From positions 37,601-101,600 of the forward strand of contig CAWHJC010000014.1 in assembly GCA_963829565.1 (NCBI GenBank): a DNA stretch of 64,000 nucleotides, written 5' to 3'. The translations under genes and the position numbers were made by a program. Below the pieces are notes generated by a model, which was given only the letters and a program-made list of their open reading frames with translations, had not been told where the DNA came from and made no database searches. Within the stretch, counting starts at the first letter, position 1; the number at the start of each line of letters is the position of its first letter. This document shows positions 1 through 64,000 of the stretch, piece after piece. The stretch is from an uncultured Actinomycetota bacterium (GTDB taxonomy: Bacteria; Actinomycetota; Actinomycetes; JACCUZ01).

Positions 1-88
1 ATCCGTTTCGCCCTTGTGCAGGACCGAGGACGCGGTTCCGGTACCGCAGGTTCATCGAGATGCCGGCGCCGCGTCGTAGCCTGACCCC

Positions 89-1252
89 ATGCGGACCACC
101 CGACTCCGTGTCTCGCTGGGAGCGCTCACCGCACTCCTGGTGGTGGCGCCGCTGGTGACGCTGCCCGCCGGACCTGCTCAGGCGGCGATCGGCATCGACT
201 GGGTGCGCAGGTCGGGCGGCTTAGCTGCCCCGACGCACGTCACCTCGGCGCGCGACGGCACCGGTCGACTCTTCGTCAGCGAGAAGCAGGGCACCGTCCG
301 CATCTTCCGCGACGGCCGGCTGCTCGACCGGCCGTTCCTCGACATCCGCGACCGGGTCCGCGACGAGGGCGAGGGCGGGCTGCTGAGCATCGCGTTCCAT
401 CCCGACTACCGCGGCCATCCCCGGCTCTGGGCGGCCTTCACCACCAATGGCAACGACCTTCGCGTCGTGCGCTTCGCGGCCCGCTCGTCGACGGCGAACC
501 GGGTGTCCGCGGCCAGCGGCCGCCGGGTGATCACGGTGAAGCACCCGGACCAGTACTCCAACCACTTCGGCGGGCAGCTCGCCTTCGACCGCTCCCGGAT
601 GCTGCTGCTCTCGACCGGCGACGGTGGCGGCGGCGGTGACCCGTTCGACCATTCGCAGGATCTCGACACCCTCCAGGGCAAGCTGCTGCGCCTGAAGGTC
701 CTCGGCGCCGGCGCGGCGTGCGGCCGTGCCTATTGCGTCCCGAGCGACAACCCGTACGCCGGCTCGCGGCCCGGCAAGGGGCCGATCTGGGCGAGCGGCC
801 TGCGCAACGCCTGGCGGTTCTCGGTCGACCCGTCCACGGGTGACGTGTGGGTCGCCGACGTCGGGCAGGGCGCCTTCGAGGAGGTCAACCGGATCCCGGC
901 GGGACAGGGCGGCCGGAACCTGGGGTGGTCCTGCAAGGAGGGCTTTGCGACGTTCGACGCGTCCCGCTGCCGTGCGGGAGCCGACTATCATGACCCGGTG
1001 GCGGCCTACGGCCGGGACTACGGCACCTCGATCACCGGCGGGTTCGTCTACCGCGGCTCCCGCTACGCCGACCTGCTGCGCGGACGCTACGTCGGCGGAG
1101 ACTTCGGGTCGGGCCGGATCTTCTACCTCGACCAGACCGGGATCGTCAGCGCGGGCCGGTTGGCAGGCGTCACCAGCTTCGCTGAGGACGCGGGAAGGGA
1201 GCTGTGGGCTGTGACCCTCTCTGGCGGGCTCTATCGGATGCGTGCGTCATGA
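89..1252 (+). CDS. PQQ-dependent sugar dehydrogenase (glucose/sorbosone dehydrogenase family), secreted
   Basis: Signal peptide ending AQA; motifs GLLSIAFHP, NHFGGQLAF, GLRNAWRFSVD, DVGQGAFEEVN, SITGGFVYRG. Confidence 0.85.
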   Translation: MRTTRLRVSLGALTALLVVAPLVTLPAGPAQAAIGIDWVRRSGGLAAPTHVTSARDGTGRLFVSEKQGTVRIFRDGRLLDRPFLDIRDRVRDEGEGGLLSIAFHPDYRGHPRLWAAFTTNGNDLRVVRFAARSSTANRVSAASGRRVITVKHPDQYSNHFGGQLAFDRSRMLLLSTGDGGGGGDPFDHSQDLDTLQGKLLRLKVLGAGAACGRAYCVPSDNPYAGSRPGKGPIWASGLRNAWRFSVDPSTGDVWVADVGQGAFEEVNRIPAGQGGRNLGWSCKEGFATFDASRCRAGADYHDPVAAYGRDYGTSITGGFVYRGSRYADLLRGRYVGGDFGSGRIFYLDQTGIVSAGRLAGVTSFAEDAGRELWAVTLSGGLYRMRAS

Positions 1253-1849
1253 CCACCCTGGCGCGCGTCGCGCAGCTCTGGGTGTTCCCCGTCAAGTCGA
1301 TGGCGGGCGCGGCCGTCGACGCGGCGGACGTCGGGCCCGCCGGGCTCGCGGGCGACCGGTCATGGGCTGTCGTGGACCCGACGGGCGAGCCGGTCACCGC
1401 CGCTGCGGAGCCGCGGCTGCGCGAGGTCGTGCCGAGGATCGAGCATCGCGACCTCCGCCTCGACGTCCCCGGAGCGCCACCAGGGCTCGAGGTGGAGTCG
1501 GCGGCAGAGGCGCTGTCCGACTGGTTGGGCCGGCCGCTGCACCTGGCCTTCAGGGACGACGGGGGCTTCGTCGACGTCGCCCCCCTGCACATGGTGTCGA
1601 CGGCATCGACGGCCGACGCGCAGCACGCCGAGGAGTGCGACACCTGTGACGTCGCGGCGCCACGGGCCAACCTGGTCCTGGACCTCGAGCTCGGGACAGG
1701 GTCGGAGCGGGAGTGGGTCGGTCGGTCGCTGCGGTGCGGGGACGGCCACCTTGTCCGTCGTACGTCTGCCGAAGCACTGTCTCGGCGTCTACGCCGAGGT
1801 GACCGTGCCGGGCTCCCTACGGGTCGGAGACGTCGTCTCCGCCGACTGA
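1249..1849 (+). CDS. MOSC domain protein (frameshift ~1750)
   Basis: ATGA overlap with upstream gene; LWVFPVKSMAG, GLAGDRSWAVVD, RANLVL; C-terminus CLGVYAEVTVPGSLRVGD in a second frame. Confidence 0.75.
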
Positions 1850-1947
1850 TCCGGCGGGCCGCTGGCGCGAAAACGTGGGCGAGCGGGCAGCCGGCTGGTC
1901 GATAGCATCGCTCGCGTCCGCTCCACCCTCTCCCGAAAGGCCTCACC

Positions 1948-3922
1948 GTGTCCGACCTGCGCATCACCGTCGACGGCAGCGAGCGTCAGGTCGCCGCCGG
2001 CACGACGGCCGCGGAGGTGCTGGGCGAGGACCGTTCGGTGGTCGCGGCCCGCGTCGGGGGCGTGCTCAGGGACCTGGCGTACGCCGTGCAGGACGGTGAC
2101 CAGGTCGAGCCGGTGGCGATCGACAGCCCGGACGGCCGGGCGATCCTGCGCCACTCGACAGCCCACGTGATGGCCCAGGCGGTCCAGGAGCTCTATCCCG
2201 GGGCGAAGCTCGGCATCGGCCCGCCGATCGAGAACGGCTTCTACTACGACTTCGACGTGGAGACGCCGTTCACCCCTGACGACCTGTCGCGCATCGACAA
2301 GCGGATGCAGCAGATCGTCAAGGAGGCCCAGACCTTCACGCCGACGTGTCGTCGGTGACGACGAGGCGCGGGCGGAGCTGGCCGACGAGCCGTACAAGCT
2401 CGAGCTGATCGGTCTCAAGGGCGGGGCCGCCGCCGAGGCCGCCGAAGGAGCCGACGCAGAGGTCGGTGGCGGTGAGCTGACGATCTACGACAACCACCGC
2501 GACGGACGGCTCGCTGGCGTGGAAGGACCTGTGCCGCGGGCCGCACGTGCCCACCACCCGGCACATCCCGGCCTTCAAGCTGACCCGGTCCGCCGCGGCC
2601 TACTGGCGGGGGAGCGAGAAGAACCCGCAGCTGCAGCGGATCTACGGCACCGCGTGGGAGTCGCGCGACGCGCTCAAGGCCTACCTCGCGCGGCTGGCCG
2701 AGGCGGAGAAGCGCGACCACCGCAAGCTCGGCGCCGAGCTCGACCTCTACTCGTTCCCGGACGAGATCGGCTCCGGCATGGCGGTCTTCCACCCCAAGGG
2801 TGGCGTGATCCGCCGGGTCATGGAGGACTACGTGCGGCAGCGGCACGAGGAGGAGGGCTTCCTGTTCGTCGGCCACCCCGCACATCAGCAAGGAGGGTCT
2901 GTTCCACACCTCCGGGCACCTGCCGTACTACGCCGACGGGCATGTTCCCGCCCATGGACGTGGACGGCAGCGCCTACTACCTCAAGGCCATGAACTGCCC
3001 GATGCACAACCTGATCTACCGGTCGCGCGGGCGGTCCTACCGCGAGCTGCCGCTGCGGCTCTTCGAGCTCGGTGCGGTCTACCGGCACGAGAAGTCCGGG
3101 GTCGTGCACGGCCTCACCCGGGTGCGCGGCTTGACCATGGACGACTCGCACTCCTACGTCACCCCGGAGCAGGCGCCGGCCGAGATCAAGCACCTGCTCG
3201 ACTTCTGCCTCAGCCTGTTCCGCGACTTCGGGCTCGACGACTTCTACCTCGAGCTGTCCACCCGCGACGACGACTCGTCGAAGTTCGTCGGGACCGACGA
3301 GCAGTGGGCCGTCGCCACGGACGTGCTGGAGGAGGTCGCGACCGAGTCCGGGCTCGAGCTCGTCCCCGACCCGGGCGGCGCGGCGTACTACGGCCCGAAG
3401 ATCTCGGTGCAGGCCGGGACGCGATCGGCCGCACCTGGCAGATGTCGACGATCCAGTACGACTTCAACCAGCCGGCGCGGGTTCGAGCTGGAGTACCAGG
3501 CCGCCGACGGCACCCGACAGCAGCCTGTGATGATCCACTCGGCGAAGTTCGGCTCGATCGAGCGCTTCATCGGCGTGCTGGTCGAGCACTACGCCGGCGC
3601 GTTCCCGCCCTGGCTGGCGCCGGTGCAGGTGGTGGCGATCCCGATCACCGACGAGCACGTCCCCTACCTGCAGGACGTCGCGGCGAAGCTCGCGGAGCGC
3701 GGCATCCGGGTCGAGGTCGACACGTCCGACGACCGGATGCAGAAGAAGATCCGCACCGCGCAGAAGCAGAAGGTGCCGTACATGCTGCTGGCCGGTGACG
3801 AGGACGTGGCCAAGGGCGCGGTCTCGTTCCGCTACCGCAGCGGCGAGCAGAAGAACGGCGTGCCGGTCGCGGACGCGGTCGAGGAGATCGTCCGGGCGGT
3901 CGCCGACCGGGTCCAGGTGTGA
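1948..3922 (+). CDS. thrS: Threonine--tRNA ligase (several indels)
   Basis: [67 protein letters not shown] across frames. Confidence 0.95.
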
Positions 3923-4501
3923 GCACCCGCGATGAGCGACCGCTTCCGAGCGGGCCTGAGATCGTTCCGCAGGAAGGCGTCGGCACGCCCGACCGCCTGC
4001 AGCGGCTCTGGGCGCCGCACCGGCTGGCCTACGTCAAGGGCGAGGACGGCACCGGGAGCGTCGACGGCGGCTGCCCGTTCTGCCGGATCCCGACGCTCGA
4101 CGACCGGACCGGGCTGGTCCTTGCACGGGGCGAGACGGTGTATGCCGTCCTCAACCTGCACCCGTACAACCCGGGGCACCTGATGGTCGTCCCCTACCGC
4201 CACGTCGCCGAGCTCGGGCGACCTGACCGCGCAGGAGGCCGTCGAGCTGGCGGACTTCACCCGACGCGCGGTCGACGCCGTCCGGGCGGCGTCGTCACCC
4301 CACGGCTTCAACATCGGGCTCAACCTGGGTCACGTCGCGGGCGGCTCGCTGGCCGACCACCTGCACCAGCACGTCGTCCCGCGGTGGGGCGGGGACGCGA
4401 ACTTCATCACCGTCCTGGCCGGGACGAAGGTGATCCCGGCGCTGCTCGCCGAGACCCGGGACCTGCTGGCCGACGCCTGGGGCGACGGGGAGCCGTCGTG
4501 A
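3919..4501 (+). CDS. HIT family hydrolase (Ap4A phosphorylase-like), frameshifted
   Basis: [34 protein letters not shown]; histidine triad HLHQH at ~4360; usual position after thrS. Confidence 0.88.
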
Positions 4502-4900
4502 CGCCGAGCCGCCCCACCATGCTCTACGACGGCGCCTGCGGCTTCTGCACCCGCTCCGTCGAGGTCGCGCTCGAGCGGCTTGCCCGACCGCGTCACCTGG
4601 GTGCCGTACCAGTCGGTCGACCTGGCGGCGTACGGCGTGAGCGAGGCCGAGGCCGCCCGGTCGCTGCACCTGGTGGACCCCTCCGGCCGGGTCGAGCACG
4701 GTGCGGCAGCCGTCGCCCGCCTGCTCGTCGTGTCCGGCGGTGCCTGGGCGCTGCTCGGGGCGGTACTGCTCGCCCCGCCGCTGTCCTGGCTGGCCGAGGT
4801 GGGCTACCGGCTGGTCGCGCTGGCCCGCAGGCGGCTGCCCGGCAGCACGCCGGCGCTGGCCCGCCTGCCCGAGGACCGGCCCGGCGCCCGCCGAGCCTGA
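4498..4900 (+). CDS. DCC family thiol-disulfide oxidoreductase (DUF393), frameshifted
   Basis: YDGACGFC (DxxCxxC); SLHLVDPSG...GAAAVARLL...YRLVA. Confidence 0.8.
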
Positions 4901-4916
4901 CCTGCCTGCGCGGCGA

Positions 4917-7087
4917 TCAGGCCGTCGGCGTTCTCGGCCTGGATCTTGGCGGCGAGATGCGAGGGCATCGGCTCGTGGCGCAGGTAGGTCCGCGAGAAGG
5001 TGCCGGTGCCGTGCGAGAGCGAGCGCAGGTCGACGGCGTACCGGGTGATCTCGACCTGCGGCACGTCGGCGCGGACCATCGACCGGCCGCTGCCGACCGA
5101 CTCGGTCCCGGTCACCCGGCCGCGGCGGGTGGACAGGTCGCTCATCACCGCCCCGACGTACTCGTCGGACACCAGGACCTGCATCTCGTCCACCGGCTCG
5201 AGCATGTGCACGGTCGCGGCCTTCGCCGCTTCCTTGAGCGCCAGCGCCCCGGCGGTCTGGAAGGCCATGTCGGAGGAGTCGACCGAGTGCGCCTTGCCGT
5301 CGAGCAGGGTCACCTTGATGTCGACGACCGGGTAGCCGGCGGCGACACCGCGCTCCATCTGGGTGCGCACGCCCTTCTCGACCGACGGGATGAACTGGCG
5401 CGGCACCGCGCCGCCGACGACCTTGTCGACGAACTCGAACCCCGCACCGGACTCCAGCGGCTCGACCTCGATGTCGCACACGGCGTACTGCCCGTGTCCG
5501 CCGGACTGCTTGACGTGGCGGCCCTTCCCGGCGGACTTCCCGGCGAAGGTCTCGCGCAGCTGCACGCGCAGCGGCACGGTCTCGACCTCGACGCCGTAGC
5601 GGTTCTTGAGGCGGTCGAGCAGTACGTCGAGATGGGCCTCGCCCATGCACCACAGGACGAGCTGGTGGGTCTCGGAGTTGTTCTCGAGGCGCAGCGTCGG
5701 GTCCTCCGCGACGAGGCGGCCGAGGCCCTGGGACAGCTTGTCCTCGTCGGCCTTGGACTTGGCGACGACGGCGACCGGCAGCAGCGGGTCGGGCATCAGC
5801 CACGGCTCCATGAGCATCGGGTCGTCCTTGGCCGAGAGGGTGTCCCCGGTCTCGGCCCGCGTCAGCTTGGCGACCGCGCAGATGTCGCCGGCGATGGCCT
5901 GCGACAGGGTGCGCTGGGTCTTGCCGAGCGGCGAGGTGATGGCGCCGACCTTCTCGTCGACGTCGTGGTCCTCGTGTCCGCGGTCGGCACCAGGATAGTG
6001 GCCGGAGACGTGCACCGGTGGTGTCAGGGCGCAGCGAGCCGGAGAAGACGCGGACCAGCGAGATGCGCCCGACGTAGGGGTCGGTCGTCGTCTTCACGAC
6101 CTCGGCGACCAGCGGGCCGGCGGGGTCGCAGGTGAGCGGGCCGCGCGGGGCGCCGTTCGGCGTGGTCACCGGAGGCACCTCGTGCTCGAGCGGGGACGGG
6201 AACGCCTGGGTGACGACCTCGAGCACCTCCGCCGCGCCGAGTCCCGTCGGGGAGGCTGTCGCCAGCACCGGGTAGAACGAGCCCCTCGCGACCGCGGTCT
6301 CGAGGTCGTCGATGAGCACCTTGAGGTCGATGTCCTCGCCGCCGAGGTAGCGGTCCATCAGCGTCTCGTCCTCGGACTCCGCGATGATCCCCTCGATCAA
6401 GGCGTTGCGGGCGGTGTCGATGAGCGGCAGGTGCTCCGCGTCGGGCTCGCGCTCCACCCGGCTGCCGCCCGAGTAGTCGGAGACCGTCCGCGACAGGAGG
6501 CCGATCAGCCCCGCGGGCGAGCCGTCGTCGGCGGCCATCGGCAGGTAGAGGGGCAGCACGCCCTCGCCGAAGACGCGCTGGCAGATCGCGACCGCCTCGT
6601 CGAAGTCCGCGCGGTCCTTGTCGAGCTTGGTGACGACGACGGCGCGGGGCATCCCCACGGCGGCGCACTCCTCCCAGAGCATCTGGGTGGCGCCGTCGAC
6701 ACCGTCGACGGCGGACACCACGAAGAGCGCGGCGTCGGCGGCCCGCAGCCCGGCCCGCAGGTCACCGACGAAGTCGGCGTAGCCGGGGGTGTCCAGCAGG
6801 TTGACCTTCACCCCGCCGTGGGTCAGCGGTGCCAACGACAGCGAGACCGAGCGCTGCTGTCGGTGCTCGGCCTCGTCGAAGTCGCTGACGGTCGTCCCGT
6901 CCTCCACCCGTCCGGCCCGGGTGATGGTCCCGGTGGCGGCCAGGAGCGCCTCCACGAGGGTGGTCTTCCCGGCCCCTGAGTGGCCGACCAGCACGACGTT
7001 TCGCACGGATCCCGGCTGGTCGGCCGCCGGTGCACCTCCGGCGGCTCCGGCACCACTGCTCGTCTGCACCATCTCGACCGCCTCCAC
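4917..7087 (-). CDS. fusA2: Elongation factor G-like protein EF-G2 (frameshift ~6020; the ORF as read runs on to 4804)
   Basis: GHSGAGKTT, DTPGYADF, VKQSGGHGQYA, LLDGKAHSVDSSDMAF, MLEPVDE, DLRSLSHGTGTF; likely true stop TGA at 4917-4919. Confidence 0.88.
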
Positions 7088-7229
7088 TCACTGCCGTCCG
7101 CGGACCTCGTCGGGGTGCCCTGCAGCCTTCACCCGGGACCGGTCCGCGCACAAGGGGCAGGGAGCACTCGGCCCCGCTGCACGGCTGACCGGAGCGGCGA
7201 CGACCGGGCTCGATAGCATCCTGCGCACC

Positions 7230-7842
7230 ATGCTGAACCGCTTCGCGCGTGCACTGTTCACCCGCATCTTCACGCCTATCGCAGCATTCCTGGTGCGGCG
7301 GGGAGTGAGCCCCGACGCGGTCACCTTCTTCGGGACCCTCGGCGTCGTCGCCGGGGCGCTCGGCTTCTTCCCACGCGGCGAGTTCTTCTGGGGCACCGTC
7401 GTCATCACCTGCTTCGTGTTCTCCGACCTGGTCGACGGGACGATGGCGCGGATGAGCGAGCGGTCCAGCCGCTGGGGCGCGTGGCTCGACTCGACCCTCG
7501 ACCGGGTGGGGGACGCTGCGGTGTTCGGCGGCATCGCCCTGTGGTTCGCGGCCGACGGCGACGACCTGCTGATGTGCGCGCTCGCGCTCTACTGCCTGTC
7601 CATCGGGCGCCGTCGTGTCGTACGCGCGCGCCCGCGCCGAGGGGCTCGGGATGACAGCGGACGTGGGGATCACCGAGCGGGCCGACCGGCTGGTCATCGT
7701 CCTGGTGGCTACCGGGCTGGACGGTCTCGGCGTGCCCTACCTGCAGGCGCTCGCGCTCTGGTACGTCGCGGTCGGCAGCACCGTGACGATCGTGCAGCGC
7801 GCGCTGGTGGTCCGCCGGCAGGCACTCGCCGAGTCCCCCTGA
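7230..7842 (+). CDS. pgsA: Phosphatidylinositol phosphate synthase (CDP-alcohol phosphatidyltransferase), frameshift ~7605
   Basis: SDLVDGTMAR...GAWLDSTLDRVGD motif; SYARARAEGLG, ERADRL; synteny with patA-pimA. Confidence 0.9.
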
Positions 7843-7843
7843 C

Positions 7844-8762
7844 GTGCGGGCCGCGCTGACCTACCGGCTCTACGCCGCCGCCTGGGCGCTGGTCCGCTGG
7901 CTGCCGGAGCGGGCGGCGTACCGGTTGTTCTCGCTGGTCGCCGAGGCGATGTGGCGCCGGCAGGGTGCGGCGGTGCGGCGGCTGGAGGCGAACCTGCGAC
8001 GGGCCCGGCCGGACGCCGGCCGGGAGGAGCTGCGGTCGCTGACCAGGGCGGGGCTGCACTCCTACCTCCGCTACTGGTGCGACGCCTTCCGGCTGCCGGA
8101 CTGGGACCGCGACCGGGTCGTGACGACGGTGCGGGTCGAGGGCGAGCACCACCTGCGGGACAGCACCGGCGACGGTCGCCGGGGGGTGGTCGCCGCGCTG
8201 ATGCACATGGGCAACTGGGACCACGCCGGCGCGTGGGCGTCCCTGACCGGCGCCCCGGTCGTCACCGTGGCGGAGCGGCTGCGCCCCGAGCGGCTGTACG
8301 AGCGCTTCCTCGCGTACCGCCAGGGCCTGGGCATGGAGATCCTGCCGCTGACCGGCGGCGCCGGTGACCTGCTCGACACCCTCGCCTCCCGGCTGCGGGC
8401 CGGCCGGCTGGTGCCGCTGCTGGCCGACCGCGACCTGCGCTCGTCGGGGATCCCGGTCGACCTGCTCGGGTGACGCGACGCGGATGCCGCCGGGGCCGGC
8501 GATGCTCGCGCTGCGGACCGGTGCGGCGCTGCACCCGGTGAGCATCTGGCACGAGGACTCCGGTGGCAGCGTCCCGCGGCTGGTGATCAGGTTCCACGAC
8601 GAGGTCGAGCCGCCGCCGGCCGGGCCTACCCGTGAGAGGGTCACGGCCATGACCCAGCAGGTCGCCGACGTGTTCGGCGAGGCGATCCGCGCCCACCCGC
8701 AGGACTGGCACATGCTGCAGCCGCTGTGGCTGGACGACCTGCCGACCGCCGTCGGCAGGTGA
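7844..8762 (+). CDS. patA: Phosphatidylinositol mannoside acyltransferase (frameshift ~8470)
   Basis: SYLRYWCDAFRLP, HMGNWDHAGAW, LLADRDL, HPQDWHMLQPLW. Confidence 0.88.
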
Positions 8763-8772
8763 TGGAGACGCC

Positions 8773-9932
8773 GTGAGAGTCGGCATCGTCTGCCCGTACT
8801 CCTGGGACGTCCCGGGCGGCGTGCAGTACCACGTTCGGGACCTGAGCGAGGTGCTCCGGTCGCGCGGTCACGAGGTGTCGGTGCTGGCCCCGGCGGACGA
8901 CGACACCCCGCTTCCGCCGTACGTCGTGCCGGCCGGCCGGGCCGTCCCCGTGCCCTACAACGGGTCGGTCGCCCGGGTGAACTTCGGCCCGCTGTCCGCC
9001 ACCCGGGTGCGGCGCTGGCTGCGCGAGGGCCACTTCGACGTGCTGCACATCCACGAGCCGGCGACGCCCTCTCTGTCGCTGCTGGCCTGCTGGGCGGCGA
9101 CCGGCCCGATCGTGGCGACCTTCCACACGTCGAACCTCCGGTCGCGCGCGATGATCGCCGCGTCCCCGTTCCTCGAGCCGGCGCTGGAGAAGATCGGCGC
9201 CCGGGTGGCCGTGTCGGAGGACGCGCGGCGCACCGTGGTCGAGCACGTCGGGGGTGACGCCGTGCTGATCCCGAACGGCGTCTTCGTGGACCGGTTCGCC
9301 GCGGCCGAGCCCAACCCTGCCTGGCGGGGCGACGGACGGCACGGTCGGCTTCATCGGCCGGCTGGACGAGGCCCGCAAGGGCCTGCCGACACTGCTGGCA
9401 GCGATGGAGCAGGTCGTGGCCGAGCGGCCCGGGGTCCGCCTGCTGGTGGCCGGTCGGGGCGACGCCGAGGAGGCCGTGGAGGACCTGCCGGACGGAGGTG
9501 CGGGCTCGCGTCACGTTCCTGGGGACGGTCAGCGAGGCCGACAAGGCGCGGCTGCTGCGCACCGTCGACGTCTACGTGGCGCCGAACCTGGGCGGCGAGA
9601 GCTTCGGGGTCATCCTCGTCGAGGCCATGTCCGCGGGGGCGCCGGTGCTCGCCTCGGACCTCGACGCGTTCGGCCGGGTGCTCGACGACGGCCGGGTGGG
9701 CGTCCTGTTCCCCGCGGGTGACGTCGCCGCGCTGTCCCGGTCGCTGCTGCGGCTGCTCGGCGACGACGAGCTGCGGGCCGGCCTGCGCGCCGGTGCCGAG
9801 GCGTGGGTGCGGCGCTTCGACTGGGCAACCGTCGCCGACGAGCTGCTCGCGGTGTACGAGACGGTGGCCGCCGGCAACGACGCGGTCGGCGAGGCCGACG
9901 TCCGTCCCTGGCGCGACCGCCTCCGCCGCTGA
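8773..9932 (+). CDS. pimA: GT4 phosphatidyl-myo-inositol alpha-mannosyltransferase (frameshifted)
   Basis: MRVGIVCPYSWDVPGGVQYHV, DVLHIHEP, APNLGGESFGVILVEAMSAG. Confidence 0.9.
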
Positions 9933-9950
9933 CCCACGAGCCAACCGCCG

Positions 9951-10036
9951 GAAATGATCACGGGGACGTGATCATGCCCCGGACAGTCGTGAATTCAGCG
10001 CGGTCGGGGCAATGATCACGGGGACGTGATCATTTC
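9951..10036. repeat. REP-like doublet: two copies of the 22-bp imperfect palindrome ATGATCACGGGGACGTGATCAT
   Basis: Identical 22-mers at 9954-9975 and 10012-10033, intergenic after pimA. Confidence 0.8.
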
Positions 10037-10072
10037 GTCGAGAGGTCGTGGGGGTGGACGTACGCTGCGGAG

Positions 10073-10650
10073 GTGTACAGCCCGAGCCTGTCGGTCGTCC
10101 TCGCCGTGGCGGCCGTGTTGCTCGCGGGGTGGTACCTCACGTTCAGCGCCACCCGGCTGGACCGGCTGCACGCCCGGCTCGAAGGCGCCCGCAGCGCTCT
10201 CGACGCCCAGCTGGTCCGGCGGGCCTCGGTGGCGCTGCAGCTGGCAGCCTCCGGCCGGCTCGACCCGGCGACGGCGCTCCTGCTCGCCGACGCGGCGCAC
10301 GAGGCCCGGGAGGCCGACGGCGCGGGGGACCGGGACGTCGAGCAGACGGCCCGCGAGGCAGCCGAGAGCAACCTGACCCGCGCGTTGCGGGCCGCGTTCG
10401 CCGAGCGCGAGGTGGTCGAGGAGCTGGAGGCGGACCCGGTCGGCCGCGAGCTGGTGCATGAGCTCGCCGCGGCCGGGTCTGCGCGTGCAGCTCGCCCGCC
10501 GGTTCCTCAACGACGTGGTCCGCGCCGCGCGGGTGGTCCGGCGCAAGCTGGTGATCCGGTTCCTCCGGCTGGCCGGGCACGCACCGTGGCCGCAGACGTT
10601 CGAGATGAGCGACACGCCACCGGAGACCCTGGCGAGCCGGCGTAACGGAC
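10073..10650 (+). CDS. Conserved membrane-anchored LemA-like protein (resembles N-terminal part of mycobacterial Rv2609c); frameshift ~10490, end approximate
   Basis: TM helix, RLDRLHARLEGARSALDAQLVRRA; second frame LARRFLNDVV...LRLAGHAPWPQTFEM; position between pimA and pdxS. Confidence 0.7.
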
Positions 10651-10670
10651 GTCCCGTACCGTCGTGTCAC

Positions 10671-11708
10671 GTGAGATCGCGTCCCCGCCACCCCTTTGCC
10701 CTGACGGCGGCCACGGCCGTCGCCGTCGCCGCCCTTGTCCTGTCGGCCTGCTCGTCGGACCCTGAACCGCGCAAGTCCACCGCCCGCGACACCGCCTCGC
10801 CGTCGCCGAGCGCGTCGACCACCCCGCCGCCCCCGCCCGAGCCGTCCGTGCTGTCCGGCCGGATGGGTCGCCCGAACGGCCCGGTGTACGCGGTCAAGAT
10901 CGACAACACCGCGAAGTCGCACCCGCAGCAGGGTCTGTCCAAGGCGGATGTCGTCTACGTGGAGCAGGTCGAGGGCGGAGTCACCCGGCTGGCGGCGATC
11001 TACTCCAGCACCTACCCGACGTACGTCGGACCGGTGCGCAGCGCGCGCATCACCGACATCGAGCTGTTCAAGCAGTTCGGCAAGGTCGGGCTCATCTACT
11101 CCGGCTCGCAGACCCGGCTGTTCGACAACCTGCGCGCTGCCCCGCTGGGGCTGGTGTCTTTCGACCAGGACCGCACCGGCTACCGCCGGGCCCCCGACCG
11201 GCCGCAGCCCTACGACGTCATCGGCGACTTCGCCCAGCTGCGAAAGCGGGCTGGGAAGGTCGACCCGCCAGCGACACCGGGCTACACGTTCGGGGAGGCG
11301 CCGGCCGGAGGGAAGAAGGCGAAGGCGTTCACGGCTCGCTACCCGGGCGCCCGGGTGAGCGGCACGTGGGCCCCCAAGGCGGGACGCTGGCAACTGTCCA
11401 TGGACGGTGTGCCCGCCCGCGCCGCGGAAGGCGGTCGGCTCGGGCCGACGACGTTCATCGTGCAGTTCGCCACGGTCCGGGCCTCGGTGTACCACGACGT
11501 CAACGGGGCAAACACGCCCATCACGGACACCGTCGGGCGCGGCAAGGCACTTATCTTCCGGGACGGTCAGGTGTTCGAGGGAGCCTGGGAACGGAAATTC
11601 GCCGGCCGGCCGACGTCGTACACGATCGGCGGCGAGCCGGCCGTCCTCGCGCCGGGGCAGGTCTGGGTGGCGCTGCTGGGCCGGGACCGCCCCGTGGACG
11701 TGACCTGA
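10671..11708 (+). CDS. DUF3048 domain lipoprotein
   Basis: Lipobox LSAC; [39 protein letters not shown]. Confidence 0.85.
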
Positions 11709-11778
11709 CCTGACGGCTGACCGAAGGCGGTGGGTTCGCGGCGGGCGCCGGGCGCGCAGGCGAGCGCTCGGGCCTACG

Positions 11779-12744
11779 ATGGACAGCGTATCCGCCGACT
11801 CTCCCGTGAGGTCCACCGTGTCCAGCCCCGCCGACATGCCCGGCACCGACAGCACTTCCGCTGCACCGTCCACCGGCACCGCCCGCGTCAAGCGGGGGAT
11901 GGCCGAGATGCTCAAGGGCGGGGTGATCATGGACGTGGTCACCCCCGACCAGGCCAAGATCGCCGAGGACGCCGGCGCCGTCGCCGTGATGGCGCTCGAG
12001 CGGGTGCCGGCCGACATCAGGGCGCAGGGCGGCGTCTCCCGGATGAGCGACCCCGACATGATCGACGGCATCATCGCGGCGGTCTCGATCCCCGTCATGG
12101 CCAAGGCCCGGATCGGGCACTTCGTCGAGGCCCAGGTGCTGCAGGCGCTCGGGGTCGACTACGTCGACGAGTCGGAGGTCCTGACCCCGGCCGACTACGC
12201 CAACCACATCGACAAGTGGCAGTTCACCGTGCCCGTTCGTCTGCGGGGCCACCAGCCTGGGGGAGGCGTTGCGGCGCATCACCGAGGGCGCGGCGATGAT
12301 CCGGTCCAAGGGCGAGGCCGGCACCGGTGACGTCTCGAACGCCACGACCCACATGCGCACGATCCGCGCGGAGATCCGCCGGCTCACCTCGATGAGCGAG
12401 GACGAGCTCTACGTCGCGGCGAAGGACCTCCAGGCGCCGTACGAGCTGGTCAAGGAGATCGCCGCGGCCGGCAAGCTGCCGGTCGTGCTGTTCACCGCCG
12501 GCGGCATCGCCACCCCCGCGGATGCGGCGATGATGATGCAGCTCGGCGCCGAGGGTGTGTTCGTCGGGTCGGGCATCTTCAAGTCCGGGCAACCCGGCGC
12601 AGCGGGCCGAGGCGATCGTGAAGGCGACGACGTTCTTCGACGACCCGGACATGCTCGCGAAGGTGTCGCGTGGCCTCGGCGAGGCCATGGTCGGCCTCAA
12701 CGTCGACGAGATCCGCGCAGCACCGCCTCGCCGAGCGCGGCTGG
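11779..12744 (+). CDS. pdxS: Pyridoxal 5'-phosphate synthase lyase subunit (indels; stop apparently lost near HRLAERGW)
   Basis: [50 protein letters not shown]. Confidence 0.95.
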
Positions 12745-12816
12745 ACGCCACAGATCCTGCGTTGCACACCGGCCCGTCGGCGTGTCTGGTGCAGTGCCCA
12801 TCGGGACGCTGTCGAC

Positions 12817-13431
12817 GTGACGAGCATCGGCGACCCGACGATCGGGGTGCTCGCCCTGCAGGGCGACGTCCGCGAGCATCTCGTGGCGCTGGCCGGCGTC
12901 GGGGCGTCCGGTCGCCCGGTACGCCGGGCAGAGGAGCTCGACGGGCTCGACGGGATCGTGCTGCCCGGCGGCGAGTCGACCACGATGGACAAGCTGGCTC
13001 GCGCGTTCGGCGTGCGGGACCCCCTCCGGTCGGCCTTGCGGGCCGGCCTGCCCGCGTACGGCTCGTGCGCCGGCATGATCCTGCTCGCCGACCGGGTCCT
13101 CGACGGGCCGGCCGACCAGGAGACGCTGGGCGGCATCGACATGACGGTGCGGCGCAACGCCTTCGGCCGCCAGGTGGCCTCCTTCGAGGGTGACGTGCAC
13201 CTGCAGGGCGTGGACGGGGGACCGGTGCACGGGGTGTTCATCCGGGCGCCCTGGGTCGAGGAGCTGGGGGAGTCCGTGCAGGTGCTCGCCCGCGTAGAGG
13301 GCGGTCCGGCCGACGGTAGGATCGTTGCCGTACGCCAGGGCTCGCTGCTGGCCACGTCCTTCCATCCGGAGATGACGGGTGACGGGCGTGTCCACGAGCT
13401 GTTCGTGAGGATCGTGAGGGACCAGCGATGA
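12817..13431 (+). CDS. pdxT: PLP synthase glutaminase subunit
   Basis: [41 protein letters not shown]. Confidence 0.95.
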
Positions 13432-14181
13432 GCGGCCACTCCAAGTGGGCCACCACCAAGCACAAGAAGGCGGTCGTCGACGCCCGCCGCGGCAAGGCCT
13501 TCGCCAAGCTGATCAAGAACATCGAGGTCGCCGCGCGCACCGGCGGCGGCGACGTCAACGGCAACCCGACGCTCTACGACGCCATCCAGAAGGCGAAGAA
13601 GACCTCGGTGCCCAACGACAACATCGAGCGCGCGGTCAAGCGCGGGTCCGGCGTCGAGGCCGGCGGCGCCGACTACCAGACGATCATGTACGAGGGCTAC
13701 GGCCCGAACGGCGTGGCGGTGCTCATCGAGTGCCTGACCGACAACCGCAACCGGGCCGCCTCCGAGGTGCGCATCGCGCTCACCCGCAACGGCGGCACCA
13801 TGGCCGACCCGGGCTCGGTGTCCTACCTGTTCAACCGCAAGGGCGTCGTCATCGTGCCGAAGTCCGACGGGCTCACCGAGGACGACGTGCTGGCTGCGGT
13901 GCTCGACGCCGGCGCCGAGGAGGTCAACGACCTCGACGAGGCATTCGAGGTGGTGTGCGAGGCCACCGACCTGGTGGCGGTGCGCACCGCGCTGTCAGGA
14001 CGCGGGCATCGACTACGACTCGGCCGACGCGTCCTTCCTGCCGTCGGTCAGCGTCCCGCTGGACGAGGACGGAGCGAAGAAGGTGTTCCGGCTCATCGAG
14101 GCGCTCGAGGACTCCGACGACGTGCAGAACGTGTGGGCGAACTTCGACGTCAGCGACGAGGTCATGGAGGCCGTCGGCTGA
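13428..14181 (+). CDS. yebC: YebC/PmpR family protein (frameshift ~14000)
   Basis: [36 protein letters not shown]; end [15 protein letters not shown]. Confidence 0.93.
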
Positions 14182-14187
14182 GCCGGT

Positions 14188-14815
14188 CTAGGCGGCGCCG
14201 GGCCAGGTCGAGCACGGCCCGGCGTACGTCGTCCGGGCGGACGCCGAGCCGGCTGACGCACCCGGGCGGCGAGGCCGTCGGTCGCGCATGAGCCCGAGCA
14301 CCAGGTGCGGCGATCCGGATCTCCCGGGTACTCTGCTGCGAGCGCCTCGCGCAGCGCCAGCTCCAGCGACTTCTTCGCGCGCGGCGTGAACGGGATGTGC
14401 CACCGCGGCAGCCGGTCACGGCGCTGCGCCGCCCGACGGCCGTGCCGCCACCGGAGCAGCCCGCCGTCGCGGGCGGGGCGGGCCGGTCCAGCGCCCCCGG
14501 CCCGAACCGCTGCTCGACCCGCGGCCCGTACGGCGTCCAGGTCGATGCCGAGGTCGCGCAGGGCAGTGTCGTCGTCGGCAGGTCGGCCGGGTCGGCCTGG
14601 TCGAGGCTCCCGAGCTCTGCTGCACCCGGCGCGCACTGACTCGGCGGTGAGGCCGAGCGGCGCCAGGGCCTGCGCTACGGGAGACCCGTCGTCCGCTAGG
14701 GCGGCGAGCAGCAGGTGCTCGGTCCCGATCCAGCCGTGGCCGAGCGGCCGGGCCTCCTGCTGGGCGCCACGACGATGGCACGGGCCTCGTCGGTGAAGCG
14801 TTCGAACACGGTCAT
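14188..14815 (-). CDS. Stand-alone Clp N-terminal (double Clp repeat) domain protein, frameshifted
   Basis: [54 protein letters not shown]; no AAA+ domain. Confidence 0.8.
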
Positions 14816-15033
14816 CCCTCCCGACGCCGGCTGGCGTGCTTCTTGTGGACGGCCTGCTTGCTGACGCCGAGCAGGGCGCCGATGGCGTCCCAGGACCAGC
14901 CCTGGTCGCGGGCGCTGCGCACCTGCAGCGCCTCGAGCTGGTCGGCGAGCCGGCGCAGGGCGGCGACCGCGCGCAGGCCGACGGCGGGGTCCTGGCTGGT
15001 CGCCTGCTCGGCGACGTCGGGCTCGGTGGTCAT
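14812..15033 (-). CDS. Small helix-turn-helix protein
   Basis: ARDQGWSWDAIGALLGVSKQAVHKKH; ATGA overlap with the Clp-N gene. Confidence 0.85.
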   Translation of the reverse strand: MTTEPDVAEQATSQDPAVGLRAVAALRRLADQLEALQVRSARDQGWSWDAIGALLGVSKQAVHKKHASRRREG

Positions 15034-15036
15034 GCG

Positions 15037-15079
15037 GTCAACCTACGTTGACGTGCCCTGATCTGTCAACCCAGTTGAC
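15037..15079. promoter_or_regulatory. Two palindromic operator-like sites GTCAAC-N4-GTTGAC and GTCAAC-N3-GTTGAC
   Basis: 15037-15052 and 15065-15079, just upstream of the HTH start codon. Confidence 0.6.
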
Positions 15080-15131
15080 GGCTCCGCTACGCGACGTCCT
15101 GCTTCGCCACGTGCCTGCGCGTGGTGAGGCG

Positions 15132-15161
15132 GGCGTTGACCACGTATACGTGGTCAACGCC
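15132..15161. repeat. Perfect 30-bp palindrome GGCGTTGACCACGTATACGTGGTCAACGCC (REP-like)
   Basis: Self-complementary over 30 nt, in the HTH/ruvC intergenic region. Confidence 0.85.
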
Positions 15162-15242
15162 GACGTGGCGCGCGGGGTAGGTGGGTTCGCCGGTGCCCGG
15201 GCGCGTCGGTCCGGGGTTGTGGCCGGGGGCGCCGGTAGTTTC

Positions 15243-15262
15243 GTCCGAACAGGTGTTCGGAC
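15243..15262. promoter_or_regulatory. LexA (SOS) box-like palindrome CCGAAC-AGGT-GTTCGG before ruvCAB
   Basis: Matches the actinobacterial CGAAC-N4-GTTCG consensus; follows a TAGTTT -10 candidate (15236-15241); 56 nt before ruvC start. Confidence 0.75.
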
Positions 15263-15318
15263 GGCGCGGACACGATGACCAGCACGAGACCAGCGCGAGA
15301 CCAATAGGAGGTACGACG

Positions 15319-15847
15319 GTGCGGGTGCTCGGCGTCGACCCGGGGCTGACCCGGTGCGGGCTCGGCGTGGTCGAGGGCTCGGTCGGCCGGCCGCTGGCGC
15401 TGGTGGCCGTGGGCGTGGTGCGCACGCCGCCGGGCGACGACATCGGCGCCCGGCTGCTGGCCGTCGAGCGCGGCATCGAGGAGTGGCTCGCCGAGCACCA
15501 GCCCGACGCGGTCGCCGTCGAGCGCGTCTTCAGCCAGCACAACGTCCGGACCGTGATGGGCACCGCCCAGGCCAGCGCGGTGGCGATCACGGCGGCGGCG
15601 CAGGGCGGGCATCCCGGTGGCCCTGCACACGCCCAGCGAGATGAAGGCGGCCGTCACCGGCAACGGGCGCGCCGACAAGGCCCAGGTGGGAGCCATGGTG
15701 ACGAGGATCCTGCGGCTGACTGCCGCCCCGCGACCGGCGGATGCGGCGGACGCGCTCGGGCTGGCGATCTGCCACCTCTGGCGTGGCGGCGCCCAGGCCC
15801 GCATCGCCGCCGCTCTGGCCGGCGCGGCGGCGGGGCGGCCGGCGTGA
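15319..15847 (+). CDS. ruvC: Holliday junction resolvase RuvC (frameshift ~15600)
   Basis: [55 protein letters not shown]. Confidence 0.95.
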
Positions 15848-16458
15848 TCGCCTTCGTCTCCGGCCGGGTCGCTGCCCTGGCGCCGGACGGGGCGGTCGTC
15901 GAGGTGGGCGGCGTCGGCCTGACCGTGCAGTGCAGCCCGGCCACGCTCGCCGCGCTCCGGGTCGGCGAGCACGCGCACCTGCCGACGTCCATGGTGGTGC
16001 GGGAGGAGTCGCTGACCCTCTACGGCTTCGCCGACGAGGACGAGCGCGTCGTGTTCGAGCTGCTGCAGACGGCGAGCGGCGTCGGCCCCCGGCTGGCCCA
16101 GGCCATGCTCGCGGTGCACAGCCCGGACGCGCTGCGCCAGGCGGTCGCCACCGAGGACCTGGCGACCCTCACGCAGGTCCCCGGAATCGGCCGCAAGGGA
16201 GCCCAGCGCATCGTGCTCGAGCTCAAGGACCGTCTCGGTGCCGTCCGCGGCGCGACCGGCGCGCGGCTCACGGTGGTGCCCGGCGGCTGGCGGGACCAGC
16301 TGCACGGCGCGCTGGTCGGCCTCGGCTGGTCGGCCCGCGAGGCCGACGAGGGCGTGGCCTCCGCCGCGCCGCACGCCGAGGAGGCCGCAGCCGGCGGCGC
16401 GGCGCCGGACGTCGCCGTCCTGCTCAAGGTGGCCCTCCGGTCGCTGAGCCGGGCATGA
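15844..16458 (+). CDS. ruvA: Holliday junction branch migration protein RuvA
   Basis: [46 protein letters not shown]. Confidence 0.95.
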
Positions 16459-17595
16459 CCGGCTCGACGCGCGGCGTGGACCAGCCGGTCGAGCTCGCCG
16501 ACCGGCTGGTGGACCCCGCGGTCGGCGTCGACGGTGTCGAGGACGAGCGGCAGGTCGACGCGGCGCTGCGGCCGCGCAGCCTCGACGAGTTCATCGGGCA
16601 GCACCGGGTGCGCGAGCAGCTGGGACTGGTGCTGGACGCCGCCAAGGGCCGCGGCCGGGTGCCCGACCACGTCCTCCTGAGCGGCTCGCCCGGCCTCGGG
16701 AAGACGACGCTGGCGATGATCGTGGCGGGCGAGCTCGAGGCGCCGATGCGCATCACCAGCGGCCCGGCGATCCAGCACGCCGGCGACCTCGCGGCGATCC
16801 TGTCCAGCCTCACCGAGGGCGAGGTGCTGTTCCTCGACGAGATCCACCGGATGTCGAGGCCGGCGGAGGAGATGCTCTACCTCGCGATGGAGGACTTCCG
16901 GGTCGACGTCATCGTCGGCAAGGGCCCGGGCGCCACCGCGATCGCCCTGGAGGTCCCGCCGTTCACCCTGGTCGCTGCCACGACCCGCGCGGGGCTGCTG
17001 CCGGGGCCGCTGCGCGACCGGTTCGGGTTCACGGCCCACATGGACTTCTACGAGCCCGGCGACCTCGAGCAGGTGCTCACCCGGTCCGCGCGACTGCTCG
17101 GCGTCCGGCTGCACCCCGACGGGGGGACCGAGGTCGCCGGACGCTCGCGCGGCACGCCGCGGATCGCGAACCGGCTGCTGCGCCGGGTCCGCGACTTCGC
17201 CCAGGTGCGGGCCGACGGCGTCGTGACCCGGGAGGTGGCGCGTGCCGCGCTGGTCGTCTACGAGGTGGACGAGCGCGGCCTGGACCGGCTCGACCGCGCG
17301 GTTCTGCAGGCGCTGGTCGGCCACTTCGGCGGGCGGACCGGTGGGGCTGTCGACCCTGGCCGTGGCGGTGGGGGAGGAGCGGGAGACCGTCGAGGAGGTC
17401 GCCGAGCCGTTCCTGGTGCGGGCCGGGCTGCTCGCCCGCACCCCGCGGGGGCGGGTGGCGACCCCCGCCGCCTGGGAGCACCTCGGGATGGCCCCGCCGC
17501 GGCCCCGGACCGTCGGCCCCGCCTCGGAGCCGGACCTGTTCGGCGGCCGACCCGGGCGAGTGCCCGACCCGGCCGGCGCCGCGGCGGAGGGCTGA
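16455..17595 (+). CDS. ruvB: Holliday junction helicase RuvB (frameshift ~17335)
   Basis: [70 protein letters not shown]. Confidence 0.95.
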
Positions 17596-17694
17596 CCGCC
17601 CCGGGAAGGTAGACTCCCGGCCGGTCTCGCCGGGCTCTCCGGCACCGCACTCGCACCGCACCCCGCACCCCATCCGGAAGGACGTCTCGCACTC

Positions 17695-18076
17695 GTGGAC
17701 GCCGCAAGCCTGATCTTCCCTGTCCTCCTCCTGGTGGCGTTCTACTTCCTGATCATCCGCCCGGCGCGGACCCGGCAGCGGGCGGTGCTCCAGCTCCAGG
17801 AGCGCCTGGCACCGGGAGTCGATGTCATGACCACGTCCGGCATCTTCGCGACGGTGCGGGCGGTCGAGGACTCCGCCGTGACGCTCGAGGTGGCACCCGG
17901 CGTCACCATGCGCTTCGCGAAGGCGGCGGTGGGCCAGATCCTGCACGACGCCGACGCGACGACGACAGGGACGACTGCGACCGATGTCGACATCCGACGA
18001 CGACATCGACGAGGGCAGCCGCCGAGACCAGCCATCCGGGGGACGAGAGCCCCCGGACGACCGCCCCACCCGCTAA
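17695..18076 (+). CDS. yajC: Preprotein translocase subunit YajC (tail frameshifted)
   Basis: FYFLIIRP...VMTTSGIFATV...LEVAPGVTMRFAKAAV. Confidence 0.9.
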
Positions 18077-18124
18077 GCGCAGGCACCCGGCGCCCCGCGC
18101 CGGCCGATCGGAGAAGAGCTCCTC

Positions 18125-19921
18125 GTGGCACCACCCGTCCCGTCGCGCCCTGGCCGCACGCTCGCGGCCCTTGCGGTGCTCACGGCACTCGTCTACGGCC
18201 TGATCTGGGTCGCGGCGCCGGACAGCGTCGGGGAGGACGAGCTGTCCGCCGCCGACAAGTACCGCCCCCGCCTCGGGCTCGACCTCGAGGGCGGGACGAG
18301 CGTGATCCTCACGCCGCGGCGGGCGAGCGGCGAGGGCTCGGTGCCGCAGGACTCGCTGAACCAGGCCGTGTCGATCATCCGCAACCGCGTCGACAGCTTC
18401 GGCGTCGCCGAGTCGGAGACCACCACGGCCGGCGACAACATCGTCATCTCGATCCCCGGCAAGCAGGACAAGTCGATCCTCGACACCGTCCAGCAGACGG
18501 CGGAGCTGCGGTTCCGCCAGGTGCTGCTCAGCGGGGCGGGCGTCACGGCACCGGCTCCGTCCGCCAGCCCGTCGCCGACGGCCTCCGGCTCGGCCACGGC
18601 CACGCCGTCGGGGAGCCCGTCCGCCACCCCCTCGCCGAGCACGACGACCGACGGCAGGGCGGTGCCCGGCGCGCTCCGGGCCAACTCGTCGCCCAGCCCC
18701 AGCGCATCCCCTTCCGGCCGCCACGCCGTCCCCGACCGCGTCCGCGACGCCGCCCCCGGTCGCCGCCCGGCACCACTGGCGCAGGTGCGCTCACCCCCGA
18801 GCTGCAGCAGCAGTTCGTGGCACTGGACTGCAGCGACCCGGAGGCGGTGCGCCAGACGCTGCGGGCTCCGGGCGCGGACCGACCGAAGCGGCCGCTCGTC
18901 ACCTGTGACGAGGACGGCGCCGAGAAGTTCGTCCTCGGGCCGGCCGAGGTCCTGGGCACCGACGTGTCCTCGGCCAGCGCCGGCCTCGAGTCCAACTCCC
19001 AGGGCATCCCGACCGGAGGCTGGGAGGTGCAGCTGGACTTCACCGGTGACGGCAAGCGGAAGTTCGCCGACATCACCCGCCGGCTGGCCGCCGAGACGGG
19101 CGACCTCAACCGGTTCGGCATCGTCCTGGACGGCCTGGTCGTCTCCGCCCCGACCACCAACGAGCCGATCACCGGCGGCAAGGCGCGGATCACCGGCAAC
19201 TTCAGCCAGGACGAGGCGGAGAGCCTGGCCAACGTCCTGAAGTACGGCGCCCTGCCGCTGACCTTCGACGCCGGCGAGGTGCAGGAGGTCTCGGCCACCC
19301 TGGGCGGTGACCAGCTGCGGGCCGGGCTGGCCGCAGGCGCCATCGGGCTCTTCCTCGTCGTGCTCTACTCGCTGCTCTACTACCGCGCCCTCGGCCTGGT
19401 CACCGTCGCCAGCCTCGCCGTCGCGGGCATCGTCACGTACGGCATGGTGGTGCTCCTCGGGTGGCAGCTGGGCTTCCGCCTCAGCCTGGCCGGCATCGCC
19501 GGCCTGATCGTCGCGATCGGCATCACCGCGGACTCCTTCGTCGTCTACTTCGAGCGGATCCGCGACGAGGTCCGCGACGGGCGGCACGCTGCGGGTCGCC
19601 GTCGAGTCGGGGTGGGCGCGCGCCCGGCGCACGATCCTGGCCGCCGACTTCGTGTCGTTCCTCGCCGCCGTGGTGCTGTACCTGCTCTCGGTCGGCGGGG
19701 TCCGCGGATTCGCGTTCACGCTCGGCCTGACCACGCTCATCGACATCGCGGTGGTGTTCCTCTTCACCAAGCCGCTCGTGTCGTTGCTGGCCCGCACCAA
19801 GTTCTACGGCGGCGGTCACCGTCTGTCGGGCCTGGCGCCCGACCGGCTCGGCACCACCCGCAGCACCCTGGCCACCCGGCCGTCGCGTCGTCGTGGCGCA
19901 CCGACCCCCAAGGAGGCGTGA
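18125..19921 (+). CDS. secD: Protein translocase subunit SecD (indels)
   Basis: RLGLDLEGGTSV, IIRNRVDSFGVAE, FGIVLDGLVVSAP, LKYGALPL, IGITADSFVVYFERIRDE. Confidence 0.93.
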
Positions 19922-21087
19922 TGAGCCGCCTCGGAACCGCTCGGCGCCCGGCTCTACCGCGGCGAGGTCTCCTACGACTTCATCGGCCATCGCAAGATCT
20001 GGTACGGCGTGTCGGCCGTCCTGCTCGTCGTGTCCATCCTGTCGCTGCTCGTGCTGCGGCTGACGCTGGGCATCGAGTTCCGCGGCGGTGCGGAGTTCCG
20101 CGTCAAGTCGCCGACGGTGAGCGACGAGGCCGTCCGCGAGACCGTGGGGCAACGTCGTCGGCGGCGAGATCGTCGTGCAGCGGGTCGGCACCGACACCGT
20201 GCGGGCTCAGACCGAGACGTTGACCAGCGCGGAGCTCGAGGAGGTCCAGACCGCGCTGGCCAAGGAGTTCGACGTCGCGCGTGAGGACGTGAGCACGCAG
20301 TTCATCGGACCGAGCTGGGGAAAGGACATCTCCAGCAAGGCCCTGCGGGCACTGGTGTTCTTCCTCCTGGGCGTCGTCATCTTCCTGTCGCTGTACTTCG
20401 AGTGGAAGATGGCGCTCGCGGCGATGATCGCGCTCCTCCACGACCTGGTCATCACGGCGGGCCTGTACTCACTGATCGGTTTCGAGGTCACGCCGGCCAC
20501 GGTCATCGGGTTCCTGACCATCCTCGGCTACTCGCTCTACGACACGGTCGTCGTCTTCGACAAGGTCCGCGAGAACACCCATGGCCTGGCCGGCGGGAGC
20601 CGGATGACCTACAGCGGCGCCGTCAACCTCGCGGTCAACCAGACCCTGGTCCGGTCCATCAACACCTCGGTCATCGCCCTGCTGCCGATCGGGGCGATCC
20701 TGTTCGCCGGCGTCGTGCTGCTCGGCGCCGGCCCGCTGAAGGACCTGTCGCTCGCCCTGTTCATCGGTGTGGCCGTCGGCGCCTACTCCTCGGTGTTCAT
20801 CGCGCCGGCGCTGCTCGCCGGCTTCAAGGAGCGCGAGCCGGCGATGCAGGCACTGGCCAAGCGGGTCGCCAACCGCAAGCACGGGCTCGACCACGGCGCC
20901 CGCCAGGCGCCAGACCAGCCCGTCCGAGGAGGCGCCGGCCACCGAGACCGGCAGCCCGGTCGCTGCGGGTGCCGTGCCGACCGGTGCCGTCGCGCGGCGA
21001 CCGCGGCCGGCCGACCGCAAGCCGAGCTCGCGCAGCCAGCCGCGCAAGGGCGGCGGCCGCAACAGGTCGGGGAAGAAGCGACGGTGA
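19921..21087 (+). CDS. secF: Protein translocase subunit SecF (indels)
   Basis: LGIEFRGG, IGPSWGKDI, LHDLVIT, GYSLYDTVVVFDKVREN, RSINTS. Confidence 0.93.
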
Positions 21088-21654
21088 GCAGGCACGGCCG
21101 CGGCGCGGGGGACGACGGCGCGCAGCGGCGCCGCCCGCCTGCTCGAGCGGATCCGCGACGTGCCCGACTTCCCCCAGCCGGGCGTCGTGTTCAAGGACAT
21201 CACGCCGCTGCTGGCCGACCACGACGCGTTCGCCTCGGCGGTCGAGGGGCTGGTCGCGCCCTTCCGGGGAAGCGCCGTGGCGCTGGTCGCCGGCATCGAG
21301 GCCCGCGGGTTCGTGCTCGGCGGGCCGGCGGCCCTGTCCCTGGGCGCCGGCTTCATCCCCGTACGCAAGAAGGGCAAGCTGCCCGGGTCCACCGTCGAGG
21401 CGTCCTACGACCTCGAGTACGGCTCGGCCACGATCGAGGTCACCTCGGACGCCTTCACCGCCGGCGCGCGCGTCCTCGTGGTCGACGACGTGCTGGCGAC
21501 CGGCGGGACGGCTGCCGCCACGGTCGACCTGGTCCGCCGCTGCGGTGCCGAGGTGGTCGGCGTCGCGGTGCTGATGGAGCTCGGCTTCCTGCCCGGGCGA
21601 CAGGTGCTCGCCGACATCGGGATCACCGACCCGCACGTGCTGCTCACGGTCTGA
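21084..21654 (+). CDS. apt: Adenine phosphoribosyltransferase
   Basis: PDFPQPGVVFKDITPLL, GIEARGF, VRKKGKLPG, YDLEYG, VVDDVLATGGT. Confidence 0.95.
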
Positions 21655-21724
21655 GCCCCTGCGCCGGCCCATGCGAGGGCTACTAGACTCGGGGGCAGGA
21701 CCCCTCTGACAGCAGGAGCGGCTA

Positions 21725-24096
21725 GTGGCAGACGCCCCCACGCCGAGTCCGGTGGACCTCGACGGAGGCACCCCGGACCCCGCTGGAGCGCCTGCGCCCG
21801 GCCTGACCGCCACGACTCCGCCCTCGCGGCGCGTCCGGGCCCGGCTGGCCCGGCTCGGGGCCCAGCGCCCGAGCGGGAACCCGGTCCTCGAGCCGCTGTT
21901 CCGCGTCGTCCGGCAGACGCACCCCAAGGCCGACCTGCGGATGATCGAGCGCGCCTACGACGTGGCCGAGGAGCACCATCACGGCCAGCTGCGCAAGAGC
22001 GGTGACCCGTTCATCACCCACCCGCTGGCCGTCACGACGATCCTCGCCGACCTCGGCATGACGCCACCCACGCTCTGCGCGGCGCTGCTGCACGACACGG
22101 TCGAGGACACGGCGTACACGCTGGACGCCCTGCGGGCGGACTTCGGCGACGAGATCGCCGACCTCGTCGACGGCGTGACCAAGCTCGACCGGGTCAAGTA
22201 CGGCGAGTCAGCGCAGGCCGAGACCGTGCGCAAGATGGTCGTGGCGATGGCCCGCGACATCCGCGTCCTCGTCATCAAGCTCGCCGACCGGCTGCACAAC
22301 ATGCGCACCATCCGCTACCTGCGCCAGGAGAAGCAGGAGCAGAAGGCCCGCGAGTGCCTGGAGATCTTCGCCCCGCTGGCTCACCGGCTGGGCATGAACA
22401 CGATCAAGTGGGAGCTCGAGGACCTGTCGTTCGCGACGCTCTACCCCAAGGTCTACGACGAGATCGTCCGACTGGTGACCGACCGCGCCCCGAGCCGTGT
22501 CGACTACCTGACCGGCGTGATCGACCACGTCACCGACGACCTCAAGTCCACCAAGATCCGGGCGTCAGGTCACCGGCCGGCCCAAGCACTACTACTCGAT
22601 CTACCAGAAGATGATCGTGCGCGGCCGCGACTTCGCCGACATCTACGACCTGGTCGGAATCCGCGTGCTGGTCGACTCGGTGCGCGACTGCTATGCCGCC
22701 CTCGGCACCATCCATGCGCGGTGGAACCCGGTCCCCGGCCGGTTCAAGGACTACATCGCGATGCCCAAGTTCAACATGTACCAGTCGTTGCACACGACGG
22801 TCATCGGGCCCGAGGGAAAGCCGGTCGAGCTGCAGATCCGCACGTTCGCCATGCACCGCCGCGCGGAGTACGGCGTCGCGGCCCACTGGAAGTACAAGGA
22901 GGACCCGTCGGAGTCGGACGCCGACGGTGGTCGCGGGGCGCGCGCCTCCGACGCGGCCGAGGGCGGCCTCAACGACATGGCGTGGCTGCGTCAGCTCCTC
23001 GACTGGCAGAAGGAGACGGAGGACCCGGGGGAGTTCCTGGAGAGCCTGCGCTTCGACCTCAAGTCGGCCGAGGTCTTCGTGTTCACACCGAAGGGTGACG
23101 TGATCGCTCTGCCCGCGGGCGCGACGCCGGTCGACTTCGCCTACGCCGTCCACACGGAGGTCGGCCACCGGTGCATCGGGGCACGGGTGAACGGCCGGCT
23201 GGTGCCGCTGGAGAGCACCCTCGACAACGGCGACCTGGTCGAGGTGTTCACCTCCAAGGCGCAGGGTGCGGGTCCCAGCCGCGACTGGCTGACCTTCGTC
23301 AAGAGCCCGCGGGCGCGCAACAAGATCCGGTCCTGGTTCTCGAAGGAGCGCCGCGAAGAGGCGATCGAGCACGGCCGCGACGCCATCGCCAAGGCGATGC
23401 GCAAGCAGAACCTGCCCGGTGCAGCGGCTGCTGTCGACCGAGACGTTGACGACCCTGGCCCACGACCTCCGCTACCCGGACATCTCGGGCCTCTACGCGG
23501 CCATCGGCGACAACCACGTCTCCGCCCAGTCGGTCGTGAGCAAGCTGGTCGAGTCGCTCGGTGGGGAGGACGGAGCGACTGAGGACCTCGCAGAGGTCAC
23601 CACGCCCGGCATCACGGCCCGTCGCCCGCGTACGTCCAAGGACCCCGGGGTCGTCGTCAAGGGCGCGTCGGACATCTGGGTCAAGCTGGCTCGGTGCTGC
23701 ACGCCGGTGCCCGGCGACACGATCGTCGGCTTCGTCACCCGCGGCAGCGGCGTCTCGGTGCACCGCAAGGACTGCGTCAACGCGCAGGCGCTGGCCGGTC
23801 AGGTGGACCGGATGGTCGAGGTCGAGTGGGCGCCGTCAGCCTCGTCGGTGTTCCTCGTGGCGATCCAGGTCGAGGCTCTCGACCGGTCCCGACTGCTGTC
23901 GGACGTCACCCGGGTGCTCTCCGACCAGCACGTGAACATCCTGTCGGCCTCGGTCACCACCACCCGGGACCGGGTGGCCATCTCGCGGTTCACCTTCGAG
24001 ATGGGCGACCCCAAGCACCTCGGCCACGTGCTGAAGGCCGTGCGCGGCGTCGACGGGGTGTTCGACGTCTACCGGGTGACGAGCGGCCGGTCCTGA
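21725..24096 (+). CDS. relA: Bifunctional (p)ppGpp synthetase/hydrolase (indels ~22565, ~23410)
   Basis: [51 protein letters not shown], CCxPxPGD and ACT segments. Confidence 0.95.
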
Positions 24097-24159
24097 TCGT
24101 CAGTAGGCTGCTGCGGAATCCCGCGCCATTAGGCCCGGAAGCCGACGAGGAGCACCGTC

Positions 24160-25657
24160 ATGCGCAAGATCGAGCACTGGATCGGTGGCAGCGCGACGTC
24201 GGGGGCGTCGACCCGCACGGCGCCCGTGTGGAACCCGGCGACCGGGGAGCAGCAGGCCGAGGTCGTGCTGGCGGAGCCCGCCGATGTCGACGCGGCGGTC
24301 GCCGCGGCCGGGAAGGCGTTCGACGAGTGGCGCGATGTCTCGGTCGTGAAGCGGGCCCGGGTCATGTTCGCCTTCCGCGACCTGGTCGAGCGGCACTCCC
24401 AGGAGCTGGCCCGGCTGGTGGCCTTCGAGCACGGCAAGGTCGTGGCCGACGCGTTGGGTGAGGTCACGCGAGGGCTCGAGGTCGTCGAGTTCGCCTGCGG
24501 CATCCCGCACCTGCTCAAGGGAGAGTTCTCCGAGCAGGTGTCGACCGACGTGGACTCCTGGTCGTTCCGCCAGCCGCTCGGCGTTGTCGCCGGCATCACG
24601 CCGTTCAACTTCCCGGTGATGGTGCCGATGTGGATGCACCCCATCGCGATCGCGACGGGCAACGCGTTCGTGCTCAAGCCGAGCGAGCGCGACCCGTCGG
24701 CAGCCAACTTCGTCGGCCAGCTCTATGCGGACGCCGGGCTCCCGGACGGGGTCTACAACGTCGTGCACGGCGACAAGGTGGCTGTCGACGCGATCCTCGA
24801 CCACCCGGAGGTGGCGGCGGTCTCGTTCGTCGGGTCGACGCCCATCGCGAAGTACATCTACGGCCGAGGCACCGCCTCGGGCAAGCGGGTGCAGGCCCTG
24901 GGCGGCGCGAAGAACCACGCGGTCGTGCTCCCGGACGCCGACCTCGACTTCGCCGCGGAGCACCTGGTGGCGGCGGGCTATGGGTCCGCCGGGCAACGCT
25001 GCATGGCGATCTCGGCGGTGGTCGCTGTGGGGGACGCGGGTGACCGGCTGGTCGAGAAGATCAAGGCGCTGACGGAGCAGCTCAGGGTCGGACCGGGCCA
25101 GGACGAGAGCTCGGAGATGGGACCGGTCGTCACCCGGGAGGCGCAGGCCCGGGTCCGGGACGCCATCGGCCGCGGGGTCGACGCCGGCGCGACGCTGGTC
25201 GTGGACGGTCGTGACGTCGCCGTTCCTGGGCACGAGAACGGCTTCTACGTCGGACCCAGCCTGCTCGACCACGTGAGCGCCGGACATGGACGTCTACACC
25301 GAGGAGATCTTCGGCCCGGTCCTCGAGGTGCTGCGGGCCGACACCTTCGACGAGGCGGTGCGGCTCGTCAACGCGAACCCGTACGGAAACGGGACGGCGA
25401 TCTTCACCTCGAACGGCGAGGCGGCTCGCACGTTCCAGCGCCGCGTCACGGTCGGCATGATCGGGGTGAACGTGCCGATCCCGGTGCCGATGGCGTTCCA
25501 CTCGTTCGGTGGCTGGAAGGACTCGCTGTTCGGCGACCGCCACGTTCACGGCACCGAGGGAGTCAGCTTCTACACCCAGGCGAAGGTCGTGACGAGCAGG
25601 TGGCCGCACGTCACGGACGCGACCGGCGCGGCGCTGGCCTTCCCGACGTCACAGTAG
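24160..25657 (+). CDS. mmsA: CoA-acylating methylmalonate-semialdehyde dehydrogenase (frameshift ~25280)
   Basis: [76 protein letters not shown]. Confidence 0.9.
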
Positions 25658-25661
25658 GGCG

Positions 25662-28077
25662 CTAGGAGAACTCGGCCAGCGTCTTCTCGGCCTCGACCAG
25701 CCAGCTCCGGCGGGCCTCCGCCGCGGCCTCGGCGTCGTCGGCCTTCTTGGCGTTGCCGGCGGCGCGCGCGGCCTCGGCTTCCTTCTCCAGGCCGGCGATG
25801 CTCGTGCGCAGCTGGGCCACGGTGGCCTCGGCCCGGGCCCGCGCCTCCGGGTTGGAGCGCGCCCACTCGGCCTCCTCGGCGCCGCGCACGGCCTCGTCGA
25901 CCTTCCGCAGCCGGTTCTCGATCTCGTCGCGAGAGGCCCGGGGGACGTGGCCGGCTGCTTCCCAGCGCTCGTGCACGGACCGCAGCGTGGTCCGGGCCGC
26001 ACGGTGGTCGGTGAGCGGGAGCAGCGCCTCGGCCTCCGCGAGCAGTGCGCGCTTCTTCTCGAGGTTGGTCGTCAGATCGGCGTCGCGGGCCGCGAAGACC
26101 TCGCTGCGCGCGGAGAAGAAGGTGTCCTGGGCAGCCCGGAACCTGGTCCACAGCTCGTCCTCGACGTCGCGACGCGCGCGACCGGCCGCCTTCCACTGGT
26201 CCATCAGGTCGCGGTAGCGCTTGGCGGTCTCGCCCCACTCCCTCGAGGTCGAGAGCGACTCGGCCTCCTTGATGAGCTTCTCCTTGCGCACCGCCGATTC
26301 CGCGCGGTGCTCGTCGAGCTCGGCGAAGTGGGCGCGGCGACGCTTGTCGAAGCCGGTGCGTGCATGGCTGAACCGCTTCCAGAGCGCATCGTCCACTTTG
26401 CGGTCCAGCCGCGGCGCGGCCTTCCACTCGTCCAGGAGGGTCCGCAGCCTGTCCCCGGTCTTCTTCCAGTCGCTCGACGTGGACAGCGACTCGGCCTCGG
26501 TGACGATCCGCTCCTTGGTGGCAGCAGCGCGCTCGCGCGCCTTCGCTCGTTCGGCGTCGCGACGAGCCTTGCGTGCGGCGATCGCCTCCGTCAGCGTGTC
26601 GAGCCGGGCAAGCAGGCCGGCCAGGTCACCGACGGCGCTGGCATCGGTCACGCCCTCACGCAGGTGGTCCACGGAGGTCTTGGCGTCCGCCAGGCTGACG
26701 CCCCCCGCGGCGACGCGCTGCTCGAGCAGCACGATCTGCCCGGCCAGCTCGTCGAACTTGCGGCCGAAGTACGCGAGCGCCTCCGGAGCCTCTGCGCCGG
26801 GATACGAGCCGACCGGGCGCTCGCCCTCGGCCGTCCGCACCCACACCGTCCCCTCCTCGTCCACCCGTCCCCACTGGTCGGGTCGGACGCGGGTGGCGCC
26901 GGTCGGAGGGCGAGCCGGCAGGCGCCGGCGCGGCAGGTGCCGGCGCGGCAGGTGCCGGCGCGGGTGCGGCAGGCGTGGCCGCTGCGGCGACCGCGGCCGG
27001 CGTGACCGGTGAGGCCGGCGGCTCGGTGATCGACGGATCGGCGCTCGGCTGCGTCGGCTGCGCGGGCTGCGTCGGCTGCACGGGCTGGGCCGGTGCGGCG
27101 TCGGGAGCAGGGCTGGCGTGCGGCGGCTCGGACTCGACAGCAGGCACCGCCGCGTCGGGCGCTGCCGCCGGTGGGGTCGGCGGGGTCGGCGGCGGGGTCG
27201 GCGTGACCGGCGGCGGAGTCGGCACGGCAGGGGCCGCCGGCTCGGCGCGGACCGGCTGCCCGGGCTCGACGGGCGGGACGTCGGGGGTCGGGCCGGGTGC
27301 CGGTTGCTCGGGTGGGGCCGGTAGCTCGGGTGCGCCCGGCTTCTCGGGCTGGGCCGGTGCCGGCGCGGGCGCGGCGGGTGCGGCCGCCGCAGCGACCGCG
27401 GCCGGCGTGACCGGTGACGTCGCCACATCGGGGATCGACGGCTCGGCGCTCGGCTGCCCCGTCTGCACCGGCTGCTCGGCCTGGGCTGGTGCGACGTCGG
27501 GGGTCGGGCTGGGTGCCGGTTGCTCGGATGGGGCCGGTGGCTCTGGTGGGGCCGGTGGCTCGACCTGGGCCGGTGCGACGTCGGGAGTAGGGCTTGCCAG
27601 CGGCTGCGCGGCATCGACCTGAGGGACGTCGGGGGTCGGGCCGGGGACCGGCTGCTCTGGCTGGGCTGGCGGCGTGACCGGCGGGGTCGGCACGGCGGGG
27701 GTCGCTGGCTCGGCGAGCGCCGGCTGCTCCGGCCGGGTCGGCGTCGGCGGGGTCGGCGGCGGGGTCGGCGGGGTCGGCACGGCAGGGGTCGCTGGCTCAG
27801 CCGAGGTCGACAGATCGGGTTGGCCCGGCGGGACGTCGGGTTTCGGGGCGGGGACAGGCAGCTCGGACTCGACCGGTGGGACGTCGGGGGTCGGGCCGGG
27901 CGCCGGCTGCTCGGGCTCGACCGGCGGCACGTCAGGGGTCGGCGCGGGCGCCGGGGGCTCGGGCACTGGCGGGACGTCGGGGGTCGGTGCTGGGACCGGG
28001 GGCTCGGGCTCGGCGGGCGGGACGACGGGTTGGTCCGGTGGCTGCTCCTCGACCGGCCGCTCGGGGTGTTCGGTCAC
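25662..28077 (-). CDS. DUF349 domain protein with ~390-aa Pro/Ala-rich repetitive N-terminus (frameshift ~26900-26950)
   Basis: WGRVDEEGTVWVRT; three helical repeats K..I..EAE.L....W...WK.......LW.RF; position between relA and PPIase. Confidence 0.85.
26930..28050 (-). repeat. Coding imperfect repeats (PTPDV units, AEPATPAVPTPP, SPVTPAAVAAAA)
   Basis: PTPDV seven times in the 26656..28077 ORF; GGGACGTCGGGGGTCGG recurs on the + strand. Confidence 0.85.
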
Positions 28078-28078
28078 G

Positions 28079-28930
28079 TCAGCCCTTCCCGATCCGGACG
28101 CGCTCGATGGTCACCGGCTGTGCCGGCTTGCCGTCCTCGCCGCCACCCTCGACACCGGCCTCGGCGACCGCCGACACCACATCGAGCCCCTTCGTGATCG
28201 TCCCGAACACCGTGTAGCTCGGCGGCAGGGTCGTGTCCTCGTACACCAGGAAGAACTGGCTGCCGTTGGTGCCCGCGCCCGCGTTCGCCATCGCGACTGT
28301 CCCGGCCGGGTAGTTGGCCTCCCCGTCGACCGGCAGGTTCTCCTCGCCGAACTGGTAGCCCGGCCCACCGCTGCCGGTGCCGGTCGGGTCACCGCACTGG
28401 AGCACGAAGATCCCGCTGGTGGTGAGCCGGTGGCAGGAGGTCCCGTCGAAGTAGCCCTCGGTTGCGAGATGCCGGAAGCTGTTGGTGGTGCACGGCGCCT
28501 CGGCCGTGGCCATCTCGATGGTCACCGGCCCCTGGTCGGTGCGCAGGGTGGCCGTGAACGGCTTGCGGTAGCTCGCTGCCTTGTCCACGTCGTACGTCGG
28601 CAGGCCCACGTCCTTCGACGCCGGCTCGGGCGTCTTGCTGTACGTGCAGCCAGCCCCCTCGGTCGTGCTGGGCGACGGAGTCGCGGACGGCGAGGCACTG
28701 GCCGACGCGGTGTCCTTGTCCTTGCTCTTGGTGGCGACCGTCGAGTCGTCGCCTCCGTCCTGGGTGATCGCCAGCGCGACGACGCCGGCCGCTACGAGCA
28801 GGACGGCGACGAGCACAGCCGCGCCTTGCTGCAGCTTGCGGCGGCGCGCCTGGGCGGCCTGCCGCCGGGCCTGCTGCCGCTCGTAGTGCTCCCGCGCAAG
28901 CTGCTTCTCCCGCCTCGCGCTGCCGGCCAC
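28079..28930 (-). CDS. Membrane-anchored cyclophilin-type peptidylprolyl isomerase
   Basis: Basic N-terminus and TM helix; APCTTNSF, CHRLTTSGIFVLQCGDPTGTGSGGPGY, GTVAMANAG, NGSQFF, YTVFG. Confidence 0.92.
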   Translation of the reverse strand: MAGSARREKQLAREHYERQQARRQAAQARRRKLQQGAAVLVAVLLVAAGVVALAITQDGGDDSTVATKSKDKDTASASASPSATPSPSTTEGAGCTYSKTPEPASKDVGLPTYDVDKAASYRKPFTATLRTDQGPVTIEMATAEAPCTTNSFRHLATEGYFDGTSCHRLTTSGIFVLQCGDPTGTGSGGPGYQFGEENLPVDGEANYPAGTVAMANAGAGTNGSQFFLVYEDTTLPPSYTVFGTITKGLDVVSAVAEAGVEGGGEDGKPAQPVTIERVRIGKG

Positions 28931-29086
28931 GCCATGCCTCCCGTCATCGATCGTCCTCGCTCGGTCGCACAGTGTAGGTGGGCGGCGGGGACGAGGACGG
29001 GTCTGGGCGTGCGCGCGTTCGCCGGGCCGCTCCGGCCGCCGGTAGGCTCGCACGGTCCAGATCCACCGCACCCACGAAGGGCGCCT

Positions 29087-29781
29087 GTGCTCATCACCGG
29101 CTTCCCCGCCGCCGCCTTCGGCACCAACTGCTACGTCGTGGCCCCCGGCCCGGGCGAGCACGCGGTCGTCGTGGACCCGGGCATCGAGGTGGTCGACGAG
29201 CTGGACGACCTGCTGCGCGAGCACCGGCTGCAGCCCGTGGCGGTCCTGCTCACCCACGGACATCTCGACCACACCTTCTCGGTGACCCCGGTGTGCGGGG
29301 CTCGCGGCATCCCGGCGTACATCCATCCCGGCGACGAGCACCTGCTGGCCGACCCGATGGCCGGCGTCTCCCGGGAGACGGCCGCGCTGTTCGGCGGGCG
29401 CCTGGAGTGGACCGAGCCGGACGACGTCAAGATGCTCGCCGACGGCGAGGCGCTGTCCATCGCCGGTCTCGAGGTCACGGTGGACCACGCCCCGGGTCAC
29501 ACCCCGGGGTCGGTGGCCTTCCGGCTGCCCGCCGACGAGGGGCCGAGCGGCCGCCGGTGATGCTGTCCGGCGACCTGCTCTTCGCCGGCTCCATCGGCCG
29601 CACCGACCTGCCCGGCGGGGACACCGCCCAGATGATGGAGAGCCTGGCTCGTACCGTCCTGACCCTCGAGGACGATGTCGTGGTGCTGCCCGGCCACGGC
29701 CCGCAGACGACGATCGGCCGGGAGCGGGCCACCAACCCGTTCCTGCGCGACCTCGTGGCCGCCCCGGCGCGGGGTCTCTAG
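29087..29781 (+). CDS. MBL-fold metallo-hydrolase (glyoxalase II-like), frameshift ~29530
   Basis: LLTHGHLDH, HAPGHTPGS, SGDLLFAGSIGRTDLPGG, LPGHG. Confidence 0.9.
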
Positions 29782-29785
29782 GACC

Positions 29786-31207
29786 ATGGCGCGCATCGCA
29801 CCACTGTCCGGCTTCCCGGAGTGGCTCCCCACCCAGCGGGTGGTCGAGCAGCACGTCCTGGACACACTGCGCGAGGTCTTCGAGCTGCACGGGTTCGCCT
29901 CGATCGAGACCCGCGCGGTCGAGCCGCTCGACCAGCTCCTGCGCAAGGGGGAGACCGACAAGGAGGTCTACGTCCTGCGCCGGCTGCAGGGGGAGGACGC
30001 CGGCCCCGAGGCAGTGACCGGGTCGACGCTGGGGCTGCACTTCGACCTCACGGTGCCGCTGGCCCGCTACGTCCTGGAGAACGCCGGCCACCTCGAGTTC
30101 CCGTTCCGCCGCTACCAGATCCAGAAGGCATGGCGCGGTGAGCGGCCGCAGGAGGGTCGTTACCGCGAGTTCACCCAGGCCGACATCGACGTCATCGGTC
30201 GCGACACGCTGTCGTTCCACCACGAGGTGGAGGTGGCGCAGGTCATGGCCGAGGTCTTCGCCCGGCTGCCGCTGCCCCCGGTGCGGCTGCAGGTCAACAG
30301 TCGCAAGCTGATCGAGGGCTACTACCGCGGTGTCGGCGTGGACACCGGGAGCATCGCGGACGTCATGCGCATCGTCGACAAGCTCGACAAGGTCGGCCCT
30401 GACGGCGTCGTCACCCTCCTGGTCGCCGAGGCCGGGCTGTCCGAGCAGCAGGCCCGGTCGTGCGTCGCGCTGACCGAGGTGACGGCCGACGGCGACGACC
30501 TCGAGGGCAAGGTCAAGGCTCTCGGCGTCGACCACCCGATGCTCGACGAGGGCGTCGGCGAGCTGTCGCGGGTCCTGCGCGGCACGGCGTCGTTGCGGTC
30601 CGACAAGTTCTCCGTGGTGGCCGACCTCCGCATCGCCCGAGGTCTCGACTACTACACCGGCACCGTCTACGAGACGCGGATGGCCGGCTTCGAGCACCTG
30701 GGGTCGATCTGTTCCGGAGGTCGCTACGACGCGCTGGCGAGCGACGGCCGCACGACCTATCCGGGCGTCGGCATCTCGCTCGGCGTGACCCGGGCCATCG
30801 GGCCGCTGCTCTCGCGCGGGCTGCTCACCGCGTCCCGGTCGACGCCGACCTGCGTCCTGGTGGCGCTGCCCGACGAGGAGTCCCGGGCGGACGTCGAGGG
30901 GCTCGCCACCCGGCTGCGGTCGCGGGGCGTGGCGACCGAGGTCTCACCGACGGCGGCGAAGTACGGCAAGCAGATCCGCTACGCCGAGCGGCGCGGCATC
31001 CCGTTCGTCTGGTTCCCCCAGGACGACGGCAGCCACCAGGTACGCGACATCCGCACGGGCGAGCAGGTCGACGCTGATGCCGCGGCGTGGGTCCCGCCAC
31101 CGGAGGACCTGCGCCCGACCGTCTCCGGCGCCCCGTACCTGACACGCCGGCCACCCGGTCGACGACCGGACCGGCCCCTCTCCCACGTACGAAGGGCTTT
31201 CCCGTGA
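29786..31207 (+). CDS. hisS: Histidine--tRNA ligase (true stop may be near 31142)
   Basis: [54 protein letters not shown]. Confidence 0.95.
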
Positions 31208-33002
31208 TCCGCACCCACACCGCCGGCGCGCTGCGCTCCTCGCACGCCGGCCAGACCGTCACGCTGGCCGGCTGGGTCGCGCGCCGCCGCGACCACGGCG
31301 GGGTCGCGTTCATCGACCTGCGGGACGCCAGTGGCTACGTGCAGGTCGTCGTGCGCGACGAGGACGTCGCCGCCGGGCTGCGCAACGAGTTCGTCCTGCG
31401 CATCGAGGGCGAGGTCAGCCTTCGGCCCGGAGGGGAACGCGAACCCCAACCTGCCCACGGGCGACATCGAGGTCGTGGCCAAGGACGTCGAGATCCTCAG
31501 TGAGTCGGCGCCGCTGCCGTTCCAGATCGACGAGCACGTCGAGGTCGGTGAGGAGGTGCGGCTCAAGCACCGCTACCTCGACCTGCGTCGACCGGGGCCG
31601 GCCGCGGCGATGAGGCTGCGCAGCGAGGTCAACCGGGTCGCGCGCGAGGTGCTGCACGACCGCGACTTCGTCGAGATCGAGACGCCCACGCTCACCCGGT
31701 CGACGCCCGAAGGCGCCCGTGACTTCCTGGTGCCCGCGCGGCTGCAGCCCGGCAGCTGGTACGCCCTGCCGCAGTCCCCGCAGCTGTTCAAGCAGCTGCT
31801 GATGGTGGCCGGCATGGAGCGTTACTTCCAGATCGCCCGCTGCTACCGCGACGAGGACTTCCGCGCGGACCGGCAGCCGGAGTTCACCCAGCTGGACATC
31901 GAGATGAGCTTCGTCGACCAGGACGACGTCCTCGAGCTCGGCGAGGCGGTGATGAGTGCGTTGTGGCGGCTGATCGGCCACGAGATCCCGCTGCCCATCC
32001 CGCGGATGACGTACGCGGAGGCGATGACCCGGTTCGGCAGCGACAAGCCGGACCTGCGGTTCGGCCAGGAGCTCGTCGACTCCACCGCCTACTTCTCCGA
32101 CACGCCGTTCCGCGTGTTCCAGGCGCCCTACGTCGGAGCCGTCGTGATGCCGGGCGGCGCGTCGCAGTCGCGCAAGGAGCTCGACGGCTGGCAGGACTGG
32201 GCGAAGGCCCGGGGCGCGCGCGGTCTCGCGTACGTCCTGATCGGCGAGGACGGCGAGCTGGGCGGGCCGGCGGCGAAGAACATCTCGGACGGACGAGCGG
32301 GCGGGGCTCGCCGCGCACGCGGGCGCGTCTCCCGGCGACGCGGTCTTCTTCGGTGCCGGCGAGCCGGCGGCCACGAGATCGCTGCTCGGCGCCGCCCGGC
32401 TGGAGATCGGGCGCAGGTGCGGGCTGATCGACGAGTCGGCGTGGTCCTTCCTCTGGGTGGTCGACGCCCCGCTGTTCGAGCCCAGCTCGGCCGCTCGGGC
32501 CAGCGGTGACGTGGCCGTCGGAGCCGGCGCGTGGACGGCAGTGCACCACGCCTTCACCTCGCCGCGACCCGAGTGGATGGACACGTTCCAGGACGACCCC
32601 GAGCACGCGCTGGCCTACGCCTACGACCTCGTCTGCAACGGGAACGAGATCGGCGGCGGCTCGATCCGAATCCACCGCCGCGACGTGCAGCAGCGCGTGT
32701 TCGAGGTCATGGGTCTCTCGGCGGAGGAGGCGCAGGAGAAGTTCGGGTTCCTGCTCGACGCTTTCAGCTACGGCGCCCCGCCGCACGGCGGCATCGCCTT
32801 CGGCTGGGACCGGATCAGCGCGCTGCTCGCCGGCACCGAGTCGATCAGGGACGTCATTGCGTTCCCGAAGAGCGGTGGCGGCTACGACCCGCTCACCGCC
32901 GCGCCGGCACCGATCACCCCGGAGCAGCGCAAGGAGGCCGGGGTCGACGCGGTGCCTCAGACGGCCAAGCCGGGAGAGCCGCCCAACCCGGTCCGCTCCT
33001 GA
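31204..33002 (+). CDS. aspS: Aspartate--tRNA(Asp/Asn) ligase (indels)
   Basis: [68 protein letters not shown]. Confidence 0.95.
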
Positions 33003-33005
33003 CGG

Positions 33006-33769
33006 CTACCGCCGCTCGACGAGCCGCCCGCTGGTGAGCTCGTGCGCGCAGGCGAAGCCGAGCCGGCGGTAGACCCGGCGGGCGCCGTCGTTGTCGCTGT
33101 ACATCCCGAGCGTCACGACACCGCTGCCCGCGTCGAGCAGCCGCCGGGTCAGCCAGGCGGTGACCGCGGCGCCCAGTCCGCTGCCCCGGTGGTCGCCGTG
33201 GGTGACGATCGACGCGAGGTGCGGGCACCCCGGGGCGGCGCTCGGTGTGCGCAGCGGCCGCAACGAGGGAGCCGGCGGGGTCCCGGACTCCGCACCAGCC
33301 CATGACGCCGGCGTCGCCGGGTGCCACGTCGGCGCGCGGGCTCCATCCGGCGAGCAGCGCGGTGACCTCGCCGAGGTCGCTGTCCGCGAGCGGCCGGACG
33401 TCCGCCTCGCGCTGCTGCACGGGGGGCGGGCGCGTGGTGGAGAGCCACTCCCAGTCGTTGCGCGGATCCAGCGCGTACGGAGGGGGAAGCAGCCGGTCCG
33501 CGTCCCGAGGCAGGCTGACCGACCCGATGTCGGCCGCCCCGTCCTCCAGGGCCGCCACGAGCAGGTCGACCGCCGCCTGGTGCGACCCGAGCGCGACCAG
33601 GTGGCCCCGGCCCGGCCACCCGGCGCGACGGCAGCACCCAGCCGACGGCGCCGTCCTCCGCCGCGAACGTCGCGGTCACCCGTTCCGGATCGGCCTCGGC
33701 TGCGACGTACGGGTCGTCGCCCGTCAGGGTCAGCAGCTCCGGGACACCCGACAGCCGGCGCACCGTCAC
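33006..33769 (-). CDS. GNAT family N-acetyltransferase (frameshifted)
   Basis: HLASIVTHGDHRGSGLGAAVT (acetyl-CoA motif), LGMYSDNDGARRVYRRLGF; GTGA overlap with MMPL stop. Confidence 0.8.
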
Positions 33770-35925
33770 GGCTGGACCGGTGCGGCGGCCGGGTCCTCGG
33801 CCGGCCGGGGGTGCGGCAGCGGGGGTGGCTCGACGTGCTCGCGCAGTCCGATCCGGTCGTGCACGCGGCGCAGCCAGTCGGGAGCCCACCAGTTCCGGTC
33901 ACCCAGCAGAGTCATCGTCGCGGGCACCAGCAGGCAGCGCACGATCGTCGCGTCGACCGCCACCGCTGTGGCCAGCGCGACGCCCATCTGCTTGATGCCG
34001 AGCAGCTTCCCGGCGGCGAAGCCGAGGAACACGATGAAGATGAGCAGGGCGGCCGAGGTGATGATGCGGCCGCTGCGCTGCAGCCCGATCTCGACCGCCT
34101 TGTCGTTCGACATCCCGGAGTCGTAGAGCTCTTTGATCCGCGAGAGCAGGAACACCTCGTAGTCCATCGACAGGCCGAACGCGAAGGCGAAGACGATGAC
34201 GGGGACCCAGGTCTCCAGCCCGCCGGACGGGGTGAAGCCGAGCAGGTCGGAGCCGTACCCCTCCTGGAAGACCAGGACGAGGACGCCGAAGGTCGCACCG
34301 AGCGACAGCGTGTTCATCACGAGCGCCTTCACCGGGACCAGCACCGACCCGGTCATCAGGAACAGCAGCACGAAGGTGCCGAGGCCGAGCACCAGGGCTG
34401 CACCGGGCAGGCCGTCCTTGACGATGTCCTGGAAGTCCAGGAGCACGGCCGCGTCACCGGTGACCCAGGTGCGGAAGTCGGGCCGCTCGTCGCGCAGCGC
34501 CCGGACCAGGTCCTTGGCCTGCTGTCCCTGGCTCTCGCCGTGCGGTGTCAGCTCCATGCTCGACCAGCCGTTGCGACGCGGCGTCACCTCGCCGACCCGC
34601 TCCACCTGGGGCAGGTCGGCGACCGTGCCGGCGTACGACTGGAGCCGCTCGGCGGGCACGCGCGCCAGGACGATCACCGGCTCGGTGGCCTCGGTGGCCG
34701 GGAAGAGCTCGGCGGTGCGGTCGGCGAACTGCCGGCTCTCGAAGCTCTCTGGCAGCAGGTCCGCGCCGCCGTTGCGGAAGCTCGCGTGCAGGAAGGGCGC
34801 CCCGGCGGCGAGCAAGAGGGCCGACAGCAGGACCGTCACGAGCAGTGCGCGACGCTGGGTGGCGCGGGCCAGCCGGGCGAAGAAGCCGTCGTCACTGACC
34901 CTGTTCGTCGGGACAGTGACCCGGCGCTGGAACAGGGACAGCAGGGCCGGCGTCAGGGTCAGCCCCGCGGCGAGCGCGACGATCACGACACTGACACCGG
35001 CCGCGCCCAGCGCGCGGAAGATCGGGTCGTCGAAGACGAAGAGGCCGCAGAGCGAGGTGGCAACCGTGAGCGCGGAGAACGAGATGGTCCGTCCGGCCGT
35101 CGACATCGCGACGGCGACCGCGTCGTCCGGCCCGCGGCCGAGGCCACGCTCCTCGCGGTAGCGCGCGACGATCAGCAATGCGTAGTCGATCGAGAGGCCG
35201 AGGCCCATCACGGTCGTCACGGACGGCACCGACGGGTCGAGGTCGAGCTGGAAGGACAGCGCGTACAGCGTGGCCAGTCCGCCCGCGATCGACGCGAGGG
35301 CGCCGATGAACGGGATGCCGGCCGCGACCAGGCCGCCGAACAGGAACACCATCACCACCAGCGTGATGGGGAGTGCCACGAACTCGCCGAGCTCGGTGTC
35401 CCGCTGGGACTGCTCGGCCAGCTCGTCCTCGAGCAGCAGGTCGCCGCCGACCAGCACGTCGAGCCCGCCGCCGGCCATCGCCCGGAGGTGTTCGGTGCTC
35501 GTGTCGACGGCGTGGTCCCACCGCGCTCCGTCGAGGTGCTTCTCGATGTCGACGACGAGCAGGGCCGCCCGACGGTCGGCCGTGACGAGACCGAGCTGGG
35601 TGGCGCCGAGCGGGTCGACGACCCGGCCGACACCGTCGACGTTGCCGATCTCCGTCGCTGCCTGGCTGACCCGGCGCGCCTGCGCGGTGCCGCTCGCGAG
35701 CGGCCGGTCGGACTCGACGAGCGCGAGGATCCGCGGTCCGAACTCGGCCGACTCGGAGAGCCGGTCGTAGCCGGCGAAGCTCTCGACCGTGGTGCCGCTG
35801 TAGTCCGTCCCGAGCCGCCCGAAGACCTGGACGCCGAGCACGATCCCGCCGACGAACGCCGCGAGCCAGGCCAGCGCGACCACGCGCCGGTGCCGCACGC
35901 AGAAGCGACCGAGAGCTGACAGCAC
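33766..35925 (-). CDS. MMPL family RND transporter
   Basis: Two Asp-Tyr proton-relay motifs ([18 protein letters not shown]), DATIVR, about 12 TM segments. Confidence 0.92.
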
Positions 35926-35948
35926 CGGCCCATTGTTACGGTCGGGCG

Positions 35949-37279
35949 GTGGACCTGTTCGAGGACGCCGCGGAGTCGCGCGGGGACGCCGGCAAGCCGC
36001 TGGCCGTCCGGATGCGCCCCCGCACGCTCGACGAGGTGGTCGGCCAGGACCACCTGCTCGTCCCCGGCTCGCCGCTGCGGCGGCTGGTGGCCGGTGAGGG
36101 CGGCGTCGCCGGACCGGCGTCGCTGATCCTCTGGGGTCCGCCCGGGACCGGGAAGACGACGCTGGCCTACCTCGTCTCGTCGGCGACCGGCCGGACGTTC
36201 ACCGAGCTGTCGGCGGTCAACGCGGGCGTGAAGGAGGTGCGGGCGGTCATCGAGACCGCTCGGCGGGAGGTCGGGATGACCGGCCGCGAGACGGTGCTGT
36301 TCATCGACGAGGTCCACCGGTTCTCCAAGACCCAGCAGGACGCGCTGCTGCCGGCGGTCGAGAACCGGTGGGTGACCCTGGTCGCAGCGACGACGGAGAA
36401 CCCGCACTTCTCGGTGGTGTCGCCGCTGCTGTCGCGGTCGCTGCTGCTGACCCTCGCGCCGCTCGACGAGGCGGGCGTGGAGGAGGTCGTACGTCGTGCC
36501 GTGACCGAAGACCGCGGGCTGGGGGGCGCGGTCGAGGTGTCGGACGAGGCGATGGCCCACCTGCTGCGGGTGGCCGGCGGCGACGCCCGCCGGGCTCTCA
36601 CCGCTCTCGAGGCGGGTGCCGGGGCGGTGCTGGGGACGGGCTCCTCGGTGCTGGACGTCTCGACGCTGGAGGCGGCCGTCGACCGCGCCGCACTGCGCTA
36701 CGACCGGGACGGCGACCAGCACTACGACGTCATCTCGGCGTTCATCAAGTCGATCCGCGGGTCGGACGTGGACGCCTCGCTGCACTACCTGGCCCGGATG
36801 GTCGAGGCGGGGGAGGACCCGCGGTTCATCGCCCGGCGGCTGGTGATCCTCGCCTCGGAGGACATCGGGCTGGCCGACCCGACAGCGCTGCTCGCGGCCG
36901 TCGCGGCGGCCGACGCAGTGGCGCTGATCGGGATGCCCGAGGCGCGCATCAACCTGGCCCAGGTGGTGATCCACCTGGCGCTGGCCCCGAAGAGCAACGC
37001 CGTGGTGGTCGCCATGGACAGCGCCCTCGGCGACGTACGGGCCGGGCTGGCCGGGGCGGTGCCGGCGCACCTGCGCGACGCGCACTACCGCGGCGCGTCC
37101 ACGATCGGGTCGGGGGAGGGCTACGTCTACCCGCACGACGAGCCGGGCGGTGTGGCCGCGCAGCAGTACCCGCCGGACGCGGTGCTGCCCCGGACCTACT
37201 ACCGGCCGACCCGGCACGGCGCCGAGTCCCGGCTGGCCGACCTCTGGGACAAGCTGCGACCCTCGTCCGCGGCACCTGA
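35949..37279 (+). CDS. rarA: Replication-associated recombination protein A (C-terminal indel; ORF reads on to 37367)
   Basis: [68 protein letters not shown]. Confidence 0.93.
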
Positions 37280-37288
37280 CCCTCCCCT

Positions 37289-38530
37289 CAAGATCCTTGT
37301 TGCGCCGACACACCGGGTCACCGGCGTGTCTGGTGCGCCGGCGCAACAACGAGACCAGCCGGGCTGATCAAGGCGAGCGGTCACCAGTGCGGGACCGGGG
37401 GCGGCAACGGCCCGGGCTCCCACGTCCAGCCGCCGCGCGGGGTGCGCTGTGCGCGGCGCCAGCCCGACAGCAGTCGCTGGCGGGTCCGCGTCCGGAACCG
37501 GCCGAGGTCGACGATTCGTCGCCCGGACGACCGTCAGGCCGCACGTCCTCGAGCCCCTCCTCGCGGGCGTTGTCGAGGGCATGCCGCAGCTCCTCGCGGT
37601 GGACAGCCCCGTCGTACTCGCCGAGCAGTCCCGTCGACGGGTCGAGGAGGTCGCCCATGCCGAGGACGCTCCCCGACGCGTCGCGGATGGTCGCGTTGAC
37701 CTGAGGATCAGGGAGCCCGCAGTCGAGCATCCAGAAGAGGCGGAAGGCCGTCTCGCGCGGTGACCGGGCCCGAGGGCTGGCTAGGGCGAGCGCACGTCGA
37801 GCCTGCGGGACACCGCGCCAGCCAGGTCGCTCGGCGAGGTAGCCGCCGACGGACTCGAGGAACTCCGGTCGGCCGCGCCCAAGGACGTCGAGTGCGGTGA
37901 CCGCCTGCAGCAGGGTCCCGTGCCGAGCCAGGTCGAATGCTGTCCGCACCGGCACCGTGAGGCGCACGCCACCGATCTCGGTGACGTCGTCGGTATGGAG
38001 CTCCGCGCGCCAACAGACCACACCCGGCCGGCGTCGGCTCCGGCCGGGCGGCAGGCACAACGGCACTGGTAGCCGTCCGCCGTCCGAGAACCCGTCGAGC
38101 TCCTCGACGCCACCGACCCGGGCGGCGGCCCAACCGCCGAGCGAGCCGTCGTCCGGCAGCAAGCCGGCTGCGTCCAGGGCCCGTTGCAGCGGGACCCTCT
38201 CGTCGGTGGCGCTCCACACGTGCACCCCTCGGAACGGACTACGCCACAGTGGTCCGGCCACCTCGCGCCAACCGATGCCGAGCAGGCTGAGCTCACCGCG
38301 GGTCAGCGGGTGGTCCAGGTCCTCCGGGTAGGTCGCCATCGGGCTGACCATGCGGCCGACCTTCCCGCCGTACGCCGGGAACGCCGACCGGCTGTGGACG
38401 ACCCCGGCCGACGGGCAAGGCTGTGGGAAACGGCGGTCGTCGGCACGGTGCGTCGCCCACCAAGGTTGCCCGTTGCGCTGACACACCGGACACGCCGGTG
38501 GACTGGTGTGTCGGCGCAACAAGGATCTTG
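37289..38530. mobile_element. Candidate cassette: 59-bp self-palindromic inverted repeats enclosing an AbiEi/DUF559-like nuclease gene
   Basis: 37289-37347 vs reverse complement of 38472-38530: 52/59 identical by manual alignment; no transposase or target-site duplication seen. Confidence 0.5.
37381..38351 (-). CDS. AbiEi-like / DUF559 (Vsr-like endonuclease) family protein (frameshift ~37545)
   Basis: LWRSPFRGVH, TVPVRTAFDLAR, ARSPRET, GLPDPQVN, DLLDPSTGLLGEYDGAVH, DNAREEGL. Confidence 0.7.
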
Positions 38531-38576
38531 GGAGGACGGGAGAGGCGGGCTGGGAGCGCGCGATAGGGTCGTCGGC

Positions 38577-39008
38577 ATGTCGCTCGGAGACGTCGCGGGA
38601 CTCATCGCGGCCATCGCGTTCGTGCTGCTGGTGGGGGCTCTCGCGGTCCCGCTGGTCAAGCTCGGCGGCGTCTTCGACGAGACCCGACGGATGATCCGCG
38701 GCGTGTCCGACGAGACGGTCCCGCTGCTCAGCGAGGTCACCACCACGGTGACCACGACCAACGCCCAGCTGGTCCGGGTGGACGCCATCACGTCCAACGT
38801 GCAGGCAGCCACGACGAACGTCTCGGCCCTCACCGCGCTGCTCGCGGCCACGCTCGGCGGTCCCGTCGTGAAGGTCGCCGCCTTCACCTACGGCGTACGC
38901 AGCGCGCTGGCCGACCGGCCGGCCTCTCGCACCCGCCGGAAGGTGGCCGACCAGACCCGCGCCAACAAGGCCGCCGCACGCGCGGCGAAGCGGCGGCGGG
39001 CCGACTGA
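38577..39008 (+). CDS. DUF948 domain membrane protein
   Basis: N-terminal TM, then coiled segment RVDAITSNV; usual position upstream of alaS. Confidence 0.8.
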   Translation: MSLGDVAGLIAAIAFVLLVGALAVPLVKLGGVFDETRRMIRGVSDETVPLLSEVTTTVTTTNAQLVRVDAITSNVQAATTNVSALTALLAATLGGPVVKVAAFTYGVRSALADRPASRTRRKVADQTRANKAAARAAKRRRAD

Positions 39009-39325
39009 TGCGTCGGCTGTTCTGGGTCGCCGTCGGCGCGACCGCCGGGGTCTACGCCGTCCGCAAGGTGCAGAAGACGCTGCACGCCTACAGCCCGTCC
39101 GGCATGGCGGAGCGGGCCGGCGGCGTGGGGGAGTCGGTGCGCGCCTTCGCCGACCAGGTCCGGATCGGCATGGCCGACCGCGAGGCGGAGCTGCGTGAGG
39201 CGCTCGGCATCGAGCCGGCCGACGAGCCGCCGCTCACGCCGGCGGAGGCCGCCGACCTGATCGACCACCCGGCGAGCCGGCGGCATCAACCAGCCGGCCG
39301 TCACCAGCCCAGGAGTGCCCGCTGA
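39008..39325 (+). CDS. Conserved small protein (DUF6167-like)
   Basis: [17 protein letters not shown]...[17 protein letters not shown]; synteny before alaS. Confidence 0.75.
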
Positions 39326-42019
39326 TGGAGACCGCCGAGATCAAGCGTCGGTGGCTCCGGTTCTTCGGCGAGCGCGGGCACACCGTCGTCCCGAGCGCCT
39401 CGTTGCTGCTCGACGACCCCAACCTGCTCTTCGTCAACGCCGGCATGGTGCCGTTCAAGCCGTACCTGCTCGGGCAGGAGTCGCCGCCCTACAAGCGGGC
39501 CACCAGCGTGCAGAAGTGCGTGCGGACCCTCGACATCGAGGAGGTCGGCAAGACCACCCGGCACGGCACCTTCTTCCAGATGAACGGCAACTTCTCGTTC
39601 GGCGACTACTTCAAGGAAGGCGCCATCGAGCTGGCCTGGGAGCTGGTGACGGGGGCGCAGTCCGACGGCTTCTACGGGTTCGACCCGGACACGGTCTGGG
39701 TCACGGTGCTGGAGTCCGACGACGAGGCCTTCGAGCTCTGGCGGAAGGTCGCGGGCCTGCCTGAGCACCGCATCCAGCGCCGTGGGCTGGCCGACAACTA
39801 CTGGCACATGGGCGTCCCCGGTCCGGGCGGGCCGGCCAGCGAGATCTACATCGACCGCGGGCCGGAGCACGGCCCGGAGGGCGGGCCGATCGTGGACGAG
39901 GACCGGTTCCTGGAGATCTGGAACCTGGTCTTCATGCAGGAAGAGCTCAGCGCGGTGCGCTCGAAGGTCGACTTCGACGTCCGGGCTCCCCTGCCGACGC
40001 CGAACATCGACACCGGCATGGGCCTGGAGCGGGTGGCCTACCTGCTGCAGGGCGTCGACAACCTCTACGAGATCGACGAGGTCTTCCCGGTCCTGGACCG
40101 CGCGGCGGCGCTGGCCGGCAAGCAGTACGGCCGCAGCGGCAGCGTCCATGACCCCGATGATGTTCGCCTGCGGGTCGTGGCCGACCACGTCCGCAGCGCG
40201 CTGATGCTGATCAACGACGGTGTGACCCCGGGCAACGAGGCCCGCGGCTACGTCCTGCGGCGGCTGCTCCGGCGGGTCGTGCGCTCGATGCGGCTGCTCG
40301 GCTACGAGGACCCGGTGCTGCCCGAGCTGCTCCCGATCAGCCGGGACGCGATGGCGCCGTCCTACCCGGAGCTGGCCACCGGCTTCGGCCGGATCTCCTC
40401 CCTCGCCTATGCCGAGGAGGAGACCTTCCGCCAGACGCTGCGCGCCGGCACCACGATCCTGGACACGGCGGTCAGGGAGACGAAGGCGCAGGGCGGCGGC
40501 ACGCTGTACGCCGAGCGCGCCTTCGCGCTGCACGACACCTACGGCTTCCCGATCGACCTCACTCTCGAGATGGCGGCCGAGCAGGGACTGTCCGTCGACG
40601 AGGACGGCTTCCGTCGCCTCATGAAGGAGCAGCGGGAGCGCGCGCAGGCGGACTCCAAGGCCAAGCGGTCCGGGCACGCCGACCTGTCGGCGTACCGCGG
40701 GATCGTCGACGCGGGCGGCGCGTCGACCTTCACCGGGTACGACGAGGTCGTCACCGAGGGCCGCGTCCTCGGGCTGCTGGTCGGCGGGGCGAGCGCCCCG
40801 GCGGCCCACGAGGGCGACGACGTCGAGCTGGTTCTCGACCGCACGCCCTTCTACGCCGAGGGCGGCGGCCAGCTCGCCGACCAGGGCCGGCTGCGGCTGG
40901 GCAACGGCGCCGAGGTCGAGGTGCACGACGTCCAGACCCCGCTGCCGGGCGTCATCGTCCACCGCGGCACCGTGGCGCGCGGCGAGGTGACCGTGGACGA
41001 CACCGTTGTCGGCGAGGTCGACGTGGAGCGACGGCGCGCGATCAGCCGTGCCCACACCGCGACCCACCTGGTGCACAAGGCGTTCCGCGAGACGCTGGGG
41101 GAGACCGCGACCCAGGCCGGCTCGGAGAACGCTCCCGGTCGGTTCCGCTTCGACTTCTCGGCCACCGGCGCGGTGCCGCCGACCGTGCTGCGCGACGTCG
41201 AGCAGGAGGTCAACGAGGTGCTCGCGGCGGACCTCGACGTGCGGGCCGAGCTGATGACCCAGGAGCAGGCCCGGTCGGCCGGGGCGATGGCGCTCTTCGG
41301 CGAGAAGTACGGCGACCAGGTCCGGGTCGTCTCGGTCGGCGACTGGGCCCGCGAGCTCTGCGGCGGCACCCACGCGCTGCGCTCCGGACAGCTCGGCGTG
41401 GTGAAGATCCTCGGCGAGTCCTCGATCGGCGCGGGCGTCCGGCGGGTCGAGGCGCTGGTCGGCGTCGACGCCTTCCAGTTCCTGGCCCGCGAGCACACCC
41501 TGGTCGCCCAGCTCACGGAGGCGCTGAAGGTGCGGCCGGAGGAGCTCCCGGACCGGGTCGAGGCGATCACCGCGCGGCTGCGCGAGGCGGAGAAGGAGCT
41601 GGTGGCGCTGCGCTCCGGGCAGGTCCTGGCGGCGGCGGGCGAGCTCGCGGCCGCACCCAAGGACGTCTTCGGCGTCGGGGTGGTCGCCCACCGGGCCCCG
41701 GACGGGACGAGCGCCGACGACCTGCGGCGGCTGGTGCTCGAGGTGCGCGGACGGATCCCGGCCGACCGCCCGGCGGCGGTGGCCGGCGTCGCGGTCGCGA
41801 ACGGGCGGCCCGGTGGTGGTGGTCGCCGTCAACGAGAAGGGCCGCGAGTGGGGCATCAAGGCCGGTGAGCTCGTGCGGGTCGCCGCGACGACCCTCGGCG
41901 GCGGGGGCGGCGGCAAGGACGACGTGGCCCAGGGCGGCGGCAGCGACCCCGGCAAGGTCGACGAGGCGCTGGCCCAGGTGGAGCACACGGTGGGCCAGCG
42001 GGTCACGGGCAGCTCCTGA
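39325..42019 (+). CDS. alaS: Alanine--tRNA ligase (frameshift ~41810)
   Basis: [67 protein letters not shown]. Confidence 0.96.
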
Positions 42020-42047
42020 CCGGCACCGGCGGCGTGAGGGCGGCGAC

Positions 42048-42512
42048 ATGAGGGCGGGGGTGCGGGTCGGCGTCGACGTCGGGTCGGTCCGGGTCGGGGT
42101 GGCGACCTGCGACCCGGCGGGGCTGATCGCGACGCCGGTGGAGACGCTGCGGCGGGGCCGTGGCGACCTCGACGCCCTGTCACGGCTGGTGACCGAGCGT
42201 GAGGCGATCGAGGTCGTGGTGGGATTGCCCACCACGCTGGCCGGCCGGCACGGGGCAGCGGCCGAGGCCGCGCAGGCCTACGCGGAGGCGGTCGCCGGCG
42301 CGGTGGCCGTCCCGGTTCGACTTGTCGACGAGCGGTTGTCTACCGTGGGTGCGCAGCGTGATCTCCGCGCCAGCGGGGTAGACACGCGCAGGGGCCGCAG
42401 CGTGATCGACCAGGCTGCGGCTGTCATCATTCTGCAGGCAGCCCTGGACGCCGAGCGGCGCTCCGGGACCGCGCCGGGACGGCTCGTCGGTCGCACGCCA
42501 GCCACCGACTGA
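42048..42512 (+). CDS. ruvX: YqgF/RuvX family RNase H-fold nuclease
   Basis: VGVDVGSVRVGVATCD, VVVGLP, LVDERLST, IDQAAAVIILQ. Confidence 0.92.
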   Translation: MRAGVRVGVDVGSVRVGVATCDPAGLIATPVETLRRGRGDLDALSRLVTEREAIEVVVGLPTTLAGRHGAAAEAAQAYAEAVAGAVAVPVRLVDERLSTVGAQRDLRASGVDTRRGRSVIDQAAAVIILQAALDAERRSGTAPGRLVGRTPATD

Positions 42513-42574
42513 CCGCCCTCGCGACGACCGTCGAGGGGCGGACACGCGGAGAGGCGAACGGAGAGAGCGAAACC

Positions 42575-43682
42575 ATGACGAACCTGTCGGTGTGGTCCGA
42601 CGAGGAGGTGCAGCCCCCTCGTCGGCGACGCCGGAAGAAGAAGGAGCGCAAGGGGGGCCTGGCGGTCGCCATCGCCCTGCTCCTCGTGGTCGCCGTCCTG
42701 GGCGGCGGCGCAGCCCTGGTGTTCGGGGTCGGCGCCAAGATCAAGGACGCGCTCTCGACCAGCTCGGCCCCGGACTACCCCGGCCCCGGTCAGGGCGAGG
42801 TGCTCATCGAGGTCGAGCCCGGCCAGACGGTCTCCCAGGTCGGCGAGACGCTCAAGCGCGAGGACGTCATCAAGAGCACCCAGGCCTTCTTCGAGGTGGC
42901 CAACGCCAACCCGGAGTCGTCCACCTTGCAGCCCGGCTTCTACTCGCTGCAGCACAAGATGCCCGCCGCCGACGCCTGGACACCCTGCTCGACCCCTCGG
43001 CCAGGGTGCAGGCCAAGGTCACGCTGCCCGAAGGCCTGCGGCTGGACGAGACCCTGGAGAAGCTGGCGACCGGCACCGAGCTCCCGCTGAAGGACTACCG
43101 CCGGCGCTCAAGAACGCCGAGGACCTGGGCCTGCCCGACTACGCGCAGGGCAACCCGGAGGGCTTCCTGTACCCGGCCACCTACGAGGTGCCGCCGGACG
43201 CCGACGCCGCGTCGGTGCTCGAGCAGCTCTTCACGGCGTACGCCGGGGCAGCCGAGGAGGCCGGCATCGAGCGGACGCCGCGCGACCCGGAGGAGCTCGT
43301 CATCATCGCCAGCCTGGTCGAGGCCGAGGCCCGCCACGACGAGGACTTCGGCAAGGTGGCCCGCGTGGTCTACAACCGGCTCGAGGCCGGGATGCCGCTG
43401 CAGTTCGACTCGACGGTCAACTACGCGCTCAAGGCCGACAAGGAGATCGTCACCTACGAGGACCTCGGCGAGGACTCGCCGTACAACACCTACCAGAACA
43501 CCGGCCTGCCGCCGGCCCCGATCAACTCGCCGGGGCTGAAGGCGATGACCGCGGCCGTCAACCCCCCGGACGGCGACTGGCTGTACTTCGTGACGACCGA
43601 CCCCGAGGCCGGGACCACCAAGTTCACCGGCGACTACCAGGAGTTCCTCCGGTTCAAGGACGAGCTCAAGTCCAACCAGTGA
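42575..43682 (+). CDS. mltG: Endolytic transglycosylase MltG (indels)
   Basis: TM anchor; EGFLYPATY, IIASLVEAE, VARVVYNRL, LQFDSTVNY, SPYNTY...GLPPAPINSPG, WLYFVT. Confidence 0.93.
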
Positions 43683-43692
43683 GCCCGCGACA

Positions 43693-44530
43693 GTGATGCA
43701 GGCGGCCACCCGGCGGGCCGGTGTGCTCGGCTCGCCGATCGGGCACTCGCTGTCGCCGACCCTGCACACGGCCGCCTACGAGGCGCTCGGGCTGACCGGG
43801 TGGACCTACCAGGCGTACGACGTGACGGAGCCCGACCTGGCCGACTTCCTGGCCGGTATGGACGACTCCTGGGCCGGCCTGTCGCTCACGATGCCGCTGA
43901 AGGCCGCGGTGCTTCCCCTGCTGGACGGCTCGTCGCCGATGGTGGAGGCCGTCGCCGCGGCCAACACGGTGGTGCTCACCGACGGTCGCCGTACTGGGCG
44001 AGAACACCGACGTACCCGGGATGGTGGCCTCGCTCGCCGCTCACGACGTGCGGGCGGTTCCGCACGCGACCGTGCTGGGCGGCGGGGCGACCGCGCGCTC
44101 GGCGCTGGCCGCGCTGGCCGGGGTCACCGGGTCGGCGACGGCGTACGTCCGGTCGAGCAGCCGGACGCCCGCGCTCACCGCGACGGCCGAGGCGGTCGGG
44201 CTGAGCCTGCAGGTGCGGCCGTGGTCGGCCGCGGCGGAGGCCCTGGGCGCCCCTCTCGTGGTCAACACCACGCCGGCGGGCGCCGCCGACCCGCTGGTCG
44301 TGCACGTCCCCCGGACGGTGGGCACCCTGCTCGAGGTGCTCTACGACCCGTGGCCGACACCGCTGGCCGCCGCGTGGGGGGCGCGCGGCGGGCAGGTCGT
44401 CGACGGGCTGGACCTGCTGGTGCACCAGGCGGTGCTGCAGGTGGGCCTGATGACCGGCGCCGAGGTGGACGTCCCGGGACTCGTCGGCCTGCTGCGGGCG
44501 GCGGGGGAGCGGGCGCTGCGCTCGCGGTGA
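43693..44530 (+). CDS. aroE: Shikimate dehydrogenase (frameshift ~44000)
   Basis: GSPIGHSLSP, GLSLTMPLK, ANTVV, LGGGATARS, VNTTP, YDPWPT, GLDLLVHQA. Confidence 0.93.
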
Positions 44531-44537
44531 TCCCCGG

Positions 44538-44564
44538 CTCAAGGGCTCACCCCGTCGCGCCGAT
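44538..44564 (+). promoter_or_regulatory. sigma28/WhiG-like promoter CTCA-N17-GCCGAT before the roadblock gene
   Basis: CCCGGCTCAAG...GCCGAT; same motif before pilT and the minor pilins. Confidence 0.65.
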
Positions 44565-44623
44565 GGCCTCCTAGAGACGGCGGGCCCTCGGGTCCCGTCG
44601 AAGGCGACACCTGAGGTGGGACG

Positions 44624-45192
44624 ATGAGCGAAGCGTACGGAGACACCAGCACCAGCCGGTCCGCCCGGCTGGACCGCATCCTGACCGAGCTGGTCGGGCA
44701 GGTGCCCGAGATCGAGGCCGCGTCAGTGGTGTCCTTCGACGGGCTCGCGATGGCGTCCGCGCTACCCGCCGCCATGGACGAGGACCGGGTGGCCGCGATG
44801 AGCGCCGCCCTGCTCTCGCTCGGCGAGCGGGCCGCCGAAGGCCTCGGTCGCGGAATGCTGTCCCAGGTCTACGTCGAGGGCGAGAACGGCACCGTCTTCC
44901 TCATCTCGGCCGACGACGAGGCCGTCCTGGTCGCGGTCGCGGCCAAGGGCGCCAAGGTGGGCCTGATGCTCTTCGAGGTACGTCGGGCAGCTGCCGCCGT
45001 CGCCGAGGCCCTGCGGGTCGAGCTCGACTACGGTCAGCGGCCGACGAGCTGCCCGCTCCCGCACCGCTGCAGGTCGTGAGCCCGGCTCCGGCCGCATCGT
45101 CGGACCGGTCGCCCTACGACCCGCCGTTCGAGTCGTCGCACTCCGCGTCCGGGGCGCACGCCGCGCCGGCCGACTCTCCGTCCTGGAGCTGA
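44624..45192 (+). CDS. Roadblock/LC7 (MglB-like) protein; ORF ends 45079 as read, tail probably continues to TGA 45190-45192
   Basis: ASVVSFDGLAMAS, DRVAAMSAALLSLGERAA, QVYVEGENG, KVGLMLFEVRRAA. Confidence 0.88.
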
Positions 45193-45195
45193 CCG

Positions 45196-46505
45196 ATGAA
45201 GCTCGAAGGCTCGCTCGACGCGTTCAGCCTGCCGGACATCTTCCAGCTGCTGAGCTTCACCAAGAAGACCGGCGGCCTGCACCTGGCCAGCGACGGTGCC
45301 GACGGCGTCGTGTTCTTCGCCGCCGGCCAGGTCACCGGCGCGTCCGCCGACAGCTCCCGGCAACCGCTGGCCCGCCGCATCGTCGGCAGCGGCGCCGTGA
45401 CGGACGAGGCCCTGGTCGCTGCCGTGGACGCGGTTGCCCGCGGTGAGGGCGTAGGGGTCGTCAAGGCCCTGCTGGACTCCGACGCGGTCGACGCCGACCT
45501 GCTGCGGCAGGCAGCCCACGACCAGGCCACCGACGCGATCTTCGACCTGCTGCGCTGGCGGGTCGGCGACTTCGCCTTCGTGATGGACGAGGCCAACCCC
45601 GACGACGTCGGAGTGGCCGTCGCCATCGAGGAGGTGCTCGCCGACGCCGAGGCACGCAAGACCACCTGGGAGACCGTGTCGCAGGTGGTGCCCTCCTCCA
45701 AGTCGGTGCTCGCCATGCCGGTCGTCCTGGCCGGCGAGCCGTCGGTCAGCCGTGAGGAGTGGTCGCTGCTGGCGCTGGTCGACGGCCGGCGCAGCGTCTC
45801 CGAGCTGGTGGACCTGACCGGTAGCGGTCAGTACGCCGTGGTGTCGAACGCTGGCGGCCCTGGTGCAGCGCGGCCTCCTCGAGGTCCGCAGCGAGGGTGG
45901 CGACGGTGACGAGCTCGACCACGTCGCCGTGGTCGTCCGTCGCCAGTCGCTGCTGGCGCCGCTCGAGCAGTTCACCCCGGTGGTCGCCCCGGCGCAGTCG
46001 GTGCCCGACGTACCCGCCGCTGCGGCGCCTGCGGCCACCCCCGTCTCGGCCCCCGCGGACAACGGATGCGGGAAAGTGACCGGCGTCAGGTGGCCCAGGA
46101 CGCATCCGATGTCGCGGAGAGCGGCGACGAGGGCAGCGACAGTGCCGGCGCGGACCCCGAGCTGGTGACGGCCTCGGCCGCGCCCGACCAGCCGTCCATG
46201 CTGGGTGGCGCCCACGTGCCGCAGGACGTCGTTCCTCCCCGGCCGGAGCCGTTCCTGCCGAAGCGGCAGGCCGACTTCGACGAGTCCTCCACTGTCGTGG
46301 CATCGCCGCGCCGTGGAGCTCGCCGGCCATGCGACCGGTCAGCGTCGGCGGCAACAGCGGAGGCGGGGGAGGTGGTGGTCTCGGCGACGTCGTCGGTGCG
46401 ACCGCCACGGCGCCCGACCCGGATGCCGCGTCGGTGATCGAGCGGGACCCGAACGTCAACCGCAGCCTGATGCTGCGGCTCATCGCCGGTGTGAGGGGAC
46501 TCTAG
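45196..46505 (+). CDS. DUF4388 domain protein with winged-helix-like segment and low-complexity linker (indels)
   Basis: LEGSLDAFSLPDIFQLL...KTGGL; LLRWRVGDFAF; WSLLALVDGRRSVSELV; ends RSLMLRLIAGVRGL*. Confidence 0.8.
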
Positions 46506-47081
46506 ATGGCCACGCCGCGCACGCGCCGCCGAGGAGGGCAGGCGGTCAAGGTCGTCGTGACCGGGCCGTTCTCCGCCGGCAAGACGACGCTCATCCGGAC
46601 CATCAGCGAGATCACCGTGCTCTCCACCGAGCGCGGGATCACCGACTCGACCCGCAAGCGCAAGGCCGAGACCACGGTGGCGATGGACTTCGGTCGCATC
46701 ACCATCGACCGCGACCTGGTGCTCTACCTGTTCGGCACCCCGGGGCAGGACCGCTTCGACTTCATGTGGGAGATCCTCGGCGAGGGGATGATCGGCTACC
46801 TGCTGCTCGTCGACGTCTCGCGCGAGGAGTCCGTGCAGGAGGCGGCGAGCATCCTCGAGGCGTTCCGGCGGATGGCGCGGGTCCCCTTCGTGGTGGGCCT
46901 CAACCGTGCCTCGGCCGACGACAACCTGCTCGTCGAGAGCGTCCGCGCCCGGCTCGACATCCCCTCGGACGTCGCGATCCTGCCGTGCGACGCCACGGAC
47001 AAGGAATCGGTCAAGAACGTCCTGCTGGCGCTGCTCTACGCGGTCCTCGACGAGGTCGAGACCGAGGCCGTCCGGGCCTGA
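46506..47081 (+). CDS. MglA/CvnD-like small GTPase
   Basis: P-loop GPFSAGKTT, TTVAMDFG, LFGTPGQDRFDFMW, degenerate G4 GLNR. Confidence 0.88.
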   Translation: MATPRTRRRGGQAVKVVVTGPFSAGKTTLIRTISEITVLSTERGITDSTRKRKAETTVAMDFGRITIDRDLVLYLFGTPGQDRFDFMWEILGEGMIGYLLLVDVSREESVQEAASILEAFRRMARVPFVVGLNRASADDNLLVESVRARLDIPSDVAILPCDATDKESVKNVLLALLYAVLDEVETEAVRA

Positions 47082-47082
47082 G

Positions 47083-47352
47083 ATGGCCACGGCCGGTCGA
47101 AGCCTGTACGCGCTCGCCGGACGGGTGGGTCGGCGCCGCCGCCCCGACCCGCCGGTCGTCGTGACGGTGGTGCTCGACTCGGGGGAGCAGGTCACCGTCC
47201 CGCCGCGACTCACCGCTGGCCCGGGCCATGGGACAGGTCGCCGGCTTGCTGGCGCACTGGTGAGCCCGCAGCGGCCGCTGGTGACTACAGGAACGGGACC
47301 CGCCGCCCGATGGTCACTGAGGACATCGGCTCAGGGAGAGGACGTGGCGTGA
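47083..47352 (+). CDS. Hypothetical 89-aa ORF between GTPase and pilB
   Basis: ATG 1 nt after GTPase stop; stop overlaps pilB GTG (GTGA); no recognisable motif. Confidence 0.35.
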   Translation: MATAGRSLYALAGRVGRRRRPDPPVVVTVVLDSGEQVTVPPRLTAGPGHGTGRRLAGALVSPQRPLVTTGTGPAARWSLRTSAQGEDVA

Positions 47353-49014
47353 AGCAGCTGGGCGACATCCTGCTGGAAGGCGGGCTGGTCAACCCGACCC
47401 AGCTCGAGCTCGCCTACGCCGAGCAGGAGCGGGTCGGACGAGCCCTCGGTCGGGTCCTGATCGAGCAGGGCGTCCTGACCGAGTCCCAGCTGGTCTCGGC
47501 GCTGGCGACCCAGATCGGCCTGCGCTTCGTCGACCTCTCGGACTTCCCGGTGGACGGCTCCGCCATCGGCCGGATCCCGGGTCCCGTGTGCCGCCGGCAC
47601 GCGGCGATGCCGATCGGCTTCGAGGACGGCAAGCTGCTGGTCGCCATGGCCGACCCGGCCAACGTGTTCGCGATCGACGACATCCGCTCGCTGACCGGCA
47701 TGGACGTCAAGCCGGTGGTCGCCACCCGCGGCGACGTCGCCGCTGCCATCGACCGCTACTACCGCGCCGACTCCGACCTCGACGACATCTCCGCCGTCCT
47801 GGACGCCCAGGAGGAGGAGGACGAGCTCTCCAAGGTCAAGGAGATCGTCGAGGACGCGCCGATCGTCAAGTACGTCAACCTGCTCATCACGCAGGCGATC
47901 CAGGACCGCGCGTCGGACATCCACCTCGAGCCGACGGAGACCGACCTACGGGTCCGCTTCCGCATCGACGGCGTCCTGCACGAGGTGATGCGCTCGCCCA
48001 AGGCGATCCAGTCGGGCGTCATCAGCCGGCTGAAGATCATGGCGGACATCAACATCGCCGAGCGCCGGATCCCCCAGGACGGTCGCCTCTCCGTCAACGC
48101 CCACGGCCGCAAGATCGACCTCCGGGTCGCCACGCTGCCGACGGTGTGGGGCGAGAAGGTCGTCATGCGAATCCTGGACAACTCCACGGCGCGCCTCGAC
48201 CTGACCGACCTCGGCTTCTCCGAGGACAACTACGAGCGCTACTCGCGCAGCTTCACCAAGCCCTACGGGATGATCCTGGTCACCGGGCCGACCGGCTCCG
48301 GCAAGTCCACGACCCTCTACGCCACGCTGAACATCGTCAGCCGGCCAGAGGTGAACGTGATCACCGTCGAGGACCCGGTGGAGTACCGGCTGCCCGGCAT
48401 CAACCAGGTGCAGACCAACAACAAGGCCGGCCTGACCTTCGCCTCGGCGCTGCGCTCGATCCTGCGCTCGGACCCGGACATCGTGCTCATCGGTGAGATC
48501 CGGGACCACGAGACCGGACAGATCGCCGTCGAGGCAGCCCTCACCGGTCACCTCGTGCTGTCGACCCTGCACACCAACGACGCCCCCTCGGCGGTCACCC
48601 GGCTGACCGAGATGGGCATCGAACCGTTCCTGGTGGGGTCGGCGCTGGACGCCGTTCTCGCCCAGCGCCTCGCCCGCCGGCTGTGCGTCAAGTGCAAGGA
48701 GGCGTACACGCCGACCCGGGAGTCCCTGGTGGCGTCGCGGTTCCCGTGGTCGGACGACAAGCCGCTGCCGGAGCTGTTCCGGCCGATCGGCTGCTCGGCG
48801 TGCGCCAAGACCGGCTACAAGGGCCGCCTGGCCCTGCACGAGGTGATGATCGTCAGCGAGGAGGTCGAGCGGCTCGCGGTCGAGCGCGCCTCGGCCACGG
48901 TCATCTCGCAGGTCGCGCGGGAACGAGGGCATGCGGACGCTGCGGGACGACGGGCTGGACAAGGTCCTCGCGGGCGTCACATCGATGGACGAGATCCTCC
49001 GGGTCGTCGTCTAA
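47349..49014 (+). CDS. pilB: Type IV pilus assembly ATPase PilB (late frameshift)
   Basis: MshEN-like QLGDILLEGGLV...LGRVLIEQG; ASDIHLEP, AERRIPQDG, GPTGSGKSTT, EDPVEY, RSDPDIVLIGEIRD, STLHTND; Cys pairs CVKC and CSAC. Confidence 0.93.
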
Positions 49015-49039
49015 AGGCTTGGCAAGGTCGCCCTCCCGG

Positions 49040-49066
49040 CTCAAGCCAGGGGCCGACCCGGCCGAT
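49040..49066 (+). promoter_or_regulatory. sigma28/WhiG-like promoter CTCA-N17-GCCGAT before pilT
   Basis: CCCGGCTCAAG...GCCGAT, 61 nt upstream of GTG 49128. Confidence 0.65.
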
Positions 49067-49127
49067 CCTTCGCGAGAACAGGTGCGCCCGCCGTCCGCGG
49101 GCCACCGGAGCTGAGAGGGGTCAGCAC

Positions 49128-50727
49128 GTGGAGACGTCCGGATACCAGCCGGTCCCGAGTGAGCCGGGGGGCTTCACCTCGATGCCCGTCCCCGTGCCCG
49201 AGGAAGAGGCACCGGCCGGCGAGGGGTGGACCTACTCCTCCTCGGCCGACGCGCGCGCCCGAGGCCGAGGCGCCGCTGGACGGCACCGTCTCCTTCGCCG
49301 AGCCGCCCGCTGCTTTCGCCGAGCCCGTCCCTTCGCCGAGCCGGTCTCCTTCGCCGAGCCGGTTGCGTACGCCGAGGCCGCTGCGTTCGCCGAGCCGGTT
49401 CCGCCGGCCGAGCCGGCGGCCGACCCGCTCGGGCGCCGGGTACGCCCTGGAGCAGTCGAACGTCCCGGTGCAGGCACCCCCGCCCTACGCGCTGCCCGAG
49501 CAGGCCGCCCCGGCGGCGAGCTCGCATCGCCCCTCGTCGCGGCCTTCGCGGGCGAGGTCGTGACCCTTCGAGGCGGGCGAGTCCTCCGTGCTGATCGCCG
49601 AGTCGGAGGCCGAGGAGTCGGCCTACCAGCGCGGCTCCACCGAGGCGGAGGGTGACGAGAACGACATCACCCTCAACGACCTGCTGATGCACGTGCTCGA
49701 CACCGGCGCCTCCGACCTGCACCTCACGTCGGGCGCCCGGCCCGCGATCCGCCTGAACGGCGAGCTGAAGCAGCTCGAGGACCAGCCGATCCTCACCCCG
49801 CCCGTGATCCAGCGGGTGATGTACGCGGCCCTGACCCAGAAGCAGCGGGAGAAGTTCGAGGAGAACCTCGAGCTCGACTTCGCCTACAGCGTGCCCGGCC
49901 GAGCCCGGTTCCGCGTCAACATCTACCGCCAGCGCGACGCGCTCGGTGCGGCCTTCCGCATCATCCCGTTCGAGATCCGCAAGCTCGAGGACCTGGGCGT
50001 CCCGCCGTCGGTGGCGAACTTCGCCTCGCTCCCGCGCGGCTTCGTCCTCGTCACCGGCCCGACCGGCTCGGGCAAGTCCACGACGCTGGCCTCGCTGATC
50101 GACCTCGCGAACCGGACCCGCAGCGAGCACATCATGACCGTCGAGGACCCGATCGAGTTCCTCCACCGGCACCAGAAGTGCATCGTGAACCAGCGCGAGG
50201 TGGGGGAGGACACCTGGTCCTTCCAGAACGCGCTCAAGCACGTGCTCCGCCAGGACCCCGACATCATCCTGGTCGGCGAGATGCGCGACCTCGAGACGAT
50301 CTCGGTCGCCCTGACCGCCGCCGAGACCGGTCACCTCGTCTTCGCCACCCTGCACACCCAGGACGCGGCCCAGACGATCGACCGCATCATCGACGTCTTC
50401 CCGACCAACCAGCAGCAGCAGGTCCGCGTCCAGCTGGCCGGCTCGCTGCAGGGTGTGGTCTGCCAGACCCTGGCCAAGACCCGCGACGGGCGCGGCCGAG
50501 CGGTGGCCACCGAGGTGCTGGTCGCCACGCCGGCGATCCGCAACCTGATCCGCGAGGGCAAGACGCACCAGATCTACTCGGCGATGCAGGCCGGGGCCAA
50601 GCACGGCATGCACACGATGGACCAGCACCTCGCGGACCTGGTCATGAAGGGCAAGATCACCTACGAGGTCGGCCTCGAGAAGTGCCACCACGTCGAGGAC
50701 TTCAACCGGCTCTCCGGCCGAGGCTGA
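49128..50727 (+). CDS. pilT: Type IV pilus retraction ATPase PilT with ~170-aa disordered N-terminal extension (indels in extension)
   Basis: GASDLHLTSG, RFRVNIYRQR, GPTGSGKSTTLA, EDPIEF, LRQDPDIILVGEMRD, AETGHLVFATLHT, AIRNLIRE. Confidence 0.95.
49288..49415 (+). repeat. About seven imperfect 18-bp coding tandem repeats (VSFAEP-like hexapeptides)
   Basis: GTCTCCTTCGCCGAGCCG and variants in tandem. Confidence 0.75.
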
Positions 50728-50738
50728 GAGGCATTCCG

Positions 50739-51970
50739 ATGGCAGCGACGCTGACTTTCCAGTACTCGGTGCGCGACCGCACCGGCAAGATCGTCTCCGG
50801 GACGCTCGAGGCGGAGTCCCAGACCGCCGTGGCCTCCAAGCTGAAGCAGATGGGCTACGCGCCCGTCAGCATCACCAAGTCCAAGGCCGGGATGAAGACG
50901 GACATCAACATCCCGGGCTTCGGCAAGAAGAAGGTGAAGCTCAAGGACCTGGCGGTCATGTCGCGACAGTTCGCGACGATGATCAACTCCGGCCTGTCGA
51001 TGCTTCGCTCGCTGACCATCCTGGCGGAGCAGACCGACAACAAGGAGCTCGCCCGGGTCCTTGGGCGAGGTGGGCAAGGACGTGGAGACCGGCGGCGCGC
51101 TGTCGGCGTCGCTGGCCAAGCACCCGAACGTCTTCCCGCCGTTGTTCGTCAACATGTGCCGGGCCGGCGAGGTCGGGGGCTTCCTGGACTCCGTGCTCCT
51201 CCAGATCGCGGCGAACTACGAGGCCGAGGTCAAGCTGCGCGGCAAGGTCAAGTCCGCGATGACCTACCCGGTCGTCGTGCTCGTGATGGCCATCCTCGCC
51301 GTGATCGGCATGCTGCTGTTCATCGTCCCGACGTTCGCCGCGATGTTCGACACCCTCGGCGGTGAGCTGCCGGCTCCCACCAAGATCCTCGTGTGCGATG
51401 TCCAACCTGCTCAAGGTGGGCGCGCCGTTCCTGCTCGTCGGTGCTGATCGCCGCGTTCGTCACGTGGGGCAAGGTGAAGCACAAGCCGCAGGTCCGCAAC
51501 GTCGTCGACCCGCTCAAGCTCAAGATCCCGGTCTTCGGCAAGCTGTTCCAGAAGATCGCCCTGAGCCGGTTCGCCCGCAACCTCGGCACCATGATGCACT
51601 CCGGCGTGCCGATCCTGCAGAGCCTCGAGATCGTCGTCGGACACCACCGGCAACGTCGTCCTGGCACGGGCGATCCGCGACGTCCAGGACAGCGTCCGGA
51701 GCGGTGAGTCGTTGGCCGCCCCGCTGGCCAACCACCCGGTCTTCCCGCCCGATGGTGGTGCAGATGATGTCCGTCGGTGAGGACACCGGCGCGCTGGACA
51801 CCATGCTGCACAAGATCTCCGAGTTCTACGACCAGGAGGTCGAGGCGACGACCGAGTCGCTGACCGCGCTGATCGAGCCGCTGATGATCGCCTTCCTCGG
51901 CGGCATCGTCGGGTCCATGATCATCGCGCTCTACATGCCGATCTTCAAGATCTTCGACCTGATCGAGTAG
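50739..51970 (+). CDS. pilC: Type IV pilus platform protein PilC (indels)
   Basis: RQFATMINSGL, HPNVFPPLF, AGEVGGFL, KVKSAMTYP, GEDTGALDTML, LIEPLMI, ALYMPIF. Confidence 0.93.
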
Positions 51971-51983
51971 CCGACCCCAGCTC

Positions 51984-52022
51984 GCCGGAGGGCCGGACCC
52001 TGACAGGGTCCGGCCCTCCGGC
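51984..52022 (+). terminator. 19-bp perfect hairpin after pilC
   Basis: GCCGGAGGGCCGGACCCTG-A-CAGGGTCCGGCCCTCCGGC. Confidence 0.75.
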
Positions 52023-52072
52023 TGTTCGACCTAGCCCCTTCGGGTGGCCGGCAGAAATTTCCCGGTCAGCCG

Positions 52073-52103
52073 CTCAAGGCGGAGCGTCGCTCCGCACCGA
52101 AAA
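52073..52103 (+). promoter_or_regulatory. Possible sigma28-like promoter CTCA-N19-ACCGAAAA before the riboswitch/pilin
   Basis: GCTCAAG...ACCGAAAA; spacer 2 nt longer than the best copies and itself palindromic. Confidence 0.4.
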
Positions 52104-52124
52104 CCACCTTGTCAACGAGCCACA

Positions 52125-52217
52125 CCGGCCAGAAACGGCACACCCGTCGAAAGACGGGGTCGCAAAGCCAGGGAACCGCGTGACAGAGATCGCGGTCAGC
52201 CCAGCTGCCTCGGCCGG
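52125..52217 (+). ncRNA. c-di-GMP-I (GEMM) riboswitch in the major pilin leader
   Basis: GGCACACCCGTC-GAAA-GACGGGGTCGCAAAGCC aligns gap-free to the Vc2 P2 core as I recall it (G20=52137, GAAA loop 52149-52152, A47=52164); P3 ends CAGCCCAGCTGCC; P1 CCGGCC/GGCCGG. Confidence 0.88.
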
Positions 52218-52289
52218 CACCCCGTCAGGGTGCCGCGAGGGACCGGCGGCGTGGCTCACGGGAACGGTCCTGAAAGGACGGAGCATCAC

Positions 52290-52705
52290 ATGCTCGCTCG
52301 CATCCGCAAGTCGGCGGAGGAGAAGGACCAGGGCTTCACCCTGATCGAGCTCCTCGTCGTCATCATCATCATCGGCATCCTCGCCGCCATCGCCATCCCG
52401 GTCTTCCTGAACCAGCGGCAGAAGGGCTACAAGGCCGACATGAAGTCGGCGCCTGAAGAACATGCGCCACGGCCGTGGAGTCCTGCGCCACCGAGATCAA
52501 CGGCGACTACACCGGCACTGCACGCTGGCGGACCTGGAGGCCGACGAGGGCTTCAACTACTCGCCCGACCTCAGCCCGGTCGTCGTCCGTCGAGGCGACC
52601 GGACCGGCTACTGCCTCGAGCACCACGGACGACCCGCCTCGCCGGCAGCGACGTTCTACTACTCAGCGACCGACGGCGTTCCGTCGGAGAACCGCCTGCG
52701 TCTGA
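52290..52705 (+). CDS. pilA: Type IVa major pilin (indels in globular domain)
   Basis: Class III signal KDQG|FTLIELLVVIIIIGILAAIAIP; Cys residues in the head; downstream hairpin. Confidence 0.88.
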
Positions 52706-52721
52706 TCCACCGTCTCACCGG

Positions 52722-52752
52722 AGGGGCGGTCCCTGCTAACGGGCCGCCCCTT
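52722..52752 (+). terminator. Hairpin after major pilin
   Basis: AGGGGCGG-T-CCC...GGG-CCGCCCCTT. Confidence 0.6.
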
Positions 52753-52821
52753 CGGCGTATCAATTCACGGTCGCTTTACCCTGGCATGACGTTCAAGGCG
52801 AAAGCGAAAGGGGGTGAGCAC

Positions 52822-53229
52822 ATGCGAAGGAACGAACACGAACAGGCCGGCTTCACCCTGATCGAGCTGCTCGTCGTCATCATCATCATCGGCATCCTGG
52901 CGGCAATCGCGATCCCGGTGTTCCTCAACCAGCGGGAGAAGGGCTGGCGGTGCCCAAGCCGTAGCGACATGCGGAACGCCGCTACCGCAGTGGAGTCCTA
53001 CGCAGCCGACAGCGCCGGCTCCTACGCCGGCGTGAACGGCGCCAATCAGAGCTCGCCGGAGCTGCTCACCGAGGGCTTCCGTCCCGGCTCGCTGGTGTCG
53101 GTGGAGGTCGTCAGCACGTCCTCGGATTACTGCGTCCGAGGGTTCCACGACCAGCTCGACGACGAGTTCGTGTTCCGGAGCACCGACGGGGTCGTGAAGA
53201 GCGGCAACCCGGGCTTTATCCCTTGTTGA
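52822..53229 (+). CDS. Second type IV pilin paralogue
   Basis: EQAG|FTLIELLVVIIIIGILAAIAIPVFLNQR; intact ORF with purine-rich RBS region. Confidence 0.88.
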   Translation: MRRNEHEQAGFTLIELLVVIIIIGILAAIAIPVFLNQREKGWRCPSRSDMRNAATAVESYAADSAGSYAGVNGANQSSPELLTEGFRPGSLVSVEVVSTSSDYCVRGFHDQLDDEFVFRSTDGVVKSGNPGFIPC

Positions 53230-53231
53230 CC

Positions 53232-53276
53232 ATCGGCGTCGCGCGGAGGCTCAACCGGCCTCCGCGCGATGCCGAT
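53232..53276 (+). promoter_or_regulatory. 19-bp hairpin containing a CTCA-N17-GCCGAT promoter motif (53250-53276)
   Basis: ATCGGCGTCGCGCGGAGGC-TCAACCG-GCCTCCGCGCGATGCCGAT. Confidence 0.6.
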
Positions 53277-53309
53277 AGTCGAACCCGCGGCCAACCCAAG
53301 GAGGAGCAC

Positions 53310-53790
53310 GTGAGGCGTCCACGACGCGGCGACGACAGCGGCTTCACGCTGCTCGAGGCGATCAGCGTGTGCCTCCTGCTCGGCATCCTCGTCGGCATGG
53401 CAGTCGGGCCGTGGCAGTCCTACCGGCATGCCCGGGCCCATCGCGAGGCGCGCGACGAGGTCGTCGCCACGCTGCGTAACGCGCAGATCGCCTCCGTGGC
53501 CGAGAACATCACGTACCGGGTGGACATCTCGGGCACGACCGCAATCAGCTACCGGGTGCCCGTCGCCGGCACCGCGGTCGTGAAGCGCCGCTACGTCATC
53601 GAAGACCCGAAGATCGCCTTCGATCGGTCCCCAGTTCACGACTCCATCGGGTGGCACGTCGGCCTCCGTCTACTTCTACCCGCGAGGCTCGGCCGGAAAG
53701 GGCGACGTCGACGTCGTCCGCGACGGCGACACCAAGATCTACACCGTCTCAGTGGAAGGACTGACAGCTCGTGTCGCTTTCACGGACTGG
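53310..53790 (+). CDS. FimT/GspH-like minor pilin (indels, end approximate)
   Basis: DDSG|FTLLEAISVCLLLGIL; LRNAQIASVAEN; VYFYPRGSA in later frame. Confidence 0.75.
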
Positions 53791-53797
53791 TCGCCTC

Positions 53798-55494
53798 ATG
53801 GCGGCGCTGCGCGGACCGTCCGCAGACCGCGGCTTCAGCATGATCGAGATCCTCGTCGCAATCTCTTTGCTGGGCCTGCTCAGCGCGGCCATCGTGCCGT
53901 TGCTGATCACCGGGCTGCGCGCCTCGGTCGTCGCCAAGCTGGACACCGGCGCCAAGAACCTGTCGCAGCAGCGCTTCGAGCTGATGCGCAACCTGCCGTT
54001 CCGCATCGCGTACGACCCGGCCGTCACCACGGGTGTCGACATGCTGGACACGTACTTCCCGAACGTGGCGGCCCCGAGCGGCGGCGTGAACACCTCGGGG
54101 TACGTCACCACGCAGGCGCGGCGCACCGGCGAGCCGTCAGCGGGCCGTTCTACCGCAGGGTGTTCACGCAGAGCCTGGGCTCGACGGACTACACGCAGTA
54201 CGTCGCGACGCAGTTCCTCACCCCCGACGTGACACCCAAGCAGGCAGTGACCCCTCCCGACGGGCTACAGCACGACGACGACAGGAGCTGACCGGGCACC
54301 GTCCACGCTGGTCGGCGTCACGGTGATCACGGAGTGGGTCTACGGGACGCAGTCGAAGCGAATGACTGTGTACAGCGAGATCAGCGATGTCGCCCCCGGT
54401 GCACCACTCGTGACGCTGCAGGCACGTTCCTCGGCGCTGCGCGTGACAAGCACGGTCGGCGTCGATGTCGACCAGACCGACCTGCTGGTCGAGTCCGGCT
54501 CGATCAGCATCGACGGTGGGCTCTCCAGCGGCGCTCAGGCGGCATCGTCCGCCGCCGGCACTTTCGCATCGTCGACGCCCGGCACGCGGGTCGACGGCGC
54601 CACGCGCACGGCCGCCGCCCCACCGGACGTGGCCGCGCTCTCGCAGACCGACAACAGTCCTCACCAGCTCTACTGGAACGGGGACCTCGTGGCGGAGCTC
54701 CCGAGGTCGCTGGTGGACGGTGTCATGGTCAAGACCTCCTACGGCGACCCCAACGCCGGGACGAGCACCACGCCGGTGCGGGCCCAGAGCTACGGCGTCA
54801 CCGACATGAAGTTCACCAACAGGCCCAACCTTCACGTGGCGGACCCGGCCCTCGGCCTGGGCTCGGCTACGTGGTGCGGCAGCCGGCGGACGGCTCGACC
54901 CTGCAGTCGAGGGCGCGGGCCTACGCCGCCTCCGTCGGCGGAACGGCTCATTCATCGTCGGTGTGGTCGGACGCCTACGTCTCGGACGTCCAAGTGCTGC
55001 AGACCGACTTCGCCCGACGAGGGCTCATGCAGATGCGGCTCAACTCTGCGGCGATGACCTGCGCGTCGAACGGGACGGCGGCGAGCAGCGCCCCCGCATA
55101 CAGCGCGCAGATCCGGTTCCTGACGTACTCCTACACCTGCTGCGACGCCGAGCCTGGGAACGTACTCGTGGTCGGCCTGGACGACCATGAACGAGGCGCA
55201 GACCTCGGACCCGCTCGCGACTGTCAACCTCACGCCCGGGCCTGGCGGCGTCGCGGTCGGCTACAACGGCGGCCGGGTCGTCTACCTGGGGGAGTACGTC
55301 CAGGGGCTGGCCAGCCAGACCGCGGCGACCCTGTCGGCCAACACGGGTCATGGTCCATCGACGCGAACCGGGTTGAGGCCAGGTCGACCTCGATGGTCAG
55401 CGTCAGCACCGTCCCGTTGCGCGACGGCGAGCCGCTGTCCGCGGTCAACGTCTCGCTCGGCAACCTCTCCTGCATCGCCGAGGACAACCGATGA
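53798..55494 (+). CDS. Large (~560 aa) PilV-like minor pilin with beta-rich C-terminal region (multiple indels)
   Basis: ADRG|FSMIEILVAISLLGLL; QQRFELMRNLPF; ends LGNLSCIAEDNR* overlapping next ATG. Confidence 0.7.
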
Positions 55495-56202
55495 CCGGCC
55501 GCTGGCGCCAGATCCGCCGGGACGACCGCGGGCTGACGCTCGGTCGAGCTGCTCGTGTCGGTCGATCCTCGTCAGGATCATCGGCAGCGTGGTCTTCGCC
55601 AGCGGTCCTCGTCCACGCAGCGGGCGACCGAGACCAGCCGGCTGGTGAACGACCTCAATGGCGAGGCGCGGCTGGTGCTCAACCGGATGTCCCGGGAGCT
55701 GCGCGAGGCACAGCGGATCACCGCGGTGATCAACCCGGCGGGTCCCGGATACAGCGCGACTGCCGACTCGAGCATCACCTTCGAGGTGGACTTCAACGGC
55801 AACGGGACGATCGAGCCGAACGCCGCGGACCCGGAGGAGCTGACGTACTTCTACGACGTCAGCGCGCGGCAGCTGCAGCTGCAGGCGGCCGGCTCGGCGC
55901 TGCCCGTCCTCGCGGCGAACGTCGCCGGCTTCAAGATGAACTTCACGTCTCGGCGGTACGTCTACGACGGCACCACCACCGCCTCCGGCGGGGTGTGCGG
56001 AACGGTGACCGGGACGAAGGACGGTGTACGTCGACTGGCAAGAGGTCGACGGTCACTCATGGATGCTCTACGGCAACTGCAACGCGACCCTGGACGTCGA
56101 GCTGAACGTCATCGACTCGGTCTCCATCGACCTCAAGGTGCTCTTCGGCCCAGGCAGCAGCAGTACCAGACCCAGGTCGACCTTCGGAACGCGAAGCCAT
56201 GA
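55491..56202 (+). CDS. PilW-like minor pilin (indels)
   Basis: DDRG|LTL(V)ELLVS across an indel; EARLVLNRMSRELREA; ends TQVDLRNAKP*. Confidence 0.75.
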
Positions 56203-57523
56203 GCAGGGAGCTGCTAGCGATGACGTTCATGAGCGTCTCCGCGGCATTCGCGACGGGGACCGGGTGCCGCCATGATGACGGTGCCTGATGGCCGGGGCCG
56301 TCCTGACCGCCTCGGCTCTGGTCGATGGTCAACCTGTCCCTCACGAACCTGCGCAACGCCGGGCGCGACCGGGTGGCTGGTGGAGCCATGGGCGCGGCCG
56401 AGGCCGGGCTGTCCGAAGGCCGTCAACTACCTGCAGACGCACTCTGCCGGGGCCCTCAACTGCTCACCCTCCTGTTGATCGAACCCATGGGGCAACAGCT
56501 CCAGCGCCGATCCAGCTGACCTACCCCGACGGCGGGACCGCGCCGGTGTGGATCCAGGTGGTGCAGGCCTTCAACCCACCCGCGAACAAGGTGGCGACGT
56601 ACAAGATCCACGCGGTCGGGCGCACTGGCAACGGGCCGGGGCAGCGCGTGCTCGAGCAGACGGTGACCGGGCAGCCGCTTGAGCATCCCGATCGGCGTCT
56701 ACGCGACGAACATCACGATGAACGGCACGCCGCAGACCTTCAAGGAGTGGGTGTTCAGCAAGAACTGCATCGGCGGTCGCGAGAAGATGGACTTCGGCAC
56801 CGAGCCGGACGCCTACTTCGGCATCACGCCGGCCGCGCACTCGACGCAGTGGATCTACGAGAACAACGGGTCGTGCTCGTCGACGAACACCAGGAACATC
56901 CACAAGACCGTGGCGTGCAACACGCGCCTACCCGAACGACCAGGACGCCCAGGGTGGCGCCGTGTCGTCGCCCTGCTGGCCGGCGAACGGGACGTCAAGC
57001 TTCACGCAGGCCGACCTCGACACGCTACGGCAGCGGCCTGAACGACGACGAGCTGGCGTACCTCCGGTCGCAGGCGCAGGCGCAGGGGCAACTACTGGAC
57101 GAGCGGTGCCGCCTGGACGCCGCCGAACGCCGCGGTCCAGCCGCACGCCGTGATCTTCTTCGACCTGCCGGCGAGCGGCCCCGGCGCCACGGTGACCATC
57201 CAGAACGAGCTGGACAGCTACACCTGGAACGGTGAGTGCACCAGCACGCCCAAGACCGTCATCATCGTGATCAACAACGCGACCACGGGCAACGGCGGGG
57301 TGACGCTGAACAGCGGCAACGACCTGTCCGGTGCGCTCTTCGTCCAGAAGGGGACGCTGAAGTTCAACGGCACGGCGCACCTGGACCGGCACCATCTGGG
57401 CGGACACGATCGAGCAGTGGAACGGCAGCGCCACGTCGCAGCTCACCTCGTGCTTCCTGCAGAACCTGCCCGGCGGACTTCATGTCGGTCAAGTCGACAC
57501 GCTTCCGCGAGGTCGACCGCTAG
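56199..57523 (+). CDS. PilX-like minor pilin with large C-terminal domain (multiple indels)
   Basis: Reconstructed DRG|AAMMTVLMAGAV (no Glu5); AMGAAEAGLSEG; KIHAVGRTG; GALFVQKGTLKFNG. Confidence 0.7.
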
Positions 57524-57551
57524 GAGTCTCTGGCTCGCCTAGGGTCGACCG

Positions 57552-58340
57552 GTGATCCTCCTGGCGCTTCGCCTGCGCTCTGCTCGGCCTGCTCGTCGGG
57601 TCGTTCCTCAACGTCGTCATCTGGCGGGTGCCCGCGAGGCGAGTCGGTGGTCAGCCCGCCGTCGCACTGCCCAGGCTGCGACGCGGCCGGTGCGGCCGCG
57701 GGACAACGTCCCGGTCGTCAGCTGGCTGCTGCTGCGGGGCCGGTGCCGCGACTGCGGCGAGCCCATCAGCGCCCGGTACCCGCTCGGTCGAGCTCGGCGA
57801 CGGCGGTGGTCTTCGCGGCCCTCGCCGTGCGGCTCGGCGTTCGACGCGGCGCTGCCCGCATTCCTCTACCTGGGCGCCATCGGGGTTGCTCTGGCGCTCA
57901 TCGACATCGACACCAAGCGGCTGCCCGACGTCGATCGTCCTCCCGTCGTACGTCGTGGCTGCCGTCCTCCTCGGCCTCGCTGCGGTCGTCGCCGGTGACG
58001 ACGAGGACGCTGCTACGGGCCGTGATGGGCATGGCGGGCCTCTACGCCTTCTACTTCGCCCTCGCCTTCGTCTACCCAGCCGGCATGGGCTTCGGTGACG
58101 TCAAGCTGGCCGGCGTGCTCGGCCTCTATCTGGGCTGGCTGGGCTGGGCCGAGGTCGTCGCAGGAGGGTTCCTCGGGTTCCTCTTCGGCGGTGTCGTGGG
58201 CGGCGTGCTGATGGCGGTCCGCCGGGCAGGGCGCAAGTCGAAGATCCCCTTCGGGCCGTTCATGCTCGCCGGCGCTTTCGTCGCGATCCTCTGGGGCGGT
58301 GCTTTGGCAGACCTTTACCTCGATCACGTCCTCGACCTGA
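57552..58340 (+). CDS. pilD: Prepilin peptidase / N-methyltransferase (A24), frameshifted
   Basis: [55 protein letters not shown]. Confidence 0.9.
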
Positions 58341-58348
58341 TCCGAACG

Positions 58349-58377
58349 CTCAAGCCGACCGGCCCAGATCGGCCGAT
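58349..58377 (+). promoter_or_regulatory. Possible sigma28-like promoter CTCA-N19-GCCGAT before pilM
   Basis: GCTCAAG...GCCGAT in pilD-pilM gap; longer spacer. Confidence 0.45.
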
Positions 58378-58446
58378 CCCCCTTCTTGACATGGCCCCCA
58401 TCGGGGCCACCACGCGGCTCCGGCCGCACGTGGGAGGGGAAGCGTC

Positions 58447-59513
58447 GTGGCAGGTCGATCCGCCATCGGTCTCGACATCGGGACCTCGGGCGTACGCGCC
58501 GCCGAGCTGTCGTTCGGCAAGGGTCAGGTCACCTTGGAGAAGTTCGGCCAGGTGGCCTTCCCGAGGGTGCCGTGCGGGACGGGGAGGTCGTCGACCCCGA
58601 CGCCGTCGCCGCCGCCATCAAGCAGCTCTGGGCACACACGAAGTTCAGCAGCAAGAAGGTCGTCATCGGCGTCGCGAACCAGAAGGTCATCGTGCGCCAG
58701 GTCGACCTGCCCTGGATGGCGGCTGACGAGCTGAAGAAGTCGCTGGCCTTCCAGGTCCAGGACTTCGTGCCGATGCCGGTCGAGCAGGCAGTGCTCGACT
58801 TCCACCCGCTCGAGGAGCTGACCGCCGACGGCGGCAACCGCATCCTGCGCGGCCTGCTCGTCGCCGCCTCCCGCGAGATGGTGCACGCGAGCCTCGACGC
58901 GGTGCAGAAGGCCGGCCTCTCCGCCGGCGATGGTCGACCTCACCTCGTTCGCCGTGATCCGTTCGCTCGCCGACGCCGACCACCTCGGCATCGGGCGCGC
59001 AGGTCGAGGCGCTCGTCGACGTCGGCGCCCGGGTCACCAACATCGTCGTCCACCAGGGCGGCGTGCCGCGCTTCGTGCGCATCCTGCTGATGGGCGGCCA
59101 GGACGTCACCGATGCCGTCGCCGAGCGGATGGGCGTCCCGCAGGAGCAGGCCGAAGCGATCAAGCAGCAGCTCGGGCTCGGCGCTCGCGGGCGACGGCAT
59201 GGACATCCAGGCCGCCAGCCGAGTCGTCGAGGCCGTCGGCGCCGCCTTCGTCGACGAGGTCCGCGGCTCGCTCGACTACTACCTCGCGTCCAGCGGGTCG
59301 GCCCCGATCAGCCGGCTCGTCCTCACCGGCGGCGGAGCACGGCTCGGCGGCCTCGCGCAGCGGCTGCAGGTCACCACCCGCGTCCCGGTCGAGGTCGGCA
59401 CCCCCATGCACAGCCTGCAGGTCGGACGCACCGGCCTCTCCCCGGAGCAGATCGCATTCGTCGAGCCGCTGGCCGCCGTGCCGGTCGGCCTGGCCCTCGG
59501 AGCGGCATCATGA
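58447..59513 (+). CDS. pilM: Type IV pilus alignment protein PilM (indels)
   Basis: IGLDIGTSGVRAAEL, IVRQVDLP, VDVGARVTN, EVRGSLDYY, LVLTGGGA, AVPVGLALG. Confidence 0.93.
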
Positions 59514-60196
59514 GCACCCTGACCGCCACCCGCGTCGCGACGCTGCCGCGGGTCAACCTGCTGCCGCCGGAGATCGAGGAGCAGCGCCGGTTCCGGAAGG
59601 TGCAGGTCGGCCTCGGCGCCGGCGTCGTCGCTGCGCTGGGCGCCGTCGGGGCGCTGACCCTGCTGGCCATCGGCCAGGTCGGGGACGCGCAGGACGAGCT
59701 CGACGCGAGCAAGGCCCAGAAGACAGTGCTGCAGGCGAAGGCGAACGAGTACGCCGAGGTGCCTCACGTGCTACGCGCAGGTCGAGGCCGCCCAGGCCCA
59801 GCTGTCGCAGGCCATGGGCCAGGAGGTCCGCTGGTCGTACTTCCTGAACGACCTGAGCCTCAAGACCCCGAGCAAGGTGTGGCTCACCAAGATGACGGTG
59901 ACCCAGAACGTCGATGCCGCTTCTGGCGTGATCACCGCCCGGCGCCGGCGCCCGGACGAGCCAGTGGGCCGAGCCGGGCATGGGTCGGTCGATGTTCGAG
60001 GGCAAGGCGATCGCCCACAACGACGTGGCCGCGTGGCTCGACGCGCTCGCCAAGCAGAAGGGCCTGACCCAGCCGTACTTCACCAAGTCCGAGGCCGAGC
60101 TCATCGGCAGCGAGACGGCCGTGTCGTTCGACGAGCCAGGCGACGATCACCGAGGACGCTCTCTCGGGTCGATACACGCAGAAGGCGGGCAGCTGA
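59510..60196 (+). CDS. pilN: Type IV pilus alignment protein PilN (indels)
   Basis: LPRVNLLPPE (PilM-binding INLLP motif), TM helix, WSYFLNDLSLKTPSKVWLT. Confidence 0.88.
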
Positions 60197-60197
60197 C

Positions 60198-60935
60198 ATG
60201 ACGGTTACACGGAAGTGGTCGCTGCTCGCGGCGGTTCTCGTCGTAGCGATCTTCGCCGGAGGCTGGTTCCTCCTCATCGCGCCCAAGCGCGCCGAGGCGA
60301 CCAAGCTCGAAGGCAAGACGGTGGGCCAGGAGGAAGACAACGCCCGCGCTGCGGCAGCAGATCCAGGTGCTGCAGGCCCAGCAGGAGGACCTCCCCGAGC
60401 AGCGTGCAGTGCTTGCCGGCATCAAGAAGCAGCTCCCTGACAACCCGGCGCTGCCCACGCTGATCCGCAACCTGACCGCGGCCGGTCGGGACGTCGGTGC
60501 AAGCGTCGACGCCATGACGCCGGCGCTTCCGGAGGCCGTCGTCCAGGCGCTCGCCCCGGTCGTCGTCGCGACGCCGGCACCGAGGCGGGGTCGGACACGG
60601 AAGGACGACCGGATCGGGTACGGCCGACACGACGTCGACCGGCACCACGACCACCGCCGCAGCCGCGGCACCGCCGGCCGATGTCCTCTACCAGGTCCCG
60701 TTGACGGTCAAGGTCACCGGCAGCTACTTCGAGCTCGAGCAGTTCGTCTCGAAGCTCGAGGGCCTTCGTCGCTCGTTCCTCGTGACGGGCTTCACCGTCG
60801 GTGAGCGCCACCGACAGCGTCGTCGCCGAGGGTGACCTCGAGATCGCGCTGACGGGCCGGGTCTTCCTGACCCGGCCGGGAACCGCAACCACCACCACGC
60901 CTGTGCCGGTCGCTTCAACGCCGGCCGCCGAGTAG
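60198..60935 (+). CDS. pilO: Type IV pilus alignment protein PilO (indels)
   Basis: TM helix GWFLLIAPK; KQLPDNPALPTLIRNL; VTGSYFELEQFVSKLEGLRRSFLV. Confidence 0.85.
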
Positions 60936-60951
60936 AGACCCGGAGACGGAC

Positions 60952-61636
60952 ATGACTGAGTCGAGCTTCCCGTTCGAGGGGTCGGTCGCGCTGGCACCGG
61001 AGCAGGGCGCTTCGGCGCCCGCGGACGGCGGCGACCGGACCAAGCTGCTGGCACTGGGCGGCCTCGCGGTCGTCCTTGTGCTGGCGGTCCTGGCCTACTT
61101 CCTCCTCTTCGCCGGCGGCGGTGACAGCGGCGACGACGCCGTCGTGCCGCCGAGGCAGTCCACTGGAGCTGAGGTGCCGGCGGCCGAGCCGCCCGCCGCA
61201 GCTGCACCGAAGGTCAAGAAGGAGCGTCTCTCGGCCAAGTCGTTCGGTCGGGACCCCTTCAAGGCCCTCATCGTCGAGGAGCGAGGCCGCCGTTGCGTCG
61301 ACGGTGGACTCGACCGTGACGGCCGCTTCCACGGAAACGACCGTCGCGCCCGTTTCGGCGACGAGCGGCGGGACCACCGGAAGCACCACCCCGGTCGCCC
61401 CGGAGACCAGCGTGCCGCGCGAGTCGACCTCGCACACCTTCAAGGTCGTCGCGGTGGCGCCGGACAGCAGCACCATCACGGTGCGGGTCGACGGCAAGAT
61501 CTACCGGAACCTCAAGGCCGGAGATGTGTTCGCGAAGTTCTTCAAGGTCCGCCTGATCAGCGGGCAGGTGAACTCCTTCCAGTTCGGCGAGGAGAAGTTC
61601 AACGTCATCGGATTCAAGAGGCTCACGATCGCCTGA
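60952..61636 (+). CDS. Single-TM protein with S/T-rich linker and small beta domain, in the PilP position (frameshift ~61285)
   Basis: TM; GRDPFKAL; C-terminus TFKVVAV...[23 protein letters not shown]. Confidence 0.7.
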
Positions 61637-61654
61637 CCCCCACACCGCACCACC

Positions 61655-61691
61655 ACAGGCGCGCTGCCCGCACTGCGGGCAGCGCGCCTGT
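61655..61691 (+). terminator. 18-bp perfect hairpin closing the pilus locus
   Basis: ACAGGCGCGCTGCCCGCA-C-TGCGGGCAGCGCGCCTGT. Confidence 0.75.
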
Positions 61692-61721
61692 CTGCGTGAG
61701 CGAGTCTGCGAGGATCACCGC

Positions 61722-62904
61722 ATGCTGCGCTGGCTGACCGCGGGGGAGTCGCACGGGCCTGCCCTGCTCGCGACGCTGGAGGGCCTTCCCGCCGGCGTGC
61801 ACGTGACGACCGAGGGACTCGCCGACGCCCTCGCCCGGCGCCGTCTCGGGCACGGCCGCGGCGCCCGGATGTCCTTCGAGCGCGACGAGGTCGAGCTGCT
61901 CGGCGGTGTCCGGCACGGGGTGACCCAGGGCGGTCCGGTCGCGGTCCGCATCGGCAACACCGAGTGGCCGAAGTGGGACCGCGTCATGAGCGCCGACCCG
62001 GTCGACGCCGACGAGCTGGCCGGGCTCGCGCGCAACGCGCCGCTCTCCCGGCCACGGCCGGGGCACGCCGACCTCGCCGGCATGCAGAAGTACGGCTTCG
62101 ACGACGCGCGGCCGGTGCTCGAGCGGGCCAGCGCGCGGGAGACCGCCGCCCGGGTCGCTCTCGGCGCGGTCGCCCAGGCCTTCCTGGCCCAGGCGCTGGA
62201 CGTCCGCCTGGTGTCCCACGTCGTCGCGATCGGGCTGGCGGAGGCGCCCGACGGCGTCTGGCCACGAGCCCGACGACGTCGAGCGCCTCGACGGCGACCC
62301 GGTCCGCTGCCTCGACCCGGACGCGAGCGCCGCGATGGTCGCCGAGATCGACGCTGCGCATCGCGACGGTGACACGCTCGGCGGCGTGGTCGAGGTGCTC
62401 GCGTACGGCCTCCCGCCCGGCCTCGGCAGCCACGTGCACTGGGACCGCCGGCTCGACTCCCGGCTCGCCGGCGCCCTGATGGGCATCCAGGCGATCAAGG
62501 GGGTCGCGGTCGGCGACGGATTCGAGTCGGCCCGGCGCCGCGGGTCCCAGGCGCACGACGAGATCGAGCGTGCGCCGGACGGAACCCTGCACCGGCGGAC
62601 CGCCCGCGCCGGAGGCATCGAGGGCGGGATGTCGACCGGCGAGCCGCTGCGGGTGCGCGCCGCGATGAAGCCGATCTCGACCGTCCCGCGGGCGCTGGAC
62701 ACGGTCGACGTCTCGACCGGCGAGCCCGCGCAGGCGATCAGCCAGCGCAGCGACGTGTGCGCGGTCCCCGCGGCCGGCGTGGTCGCCGAGGCGATGGTCG
62801 CCCTGACCCTGGCCGACCTCGCGCTGGAGAAGTTCGGCGGCGACTCGGTCACCGAGACGGCGCGCAACGCCTCGGCCTACCTCGAGAGCCTCACGGTCCG
62901 GTGA
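61722..62904 (+). CDS. aroC: Chorismate synthase (frameshift ~62265)
   Basis: [60 protein letters not shown]. Confidence 0.95.
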
Positions 62905-63408
62905 TGCCACCTCGTCTGGTGCTCGTCGGACCGCCCGGGTCGGGCAAGTCGACCGTCGCGCGGCTGGTGGCCGAGCGACTCGGCAGCACGGCACGCGACA
63001 CCGACGACGACGTGGAGCGCACGGCCGGCGCGACGGTCGGCGACATCTTCGTGGAGCACGGCGAGGACGAGTTCCGGCGACTGGAGGCGCGCCGCGGTCG
63101 AGGTGGCGCTGGCCGAGCACGACGGGGTCCTCGCCCTCGGTGGTGGAGCGGTCCTCGACGAACGTACGCGGGAACGGTTGCTCGGCCAGACCGTCGTGTT
63201 CCTCGACGTCACCATCAAGGACGCCGCGTCACGCATCGGGCTGAACCGCGACCGGCCGCTGCTGCTCGGCAACCCGCGGGCCCAGTGGATCCGTCTGATG
63301 GCGGCGCGCCGCCCGGTCTACGAGCAGGTCGCCCAGGCCCGGGTCGACACGGACGGCAAGGACGCGGAGCAGGTCGCCGACGAGGTCGTCGCCGCGCTGA
63401 TCAGTTGA
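62904..63408 (+). CDS. aroK: Shikimate kinase (frameshift ~63090)
   Basis: GPPGSGKSTV, IFVEHGEDEFRRLE, LALGGGAV, NRDRPLL, RRPVYEQVA. Confidence 0.92.
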
Positions 63409-63790
63409 TGACCTCAATGCTCGCCTGGTGGCCGGCAGACCTGGCGAGTCGCCCGTCTGTCGTGAGCAGTGGAGCGTCGATCGCCTCGGCGAGGGCTATG
63501 TAGACGCCGTCGTAGGCAGCGATGTTCGATCGAAGCTCCCAGGCGCGTTGCAGGAAAGGTTCGTGGCGCCAGCGCCGGATCAACAGGGCTTCGAGGTCGA
63601 CGAGGCAGGCGCGCGCCACGTTCTCCGCGACATCGCCCATCGAGACGAGCCGACGCAGGGCCTGAGTCACTTCGACGGACATCAGGTGGGGGGCGTTGAG
63701 CCGATACGACTGGACCCGCCGACGCACTGCGTCACCTGCGGGGGTTCCCAGGAGCATCTCCACGGTCGCGGACGCGTCGAGGACGATCAC
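63401..63790 (-). CDS. vapC: VapC-family PIN domain toxin
   Basis: IVLDASATVE, APHLMSVEV, YDGVYIALAE, LLTTDGRL. Confidence 0.9.
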   Translation of the reverse strand: MIVLDASATVEMLLGTPAGDAVRRRVQSYRLNAPHLMSVEVTQALRRLVSMGDVAENVARACLVDLEALLIRRWRHEPFLQRAWELRSNIAAYDGVYIALAEAIDAPLLTTDGRLARSAGHQASIEVIN

Positions 63791-64000
63791 CTGCTGTCGC
63801 GCTCGGCCCGGATGATGTCGGCAGCCGACACGGGCAGCGGAGGTCGCCGGCGTTCGGCGAGGCGGGCGAACACCTCATCCTGAGTGGGCTGCTCCGCTAG
63901 GCGCCGGAGCTCGTCAAGCGCGTAGTCCGACAGGGACATGCCGGCAAGGGCAGCCCGGGACTTGAGCGTGCGGTGCACCTCATCCGGCACGCGCCGGATC
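63787..64000 (-). CDS. Ribbon-helix-helix antitoxin (FitA/VapB-like), 5' end beyond window
   Basis: IRRVPDEVHRTLKSRAALAGMSLSDYAL; ATGA-type overlap with toxin start. Confidence 0.85.
   Translation of the reverse strand, partial: IRRVPDEVHRTLKSRAALAGMSLSDYALDELRRLAEQPTQDEVFARLAERRRPPLPVSAADIIRAERDSR

Follow-up and report, generated by a model that had tools for sequence, protein, structure and literature searches.

The closest described counterparts of the locus reported here are the REP/REPIN–RAYT systems ("REPtrons") of Proteobacteria (PMC5581495; bioRxiv 10.1101/2021.07.10.451892; PMC3479197; PMC3733652). Such systems consist of a single-copy, vertically inherited enzyme gene lying between inverted copies of a short palindrome, with the palindrome dispersed in tens of extragenic copies; every lineage of the enzyme is paired with a separate repeat family, and orphan repeats outlast the loss of the gene. 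The locus studied here resembles them in all of these respects. It differs in its enzyme, which is predicted to combine an AbiEi-type wHTH with a Vsr/DUF559-type PD-(D/E)XK domain and is not a HUH Y1 transposase (PF01797), in its longer units (50–80 nt) lacking the GTAG/CGTC tag, in that no REPIN doublets are seen, and in its host, a member of Actinomycetota; moreover, the module is known from sequence.

Other likenesses concern the two halves of the protein. The predicted fold of residues ~1–195 is that of the AbiEi antitoxin of the type IV AbiE system (PDB 6Y8Q), and a palindrome is situated upstream of the gene, in the position of AbiEi operators. Unlike AbiE, the locus has no AbiEii partner, the protein carries a C-terminally fused nuclease domain, and a second palindrome follows the stop codon, with tens more found genome-wide. 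The C-terminal ~100 aa share the fold and the D...E-x-D...H motif of the Vsr/DUF559 proteins (I-Bth0305I, 3R3P; NGO0050, 3HRL; PvuRts1I). In I-Bth0305I a DNA-binding region is likewise joined to a Vsr-like catalytic domain, an architecture that is said to suit a long pseudo-palindromic target. However, the score of our protein is under the Pfam DUF559 threshold, its gene is located outside any intron, intein or phage, and the methyltransferase partner of Vsr is absent.

As for the repeats, palindromic units of ~50–150 nt at gene 3' ends, with conserved stems, free loops and a likely role in shaping transcript ends, are also known as TRIT of Mycobacterium tuberculosis (PMC3152330, PMC13714241), Correia elements and MITEs, but here a specific candidate partner gene lies between two copies. 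Inverted ends are shared with TIR transposons and MITEs, whereas no TIR transposase was found, nor a clear target duplication at the one clean junction. In the literature, we found no paper on DUF559 describing this arrangement, and none with both "AbiEi" and "DUF559". The segment described below is one representative of a module widespread among actinobacteria, its gene being framed by its own cognate palindrome, which we call R1.

Results

Structure of the Locus

The window, that is, the whole analyzed stretch of 64,000 nt from an uncultured Actinomycetota bacterium (genome G000; other genomes are also designated by G numbers), carries the nuclease gene in the intergenic site between rarA and the DUF948 gene (Table 1), its neighbors assigned by Pfam being rarA, DUF948 and DUF6167. 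The whole segment is ~1.25 kb long, with the 75-nt R1 units arranged as -> <-. A preliminary description of this DNA had the left end begin at 37289, 10 nt past the rarA stop codon, which is exact, and had it match the right end at 52 of 59 nt; recomputation for 37289–37347 against the reverse complement of 38472–38530 gave the same value. A repeat finder extends the arms to 37280–37347 and 38472–38539 (68 nt, 85%), and the inverted repeat is well beyond chance. Each end also folds on itself, as had been proposed: single-stranded DNA folding yields hairpins of –20 to –25 kcal/mol, with z of –3.0 (left) and –5.5 (right) relative to shuffles.

Table 1. Features of the R1-framed nuclease gene and its borders (positions in the window).
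Feature	Position	Strand	Basis or comment
rarA, Pfam MgsA_C / AAA	35949–37277		Pfam scan
rarA (MgsA) stop codon	37277–37279	+	left boundary of the occupied intergenic site; read from sequence
Left R1 palindromic unit	37287–37360	+ (model orientation)	R1 covariance model, 67.6 bits
AbiEi-like wHTH + Vsr/DUF559-like nuclease gene	37381–38339	–	~319 aa if intact
Two 1-nt insertions, plus-strand A at 37543 and plus-strand A at 37514	37514–37543	–	alignment
Nuclease-gene 5' leader / promoter region	38340–38458	–	between start codon and right palindrome
Right R1 palindromic unit	38459–38532	–	R1 covariance model, 74.8 bits
TAGGGT (–10-like), then DUF948 ATG 7 nt on	38564–38579	+	right boundary of the site

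The left unit occupies the gap between the stop codons of two convergent genes, rarA and the nuclease gene. It is built, in this order, from the outer tail CAAGATCC, the arm TTGTTGCGCCGACACACC, the loop GGGTCAC, the core CGGCGTGTCTGGTG and the return arm, followed by an inner tail that has decayed. The right unit, inverted relative to the left one, is located ~120 nt upstream of the start codon of the nuclease gene, and the 5' leader is 94% identical to its equivalent in G022 (alignment). The end of the outer tail of the right unit is followed, after ~30 nt, by the TAGGGT of DUF948, and CGCGATAGGGTCG at the DUF948 boundary is kept in every relative, even at the empty site of G009. The unpaired outer tail reported earlier is indeed present at both ends (CAAGATCC / GGATCTTG), but tails are not confined to the outer side, as inner tails exist as well in the form of decayed copies (CCAAGGTTGCC in the right unit, AACGAGACCAG in the left one). 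We also considered a composite in which only the outer tails are conserved; it is true in G000, G022 and G008, and was dropped as a general rule because G013_a, G023_b and G014 break the pattern.

The region has no match in Rfam. The palindromes lack a T-run and none of them is called as an intrinsic terminator, the sole terminator-like match of the region being a small stem at 37353–37369.

The Nuclease Gene and Its Product

The gene starts with the ATG at 38339, and the stop codon fitting intact orthologs is the TGA at 37381–37383. The frame is interrupted at two points of this assembly, and the mechanically called ORF consequently extends to 37368. The two insertions, defined relative to the intact G022 ortholog, shift the frame 0 -> +1 -> +2 directly past the catalytic motif in a three-frame reading; they may represent recent pseudogenization or assembly errors. 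The intact ortholog P0001 (96% identical) and 115 further homologs have ~319 aa, and the family comprises more than 21,000 clusters at 50% identity (E <= 1e-10). The alaS gene of the same window is likewise frame-broken.

Judging by its AlphaFold model (pLDDT 94, pTM 0.91), the protein is composed of an AbiEi-type winged-helix DNA-binding half and a Vsr/DUF559-type PD-(D/E)XK nuclease half. Foldseek aligned residues ~1–195 with AbiEi 6y8q_A (E 2e-4, probability 1.0, whole target covered), and the C-terminal ~100 aa with I-Bth0305I 3r3p_B (TM 0.61) and DUF559 3hrl (TM 0.55). The profile search against PDB yielded 3hrl_A (E 8e-5), and the PADLOC AbiEi models matched at E 3e-7. These results uphold the original view of the product as a Vsr/PD-(D/E)XK-like protein with an AbiEi-type N-terminus. 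The catalytic D...E-x-D...H motif of the Vsr/DUF559 fold is present, and D230, E241, Y242, D243, G244 and H247 are invariant in 60 homologs.

The window ORF has nothing significant in Pfam and NCBIfam; Pfam AbiEi_1 stays subthreshold (E 0.015–0.06), and the gathering score of PF04480 is missed, the G022 ortholog reaching 14.6 bits against the cut-off of 20.6 (E 0.03) and the window ORF having no match to this model, while more distant homologs carry PF04480 / PF18741. No AbiEii nucleotidyltransferase toxin gene is adjacent among the neighbors named above, and no transposase domain is found in the cassette by Pfam and Foldseek. PF01797 (Y1/RAYT) is absent from G000 and nine relatives, while 6 control genomes give a positive signal. 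With the AbiEi-like and Vsr-like fold and no Y1 in these ten repeat-rich genomes, the enclosed enzyme was correctly distinguished from a Y1 transposase.

Dispersed R1 Units

The repeat, expected to be multi-copy, is found at about 25–28 dispersed loci of this genome, mainly intergenic and 1–30 nt past stop codons. The geometry of REP-flanked RAYT loci, noticed at the outset, is thereby confirmed: inverted palindrome copies flank the gene, and the same palindrome is dispersed. By crude gene calls, solo units occupy ~18 tandem, 6 convergent and 4 divergent gaps. The core of R1 is invariant, the loop is free, and the arms covary between two subfamilies. The covariance model finds R1 confined to this bacterial family, with 0 matches in 16 genomes from other families.

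The number of R1 units in 24 family genomes correlates with the identity of the best homolog (Spearman rho 0.77, shared ancestry uncorrected). R1 matches are also present without an R1-framed gene, 32 in G004 and 25 in G015, and therefore units can persist, or arise, without the cognate gene. Comparing the R1 bit scores of orphan and gene-bearing genomes was rejected as a measure of decay: with a model derived from G000, the scores are biased.

Some units differ between close relatives. A 70-nt unit at C8:62982 is exactly missing in G022, where the flanks are 98% identical; the junction has a 4-nt microhomology, and a clear target-site duplication is not seen at this one clean junction, in an assembly with 1-nt errors. 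Two further units are present in some genera and missing in G013. A clean indel of this kind could also be produced by precise deletion of a palindrome via replication slippage, with no enzyme required. None of seven solo-unit sites across four genomes is occupied by a full cassette. A 1.2-kb insert at the C17:209467 site (G022, G013), considered as a candidate cassette, was discarded, since it contains an unrelated esterase-like gene.

Inheritance and History of the Site

The cassette with its repeats occupies the rarA–DUF948 site in seven genera (here and in G022, G013, G008, G006, G023 and G014), and the "+ ... –" orientation of the units is kept in the other six. In comparison with G022, dS of the nuclease gene is 0.092, versus 0.09–0.116 in the neighboring genes, and dN/dS is 0.25; by its substitution pattern, the gene is under purifying selection. 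In the tree, the R1-framed genes form a single clade at a single locus, with one such gene per genome. Because of this single clade at one locus, the synteny, the neighbor-equal dS and the purifying selection, the cassette looks resident or domesticated, in the manner of RAYTs. The same observations speak against the free-moving selfish element suggested in the preliminary description, on the time scale seen.

The site is not filled everywhere. As anticipated, it is empty in a relative, G009, while in G018 the cassette has been lost, with the right-end scar left and 11 orphan units kept. In different genera it is occupied by four or more lineages of the superfamily that are very different from one another, namely, the R1 clade, the G019/G011/G015 clade, the gene of G005, and the classical AbiEi_4–DUF559 type in G007, G024 and G004, the latter with GGCATGCGCGACC hairpins.

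Such a history could be explained by movement of the gene and its two ends as a unit into particular intergenic sites, solo units then being MITE-like deletion derivatives or footprints of arm recombination. In favor of a mobile or homing cassette are the four or more lineages at one site with its empty and scarred states, the similarity of the C-terminal domain to the homing endonuclease I-Bth0305I, and the GC3 of the nuclease gene (0.83 versus 0.93–0.96 in its neighbors); direct-arm recombination between inverted palindromes would also yield a solo unit with both outer tails. We nevertheless consider this explanation quite unlikely, as a genome carries a single copy for each repeat type, the dS of the gene matches its neighbors, the R1-framed genes belong to one clade at one locus, the full cassette is present at 0 of the 7 solo-unit sites in four genomes, a clear target-site duplication is not seen, and the outer-tail pattern is not conserved.

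Framing of Paralogous Genes

The expectation that each paralog would have a repeat type of its own is supported. Nine of ten other paralogous loci examined in six genomes are framed by a repeat or hairpin of their own type, and in the tree repeat type tracks gene clade, with clade support of 93/97 for R1, 97/99 for type B and 97/99 for "GATCATGCA". At the rarA–DUF948 site of G019, the gene is accompanied by a different hairpin, type C, which is found at ~25 loci in G019, at 16 in G017 and almost nowhere else. The two genomes differ in the state of the type-C gene, intact in G019 and a multi-frameshift pseudogene in G017, and in the number of arm mismatches, 4/598 and 14/416, respectively (Fisher p 0.0025); this five-fold decay of the arms is based on one pair of genomes whose units were ascertained by BLAST.

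Among 75 species-level loci from across Actinomycetota, a framing repeat scoring at least 20 is present at 36, whereas none of the 264 pairs of control windows has one (MWU p 2e-18). The upstream copy is typically positioned at –190 to –80 from the start, the copy past the stop codon is placed no less regularly than that ahead of the start, and in some lineages the two framing copies are direct rather than inverted. In cultured Cellulomonas the framing palindrome is found at at least 35–40 loci with 85–100% identity, and the genes are intact. On the other side of the range, C5, the second paralog of our genome, is flanked on each side by hairpins showing hardly any dispersal, and therefore framing needs no spread.

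One could suppose that generic REP- or terminator-like hairpins, mobilized otherwise, just pile up in the gaps beside the gene, given that R1 favors short after-stop gaps, that the gene has such gaps on both sides and that orphan populations exist. Such a coincidence is very improbable: filling of both gaps by chance is estimated at ~5e-5 (~28 units, ~3,800 gaps), within one genome, different paralogs are framed by repeats of different types, and the 36 framed loci have no counterpart among the controls. An invertible DNA switch, with the inverted repeats mediating flipping of the gene that they bracket, is hardly credible either. It would agree with one table row of a survey, where "DUF559 domain-containing protein" shows a 14-fold enrichment among predicted targets of programmed inversion (PMC9881135), but the orientation of the gene relative to DUF948 is the same in 10 of 10 genomes with both located, no recombinase gene is adjacent, as judged by ORFs and Pfam, and the framing copies are direct in some lineages.

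More weight has to be given to autoregulation, although we still regard it as unlikely. The palindromes would then be operators for the AbiEi-like repressor half, the framing copies would form a loop that keeps a potentially toxic nuclease gene silent, the enzyme itself would work elsewhere, in defense or repair, and the dispersed copies would be extra binding sites or would be spread by a host process independent of the protein. The N-terminal two thirds structurally match the AbiEi antitoxin, and AbiEi reportedly is an autorepressor acting on inverted repeats in its own promoter. The stereotyped position of the upstream copy at the 75 loci and the framed C5 paralog with non-dispersed hairpins fit autoregulation as well, and invariant arms with free centers indicate site-by-site constraint, not recent copying. 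On the contrary, autoregulation does not account for the equally regular copy after the stop, for solo units lying mainly past stop codons rather than in promoters, for invariant catalytic residues, for unit-sized indel differences between close relatives, and for tens of near-identical copies in Cellulomonas.

Discussion

We conclude that the REP/RAYT-like module is real and apparently unpublished, and that enzyme-driven spread is plausible. Recognition of the cognate palindrome by the protein is probable; maintenance or spread of the repeats dependent on the enzyme is possible, with the balance somewhat against it.

As an explanation of the whole, we tentatively favor, at a little short of an even chance, a resident, vertically inherited REP/RAYT-like partnership built on an unrelated enzyme, with the nuclease acting on its cognate palindromes. 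Binding, cutting and enzyme-caused spread are what we infer, as follows. The protein would bind as a dimer, with its wHTH half contacting the conserved palindrome core, GACACACC-N7-CGGCGTGTCTGGTG, the two copies at the gene itself serving as operator and insulator. The nuclease half would nick or cut the palindrome, probably in its extruded form, at the framing and the ~25 dispersed copies, while repair and copying would hold the arms uniform and occasionally give rise to a new unit at the end of a gene.

Several observations count against this partnership: the orphan R1 populations of G004 and G015; the C5 paralog, framed yet with barely dispersed hairpins; the clean indel, which has a 4-nt microhomology and no clear target duplication and could be due to enzyme-free slippage; the correlation obtained without ancestry correction and the decay contrast coming from one genome pair; and the copy in the window, which may itself be broken. 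To our knowledge, PD-(D/E)XK nucleases only hydrolyze, and therefore we know of no chemistry that ties them to transposition.

A further proposal, which we hold to be doubtful, is that AbiEi–Vsr nucleases are the missing partners of actinobacterial REP-like palindromes, possibly of the TRIT type, and constitute a second, HUH-independent class of vertically inherited replicators that unite repeat and enzyme. The wHTH half would in that case read the fast-evolving outer arms, and the Vsr-like half would cut the deeply conserved inner core GACACGCC...GGCGTGTC, a core common to R1, type B, and the Cellulomonas and Actinotalea units; the R1 core, when extruded, has an invariant A.C / G.T mismatch. 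Repair would copy the units onto new gene ends, and whole cassettes would home repeatedly into the same intergenic sites, e.g., rarA–DUF948.

The module is directly testable, as cultured Cellulomonas have intact genes together with at least 35–40 near-identical cognate palindromes, and the natural gene–repeat pairs provide a ready-made specificity table for a programmable wHTH–nuclease, with possible use as tools. We know of no chromosomal enzyme other than that of REP/RAYT that apparently maintains its own population of short repeats. If the partnership is true, an unrelated nuclease in the same arrangement would mean that this life-style has evolved at least twice. It would also offer a candidate origin for the hairpins dispersed at actinobacterial gene ends, which, as described for TRIT, shape mRNA 3' ends and whose source is unexplained (PMC3152330, PMC13714241).

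Framing of the Nuclease Gene by R1 Units

The nuclease gene between rarA and DUF948 is framed by two units of a 75-nt palindromic repeat, R1, and chance is excluded as the source of this framing. The left end begins 10 nt past the rarA stop and is identical at 52 of 59 positions to the reverse complement of the right end (Table), the inverted pair being lengthened to 68 nt at 85% by a repeat finder. Both ends are hairpins, with single-stranded DNA folds of the four strands at –20 to –25 kcal/mol and z of –3.0 to –5.5 (dinucleotide shuffles as background). The inverted repeat, its offset and its hairpins, as given in the preliminary description, are thus borne out, and the outer tails noted there (CAAGATCC / GGATCTTG) are present on the framing units; inner tails also exist, as decayed copies of the tail.

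Coordinates of features and occupants of the rarA–DUF948 site
Feature	Position	Remarks
rarA (MgsA) stop	37277–37279	
Left repeat end	from 37289	
Right repeat end	38472–38530	
Complementary segments of R1	37309–37338	
Nuclease gene	37381–38339	minus strand
Single-base insertions	37543, 37514	reference, G022
CGCGATAGGGTCG	38560–38579	upstream of DUF948
alaS frame shift	41813–41868	near 3′ end
Degenerate R1-like core	12752–12792	G000:C14:50352–50392
C5 paralogue	G000:C5:157644–158666	outside window; 37% identical, intact, only paralogue in G000
Site occupant, R1 clade		7 genomes
Site occupant, G019/G011/G015 clade		also G017 remnant
Site occupant, G005		
Site occupant, degenerate copies		G001, G020
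Site occupant, classical AbiEi_4–DUF559 type		G007, G024, G004; GGCATGCGCGACC hairpins seen in G007, G024

A genome-wide search for the repeat, a check proposed earlier, was made with a profile of the two framing ends and showed R1 to be multi-copy, at about 28 loci of the draft source genome (G000, 3.94 Mb). The unit is laid out as CAAGATCC – arm (TTGTTGCGCC or ACTGTGCGTT) – GACACACC – N7 – CGGCGTGTCTGGTG – return arm – GGATCTTG. The 26 aligned copies share an invariant 21-nt core and vary freely in the 7-nt loop; in the outer 27-bp helix, two subfamilies differ by double changes that keep the pairing (covariation score 0.18 vs. 0.13 in shuffles; 72% of helix cells paired vs. 28–42% when slid). 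T-runs are absent from R1 units, and an Rfam search of the R1 region gave no match. By a crude GC3-based gene call, solo units lie mostly in short gaps, often 1–30 nt past a stop codon, and favor neither orientation with respect to the gene. A degenerate R1-like core (CACACC–N7–CGGCGTGTCTGGTGCAG, nhmmer E 0.14) is seemingly located within a high-GC3 ORF, not in a gap.

The left framing unit and all 26 aligned copies have three mutually complementary segments each, hence two alternative hairpins exist: GACACACC pairs with GGCGTGTC with an invariant A·C mismatch (G·T on the other strand), and also pairs perfectly with GGTGTGTC further along. The classical Vsr substrate is a T/G-type mismatch, and the resemblance may or may not be meaningful.

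The Nuclease Gene and Its Product

The window ORF has no significant Pfam or NCBIfam match. Homologues of about 319 aa number 116, more distant ones bear DUF559, MTES_1575, AbiEi_1 or AbiEi_4, and the family comprises 21,121 clusters (50% identity, E ≤ 1e-10). In the AlphaFold model of P0001, an intact 96%-identical orthologue (pLDDT 94, pTM 0.91), residues 1 to ~195 resemble the AbiEi antitoxin 6Y8Q (E 2e-4), and the last ~100 residues, the Vsr-like catalytic domains of I-Bth0305I, NGO0050/DUF559 and PvuRts1I. PADLOC AbiEi models match the protein (E 3e-7), and D230, E241, Y242, D243, G244, and H247 are invariant across 60 homologues. No AbiEii partner gene is found near the cassette, and a Y1/RAYT transposase is absent from ten of the related genomes, with positive controls detected; this AbiEi-like and Vsr-like protein is, as initially proposed, not a Y1 transposase.

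Two single-base insertions, both outside G/C runs, break the frame of the window gene relative to the close genome G022. The essential alaS gene, 3.5 kb from the cassette, is also broken, its C-terminal ~68 aa being in another frame overlapping the called stop, which supports the view that the assembly has 1-nt errors. Between G000 and G022 the nuclease gene has dN/dS 0.25 and dS 0.092, compared to 0.08–0.19 and 0.09–0.116 for the neighbor genes, and hence was functional and co-inherited with them for essentially all of the G000–G022 divergence. GC3 is 0.83 in the nuclease gene and 0.86 in the paralogue on contig C5, the neighbors having 0.93–0.96.

Relatives and the rarA–DUF948 Site

Of 41 related genomes, 36 carry the gene family, each as several paralogues. 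At the rarA – X – DUF948 – DUF6167 – alaS site, orthologues with 55–95% identity are present in six other genera (G022, G013, G008, G006, G023, and G014), all of them R1-framed in the “+ ... –” arrangement of G000, the core being invariant in 14 of 14 framing copies. Given this synteny and a dS matching that of the neighbors, the selfish element suggested initially gives way to a different reading: the cassette behaves as a resident, RAYT-like locus rather than as an active transposon.

R1 is confined to the source bacterial family (0 of 16 genomes of other families). R1 is more numerous where the best homologue is more nearly identical (Spearman rho 0.77, a statistic ignoring kinship), and 14–46 matches are found in the six genomes with an R1-framed gene vs. 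0–32 in the other 18 (MWU p 6e-4, kinship ignored); the exceptions, with R1 and no R1-framed gene, are G004 (32), G015 (25), and G018 (11).

A superfamily member lies between rarA and DUF948 in 17 of 21 assessable family genomes. The empty site that the preliminary description suggested looking for is found in G009, where 67 nt separate the rarA stop from the DUF948 start, and G018 retains a scar of the cassette’s right end. Given its occupation by many lineages, the site may have a homing history. The gap recurrently houses very different AbiEi–DUF559 members, each with its own hairpins (loci L018 in G007, L013 in G024, L028 in G004, and L009 in G019; L016 is the empty and L017 the scarred one).

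CGCGATAGGGTCG, followed by 7 nt and the DUF948 ATG, is kept in all relatives (same place in L013, L016, L017, L018, and L025) and, judging by sequence, looks like the –10 element of a leaderless DUF948 transcript; the cassette’s outer tail ends where the –35 element would be. An inversion switch, an idea taken from a table row in PMC9881135, is argued against by orientation, as the nuclease gene and DUF948 are always divergent in the genomes compared.

Repeat Types and Gene Clades

In G019 the gene at the rarA–DUF948 site (46% identical) is framed by another hairpin, type C (CGAGTGGTGGGTT...AACCCACCACTCG), with framing copies in direct orientation; about 25 type C loci are found in G019, 16 in G017, and almost zero elsewhere. 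The C5 paralogue and its orthologues occupy a second conserved locus, where the hairpins are of type B. Those of the C5 paralogue start with CAAGATC(G/A)TTCG(T/C)GCC on either side and have no more than two weak relatives in the rest of G000, a case of framing without dispersal. Ten more paralogous loci were checked in six genomes, and nine of these are framed by repeats or hairpins of a type of their own, mostly 1.05–1.25 kb apart. In the maximum-likelihood tree R1-framed, type B and “GATCATGCA”-repeat genes form three well-supported clades, so that repeat type tracks the gene clade, not the genome. Both results bear on a check proposed earlier and agree with each paralogue having its own repeat.

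Framing was surveyed at 75 loci across Actinomycetota, one genome per species, by the best match of 510 nt before the start to 510 nt after the stop, with 264 equally spaced window pairs as controls; scores of at least 20 were obtained for 36 of 75 loci and 0 of 264 control pairs (MWU p 2e-18). An inner core, GACACGCCG...CGGCGTGTC, is common to many framing units; it is seen in L108, L091, L084, L012, L045, and R1 (Cellulomonas, Actinotalea, the family’s type B, and R1), with differing outer arms. In cultured Cellulomonas sp. ACRRI and C. pakistanensis the framing palindrome occurs at no fewer than 40 and 35 loci, respectively, many of them 90–98% identical; three genomes bearing other types have none.

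Different repeats for paralogues within one genome, related repeats for orthologues in different genomes, and framing cores kept across divergences that randomize non-coding DNA are best explained by recognition: as predicted from these sequence comparisons, the protein probably recognizes its own palindrome specifically.

Dispersed Units and the Nuclease

The flanks of seven solo R1 loci, joined end to end, were searched in four relatives. The C8:62982 unit is precisely missing in G022, where the flanks are 98% identical (GACCC / 70 nt / GATCAGC). G013 lacks both the C14:114024 unit, which G006 and G008 have, and the C3:53504 unit, which G022, G008, and G006 have. Empty sites contain no R1 match, and clear target duplication is not seen at the one clean junction; the differences reflect either insertion or precise loss. 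At C17:209467, a solo R1 in G000, G022 has instead a 1.2-kb gene of an esterase/phytase-like secreted protein (L033, G022:C42), G013 an equal-sized insert (L034), and G008 nothing, hence the unit lies at a junction of gene gain or loss.

In the 13-nt arms of type C, mismatches number 4 of 598 nt for G019 and 14 of 416 nt for G017 (Fisher p 0.0025); the G017 gene at the rarA–DUF948 site is a multi-frameshift pseudogene. The centers vary freely in both genomes, which points to constrained or homogenized arms rather than recent copying alone.

Maintenance or spread of dispersed copies is a tentative candidate activity of the nuclease, on balance somewhat doubtful. It is compatible with the dispersal, the unit-sized polymorphisms, the lack of any Y1 transposase, the near-identical Cellulomonas copies, and the decay in G017; against it stand the orphan R1 populations of G004 and G015, the C5 paralogue, whose hairpins are not dispersed, and the readiness of palindromes to be lost by slippage.

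Among the papers searched, those mentioning DUF559 do not describe this arrangement, and “AbiEi” and “DUF559” occur together in none. The nearest published cases are REP/RAYT (PMC5581495, PMC3479197, PMC3733652), the row in PMC9881135, and TRIT-like dispersed actinobacterial hairpins, whose origin is unexplained (PMC3152330, PMC13714241). The module would function like a REPtron, with its own palindrome and a single enzyme gene, yet stands outside that family, since the defining HUH enzyme is absent. The framed gene is a real instance, far beyond chance, of this phylum-wide and apparently unpublished module.

Follow-up and report, generated by a model that had tools for sequence, protein, structure and literature searches.

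Putative WhiG-dependent promoters at five type IV pilus transcription units of an uncultured actinobacterium

The pilus cluster and its five sites

The window analysed is a 64,000-nucleotide stretch of contig CAWHJC010000014.1, from an uncultured Actinomycetota bacterium; it carries a type IV pilus (T4P) gene cluster and five copies of a two-box motif, P1 to P5. Spacers are counted from CTCAAG unless stated otherwise, so that N15 and N17 here equal the N17 and N19 that the initial annotation counted from CTCA.

44538-44564, +, P1: CTCAAG-N15-GCCGAT, 59 nt 5' of the Roadblock start codon at 44624
44624-45079, +, Roadblock/LC7 protein gene (PF03259, 64.6 bits)
45196-46505, +, DUF4388 (PATAN-type) gene, frame-split in the assembly (PF14332, 80.1 bits)
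46506-47081, +, small GTPase gene, ATP_bind_1/Ras-like (PF03029, 67.2 bits; PF00071, 31 bits)
47349-49014, +, pilB, extension ATPase with MshEN domain (PF00437, 451.9 bits; PF05157, 89.3 bits)
49040-49066, +, P2: CTCAAG-N15-GCCGAT, 61 nt 5' of the pilT GTG at 49128
49128-50727, +, pilT, retraction ATPase with a Pro/Ala-rich N-terminal extension (PF00437, 169.5 bits)
50739-51970, +, pilC, platform protein, broken over three frames (PF00482 in two ORFs)
51984-52022, +, 18-bp perfect hairpin 3' of pilC (-44.7 kcal/mol, z = -8.65)
52073-52101, +, P3 (pilA): CTCAAG-N17-ACCGAA, 188 nt 5' of the pilA start at 52290
52129-52213, +, predicted c-di-GMP-I-GGC riboswitch aptamer in the pilA leader (RF03167, 55.1 bits against a gathering score of 59, E 1e-10)
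52290-52739 and 52822-53229, +, major-pilin genes pilA1 and pilA2 (PF07963)
53236-53272, +, 16-bp perfect hairpin 3' of pilA2 (-33.6 kcal/mol, z = -7.08)
53250-53276, +, P4: CTCAAC-N15-GCCGAT, 33 nt 5' of the minor-pilin GTG at 53310
53310-58340, +, minor-pilin genes and prepilin peptidase pilD (PF07963, PF01478; pilD stop placed by alignment)
58349-58377, +, P5 (pilM): CTCAAG-N17-GCCGAT, 69 nt 5' of the GTG at 58447 and 9 nt past the pilD stop
58447-59090, +, pilM (frameshifted), then pilN and pilO (PF11104, 61.4 bits; PilM-N-O in the relative locus L009)

Counterparts in L009 are a DUF4388 gene at 5711-6964 (417 aa), PilB (554 aa), PilT (524 aa), PilC (407 aa), and the minor-pilin and pilD genes at 14177-18938. 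The window's pilT is frameshifted between 49128 and 49655; L009 PilT starts METSGYQPVP, and the window reads VETSGYQPVP at 49128. The prepilin leaders of pilA1 and pilA2 end in ...DQG/FTLIE and ...QAG/FTLIE.

All five sites lie where the initial annotation had placed them, on the + strand, and its description of them as intergenic and in the sense orientation holds, each being 33-188 nt (always <200 bp) before a start codon. The site at 49040 appears intragenic because a spurious ORF (47310-49655) crosses it; in fact pilB stops at 49014 and pilT starts with the GTG at 49128. The sites at 44538 and 49040 do share CCCGGCTCAAG, as had been noted, although bases 5' of CTCAAG carry no information across 150 related sites, and the sharing is therefore probably a coincidence.

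From this arrangement we predict that P1 heads a Roadblock-DUF4388-GTPase-pilB unit, P2 a pilT-pilC unit, P3 a pilA1-pilA2 unit, P4 the minor pilins and pilD, and P5 a pilM-N-O unit. No motif of its own was found upstream of pilB (47081-47349 scanned), no sigma70-type consensus promoter was found across the 15-kb cluster, and a relaxed scan found no site on the minus strand anywhere in the window. The hairpin at 51984-52022 is likely a terminator marking an operon boundary; the one at 53236-53272 has the putative P4 -35 element in its loop and the P4 spacer as its 3' arm.

Enrichment, conservation and spacing of the motif

In its loose form (CTCA-N17-19-RCCGA) the pattern is not enriched in the window, with seven copies found and 5.99 expected, which would fit mere chance recurrence in a 72% G+C genome. 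However, CTCAA...GCCGAT at N17 (counted from CTCA) has 11 matches genome-wide, eight of them intergenic, and none at the same-codon-phase distances N14 and N20; allowing one mismatch, intergenic CTCAAG/GCCGAT pairs number 25 at spacer 15 and 7-12 at same-phase spacers. Chance does not explain the refined motif, CTCAAG-N15-(G)CCGAT: its enrichment is tied to spacing, strand and position, it is conserved across genera, and we count a chance origin of the recurrence, with virtually no probability left to it, as already refuted.

The conservation was assessed in 80 orthologous pil loci (1.18 Mb), where the motif occurs on the sense strand 136 times with spacer 15, and 11, 5 and 4 times with spacers 14, 16 and 17, respectively; on the antisense strand of the same loci it occurs 0 times. 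Across the 150 related sites both hexamers are fixed, whereas the bases between them are uninformative. A site precedes the Roadblock gene in 23/23 relatives, always with spacer 15, so the annotated link of the GTPase module to the pilus genes is upheld; pilM has one in 39/39 (spacer 15 in 36), pilA in 42/51, and pilT in 36 of 69, Cellulomonas included. The P4-equivalent position also bears sites in relatives, and in the L009 map each inter-operon gap holds one. Genes internal to the units are nearly motif-free upstream (pilC 1/72, pilD 2/38, GTPase 0/24). Together these patterns argue that the five sites are real, conserved promoters.

P3 and P5 have spacers 2 nt above the family mode, and their orthologues in relatives are canonically spaced: among the closest relatives, the pilA site has spacer 15 in L094-L097 and L099 and 16 in L092 and L093, and the pilM site has spacers of 14, 15, 15 and 16. 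Spacers of 14 and 16 also occur in a 97%-complete relative. The annotated division into N17 at three sites and N19 at two is accurate as description, but N19 does not stand as a separate class, being unenriched in the genome (six matches, against seven at N13, both counted from CTCA); by comparison with relatives, the two sites are orthologous promoters with two added spacer bases. Both are probably weaker here, and the additional bases may make them poor or inactive. The assembly contains many frameshifts, and exact spacer lengths could therefore be affected by assembly errors, though spacing varies in the 97%-complete relative too. Orthologous promoters with natural spacers of 14 to 17 nt are a resource on how spacing tunes sigma28-type promoters.

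A WhiG-like sigma factor and the proposed c-di-GMP switch

A sigma28-family gene, whose absence was to count against the proposed regulon, is present as a single copy (G000:C3:42344-43021; TIGR02479, 281.7 bits, cut-off 189.6). Its product matches Streptomyces venezuelae WhiG (6PFJ_A) at 406.8 bits over 256 residues, the best FliA match being 174.9, and its sigma2 and sigma4.2 regions are near-identical to those of S. venezuelae WhiG. The search for rsiG was also successful: a 193-aa ORF (G000:C17:13474-14049, - strand) has the two E(X)3S(X)2R(X)3Q(X)3D motifs of c-di-GMP binding, and matches RsiG 6PFJ_T (E 9.7e-41 over residues 19-191) and Rubrobacter RsiG (E about 1e-8). Across the family, WhiG is present in 38/39 genomes and RsiG in 33/39. 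FlhA or another flagellar export gene was not found in this genome, which scores 64% complete; from this, the best structural-database match (S. venezuelae WhiG) and the presence of RsiG, we infer that the sigma factor is probably of the RsiG-partnered (WhiG2) kind rather than the flagellar FliA kind. The regulon called sigma28/WhiG-like in the initial annotation is supported as to its sigma factor and its consensus.

The published WhiG2 consensus is T(A/C)AA-N16-GCCGA, with the central CGA invariant and one mismatch elsewhere allowed in the search (PMC12871210), and the WhiG1 consensus of Actinoplanes is CTCA-N16-17-GCCGA (PMC12871210); the refined motif equals the former and also fits the latter, and the likeness to an Actinoplanes FliA-family consensus, given in the initial annotation, is correct. 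All five sites have CTCAA(G/C), so that CTCA and TCAA are both present, the latter a form of T(A/C)AA. Four have GCCGAT; the pilA site has ACCGAA, a single mismatch that lies outside CGA and within the published tolerance. The published spacing is matched at 44538, 49040 and 53250 and exceeded by 2 nt at 52073 and 58349. Elsewhere in the genome, sites precede four c-di-GMP turnover loci (PAS-GGDEF, GGDEF-EAL, GAF-GGDEF-EAL and GAF-PAS(+EAL)) and an rsiG-linked DUF4388 gene, the latter site being kept in 30/30 relatives with exact spacing. In predicted content the regulon is thus like published WhiG2 regulons, which include diguanylate cyclase and phosphodiesterase (DGC/PDE) genes.

We propose, with a probability of about 0.85, that the five sites are promoters for RNA polymerase bound to the one sigma28-family factor that the genome encodes, an RsiG-partnered WhiG, with CTCAAG as the -35 element (TCAA within it matching T(A/C)AA) and (G)CCGAT/A as the -10. 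By analogy with Streptomyces and Rubrobacter, from which both RsiG-WhiG binding and the direction of control are taken, twin-motif RsiG would bind a c-di-GMP dimer and sequester WhiG when c-di-GMP is high, turning all five pil units off together; at low c-di-GMP, WhiG would be free and the pilus machine made. WhiG also appears to drive several DGC/PDE genes, and so to feed back on its own signal, as well as the rsiG-linked DUF4388 gene.

It is quite unlikely that the sites serve another alternative sigma factor (e.g., ECF or SigB-like) with a consensus resembling that of sigma28. WhiG is tied to them by sequence comparison, and the genome has further sigma-70-family genes with partial TIGR02479 matches; yet both elements and their spacing fit the WhiG consensus, the DNA-reading regions of the sole protein above the sigma28 cut-off are near-identical to those of S. 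venezuelae WhiG, and the pili and DGC/PDE targets mirror the transcription start site (TSS)-validated WhiG regulon of Rubrobacter. A pair of short conserved boxes with constant spacing could also form a two-half-site operator for a DNA-binding regulator (a response regulator, for example), and some of the spacers are palindromic. We consider this very unlikely: the halves are unrelated, forming neither direct nor inverted repeats, their orientation to the gene is strict (136 sense, 0 antisense), the sites are always 33-190 nt 5' of a start codon, leader conservation starts immediately 3' of the second box, and the gaps hold no other detectable promoter.

The remaining alternative accepts the promoters but takes the frameshifts and the +2 spacers as real lesions, in which case the cluster and two of its promoters would be decaying here and the regulon would be a relic. 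The pilT, pilC, pilA1, pilM and DUF4388 genes are indeed out of frame, and both odd spacers (pilA and pilM) fall in the pilus cluster; against this, housekeeping genes such as mltG/yceG are frameshifted too, the genome scores 64% complete although it has only 29 contigs, which indicates assembly indels, and the 97%-complete relative has varied spacers as well. Decay is, in our estimation, unlikely.

If the sites are WhiG promoters, P3 would feed a c-di-GMP riboswitch in the pilA leader, a leader conserved across the family, and this one gene would stack two sensors of the same ligand, the sigma/anti-sigma pair and, as the second, the riboswitch. More tentatively, and at somewhat under even odds, we suggest layered c-di-GMP control of T4P, together with a PATAN/DUF4388 regulon core: WhiG/RsiG promoters would act on every pil operon, a c-di-GMP-I riboswitch, sometimes tandem-duplicated with the pilin gene, on the major-pilin mRNA, and the MshEN domain at PilB, with WhiG-driven DGC/PDE genes closing the feedback loop. 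What is conserved at the core of the regulon would then be the PATAN/DUF4388 signalling set rather than the pilus itself, with one DUF4388 gene linked to rsiG (promoter in 30/30 genomes) and another in the Roadblock-GTPase module that may head the pilB operon; if true, this would point to a sigma-controlled device for polarity or activation, similar to MglAB.

Comparison with known systems

WhiG-directed pilus and DGC/PDE regulons are already known: those of Rubrobacter and Actinoplanes are published, and others have been predicted, Cellulomonadaceae being among the groups concerned. In Rubrobacter radiotolerans the (RsiG)2-(c-di-GMP)2-WhiG switch has a TSS-validated regulon (Schumacher et al. 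2021, PMC8325347), and the WhiG control of pili in that genus, as given in the initial annotation, is correct (PMC8325347). Both systems have sigma28-type promoters inside the T4P cluster (three units there, five here), more sites before DGC/PDE genes, an RsiG, and a non-flagellate setting, predicted in the present case. However, Rubrobacter RsiG is a single-motif homodimer, whereas RsiG here is of the twin-motif monomer type, as in Streptomyces; the -35 search in Rubrobacter used TAAA, whereas the element here has TCAA as part of CTCAAG; and the promoters there are backed by TSS data, whereas those here are known from sequence. The S. venezuelae RsiG-(c-di-GMP)2-WhiG complex (6PFJ) is alike in that RsiG is matched over its full length with both c-di-GMP motifs, although the Streptomyces regulon comprises sporulation genes (whiH and whiI) and the one predicted here pili.

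In Actinoplanes missouriensis, as described in the citing papers, a zoospore pil cluster depends on sigma-FliA (Kimura et al. 2019, cited in PMC8325347 and PMC12871210), and CTCA-N16-17-GCCGA likewise heads pil transcription units; according to the same descriptions that factor is a flagellum-linked WhiG1/FliA without RsiG, whereas here RsiG is present and no flagellar export gene was found. In the two WhiG studies compared here (PMC8325347 and PMC12871210), no mention was found of a pilA riboswitch or of a Roadblock/DUF4388/GTPase module.

WhiG regulons have been predicted bioinformatically across the Actinomycetota (Denis et al. 2026 preprint, PMC12871210), with T4P targets in Cellulomonadaceae, Cryptosporangiaceae, Sanguibacteraceae, Rubrobacteraceae and Jonesiaceae and DGC/PDE targets in eight families (PMC12871210). 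Our analysis is alike in search logic and in both target classes, and the Cellulomonas loci bear the orthologous pilT-upstream site, in keeping with Cellulomonadaceae in that list; the uncultured Sporichthyaceae/Frankiales-like family is not named there, and per-operon occupancy with internal-gene controls is given here and not reported there. The comparative evidence is unusually clean, with one promoter per operon and internal genes as negative controls. It adds a new family of abundant, uncultured soil actinobacteria (Sporichthyaceae/Frankiales-like MAGs) to those with a WhiG/RsiG c-di-GMP switch, its predicted targets being pili and c-di-GMP enzymes, and supports the idea that this switch widely governs pili rather than sporulation.

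Promoter-like sites at the pil operons

The window spans C14:37601-101600 of the uncultured actinobacterial genome G000 (3.94 Mb, 72% G+C, 29 contigs). Its pil genes follow alaS-ruvX-mltG-aroE, and we mapped them using Pfam annotation together with L009, a cleaner orthologous locus with 97% PilT identity. Genes in the window were called with a codon log-odds caller, which merged pilB with the pilT leader, and this boundary was then set from L009. There are five units, coding for Roadblock, DUF4388 (417 aa), small GTPase, and PilB proteins; PilT (524 aa) and PilC; PilA, in one or two copies; minor pilins and PilD; and PilM, PilN, and PilO. PilB has an MshEN domain. PilT carries a Pro/Ala-rich, low-complexity N-terminal extension of about 145 aa (window 49128-49590; L009 9566-10000), which is found family-wide, has no Pfam match, and is unusual among PilT retraction ATPases. 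Each unit is preceded by a copy of a two-box motif.

Predicted WhiG-type promoters (P1-P5) of the pil units
44538-44564, +: P1, CTCAAG-N15-GCCGAT, 59 nt 5′ of the Roadblock start codon (44624)
49040-49066, +: P2, CTCAAG-N15-GCCGAT, 61 nt 5′ of the pilT GTG (49128)
52073-52101, +: P3, CTCAAG-N17-ACCGAA, 188 nt 5′ of the pilA start codon (52290)
53250-53276, +: P4, CTCAAC-N15-GCCGAT, 33 nt 5′ of the first minor pilin start (53310)
58349-58377, +: P5, CTCAAG-N17-GCCGAT, 69 nt 5′ of the pilM start codon (58447)

The initial annotation had described these sites as CTCA-N17/19-(G/A)CCGA (N17 and N19 from CTCA equal N15 and N17 from CTCAAG), and all five are present in the window sequence on the plus strand at the positions it reported. 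They are also intergenic, as it claimed; the 49040 site is seemingly intragenic only through a chance ORF (47310-49655), the true pilB stop being at 49014. The pattern as first written is not unusual in the window, with seven matches against 5.99 expected, a number reached in 40 of 100 shuffles. Genome-wide, CTCAA and GCCGAT at the N17 spacing occur together 11 times (eight intergenic); N14 and N20, spacers that share its codon phase, give no match. When one mismatch to CTCAAG/GCCGAT is allowed, there are 25 intergenic matches at spacer 15 versus 7-12 at same-phase spacers, an excess suggesting that G000 holds about 20 true sites. The minus strand has no relaxed motif match in the whole 64-kb window.

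A PilT-anchored search gave a comparison set of 80 loci (1.18 Mb), labelled as uncultured Actinomycetes (Sporichthyaceae, Frankiales, Motilibacteraceae, Acidothermaceae, and Mycobacteriales) and as Cellulomonas and allies. In these loci the pil sense strand holds 136 copies of CTCAAG-N15-NCCGA(T/A) and the antisense strand zero, and spacers of 14, 16, and 17 give 11, 5, and 4 matches. In 150 distinct sites both boxes are fixed and T follows CCGA in 70%, while the spacer and upstream flank are essentially information-free; we read fixed boxes around an information-free spacer as a promoter signature. The CCCGG noted upstream of the first two sites is indeed common to both but is probably a coincidence, and we rejected it as an UP-like element because positions -4 to -1 carry no information in the 150 related sites.

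Occupancy, scored for each gene with protein anchors, is complete for Roadblock (23/23 loci) and pilM (39/39), followed by pilA (42/51) and pilT (36/69); at the operon-internal genes it is 1/72 for pilC, 2/38 for pilD, and 0/24 for the GTPase. A site also lies 5′ of pilB in 22 of 61 relatives, yet none turned up when the sequence 5′ of the window's pilB was searched. L009 has one site in each inter-operon gap and none elsewhere. The proposal that the motif ties the GTPase module to the pilus genes is borne out by the invariant Roadblock-upstream site.

WhiG, RsiG, and the predicted regulon

CTCAAG-N15-GCCGAT fits both the WhiG2 consensus, T(A/C)AA-N16-GCCGA(TAA) (PMC12871210), and the Actinoplanes WhiG1/FliA consensus, CTCA-N16-17-GCCGA(ACT) (PMC12871210); the resemblance to an Actinoplanes FliA-type motif pointed out in the initial annotation thus holds. 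Exactly one G000 protein scores above the FliA/WhiG cut-off (281.7 bits vs 189.6). Its match to Streptomyces venezuelae WhiG (6PFJ chain A) scores 406.8 bits, the best FliA giving 174.9; in the sigma2 and sigma4.2 regions, the G000 protein is almost identical to S. venezuelae WhiG. An anti-sigma gene is also present:

C17:13474-14049, -: RsiG, a 193-aa ORF with two E(X)3S(X)2R(X)3Q(X)3D motifs

The match of this protein to S. venezuelae RsiG is full-length (E 9.7e-41), and its match to Rubrobacter RsiG has an E-value of about 1e-8. FlhA was not found in G000, which is scored 64% complete, and we predict that the sigma factor is of the RsiG-partnered kind. Among genomes of the family, an uncultured Sporichthyaceae/Frankiales-like group to which G000 belongs, RsiG is found in 38 of 39 and WhiG above the cut-off in 33 of 39. 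A second RsiG-like protein, of a single-motif kind, may be encoded near C17:295034 (-), where a 293-aa ORF has one E(X)3S(X)2R(X)3Q(X)3D motif (…LLEEELRASYWRRLLQARRDLL…).

With one sigma28-family gene and RsiG encoded, a motif that fits the WhiG consensus, and sites kept at operon-first genes, the WhiG-like regulon originally proposed is supported, and it is very likely (probability about 0.85) that the sites are WhiG-dependent promoters. The analysis directly establishes the identity, conservation, and position of the motif and the presence of its cognate sigma and anti-sigma. By homology, RsiG-(c-di-GMP)2 would sequester WhiG at high c-di-GMP, silencing all pil units together, and at low c-di-GMP WhiG would be free and the units transcribed; DGC/PDE genes under WhiG would feed back on the signal.

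Other predicted regulon members in G000, each entry with a good 5′ site
C19:578546: PAS-GGDEF protein
C25:94043, -: GGDEF-EAL membrane protein
C26:49288 and C26:50409: FIST-like ORF, then GAF-GGDEF-EAL protein
C17:462891, -: GAF-PAS protein, then EAL ORF
C17:434314-436337: Cvn/conservon-type sensor histidine kinase, frameshifted; exact CTCAAG-N15-GCCGAT 5′
C17:15110: second DUF4388/PATAN gene; site CTCAAC-N15-TGCCGATGC at C17:14992-15018 (+), and at 2493-2519 in the relative's locus L089
Small membrane protein

Through the Cvn-type kinase site, WhiG may be connected to a further signalling set of the Roadblock/GTPase type. The second DUF4388 gene lies about 1 kb from rsiG in G000, and always 1-1.7 kb from it in the family; its site has exact spacing in all 30 family genomes examined, 68-107 nt 5′ of the start codon, and this rsiG-linked gene is the best-conserved regulon member seen.

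Spacers and leaders at pilA and pilM

The N19 spacing in the original pattern does not define a second motif class. It is not enriched genome-wide (six matches vs seven at N13), and the pilM site alone is a plausible promoter among the four exact spacer-17 matches in the genome. The pilA and pilM sites are instead orthologues of canonically spaced promoters; in the window they carry two extra spacer bases, which may be genuine or may be assembly indels. The nearest relatives have a pilA spacer of 15 (loci L094-L097 and L099) or 16 (L092 and L093), compared with 17 in the window, and the -10 keeps a constant distance to the conserved leader. For pilM, genome G022 has a spacer of 14, G014 and G009 one of 15, G007 one of 16, and the window one of 17; because G022 is 97% complete, some spacer drift is real. 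In G018, a many-contig assembly and the genome closest by RsiG identity, neither the pilA leader nor the pilM region has a match.

Many window genes are broken across frames, including YceG (in two pieces), PilC, PilM, PilT, PilA1, and the DUF4388 gene; the splits are at 42575-43682 (housekeeping mltG/yceG), 45196-46505, 49128-49655, 50739-51970, 52290-52739, and 58447-59090. With a housekeeping gene also split, and completeness estimated at 64% for an assembly of just 29 contigs, the pattern suggests assembly indel errors rather than pseudogenes, and the exact lengths of short features in the window assembly should be treated with care.

The pilA -10 is systematically (A/G)CCGAA (52096-52101 in the window, and in relatives), versus GCCGAT at the other pil promoters. 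This difference is kept across genera, and the variant may tune promoter strength.

RNA features near pilA
51984-52022, +: hairpin 3′ of pilC, perfect 18-bp, -44.7 kcal/mol, z = -8.7
52129-52213, +: c-di-GMP-I-GGC aptamer (RF03167), 55.1 bits vs gathering score 59, E 1e-10
53236-53272, +: hairpin directly 3′ of the pilA2 stop, perfect 16-bp, -33.6 kcal/mol, z = -7.1

The aptamer sits in the pilA leader, between P3 and the start codon. Placing the leaders of relatives by BLAST anchoring, we found that the promoter-riboswitch-pilin unit is kept family-wide and that several relatives have it as a tandem duplicate, such as L009 at 12497 and 13281. We predict that pilA has a second c-di-GMP sensor in this riboswitch.

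Scans found no sigma70-type promoter in the pil cluster and no T-tract terminator on the plus strand. The pilC hairpin, about 50 nt 5′ of the pilA promoter and without a T-tract, is likely an actinobacterial-type factor-independent terminator. The pilA2 hairpin also lacks a T-tract; its loop is the P4 -35 and its 3′ arm the P4 spacer, so that terminator and promoter overlap compactly. The equivalent L009 site has no hairpin. In the pilM leader (58378-58446, +), a CTTGACA box lies at a fixed distance past the -10, with two hairpins and then a GGGAGGGG Shine-Dalgarno after it, and all of these are kept in relatives; the box could be the -35 of a second promoter, or part of a structured leader.

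Relationship to known WhiG regulons

Pilus transcription directed by WhiG/FliA is established in Rubrobacter (PMC8325347), as the initial annotation noted, and in Actinoplanes, according to citing passages in PMC8325347 and PMC12871210. In the TSS-validated Rubrobacter regulon, three promoters lie within the pil cluster and five lie 5′ of DGC/PDE genes (PMC8325347). Its content, pili together with DGC/PDE genes, is exactly that predicted for G000 and is also predicted for several families (PMC12871210). WhiG control of pili is predicted for Cellulomonadaceae, Cryptosporangiaceae, Sanguibacteraceae, and Jonesiaceae (PMC12871210), and the Cellulomonas loci in our set have the orthologous pilT-upstream site; the family of G000 is not named in PMC12871210. 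The WhiG-type pilus promoters described here are well supported and extend an already known arrangement, to which they add a site at every operon, conserved regulon membership of the Roadblock/DUF4388/GTPase unit, a promoter at the rsiG-linked DUF4388 gene that is perfectly conserved, and a predicted riboswitch stacked on a WhiG promoter.

Follow-up and report, generated by a model that had tools for sequence, protein, structure and literature searches.

A putative four-gene G-protein cassette linked to the type IVa pilus locus in Actinomycetota

Introduction

Among the G-protein systems of actinobacteria, conservons (AGPS) are abundant and, as far as we know from the literature, confined to Actinomycetota. 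To our knowledge, how monoderm members of this phylum regulate their type IV pili is essentially unstudied. A conservon is made up of CvnA, CvnB, CvnC and CvnD, and in the mycobacterial Mfp system MfpD, a Roadblock protein homologous to CvnB, is a GAP (PMC11343762, PMC13343842), and MfpC, a DUF742 protein, is an experimentally demonstrated GEF (PMC11343762). Type IV pili are likewise tied to a Ras-like GTPase and a Roadblock protein in Myxococcus xanthus (MglA/MglB and SofG) and in Thermus thermophilus (MglA/MglB), with RomR/RomX as the exchange factor in the MglA system. A third relevant group is formed by the phosphorylation-driven PatA-type PATAN-REC regulators of Cyanobacteria (PixG, PixE, and PilG/TaxP of Synechocystis), in which PATAN is the output domain, and the Synechocystis PATAN domain alone binds the N-terminal domains of PilB1 and PilC (bioRxiv 10.1101/2021.06.11.447907). 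On occasion, genes for MglA of Group 5, MglB and PATAN proteins have also been seen next to one another (Makarova et al., 2006; Wuichet and Sogaard-Andersen, 2014, PMC4316618).

Here we describe a locus from an uncultured, presumably monoderm (judging by its phylum) actinobacterium, located within a DNA stretch of 64,000 nucleotides, hereafter the window. With a probability of roughly 60%, we read this locus as a four-gene G-protein cassette that would act as a switch dedicated to the type IVa pilus. The order of Roadblock, winged-helix protein and GTPase is like that in conservons, and the roles are likely to be alike as well, with Roadblock as a GAP and the DUF742-like part as a GEF, but the cassette possesses no CvnA kinase, has a fourth small gene and is fixed beside pilBTC. 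Unlike MglA/MglB, its genes sit within the pilus locus, and its exchange factor would be CvnC-like, as opposed to RomR/RomX; unlike the PatA-type regulators, it would be driven by a GTPase cycle and not by phosphorylation. In contrast to the occasional neighbourhoods mentioned above, this is a fixed four-gene cassette with a phylum-wide site upstream of pilBTC in Actinomycetota, and its CvnC-like PATAN tail and fourth gene are further features beyond the description in PMC4316618. The pilus-linked cassette itself is not among the MglB/PATAN neighbourhoods noted in 2006 and 2014.

Gene layout and frame state

A sequence-only reading had placed a trio of Roadblock, DUF4388/PATAN and small GTPase genes at positions 44624-47081, ahead of pilB, and Pfam matches bear out all three families, as well as PilB, recognized by T2SSE and MshEN (Table 1). 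The module is composed of four genes, however, and not of three, as a conserved small gene following the GTPase had been overlooked. The stretch of 47082-47349, which carries this gene, is more than intergenic DNA. The description of the module as kinase-less stands: no cvnA histidine-kinase-like gene is found directly upstream of Roadblock, the promoter motif sits between aroE and Roadblock, and aroE and mltG stand upstream both here and in about 50 relatives.

Table 1. Positions in the window of the cassette, its motifs and the adjoining pilus motor genes
Feature	Coordinates	Strand	Basis or remarks
Promoter-like motif CTCAAG-N15-GCCGAT	44538..44564	+	60 nt upstream of Roadblock start codon
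Roadblock/LC7 (MglB/CvnB-like) gene	44624..45192	+	PF03259; one frame change near 45031-45058
PATAN(DUF4388)-winged helix-disordered linker-C-terminal helix gene	45196..46505	+	PF14332; three frame changes
C-terminal helix NRSLMLRLIAGVRGL, CvnC-type terminal motif	46458..46502	+	orthologue conservation; shared CvnC ending
Small GTPase, MglA family Group 2-5 type (CvnD-like), 191 aa, intact	46506..47081	+	PF03029, Ras
Fourth small gene, ~60 aa	47083..47263	+	1 nt past GTPase stop; one frame change near 47205
Degenerate motif copy CTAC-N17-CCCGAT	47285..47311	+	before pilB; two mismatches; read from sequence
pilB, type IVa pilus assembly ATPase	47349..49011	+	T2SSE E 1.7e-135 + MshEN; one frame change near 48925
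pilT	about 49128-50724		downstream of pilB
pilC	50739-51967		downstream of pilT

Of the trio, only the GTPase gene (46506-47081) is an intact ORF as assembled. The tight packing originally proposed, with gaps of 3 nt (TGA 45190-45192, ATG 45196) and 0 nt (TAG 46503-46505, ATG 46506), is found in the frame-corrected genes and not in the genes as assembled. Across the four corrected genes the gaps are 3, 0, and 1 nt, with Shine-Dalgarno sequences falling within the final codons of the gene ahead (for the GTPase gene, AGG GGA at the end of the PATAN C-terminal helix), an arrangement that would couple the four genes translationally and implies a stoichiometric complex.

The cassette contains five frame changes. 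One is in the Roadblock gene, whose ORF as assembled meets a stop at 45079, while its conserved tail (...PAPLQVV...PSWS), matching relatives L001-L004, resumes in another frame and continues to 45192. Three are in the PATAN gene, which extends over four frame segments with shifts near 45848 (an extra A), 46050-46170, and 46290-46330, and one is in the fourth gene. If these changes were real, the cassette would be a decaying pseudogene cluster with a non-working module, in line with damage to three of the four genes and with the fact that relatives do lose the cassette. We consider this very unlikely, as frame changes are equally dense in other genes of the same 9.5 kb, mltG (2), aroE (1), pilB (1), and pilT and pilC (4), as well as in the conservon of the same genome, and amino-acid identity to relatives is 75-97% on either side of each cassette shift, with no further damage. 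In addition, this genome is estimated at 63.8% completeness and 0.42% contamination, its closest relatives are long-read MAGs, and all 8 genomes of the same family possess a PATAN orthologue, with a match along most or the whole of its length. With both housekeeping and pil genes affected in the same 9.5 kb, the cassette shifts are read as assembly indels.

The pilus-type promoter motif previously noticed ahead of the trio proves to be real and non-random: CTCA-N17-GCCGAT is present three times in the window (44538, 49040, 53250) versus 0.19 expected, and none of 100 shuffles reaches three. Among related loci, 40 of 66, all within L001-L053, have CTCAAG-N15/16-GCCGA preceding Roadblock, and this type of motif is common to the trio, pilT and the minor-pilin genes. 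The respective sigma factor would be of the FliA/WhiG type, a member of this family being encoded in the genome (C3:42344-43021, 281.7 bits). Just upstream of pilB, a full copy of the motif is found in several relatives, and the degenerate copy in the window may provide pilB with a weak promoter of its own. Scans of 44300-47500 for sigma-70 promoters and intrinsic terminators found none, and there is no terminator-like site between the trio and pilB.

At least 27 loci have the fourth small ORF conserved, its start lying at -14 to +17 nt relative to the stop codon of the GTPase gene. Its product has a basic N-terminus (..RRR..GRH..), replaced by a TM helix in Coriobacteriia and Geothermocultor; a Pro/Ala linker comes next, and the C-terminal part shows the pattern V.LGF.DGS...L..P....A..LA..L. 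The protein matches no family in Pfam. As the deep-branching lineages possess a membrane anchor in this protein, it may serve as a tether.

The GTPase and its Roadblock partner

The GTPase domains are recognized at 46506-47078 (PF03029, 2.6e-18; Ras, 2.2e-7), with the P-loop at G20-T27 and T57 as the switch I threonine. Identity to MglA is about 25%, and MglA leads the structural matches listed in sequence identity, at 20-23%. In the alignment to MglA (6hjh, 3t12), T56 (...AETTVAMDF) occupies the position of the Arg finger, and the G3 motif is G77TPGQ81, not TVPGQ; thus the designation 'MglAB-type' fails in its strict sense, both hallmarks of MglA being replaced. The G4 motif is also degenerate, N133RAS in place of NKxD, and for this reason guanine specificity is not assured. 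Within the cassette, the gene for the Roadblock/LC7 partner is found two genes upstream (PF03259 E 6.8e-18 at 44624-45076), the protein's relatives in PDB including 7f8m (E 5.8e-22), CvnB5 (3leq) and Rv3364c (9hef). It carries FDG (...VVSFDGLAMAS...), the Asp-Gly pair of those MglB proteins that are coupled to Group 2-5 GTPases (PMC4316618). Together with GTPGQ and with Thr substituting for the Arg finger, this makes up the complete set of signatures of MglA Groups 2-5, and the GTPase would belong to Group 5, as assigned by exclusion and not via the tree in PMC4316618.

Similarity to conservon GTPases is more pronounced, as the protein is 45-50% identical to CvnD, with ETTVAMDFGRI and LYLFGTPGQ in common. 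Unlike CvnD, it has no switch-I insertion, and it falls outside the CvnD clade, within a clade of 53 pil-linked sequences from Actinomycetes (95/92), while the CvnD clade (25 sequences, 100/99) includes none of the 81 PATAN-linked GTPases. Given this position, interpretation of the cassette as a conservon made kinase-less by loss of cvnA is not favoured.

The PATAN protein

The PATAN domain of the second protein is matched at 45196-45906 (PF14332, residues 4-159, E 1.7e-22), and intact orthologues are 360-450 aa long. In the AF2 model of the orthologue from L004, pLDDT exceeds 90 for residues 1-230, disorder spans 270-420, and a helix follows at 425-435. Two elements of the sequence-only reading are thereby borne out, the short C-terminal helix by this model and the winged-helix-like segment by a sub-threshold match to MarR_2 at residues 185-235. 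The winged helix and the PATAN domain are packed tightly as one unit. An intact orthologue shows no match to a CheY-like receiver domain (REC), possessing instead the MarR-like winged helix, the linker and the terminal helix; thus, in comparison with the PatA-type regulators, the N-terminal PATAN/DUF4388 domain is in common, but the receiver is missing and the C-terminus consists of a winged helix and a CvnC-type helix. A search of PDB with the protein sequence returned no match, and the best Foldseek hit of the model in PDB was at E 0.14. We do not propose binding of c-di-GMP by PATAN: although the alpha-helical insert has a match in 7lkn_A, a PilB N-terminal domain, this match is weak (53 columns, 32% identity, E 2.6), and the MshEN and c-di-GMP-motif HMMs give it no support.

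The C-terminal helix is almost invariant across the orthologues of Actinomycetes and is retained in Coriobacteriia, Geothermincolia, and Anaerolineae. Its terminal motif, ...L(L/I)xR(L/V)(L/I)xG(L/V)Rx(L/I), is identical at the end of 24 conservon CvnC proteins, and the respective regex has one match among the 35,600 ORFs of the genome. Alignment of PATAN tails with CvnC/DUF742 by hhalign (probability 84%, E 7.4e-6) covers only the winged helix, a common fold. The Pfam DUF742 model (PF05331) does not match PATAN tails even at E 10, whereas true CvnC proteins are matched by it at E 1e-29 to 1e-34, and so the likeness to CvnC is based on hhalign and the terminal motif. Other differences from CvnC are the N-terminal PATAN domain and the long disordered linker. 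A one-chain model was obtained from L003, in which reading through the PATAN stop codon naturally leads, in frame, into the GTPase gene. Here the pLDDT of the C-terminal helix rises from ~68 to ~93, which is a hint, pLDDT being no measure of an interface.

The proposal that the middle protein is a scaffold or a GEF thus has homology on its side: its tail resembles CvnC/DUF742, of which MfpC is a GEF, and PATAN binds PilB/PilC in Synechocystis. The protein could alternatively be a DNA-binding transcription factor for pil genes, with the GTPase and Roadblock merely tuning DNA binding. The MarR_2 match agrees with such a function, and so do the typical helix-turn-helix reported for DUF742 (PMC11343762) and the influence of Streptomyces conservons on gene expression (PMC13343842). 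Yet the third ('recognition') helix, of consensus FAVVSxLAGLVxRGLL, contains only one basic residue, the winged helix is held tight on PATAN in the AF2 model, the one DUF742 protein studied so far is a GEF in a system that works at the level of translation (PMC11343762), and PATAN regulators are membrane-localised and bind PilB/PilC, their authors opposing DNA binding (bioRxiv 10.1101/2021.06.11.447907). A role in transcription is therefore unlikely, in our opinion.

Linkage to the pilus motor genes

The downstream genes are close to those of L004 (PilB, 91% identity; PilT, 95%; PilC, 68-93% by segment). The L004 PilB scores 662.8 bits with TIGR02538 (cut-off 675.65) and 58.6 bits with NF053729, the MshE-type c-di-GMP motif, and TIGR01420 scores 495.6 bits in L004 (cut-off 319.1). 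The gene order mltG-aroE-Robl-PATAN-GTPase-pilB-pilT-pilC is found in most of L001-L053.

Co-occurrence of the trio with pilus genes, put forward as a check in the sequence-only reading, is strongly positive both within the class and across the phylum. In a sample of 200 evenly drawn species of the class, a PATAN orthologue is present in 85, and for the best matches of the 82 of these that were tested, orthologous PilB is encoded on the same contig in 69, always downstream and on the same strand, and within 3 kb in 52 of the 69; not a single case (0/69) has pilB upstream of PATAN or on the opposite strand. In a phylum sample of 400 species, 69 GTPase orthologues have PATAN up to 8 kb upstream in 61 cases and PilB up to 8 kb away, on the same strand, in 54 cases. 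The cassette is present in roughly 40% of the evenly sampled species of the class, and it is also present in deep-branching classes. An Acidothermus sp. MAG (L044) is among the carriers.

Its presence is nevertheless variable. It is missing from 38 of the 113 class genomes with orthologous PilB, and in one relative it has been lost to a group II intron and IS, with pilB kept, so the cassette is accessory. In some genomes, such as G176, the PATAN/CvnC protein alone adjoins pilB.

Alternatively, adjacency to pilB could be inherited gene order, the cassette being a general conservon-like module with some other output, for example in cell wall or division, given mltG nearby. The mltG-aroE-pilB block is itself conserved and persists without the cassette (G097), and outputs of conservon GTPases are varied, including MfpA/gyrase and specialised metabolism (PMC4316618, PMC13343842). 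On the other hand, the linkage outlasts relocation of aroE and mltG, as in the rearranged Geothermincolia, where aroE is found between the GTPase and pilB, as well as the presence of a second flanking pilB, as in Coriobacteriia, where the cassette is flanked by two pilB genes. Furthermore, PilB is encoded in 106 of the 110 PATAN-positive genomes of the phylum sample versus 285 of its 400 genomes overall, the cassette shares its promoter motif with pilT and the minor-pilin genes, and affinity of PATAN for PilB and PilC has been experimentally demonstrated for the cyanobacterial proteins. We thus find a different output improbable, and a pilus-dedicated switch, with PilB as the likely target, is the reading that we pursue below.

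A proposed mechanism

The cassette would be transcribed from the CTCAAG-N15/16-GCCGA(T) promoter, of the type that precedes pilT and the minor pilins, by the putative sigma factor discussed above. The GTPase would alternate between GTP and GDP states, with Roadblock speeding hydrolysis, by analogy with MglB and MfpD, and with the winged helix and the C-terminal helix, as a CvnC/DUF742-like module, promoting nucleotide exchange, by analogy with MfpC. The PATAN domain would attach the module to PilC and/or to the N-terminal domain of PilB, as may be proposed from PixE and PixG. Depending on the nucleotide bound to the GTPase, pilus extension would thus be gated or localised.

Relationship to conservons and significance

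As to the origin of conservons, a tentative scenario, to which we give somewhat less than even odds, is that the pilus-linked cassette is the older form, ancestral to AGPS, that CvnC/DUF742 represents a PATAN protein tail whose PATAN domain has been lost, and that CvnA was recruited later. Rooted on MglA, the tree places the CvnD clade inside the PATAN-linked GTPases of Actinomycetota, with PATAN-linked sequences of Chloroflexota basal, and all of the conservons sampled here are from Actinomycetota. However, in the AU test, an arrangement that unites all PATAN-linked GTPases to the exclusion of CvnD is not rejected (p 0.53), and descent of conservons from the cassette is proposed as tentative for this reason. 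If the scenario is true, this G-protein circuit originally served to switch a type IV pilus motor.

Overall, the cassette joins pilus regulation and conservons, presenting a G-protein circuit whose physical target, PilB/PilC, is obvious and whose read-out, piliation and twitching, is simple. The natural fusion of PATAN with a CvnC-like part hints at the function of the DUF742 tail. The comparison with cyanobacteria suggests that PATAN may be a general PilB adaptor whose inputs vary, phosphorylation in cyanobacteria and, by analogy, a GTPase cycle here. With the cassette distributed so broadly, within the class as well as in deep-branching classes, results obtained on it would generalise widely.

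Linkage of the cassette to pilus genes

The domains by which the genes of the cassette are recognised are listed in the table, along with the associated elements. Among the related loci (80 retrieved by the GTPase), the order mltG-aroE-Robl-PATAN-GTPase-pilB-pilT-pilC is kept in most of L001-L053, a set from MAGs of Frankiales, Mycobacteriales, Nanopelagicales and Acidothermaceae. Variations are presented by the Geothermincolia-type loci, where aroE sits between the GTPase gene and pilB, and by Coriobacteriia, where two pilB genes flank the cassette. In a phylum sample of 400 species, the PATAN protein is matched in 110 genomes and PilB in 285, and in a class sample of 200 species, drawn evenly, PATAN orthologues are present in 85 genomes representing 58 of 124 genera, including all eight genomes of the same family. 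The co-occurrence with pilB that the sequence-only reading had proposed to examine turned out positive: both proteins are present in 106 of the 110 phylum genomes, and among the best matches listed for 82 of the 85 class genomes, orthologous PilB shares the contig with PATAN in 69, being downstream and on the same strand in 69/69 (within 3 kb in 52) and upstream or on the opposite strand in none; the remaining 13 are fragmented assemblies. The GTPase tells a similar story in the phylum sample, where orthologues (E 2.4e-43 or better) are set apart from the CvnD paralogues of conservons (E 5e-41 or worse): among 69 orthologues, PATAN lies no more than 8 kb upstream in 61, a same-strand PilB lies within 8 kb in 54, and 48 have both.

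As only 75 of the 113 class genomes with orthologous PilB possess the cassette, it is common but accessory. One example of an apparent secondary loss is genome G097 (L089:8600-12150; same class, PilB 78% identical), in which the site between aroE and pilB is occupied by a group II intron reverse transcriptase/maturase, itself split by an IS transposase. In another genome (G176), the PATAN/CvnC-like gene alone persists beside pilB. The source genome also encodes a second, divergent PATAN-domain protein outside pilus loci (C17:15161-15814, L082; open frame of 670 aa, PF14332 E 4e-10), and two more pilB-like loci, on contigs C21 and C3.

Features of the pilus cassette and associated elements (window positions)
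Feature	Position	Strand	Evidence or context
CTCA-N17-GCCGAT copy	44538	+	precedes Roadblock gene
Roadblock/LC7 protein	44624-45076		Pfam PF03259, E 6.8e-18
DUF4388/PATAN protein	45196-45906		Pfam PF14332, E 1.7e-22
Linker motif (V/I)xPxRPEPFxPxR	~46215-46260		L004 residues ~360-372
Small GTPase	46506-47078		Pfam PF03029, E 2.6e-18; Ras, E 2.2e-7
Small gene	47083-47263		
Degenerate copy CTAC-N17-CCCGAT	47285-47311		before pilB; sole form preceding pilB in window
PilB	downstream of GTPase		Pfam T2SSE, E 1.7e-135, and MshEN
CTCA-N17-GCCGAT copy	49040-49066	+	precedes pilT
c-di-GMP-I riboswitch aptamer RF01051	52127-52212	+	56 bits (gathering 35), E 9.9e-9
CTCA-N17-GCCGAT copy	53250-53276	+	precedes minor-pilin genes

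Frame changes and the state of the assembly

The window (~72% G+C) lies within contig C14 of a genome of 3.9 Mb in 29 contigs, and of the Roadblock, PATAN and GTPase genes, the last only is a single clean ORF. The Roadblock ORF stops at 45079, its conserved tail (...PAPLQVV...PSWS) continuing in another frame up to a TGA at 45190-45192, and the PATAN gene is made of four frame segments, terminating at a TAG at 46503-46505, with the first shift due to an additional A near 45848 (TCGAACGCT versus TCGACGCT implied by the relatives). One explanation considered was that these are pseudogenes. However, set against their intact orthologues in the short-read MAGs L003 and L004, the neighbouring genes have similar frame changes (two in mltG, one each in aroE and pilB, at least one in pilT, four in pilC), as does the sole conservon of the genome; the genome is 63.8% complete (contamination 0.42%), its nearest relatives are long-read MAGs, and both flanks of each shift retain high amino acid identity. 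We thus read the shifts as probable assembly indels, not gene decay; the assembly has the look of one made from long reads without polishing. All genes examined (mltG, aroE, pilB, pilT, pilC, the cassette and the conservon; window 42500-52000 and genome C17:437000-439200) carry such changes, at a rate of roughly one per 500-700 bp. The intergene gaps of 3 and 0 nt noticed from the sequence are exact, provided the shifts are read through, and any ORF-based annotation of this genome, whichever is made, will be fragmented.

A fourth gene, a promoter motif and probable translational coupling

The stretch between the GTPase gene and pilB, previously taken as intergenic, contains a conserved small gene, beginning 1 nt past the stop codon of the GTPase gene and with a single frame change near 47205. 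The encoded protein (MATAGRSLYALAGRVGRRRRPDPPVVVTVVLDSGEQVTVPP / DSPLARAMGQVAGLLAHW) matches small ORFs at the equivalent place in L001-L004, and by a strict pattern the gene is found in at least 27 related loci. The protein, matched by no Pfam family, possesses a basic N-terminus (..RRR..GRH..), replaced by a transmembrane helix in Coriobacteriia and Ca. Geothermocultor, a Pro/Ala-rich linker and a C-terminal V.LGF.DGS...L..P....A..LA..L. The start of pilB is most likely the GTG at 47349 (N-terminus VKQLGDILL), with GGGAGAGGA ahead of it. Further downstream, the L004 PilT (L004:9567-11240; orthologue of window ~49128-50724) is a protein of 558 aa with a Pro/Ala/Glu-rich N-terminal extension of ~200 residues, the PilT family model covering residues 208-547.

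The pilus-type promoter motif suggested ahead of the cassette is indeed there, as one of three copies of CTCA-N17-GCCGAT in the window, all on the plus strand and inside the pilus locus (0.19 expected by chance; three copies reached in 0 of 100 shuffles). Of the 66 loci having a Roadblock gene, 40 carry CTCAAG-N15/16-GCCGA ahead of it, these 40 all being Actinomycetes loci, and extra copies are often present ahead of pilB or pilT. Copies in related loci also occupy positions corresponding to those before pilT and the minor-pilin genes in the window. No terminator-like site was found in 44300-47500. Among the genes of the genome is one for a FliA/WhiG-family sigma factor (C3:42344-43021, 281.7 bits); the GCCGAT element fits this class, to which we would tentatively assign it. 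The final Roadblock codons (TGG AGC) include GGAG, and the final PATAN codons (AGG GGA) make an AGGGGA box, each serving the following gene as its ribosome-binding site. Such placement argues for translational coupling, and in part explains why the extreme C-termini are conserved.

The PATAN protein and its CvnC-like tail

In an AF2 model of the PATAN protein (48 orthologues, L004 as target), residues 1-230 form a single compact unit (pLDDT >90) of a PATAN domain with a helical insert plus a winged helix, followed by a helix (245-260), disorder (270-420) and a terminal helix (425-435); the winged-helix segment and the C-terminal helix proposed earlier are both present in this orthologue. A transcription factor was one alternative considered, and the winged helix resembles MarR_2, in a match below threshold. 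The PATAN part has nothing similar among solved structures, and a PatA-type regulator was rejected, as the protein possesses no receiver domain. In Actinomycetes orthologues, a short motif (see table) is conserved within the disordered linker, with a pLDDT bump of ~72. In deep-branching Actinomycetota, the protein reaches 1000-1300 aa (Geothermincolia-type loci L054, L055, L064 and L080; phylum-sample families f32/f38), and its winged helix is separated from the terminal helix by a very large insert.

The final 15 residues (NRSLMLRLIAGVRGL) are nearly invariant across the class and recognisable in Coriobacteriia, Geothermincolia (TKSIIMRIIDGIKRL) and Anaerolineae (VKRGVILRLIDRIRGL), ending directly ahead of the GTPase gene in all groups carrying the motif; when the 35,600 ORFs of the source genome that reach 60 aa or more are scanned with the pattern, it has one match, the PATAN gene. 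The CvnC/DUF742 proteins of 24 conservons share this motif (for example, LLERVLSGLRRL and LITRLIAGVRAL), also preceded by a winged helix, and when the post-PATAN modules are compared with CvnC, profile against profile, the probability is 84% (E 7.4e-6) over the 54-column winged helix, while the Pfam DUF742 model does not match the PATAN tails. With moderate confidence, the middle gene appears to join a PATAN domain to a CvnC-like module, in which case Roadblock, tail and GTPase would match CvnB-CvnC-CvnD gene for gene. In L003 the GTPase gene lies in frame with the PATAN gene, so that reading past the PATAN stop codon gives a natural fusion; when this is modelled, together with unpaired rows, the pLDDT of the terminal helix rises from ~68 alone to ~93, a hint, though no interface measurement, that this helix may dock on the GTPase.

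Relation to known systems

The closest solved relatives of the Roadblock protein are Roadblock proteins 7f8m and 9jue, CvnB5 (3leq) and Rv3364c, and it bears the Asp-Gly pair typical of MglB coupled to Groups 2-5. Actinomycetes orthologues possess a long Pro/Ala-rich tail (window ~45060-45189), not present in Coriobacteriia and Anaerolineae; in many lineages its end is conserved as ...W(S/T)SYAPSGSVLPG...xWS, with the last WS codons also serving as the ribosome-binding site of the following gene. The GTPase, aligned with MglA structures and 25 CvnD proteins, has the P-loop GPFSAGKT, T56 at the position of the MglA arginine finger, T57 as the switch I Thr and G77TPGQ81, including the catalytic Gln. 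Its G4 motif is degenerate (NRAS), NKQD being kept in Anaerolineae orthologues, and is variable in CvnD proteins as well. These signatures are those given for MglA Groups 2-5 by Wuichet and Sogaard-Andersen (PMC4316618).

The cassette combines a Roadblock protein with a small GTPase, yet it is not strictly "MglAB-type": MglA sensu stricto (~25% identity) was rejected, as both its Arg finger and TVPGQ are absent. CvnD is closer (45-50% identity), while its switch-I insertion is missing here. The cassette is kinase-less, as originally described, and with CvnA absent and the GTPase outside the CvnD clade it is not a conservon; unrelated conservon-like signalling was also among the alternatives considered. 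In an MglA-rooted GTPase tree, the CvnD clade (100/99) falls within the Actinomycetota PATAN-linked GTPases, with Chloroflexota sequences basal, suggesting that the pilus cassette would be older than the conservon form. As an AU test did not reject the alternative tree (p 0.53), in which all PATAN-linked GTPases group together and CvnD stands separately, we treat this as no more than a possibility.

The cassette fits the loosely described MglA Group 5/MglB/PATAN neighbourhoods (Makarova 2006; PMC4316618), which are already known, and Han et al. speculated that the part played by PATAN in controlling pili may be conserved. We document here a four-gene anatomy with coupling, a common promoter motif and phylum-wide pilB linkage. 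Full-text literature searches returned no account of the cassette itself, of the constant position it takes ahead of pilBTC in Actinomycetota, or of a CvnC-like tail, and against the literature found these three appear to be new.

A candidate switch for pilus extension

Among mycobacterial homologues, MfpC, the counterpart of CvnC, was shown to be a GEF in nucleotide-exchange assays, and MfpD, the counterpart of CvnB, serves the GTPase MfpB as a GAP (PMC11343762; PMC13343842). In PixE, the PATAN domain by itself is enough to bind the N-terminal domain of PilB as well as PilC, and to reverse phototaxis (bioRxiv 10.1101/2021.06.11.447907). By analogy with these homologues, the Roadblock protein would act as a GAP, the CvnC-like tail as a GEF, and the PATAN domain as an adaptor for PilC and for the N-terminal domain of PilB. 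A second input via c-di-GMP is likely, given an MshE-type c-di-GMP motif at the N-terminus of the L004 PilB (L004:7729-9411, orthologue of window pilB 47349-49011; NF053729, 58.6 bits, cut-off 38) and the c-di-GMP-I riboswitch aptamer placed downstream of pilC and upstream of a pilin gene. Together, the roles proposed for the Roadblock protein, the tail and the PATAN domain would make a GTP/GDP switch by which pilus extension is gated or localised.

Follow-up and report, generated by a model that had tools for sequence, protein, structure and literature searches.

In a 64,000-nt stretch of DNA (hereafter the window) from an uncultured actinobacterium, a class I c-di-GMP riboswitch precedes the coding sequence of the main type IV pilin, within its leader, and the sequence comparisons described below confirm it as a genuine member of its class. 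The reading that we prefer, with a probability of roughly 55%, is that of a functional GEMM-I riboswitch in a transcript that carries the pilin gene alone behind a 5' UTR of approximately 178 nt; it would most likely act on translation, perhaps as an ON switch. Binding of c-di-GMP, the start of transcription, and the translational output with its sign are parts of this reading that we infer.

The aptamer occupies 52127-52212 on the forward strand. A cmscan search of the whole 64-kb window matched this stretch to the Rfam c-di-GMP-I model (RF01051) at 56.0 bits (E = 2.9e-8; gathering score 35), with an alignment that covers the full length of the model (positions 1-87 of 87). It was the sole match above the gathering score in the window, and a search of the entire 3.9-Mb genome returned the same match, which makes it the only GEMM-I element of this genome. 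The original prediction, which had proposed comparison with the Rfam threshold as one of its checks, placed a GNRA loop, a CGCAAAG junction and a G at position 20 in the GEMM-I register, and all three are found where it put them. Helix P2 pairs 52138-39 with 52162-63 and 52143-48 with 52153-58 and is capped by a GAAA (GNRA) loop at 52149-52152; the CGCAAAG junction lies at 52161-52167, and P3 consists of 52166-68/52204-06, 52171-73/52200-02 and 52175-80/52191-96. The predicted ligand-contact positions are G20 (52137), A47 (52164) and the equivalent of C92. For the last of these, and for P1, we followed the structure annotation of RF03167, a related model, a correction that puts C92 at 52208 and P1 at 52125-52132 with 52209-52217, C52211 being bulged.

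Related leaders preserve this architecture. P2 is 100% paired with two compensatory pairs, the inner part of P3 has four compensatory pairs, and the entire structure is 93% paired, a level that 0/500 shuffles attained. A GNRA loop caps P2 in 103/104 leaders, where most relatives have GYGA and the sequence studied here has GAAA. The receptor positions of RF01051 (CUAA...UAU), which form the 11-nt tetraloop receptor, are gaps in the cmscan alignment.

The G at position 20 had been taken to predict recognition of c-di-GMP rather than cGAMP, and it is kept in 103/104 unique pattern-derived leaders and in 42/43 leaders derived with the covariance model (CM). Position 47 is A in 43/43 CM-derived leaders. 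C92 is C in a large majority of leaders, although in the pattern-derived set it is not independent because the search pattern fixes this base. The A20 of the cGAMP type (GEMM-Ib) is replaced by G52137 here and occurs in only 1/104 relatives (L068). The c-di-GMP-I-GGC variant (RF03167) was considered and rejected, since its model scores 55.1 bits, below its gathering cut-off of 59, and position 47 is A where the defining base is G. The combination of G20, A47 and C92 supports assignment to the parent c-di-GMP type and sets the element apart from both the GGC variant and the cGAMP type with its A20. It is very improbable that the aptamer senses another cyclic dinucleotide, such as 3'3'-cGAMP, or that it is a non-regulating relic. 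GEMM-I variants of other specificity do exist, L068 carries A20, RF03167 comes to 55.1 bits and the 11-nt tetraloop receptor is absent; these points are set against a near-invariant parent combination at the three contact positions, a GGC score under 59 with the defining G47 missing and, for a relic, deep conservation and covariation in at least 14 families. RF03167 was also seen to cross-match RF01051 loci throughout the family. No second, degenerate aptamer was detected before the second pilin gene at E <= 1.

Upstream of the aptamer lies a putative promoter of the WhiG/FliA (sigma-28) type (52073-52103, +), comprising CTCAAG at 52073-78, a spacer and ACCGAAAA at 52096-52103. For such promoters a consensus of CTCA-N16-17-GCCGAACT or T(A/C)AA-N16-GCCGATAA has been published (PMC12871210). 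Here the spacer measures 19 nt and the -10 element reads ACCGAA, with A as its first base, against N16-17 and GCCGA in the consensus, so the site is either imperfect or has been hit by assembly indels. Matches to CTCAA-N15-19-CCGAW number five in the window, where 0.49 would be expected, and all are on the forward strand inside the pil cluster. A strict form of the promoter motif is present in 58/104 related leaders, with a 17-nt spacer in 46/58 and with GCCGAA as the commonest -10 element among the 58. A conserved GTCA box at 52111-52114 (+) marks the predicted transcription start region; it follows NCCGAW by exactly 9 nt in 51/56 scored leaders. The genome encodes a single WhiG-type sigma factor (FliA_WhiG, 281.7 bits; cut-off 189.6).

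The promoter belongs to a self-contained unit whose order is a post-pilC hairpin, the WhiG/FliA-type promoter, the leader of approximately 178 nt, the pilin gene and a second hairpin. The first hairpin (51984-52022, +) begins 14 nt past the pilC stop codon (UAG, 51968-70) and is followed by CUGUUCG, merely a weak U-tract. The original prediction had proposed that a strong hairpin insulates the pilin from pilC, and this is borne out by 18 perfect pairs with a folding energy of -45.7 kcal/mol (z -6.7; 0/200 shuffles fold as well); the hairpin looks like a terminator that separates the pilin unit from pilB-pilT-pilC. The second hairpin (52718-52755, +; 15 bp, -35.6 kcal/mol, z -5.0) marks the end of the one-gene unit; beyond it comes a second pilin paralogue (ATG 52822), which has an N_methyl match and no riboswitch. 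Since the element has a putative promoter of its own on one side and the pilin gene on the other, is bracketed by strong hairpins and is the sole GEMM-I of the genome, the description of the riboswitch as dedicated to the pilin holds. The promoter motif ends 23 nt before the aptamer and the ATG follows 78 nt after it, which with the predicted start places the aptamer in cis in the 5' UTR, and more than 100 loci share this arrangement of promoter, aptamer and ATG. We rejected the idea that GTG 52230 or 52251 opens an in-frame upstream ORF or extends the pilin at its N-terminus, because neither frame nor length is conserved among relatives.

The open reading frame that starts at ATG 52290 (52290-52715, +) encodes a prepilin (N_methyl, PF07963, E = 7.5e-10) with a MLARIRKSAEEKDQG/FTLIELLVV... 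N-terminus, in which the G/FTLIE cleavage and methylation motif is followed by a hydrophobic helix (MLARIRKSAEEKDQG|FTLIELLVVIIIIGILAAIAIPVF). Its gene position suggests that it is the major pilin. From about 52440 on the reading frame is broken in this assembly, with homologous pieces in three frames. The pilB and pilC genes are likewise frame-broken and genome completeness is 64%, which suggests a long-read MAG rich in indels and not a proven pseudogene. The globular domain of the pilin diverges from that of the pilin of the closest relative.

Beyond the aptamer, comparison of related leaders shows a long-range covarying helix, P0, predicted to enclose the sensor and newly found here. Its 5' strand (GAGCCAC, 52117-52123, +) pairs with a 3' strand (GUGGCUC, 52251-52257, +) that lies within a conserved GGCUCAC box. 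Pairing is found in 93.7% of cells compared with 86.9% in shuffles, and 0/500 shuffles reach the observed value. Both sides change in 5/7 pairs, giving 22 such cells where 6.7 are expected, and slid registers pair in no more than 39%. Compensatory variants include GAGCUGC/GCAGCUC, GAGUCGU/GCGACUC, GAGCUGA/UCGGCUC, AUGACCGCC/GGCGGUCGU and UGCUGCGUC/GGCGCGGCA, and the helix is retained in other families.

A second new finding from these comparisons is a predicted two-state exchange inside P0, in which P1 is set against an extended hairpin, H1 (52208-52240, +; -24.3 kcal/mol, z -2.55), and 52245-49 offers the P1 5' strand another partner. That strand (CCGGCCAG, 52125-52132, +) has 52209-52217 as its partner in the ligand-competent fold and GGCGG at 52245-49 in the alternative; in relatives P1 is 92.8% paired, with changes of the GGUC/GACC type. 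The original prediction had described a hairpin GGCACCC-CGUCA-GGGUGCC (52216-52234) over the 3' strand of P1 as a possible switch. This hairpin is real and extends to a bulged structure of 13 bp (52208-52240), with a lower stem of CCUCG (52208-12) and CGAGG (52236-40) and an upper stem of CGGCACCC (52215-22) and GGGUGCCG (52228-35). It is indeed a competitor of P1, and covariation is seen in its upper stem, where six pairs have changed on both sides; the lower stem is 95.9% paired with one-sided changes only. Because H1 sequesters C92 and the P1 3' strand, it rules out the ligand-bound fold. Unconstrained folding gives a minimum free energy (MFE) of -89.0 kcal/mol with H1 extended and P1 in its alternative pairing, and -82.0 kcal/mol is obtained when the aptamer is constrained. 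Given the affinities of GEMM-I aptamers, a gap of 7 kcal/mol is within reach of ligand binding. The segment that we call b (CGAGGGACCGGCGG, 52236-52249, +) includes an SD-like mimic, GAGGGAC, and may serve the output; most platform types have a purine-rich segment of the GAGGG type in the same position.

These elements suggest the following mechanism. A transcript made from the WhiG/FliA-type promoter would be closed by P0 between its 5' end and the GGCUCAC box, approximately 33 nt before the start codon, and two folds would vie inside P0. Without ligand, H1 would capture the 3' tail of the aptamer (C92 and the P1 3' strand) while GGCGG (52245-49) takes up the P1 5' strand, so that 52236-49 would be clamped on both sides, with CCUCG at one end and the P1 5' strand at the other. 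With c-di-GMP, P1 (52125-32/52209-17) and the binding pocket would form and 52236-49 would be freed. The output is probably translation initiation. In an ON switch, the freed mimic GGGACCG (52239-45) would pair with the anti-SD CGGUCCU (52265-52271, +) in a pseudoknot across the P0 3' strand, releasing the Shine-Dalgarno sequence.

The Shine-Dalgarno region (AAAGGACGGAG, 52273-52283, +), read off the sequence, lies 6-11 nt ahead of the ATG, and GAAAGGA or GAAGGGA is conserved at the same distance in related leaders. The hairpin GUCCU-GAA-AGGAC (52267-52279), which had been proposed to cover it, does exist over this conserved purine-rich sequence, through pairing of the anti-SD (GUCCU with AGGAC). 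By itself this hairpin is weak (-6.9 kcal/mol, z -1.0). Alignment of all 104 leaders with MAFFT and RNAalifold recovered the aptamer only, because platform lengths differ, and a 37-sequence subset was used instead; in that alignment the hairpin is 89.1% paired compared with 85.7% in shuffles (0/500). Pairing of the mimic with the anti-SD, at 84.6%, cannot be told from chance, with 84.1% in column shuffles (157/500), and its duplex energy against composition-matched mimic shuffles has a mean z of -0.2. We keep this pairing as a hypothesis only, since it is indistinguishable from composition. It would need a pseudoknot with P0, and several related platform types are without the anti-SD or without the mimic.

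An intrinsic terminator was rejected as the output, as a consensus scan found none in 51500-53500 and the longest U run of the platform is 3 or shorter, with no run of 4 or more, in 103/104 leaders. With a platform that has no U-tract and an SD held in a small hairpin with an anti-SD, translational control is the likeliest output. Nested folding predicts the SD hairpin and P0 in either state, and the mean unpaired probability of the SD across the 104 leaders, folded with and without the aptamer constraint, was 0.41 in both states (9 up, 9 down). The constancy of the SD hairpin is also what would be seen if the ligand altered the stability of the 5'-terminal P0, and hence mRNA decay that depends on the 5' end or Rho access, an explanation that we consider unlikely. 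P0 is the best-supported helix outside the aptamer and starts approximately 6 nt from the predicted 5' end, and some platform types have an adjacent hairpin that overlaps its 3' strand and a 5' hairpin that overlaps its 5' strand; however, it is intact in both predicted states of the window, and a G-rich, highly structured leader makes a poor Rho site.

Regarding the sign of the switch, we favour ON weakly, and the nested folding and shuffle tests show no direction. The same riboswitch and two-state core could tentatively be read as an OFF switch through which c-di-GMP lowers pilin translation, either because the released GCGAG (52235-39) pairs with CUCGC in codons 2-4 or because stacking of P1 on P0 stabilises the SD and start-codon hairpins. 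The MFE structure holds a GAGCAU/AUGCUC hairpin across the start codon, and when the bound state is imposed on certain lineages, the MFE has the released segment paired to the region of the start codon (AUCUGCC with GGCAGAU; L107, L131). In another group GCGAGCG is complementary to CGCUCGC in codons 2-4, and the conserved, unusual codons CUC GCU CGC suggest a constraint at the RNA level. The GCGAG/CUCGC pairing, though, has only 5 bp and no covariation, leaders with AUGCUGGCU keep GCGAG, and an ON relay is the better match for the four alternately complementary elements (CCUCG, CGAGGGACCG, CGGUCCU and AGGAC).

The c-di-GMP circuit of the genome bears on both signs. About 30 GGDEF proteins are encoded, and PilB has an MshE-type c-di-GMP motif above the cut-off. 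Together these fit c-di-GMP promoting pilus assembly and hence an ON switch, and the PilB motif argues against OFF for the same reason. The genome also has, besides its single WhiG-type sigma, an RsiG-like ORF with two E-x3-S-x2-R-x3-Q-x3-D motifs, identified by this twin motif only since no NCBIfam model matched the protein. According to the model in the literature, high c-di-GMP would lead RsiG to silence WhiG (PMC8325347). With such a protein present an OFF switch is equally coherent, as it would reinforce this shut-off. On the ON reading, we propose with considerable doubt that the RNA is a distinct GEMM-I subtype, in which P0 encloses the sensor and a doubly clamped mimic neutralises the anti-SD via a pseudoknot. 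Such an RNA would stand between the other two levels of a three-level circuit (transcription by RsiG-WhiG, pilin translation by the riboswitch, and the PilB motor by its MshEN domain), which could confine piliation to intermediate concentrations of c-di-GMP.

Several known systems resemble the element in part. It shares with Vc2 of Vibrio cholerae (RF01051) the three-helix aptamer, the GNRA-capped P2, CGCAAAG, G20/A47/C92 and its place in a 5' UTR, but differs in having no 11-nt tetraloop receptor, a covarying P0, a terminator-free platform and a high-GC actinobacterial host. Cdi2_4 of Clostridioides difficile is an ON switch. As cited in PMC6916266 (Bordeleau et al. 2015), it is a c-di-GMP-II riboswitch upstream of pilA1, and so likewise a c-di-GMP leader in a monoderm bacterium that acts on its major type IV pilin, but of class II rather than class I, acting by transcription antitermination rather than the translational platform proposed here, and in a Firmicute. 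RF03167 has a near-identical architecture and aligns over its full length, set apart by the sub-threshold score and A47 given above. Geobacter GEMM-Ib RNAs carry A20 and sense cGAMP, in contrast to the G at position 20 found here. The link between GEMM and pilus genes dates from 2007, and the elements described then tie the GEMM-I fold, as the Geobacter RNAs do, to genes for pili and extracellular appendages (PMC1950547).

Studies of c-di-GMP in Actinomycetota centre on proteins (BldD and RsiG-WhiG). The RsiG-WhiG system has in common with our locus the same promoter type before pil genes, the sigma factor and an RsiG-like protein, and the same second messenger; it controls transcription at the protein level, whereas here an RNA sensor would sit between promoter and pilin ORF. 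Type IV pilus genes are listed as WhiG targets in PMC8325347 and PMC12871210, in which riboswitches receive 0 mentions, and we found no description of an actinobacterial GEMM-I/pilin riboswitch in the literature. As this class of riboswitch was already known, and so was its association with pili in other phyla, the advance is one of distribution and wiring, not of kind. If the riboswitch works, one messenger would control the pilus at the levels of transcription, translation and motor, a layered control that is testable.

The distribution is broad. The subtype pattern matches 102 stretches in species-representative genomes, and the unit precedes pilins of the MLARIRK type in about 100 species genomes. 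A strict pilin filter is passed by 117/133 riboswitch units, the remainder being contig ends or pilins with MF or MH starts, plus one Firmicute exception. In 13 other families of the class, 30/35 sampled Rfam GEMM-I matches precede the same pilin. An RNA sensor on an actinobacterial pilin had been considered notable; an RNA sensor in an actinobacterium is less unusual than this implied, GEMM-I being present in 120/401 sampled genomes of the class. A pilin gene with a predicted c-di-GMP riboswitch behind a WhiG-type promoter is thus spread over a broad range of mostly uncultured actinomycete families, and a cultured member, Aquipuribacter (Aquipuribacter hungaricus, L096), carries the same unit.

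Sequence comparison indicates that the leader of the pilin gene starting at 52290 carries a real, conserved riboswitch dedicated to that gene, which upholds the interpretation given in the original prediction. When the whole window was searched with cmscan against Rfam 15, the sole match above the gathering threshold was to RF01051 (c-di-GMP-I, or GEMM-I) at 52127-52212 on the plus strand (56.0 bits; threshold 35; E 2.9e-8; model positions 1-87). The GNRA loop (GAAA, 52149-52), the CGCAAAG junction (52161-67) and the G equivalent to position 20 (52137), all of which had been predicted, were found, and the aptamer agrees with GEMM-I in every sequence-level feature that could be tested; the tetraloop-receptor positions of the model fall in gaps of the cmscan alignment. 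From the structure line of RF03167, the c-di-GMP-I-GGC variant, the ligand-contact position C92 corresponds to 52208, and helix P1 is formed by 52125-32 with 52209-17, with C52211 bulged. The GGC variant itself was rejected (55.1 bits, below 59, and A at position 47), as was the cGAMP type, which has A rather than G at position 20. Related leaders carry G20 in 103 of 104 pattern-derived and 42 of 43 CM-derived cases, as expected of the predicted c-di-GMP rather than cGAMP type; A47 is present in all 43 CM-derived leaders, and the P2 loop is GNRA in 103/104. The only pattern-derived leader with A at position 20 comes from a Nocardioidaceae MAG (L068), whose pilin riboswitch may represent a naturally occurring cGAMP type. 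A whole-genome search returned a single GEMM-I copy, the one before the pilin gene at 52290, and the Rfam model search of the window found no second aptamer ahead of the second pilin (ATG 52822).

The locus lies within a type IV pilus cluster that includes pilB (47310), pilT (49588), pilC (~50700-51970), the two pilin paralogues (ATGs 52290 and 52822), minor pilins, a prepilin peptidase and pilM/N/O-like genes. At its head, behind a WhiG-type motif, is a gene trio encoding Roadblock/LC7, DUF4388 and small-GTPase proteins (44624-47081). The product of the gene at 52290 reads MLARIRKSAEEKDQG followed by FTLIELLVV (PF07963, E 7.5e-10). The strong hairpin predicted between pilC and the riboswitch is a perfect 18-bp helix (51984-52022, -45.7 kcal/mol, z -6.7) 3' of the pilC stop codon, and a 15-bp hairpin (52718-55, -35.6 kcal/mol, z -5.0) closes the first pilin gene. 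Because these two hairpins bracket the locus, the unit appears to consist of hairpin, promoter, leader, one pilin gene and hairpin. Within 47310-52715, reading frames are broken in the first pilin (from ~52440 onward), in the C-terminal part of pilB and in pilC (three ORF pieces). Together with an estimated completeness of only 64% for the genome (3.9 Mb, 29 contigs), these breaks point to an indel-rich long-read metagenome assembly; we read them as assembly indels and not as proof of a pseudogene, and coding-level conclusions from the present assembly need care.

Linkage to pilins holds well beyond this genome. RF01051 has matches in 27/41 relatives; in a sample of 401 genomes of the class, 120 genomes, representing 68 of the 175 genera, carry a match. 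The relatives contain two subtypes. The 78-86-nt form always has an MLARIRK-type pilin 65-93 nt downstream, while the 75-nt form (~70 bits; L003, L005, L006, L007, L009, L020 and L028), absent from the genome studied here, ends only 9-18 nt ahead of the initiation codon of genes for small secreted proteins, a distance that suggests direct occlusion of the Shine-Dalgarno (SD) sequence by P1. An exact-pattern scan of species-representative genomes recovered the pilin subtype in 102 stretches, mostly from MAGs labelled Frankiales, Sporichthyaceae, Motilibacteraceae, Nanopelagicales, Mycobacteriales or Nocardioidaceae, and including two cultured Aquipuribacter genomes. Two MAG records named Bifidobacterium breve (L052 and L054) share their leader and pilin with the freshwater actinobacterium acAMD-2 (L037), and these bins are probably mislabelled. 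A strict pilin filter was passed by 117 of 133 riboswitch units; almost all of the remainder fall at contig ends or have pilins starting with MF or MH, and one is an unrelated Firmicute match. An independent sample of 40 Rfam matches from 13 other families contained 35 with a recognisable core, and the same pilin lay downstream in 30 of these. Several related genomes carry two tandem riboswitch-pilin cassettes, duplicated 600-850 bp apart (L022, L027, L038, L040-L042, L065, L081, L097, L106 and L119); the second pilin here lacks a riboswitch.

Upstream of the aptamer on the plus strand, CTCAAG (52073-78) and ACCGAAAA (52096-52103) form a motif that matches, at the sequence level, the WhiG/FliA consensus published for actinobacteria, CTCA-N16-17-GCCGAACT or T(A/C)AA-N16-GCCGATAA (PMC12871210). 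Across the window, the pattern CTCAA-N15-19-CCGAW has five matches where 0.49 would be expected (44538, 49040, 52073, 53250 and 58349), all of them on the plus strand and within the pil cluster. Its strict form is present in 58/104 related leaders, with a 17-nt spacer in 46 of those 58, and 51 leaders have a conserved GTCA box exactly 9 nt past the -10 element. This fixed distance places the predicted transcription start near 52111, for a 5' UTR of ~178 nt. The window's own candidate promoter, with a 19-nt spacer and A as the first base of its -10 element, is either imperfect or altered by indels in the assembly. A single sigma factor of the FliA_WhiG family scores above the curated cut-off in this genome (281.7 bits, cut-off 189.6), and a genome search found no flagellin.

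The aptamer and the downstream hairpin H1 both lie inside a long-range helix, P0 (GAGCCAC 52117-23, GUGGCUC 52251-57). In an alignment of 37 sequences scored against structures that we specified, P0 was paired in 93.7% of cells versus 86.9% in shuffles (0/500 reached this value), with two-sided changes in 5/7 pairs (22 such cells, expectation 6.7). When the register was slid, pairing was <=39%; P1 paired at 92.8%. Compensatory forms are seen across other platform types and other families, and variants include GAGCUGC/GCAGCUC, GAGUCGU/GCGACUC, GAGCUGA/UCGGCUC, AUGACCGCC/GGCGGUCGU and UGCUGCGUC/GGCGCGGCA. The predicted hairpin GGCACCC-CGUCA-GGGUGCC (52216-34) is present as part of a larger bulged 13-bp hairpin, H1 (52208-52240, -24.3 kcal/mol, z -2.55), whose upper stem covaries and whose lower stem, CCUCG/CGAGG, pairs at 95.9%, with changes confined to one side of a pair. 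The unconstrained minimum free energy (MFE) fold of 52111-52295 (-89.0 kcal/mol, z -3.4) comprises P0, aptamer helices P2 and P3, H1, which captures C92 and the P1 3' strand, and a helix in which the P1 5' strand pairs instead with GGCGG (52245-49). Imposing a ligand-competent aptamer gives -82.0 kcal/mol, and from these two folds, which differ by ~7 kcal/mol, the leader would encode a switch based on strand exchange; given GEMM-I affinities, ligand binding could make up this difference. In the ligand-free model, both ends of segment 52236-49 (CGAGGGACCGGCGG) are locked in base pairs; in the ligand-bound model, the segment is single-stranded. The MFE fold also contains a 6-bp hairpin across the start codon (GAGCAU-CAC-AUGCUC, 52282-52295), and the CUC GCU CGC codons 3' of the AUG are unusually well kept at the nucleotide level in relatives.

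Platforms lack a U-tract (longest U run <=3 in 103/104 leaders), and a consensus scan of 51500-53500 found no intrinsic terminator. The predicted hairpin GUCCU-GAA-AGGAC (52267-79) was recovered and overlaps the purine-rich SD before ATG 52290; the SD (GAAAGGA or GAAGGGA) forms its loop and 3' arm, with the anti-SD as 5' arm, and the 37-sequence alignment pairs it at 89.1% versus 85.7% in shuffles (0/500). Four alternately complementary elements (CCUCG, CGAGGGACCG, CGGUCCU and AGGAC) suggest a relay in which ligand would take the first, freeing the second, an SD mimic (GGGACCG, 52239-45), to pair with the anti-SD (CGGUCCU, 52265-71), so that the SD opens. We weakly favour such an ON switch. 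A pseudoknot would be required for the mimic to pair with the anti-SD across the P0 3' strand. This pairing does not exceed shuffled columns (84.6% versus 84.1%, 157/500) or composition-matched shuffles (mean z -0.2), and one of its partners is missing in some lineages; in nested folding, the SD hairpin is present in both states, with no consistent change over 104 leaders. Alternatively, the riboswitch may act through P0 on the fate of the mRNA.

The genome has 36 GGDEF matches, in roughly 30 proteins. PilB residues 16-68 (47355-47513) match the MshE-type c-di-GMP motif NF053729 (56.8 bits, cut-off 38), and its N-terminus also matches Pfam MshEN (E 7.8e-26), so that the pilus motor may sense c-di-GMP as well; this would be coherent with an ON switch. 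The same riboswitch could possibly act as an OFF switch that lowers pilin output, which would be coherent with a ~182-aa ORF on contig C17 of this genome (13471-14205, minus strand). This ORF is RsiG-like in its two E-x3-S-x2-R-x3-Q-x3-D motifs, and no NCBIfam model matched it. According to the published model, WhiG is sequestered by RsiG together with c-di-GMP (PMC8325347). Taken with the riboswitch and the PilB motif, this model raises the possibility that one messenger acts on transcription, the pilin leader and the motor.

Parts of this arrangement were already known: a 2007 study pointed out GEMM elements close to pilus genes (PMC1950547), C. difficile pilA1 is cited as being controlled by a class II c-di-GMP riboswitch (in PMC6916266), and Actinomycetota pil genes are under WhiG control (PMC8325347; PMC12871210), as described in two papers in which no riboswitch is mentioned. 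Our literature searches found no published description of an actinobacterial GEMM-I/pilin unit. The details new to this analysis are helix P0, a core built on strand exchange and a fixed coupling of the leader to a WhiG-type promoter.
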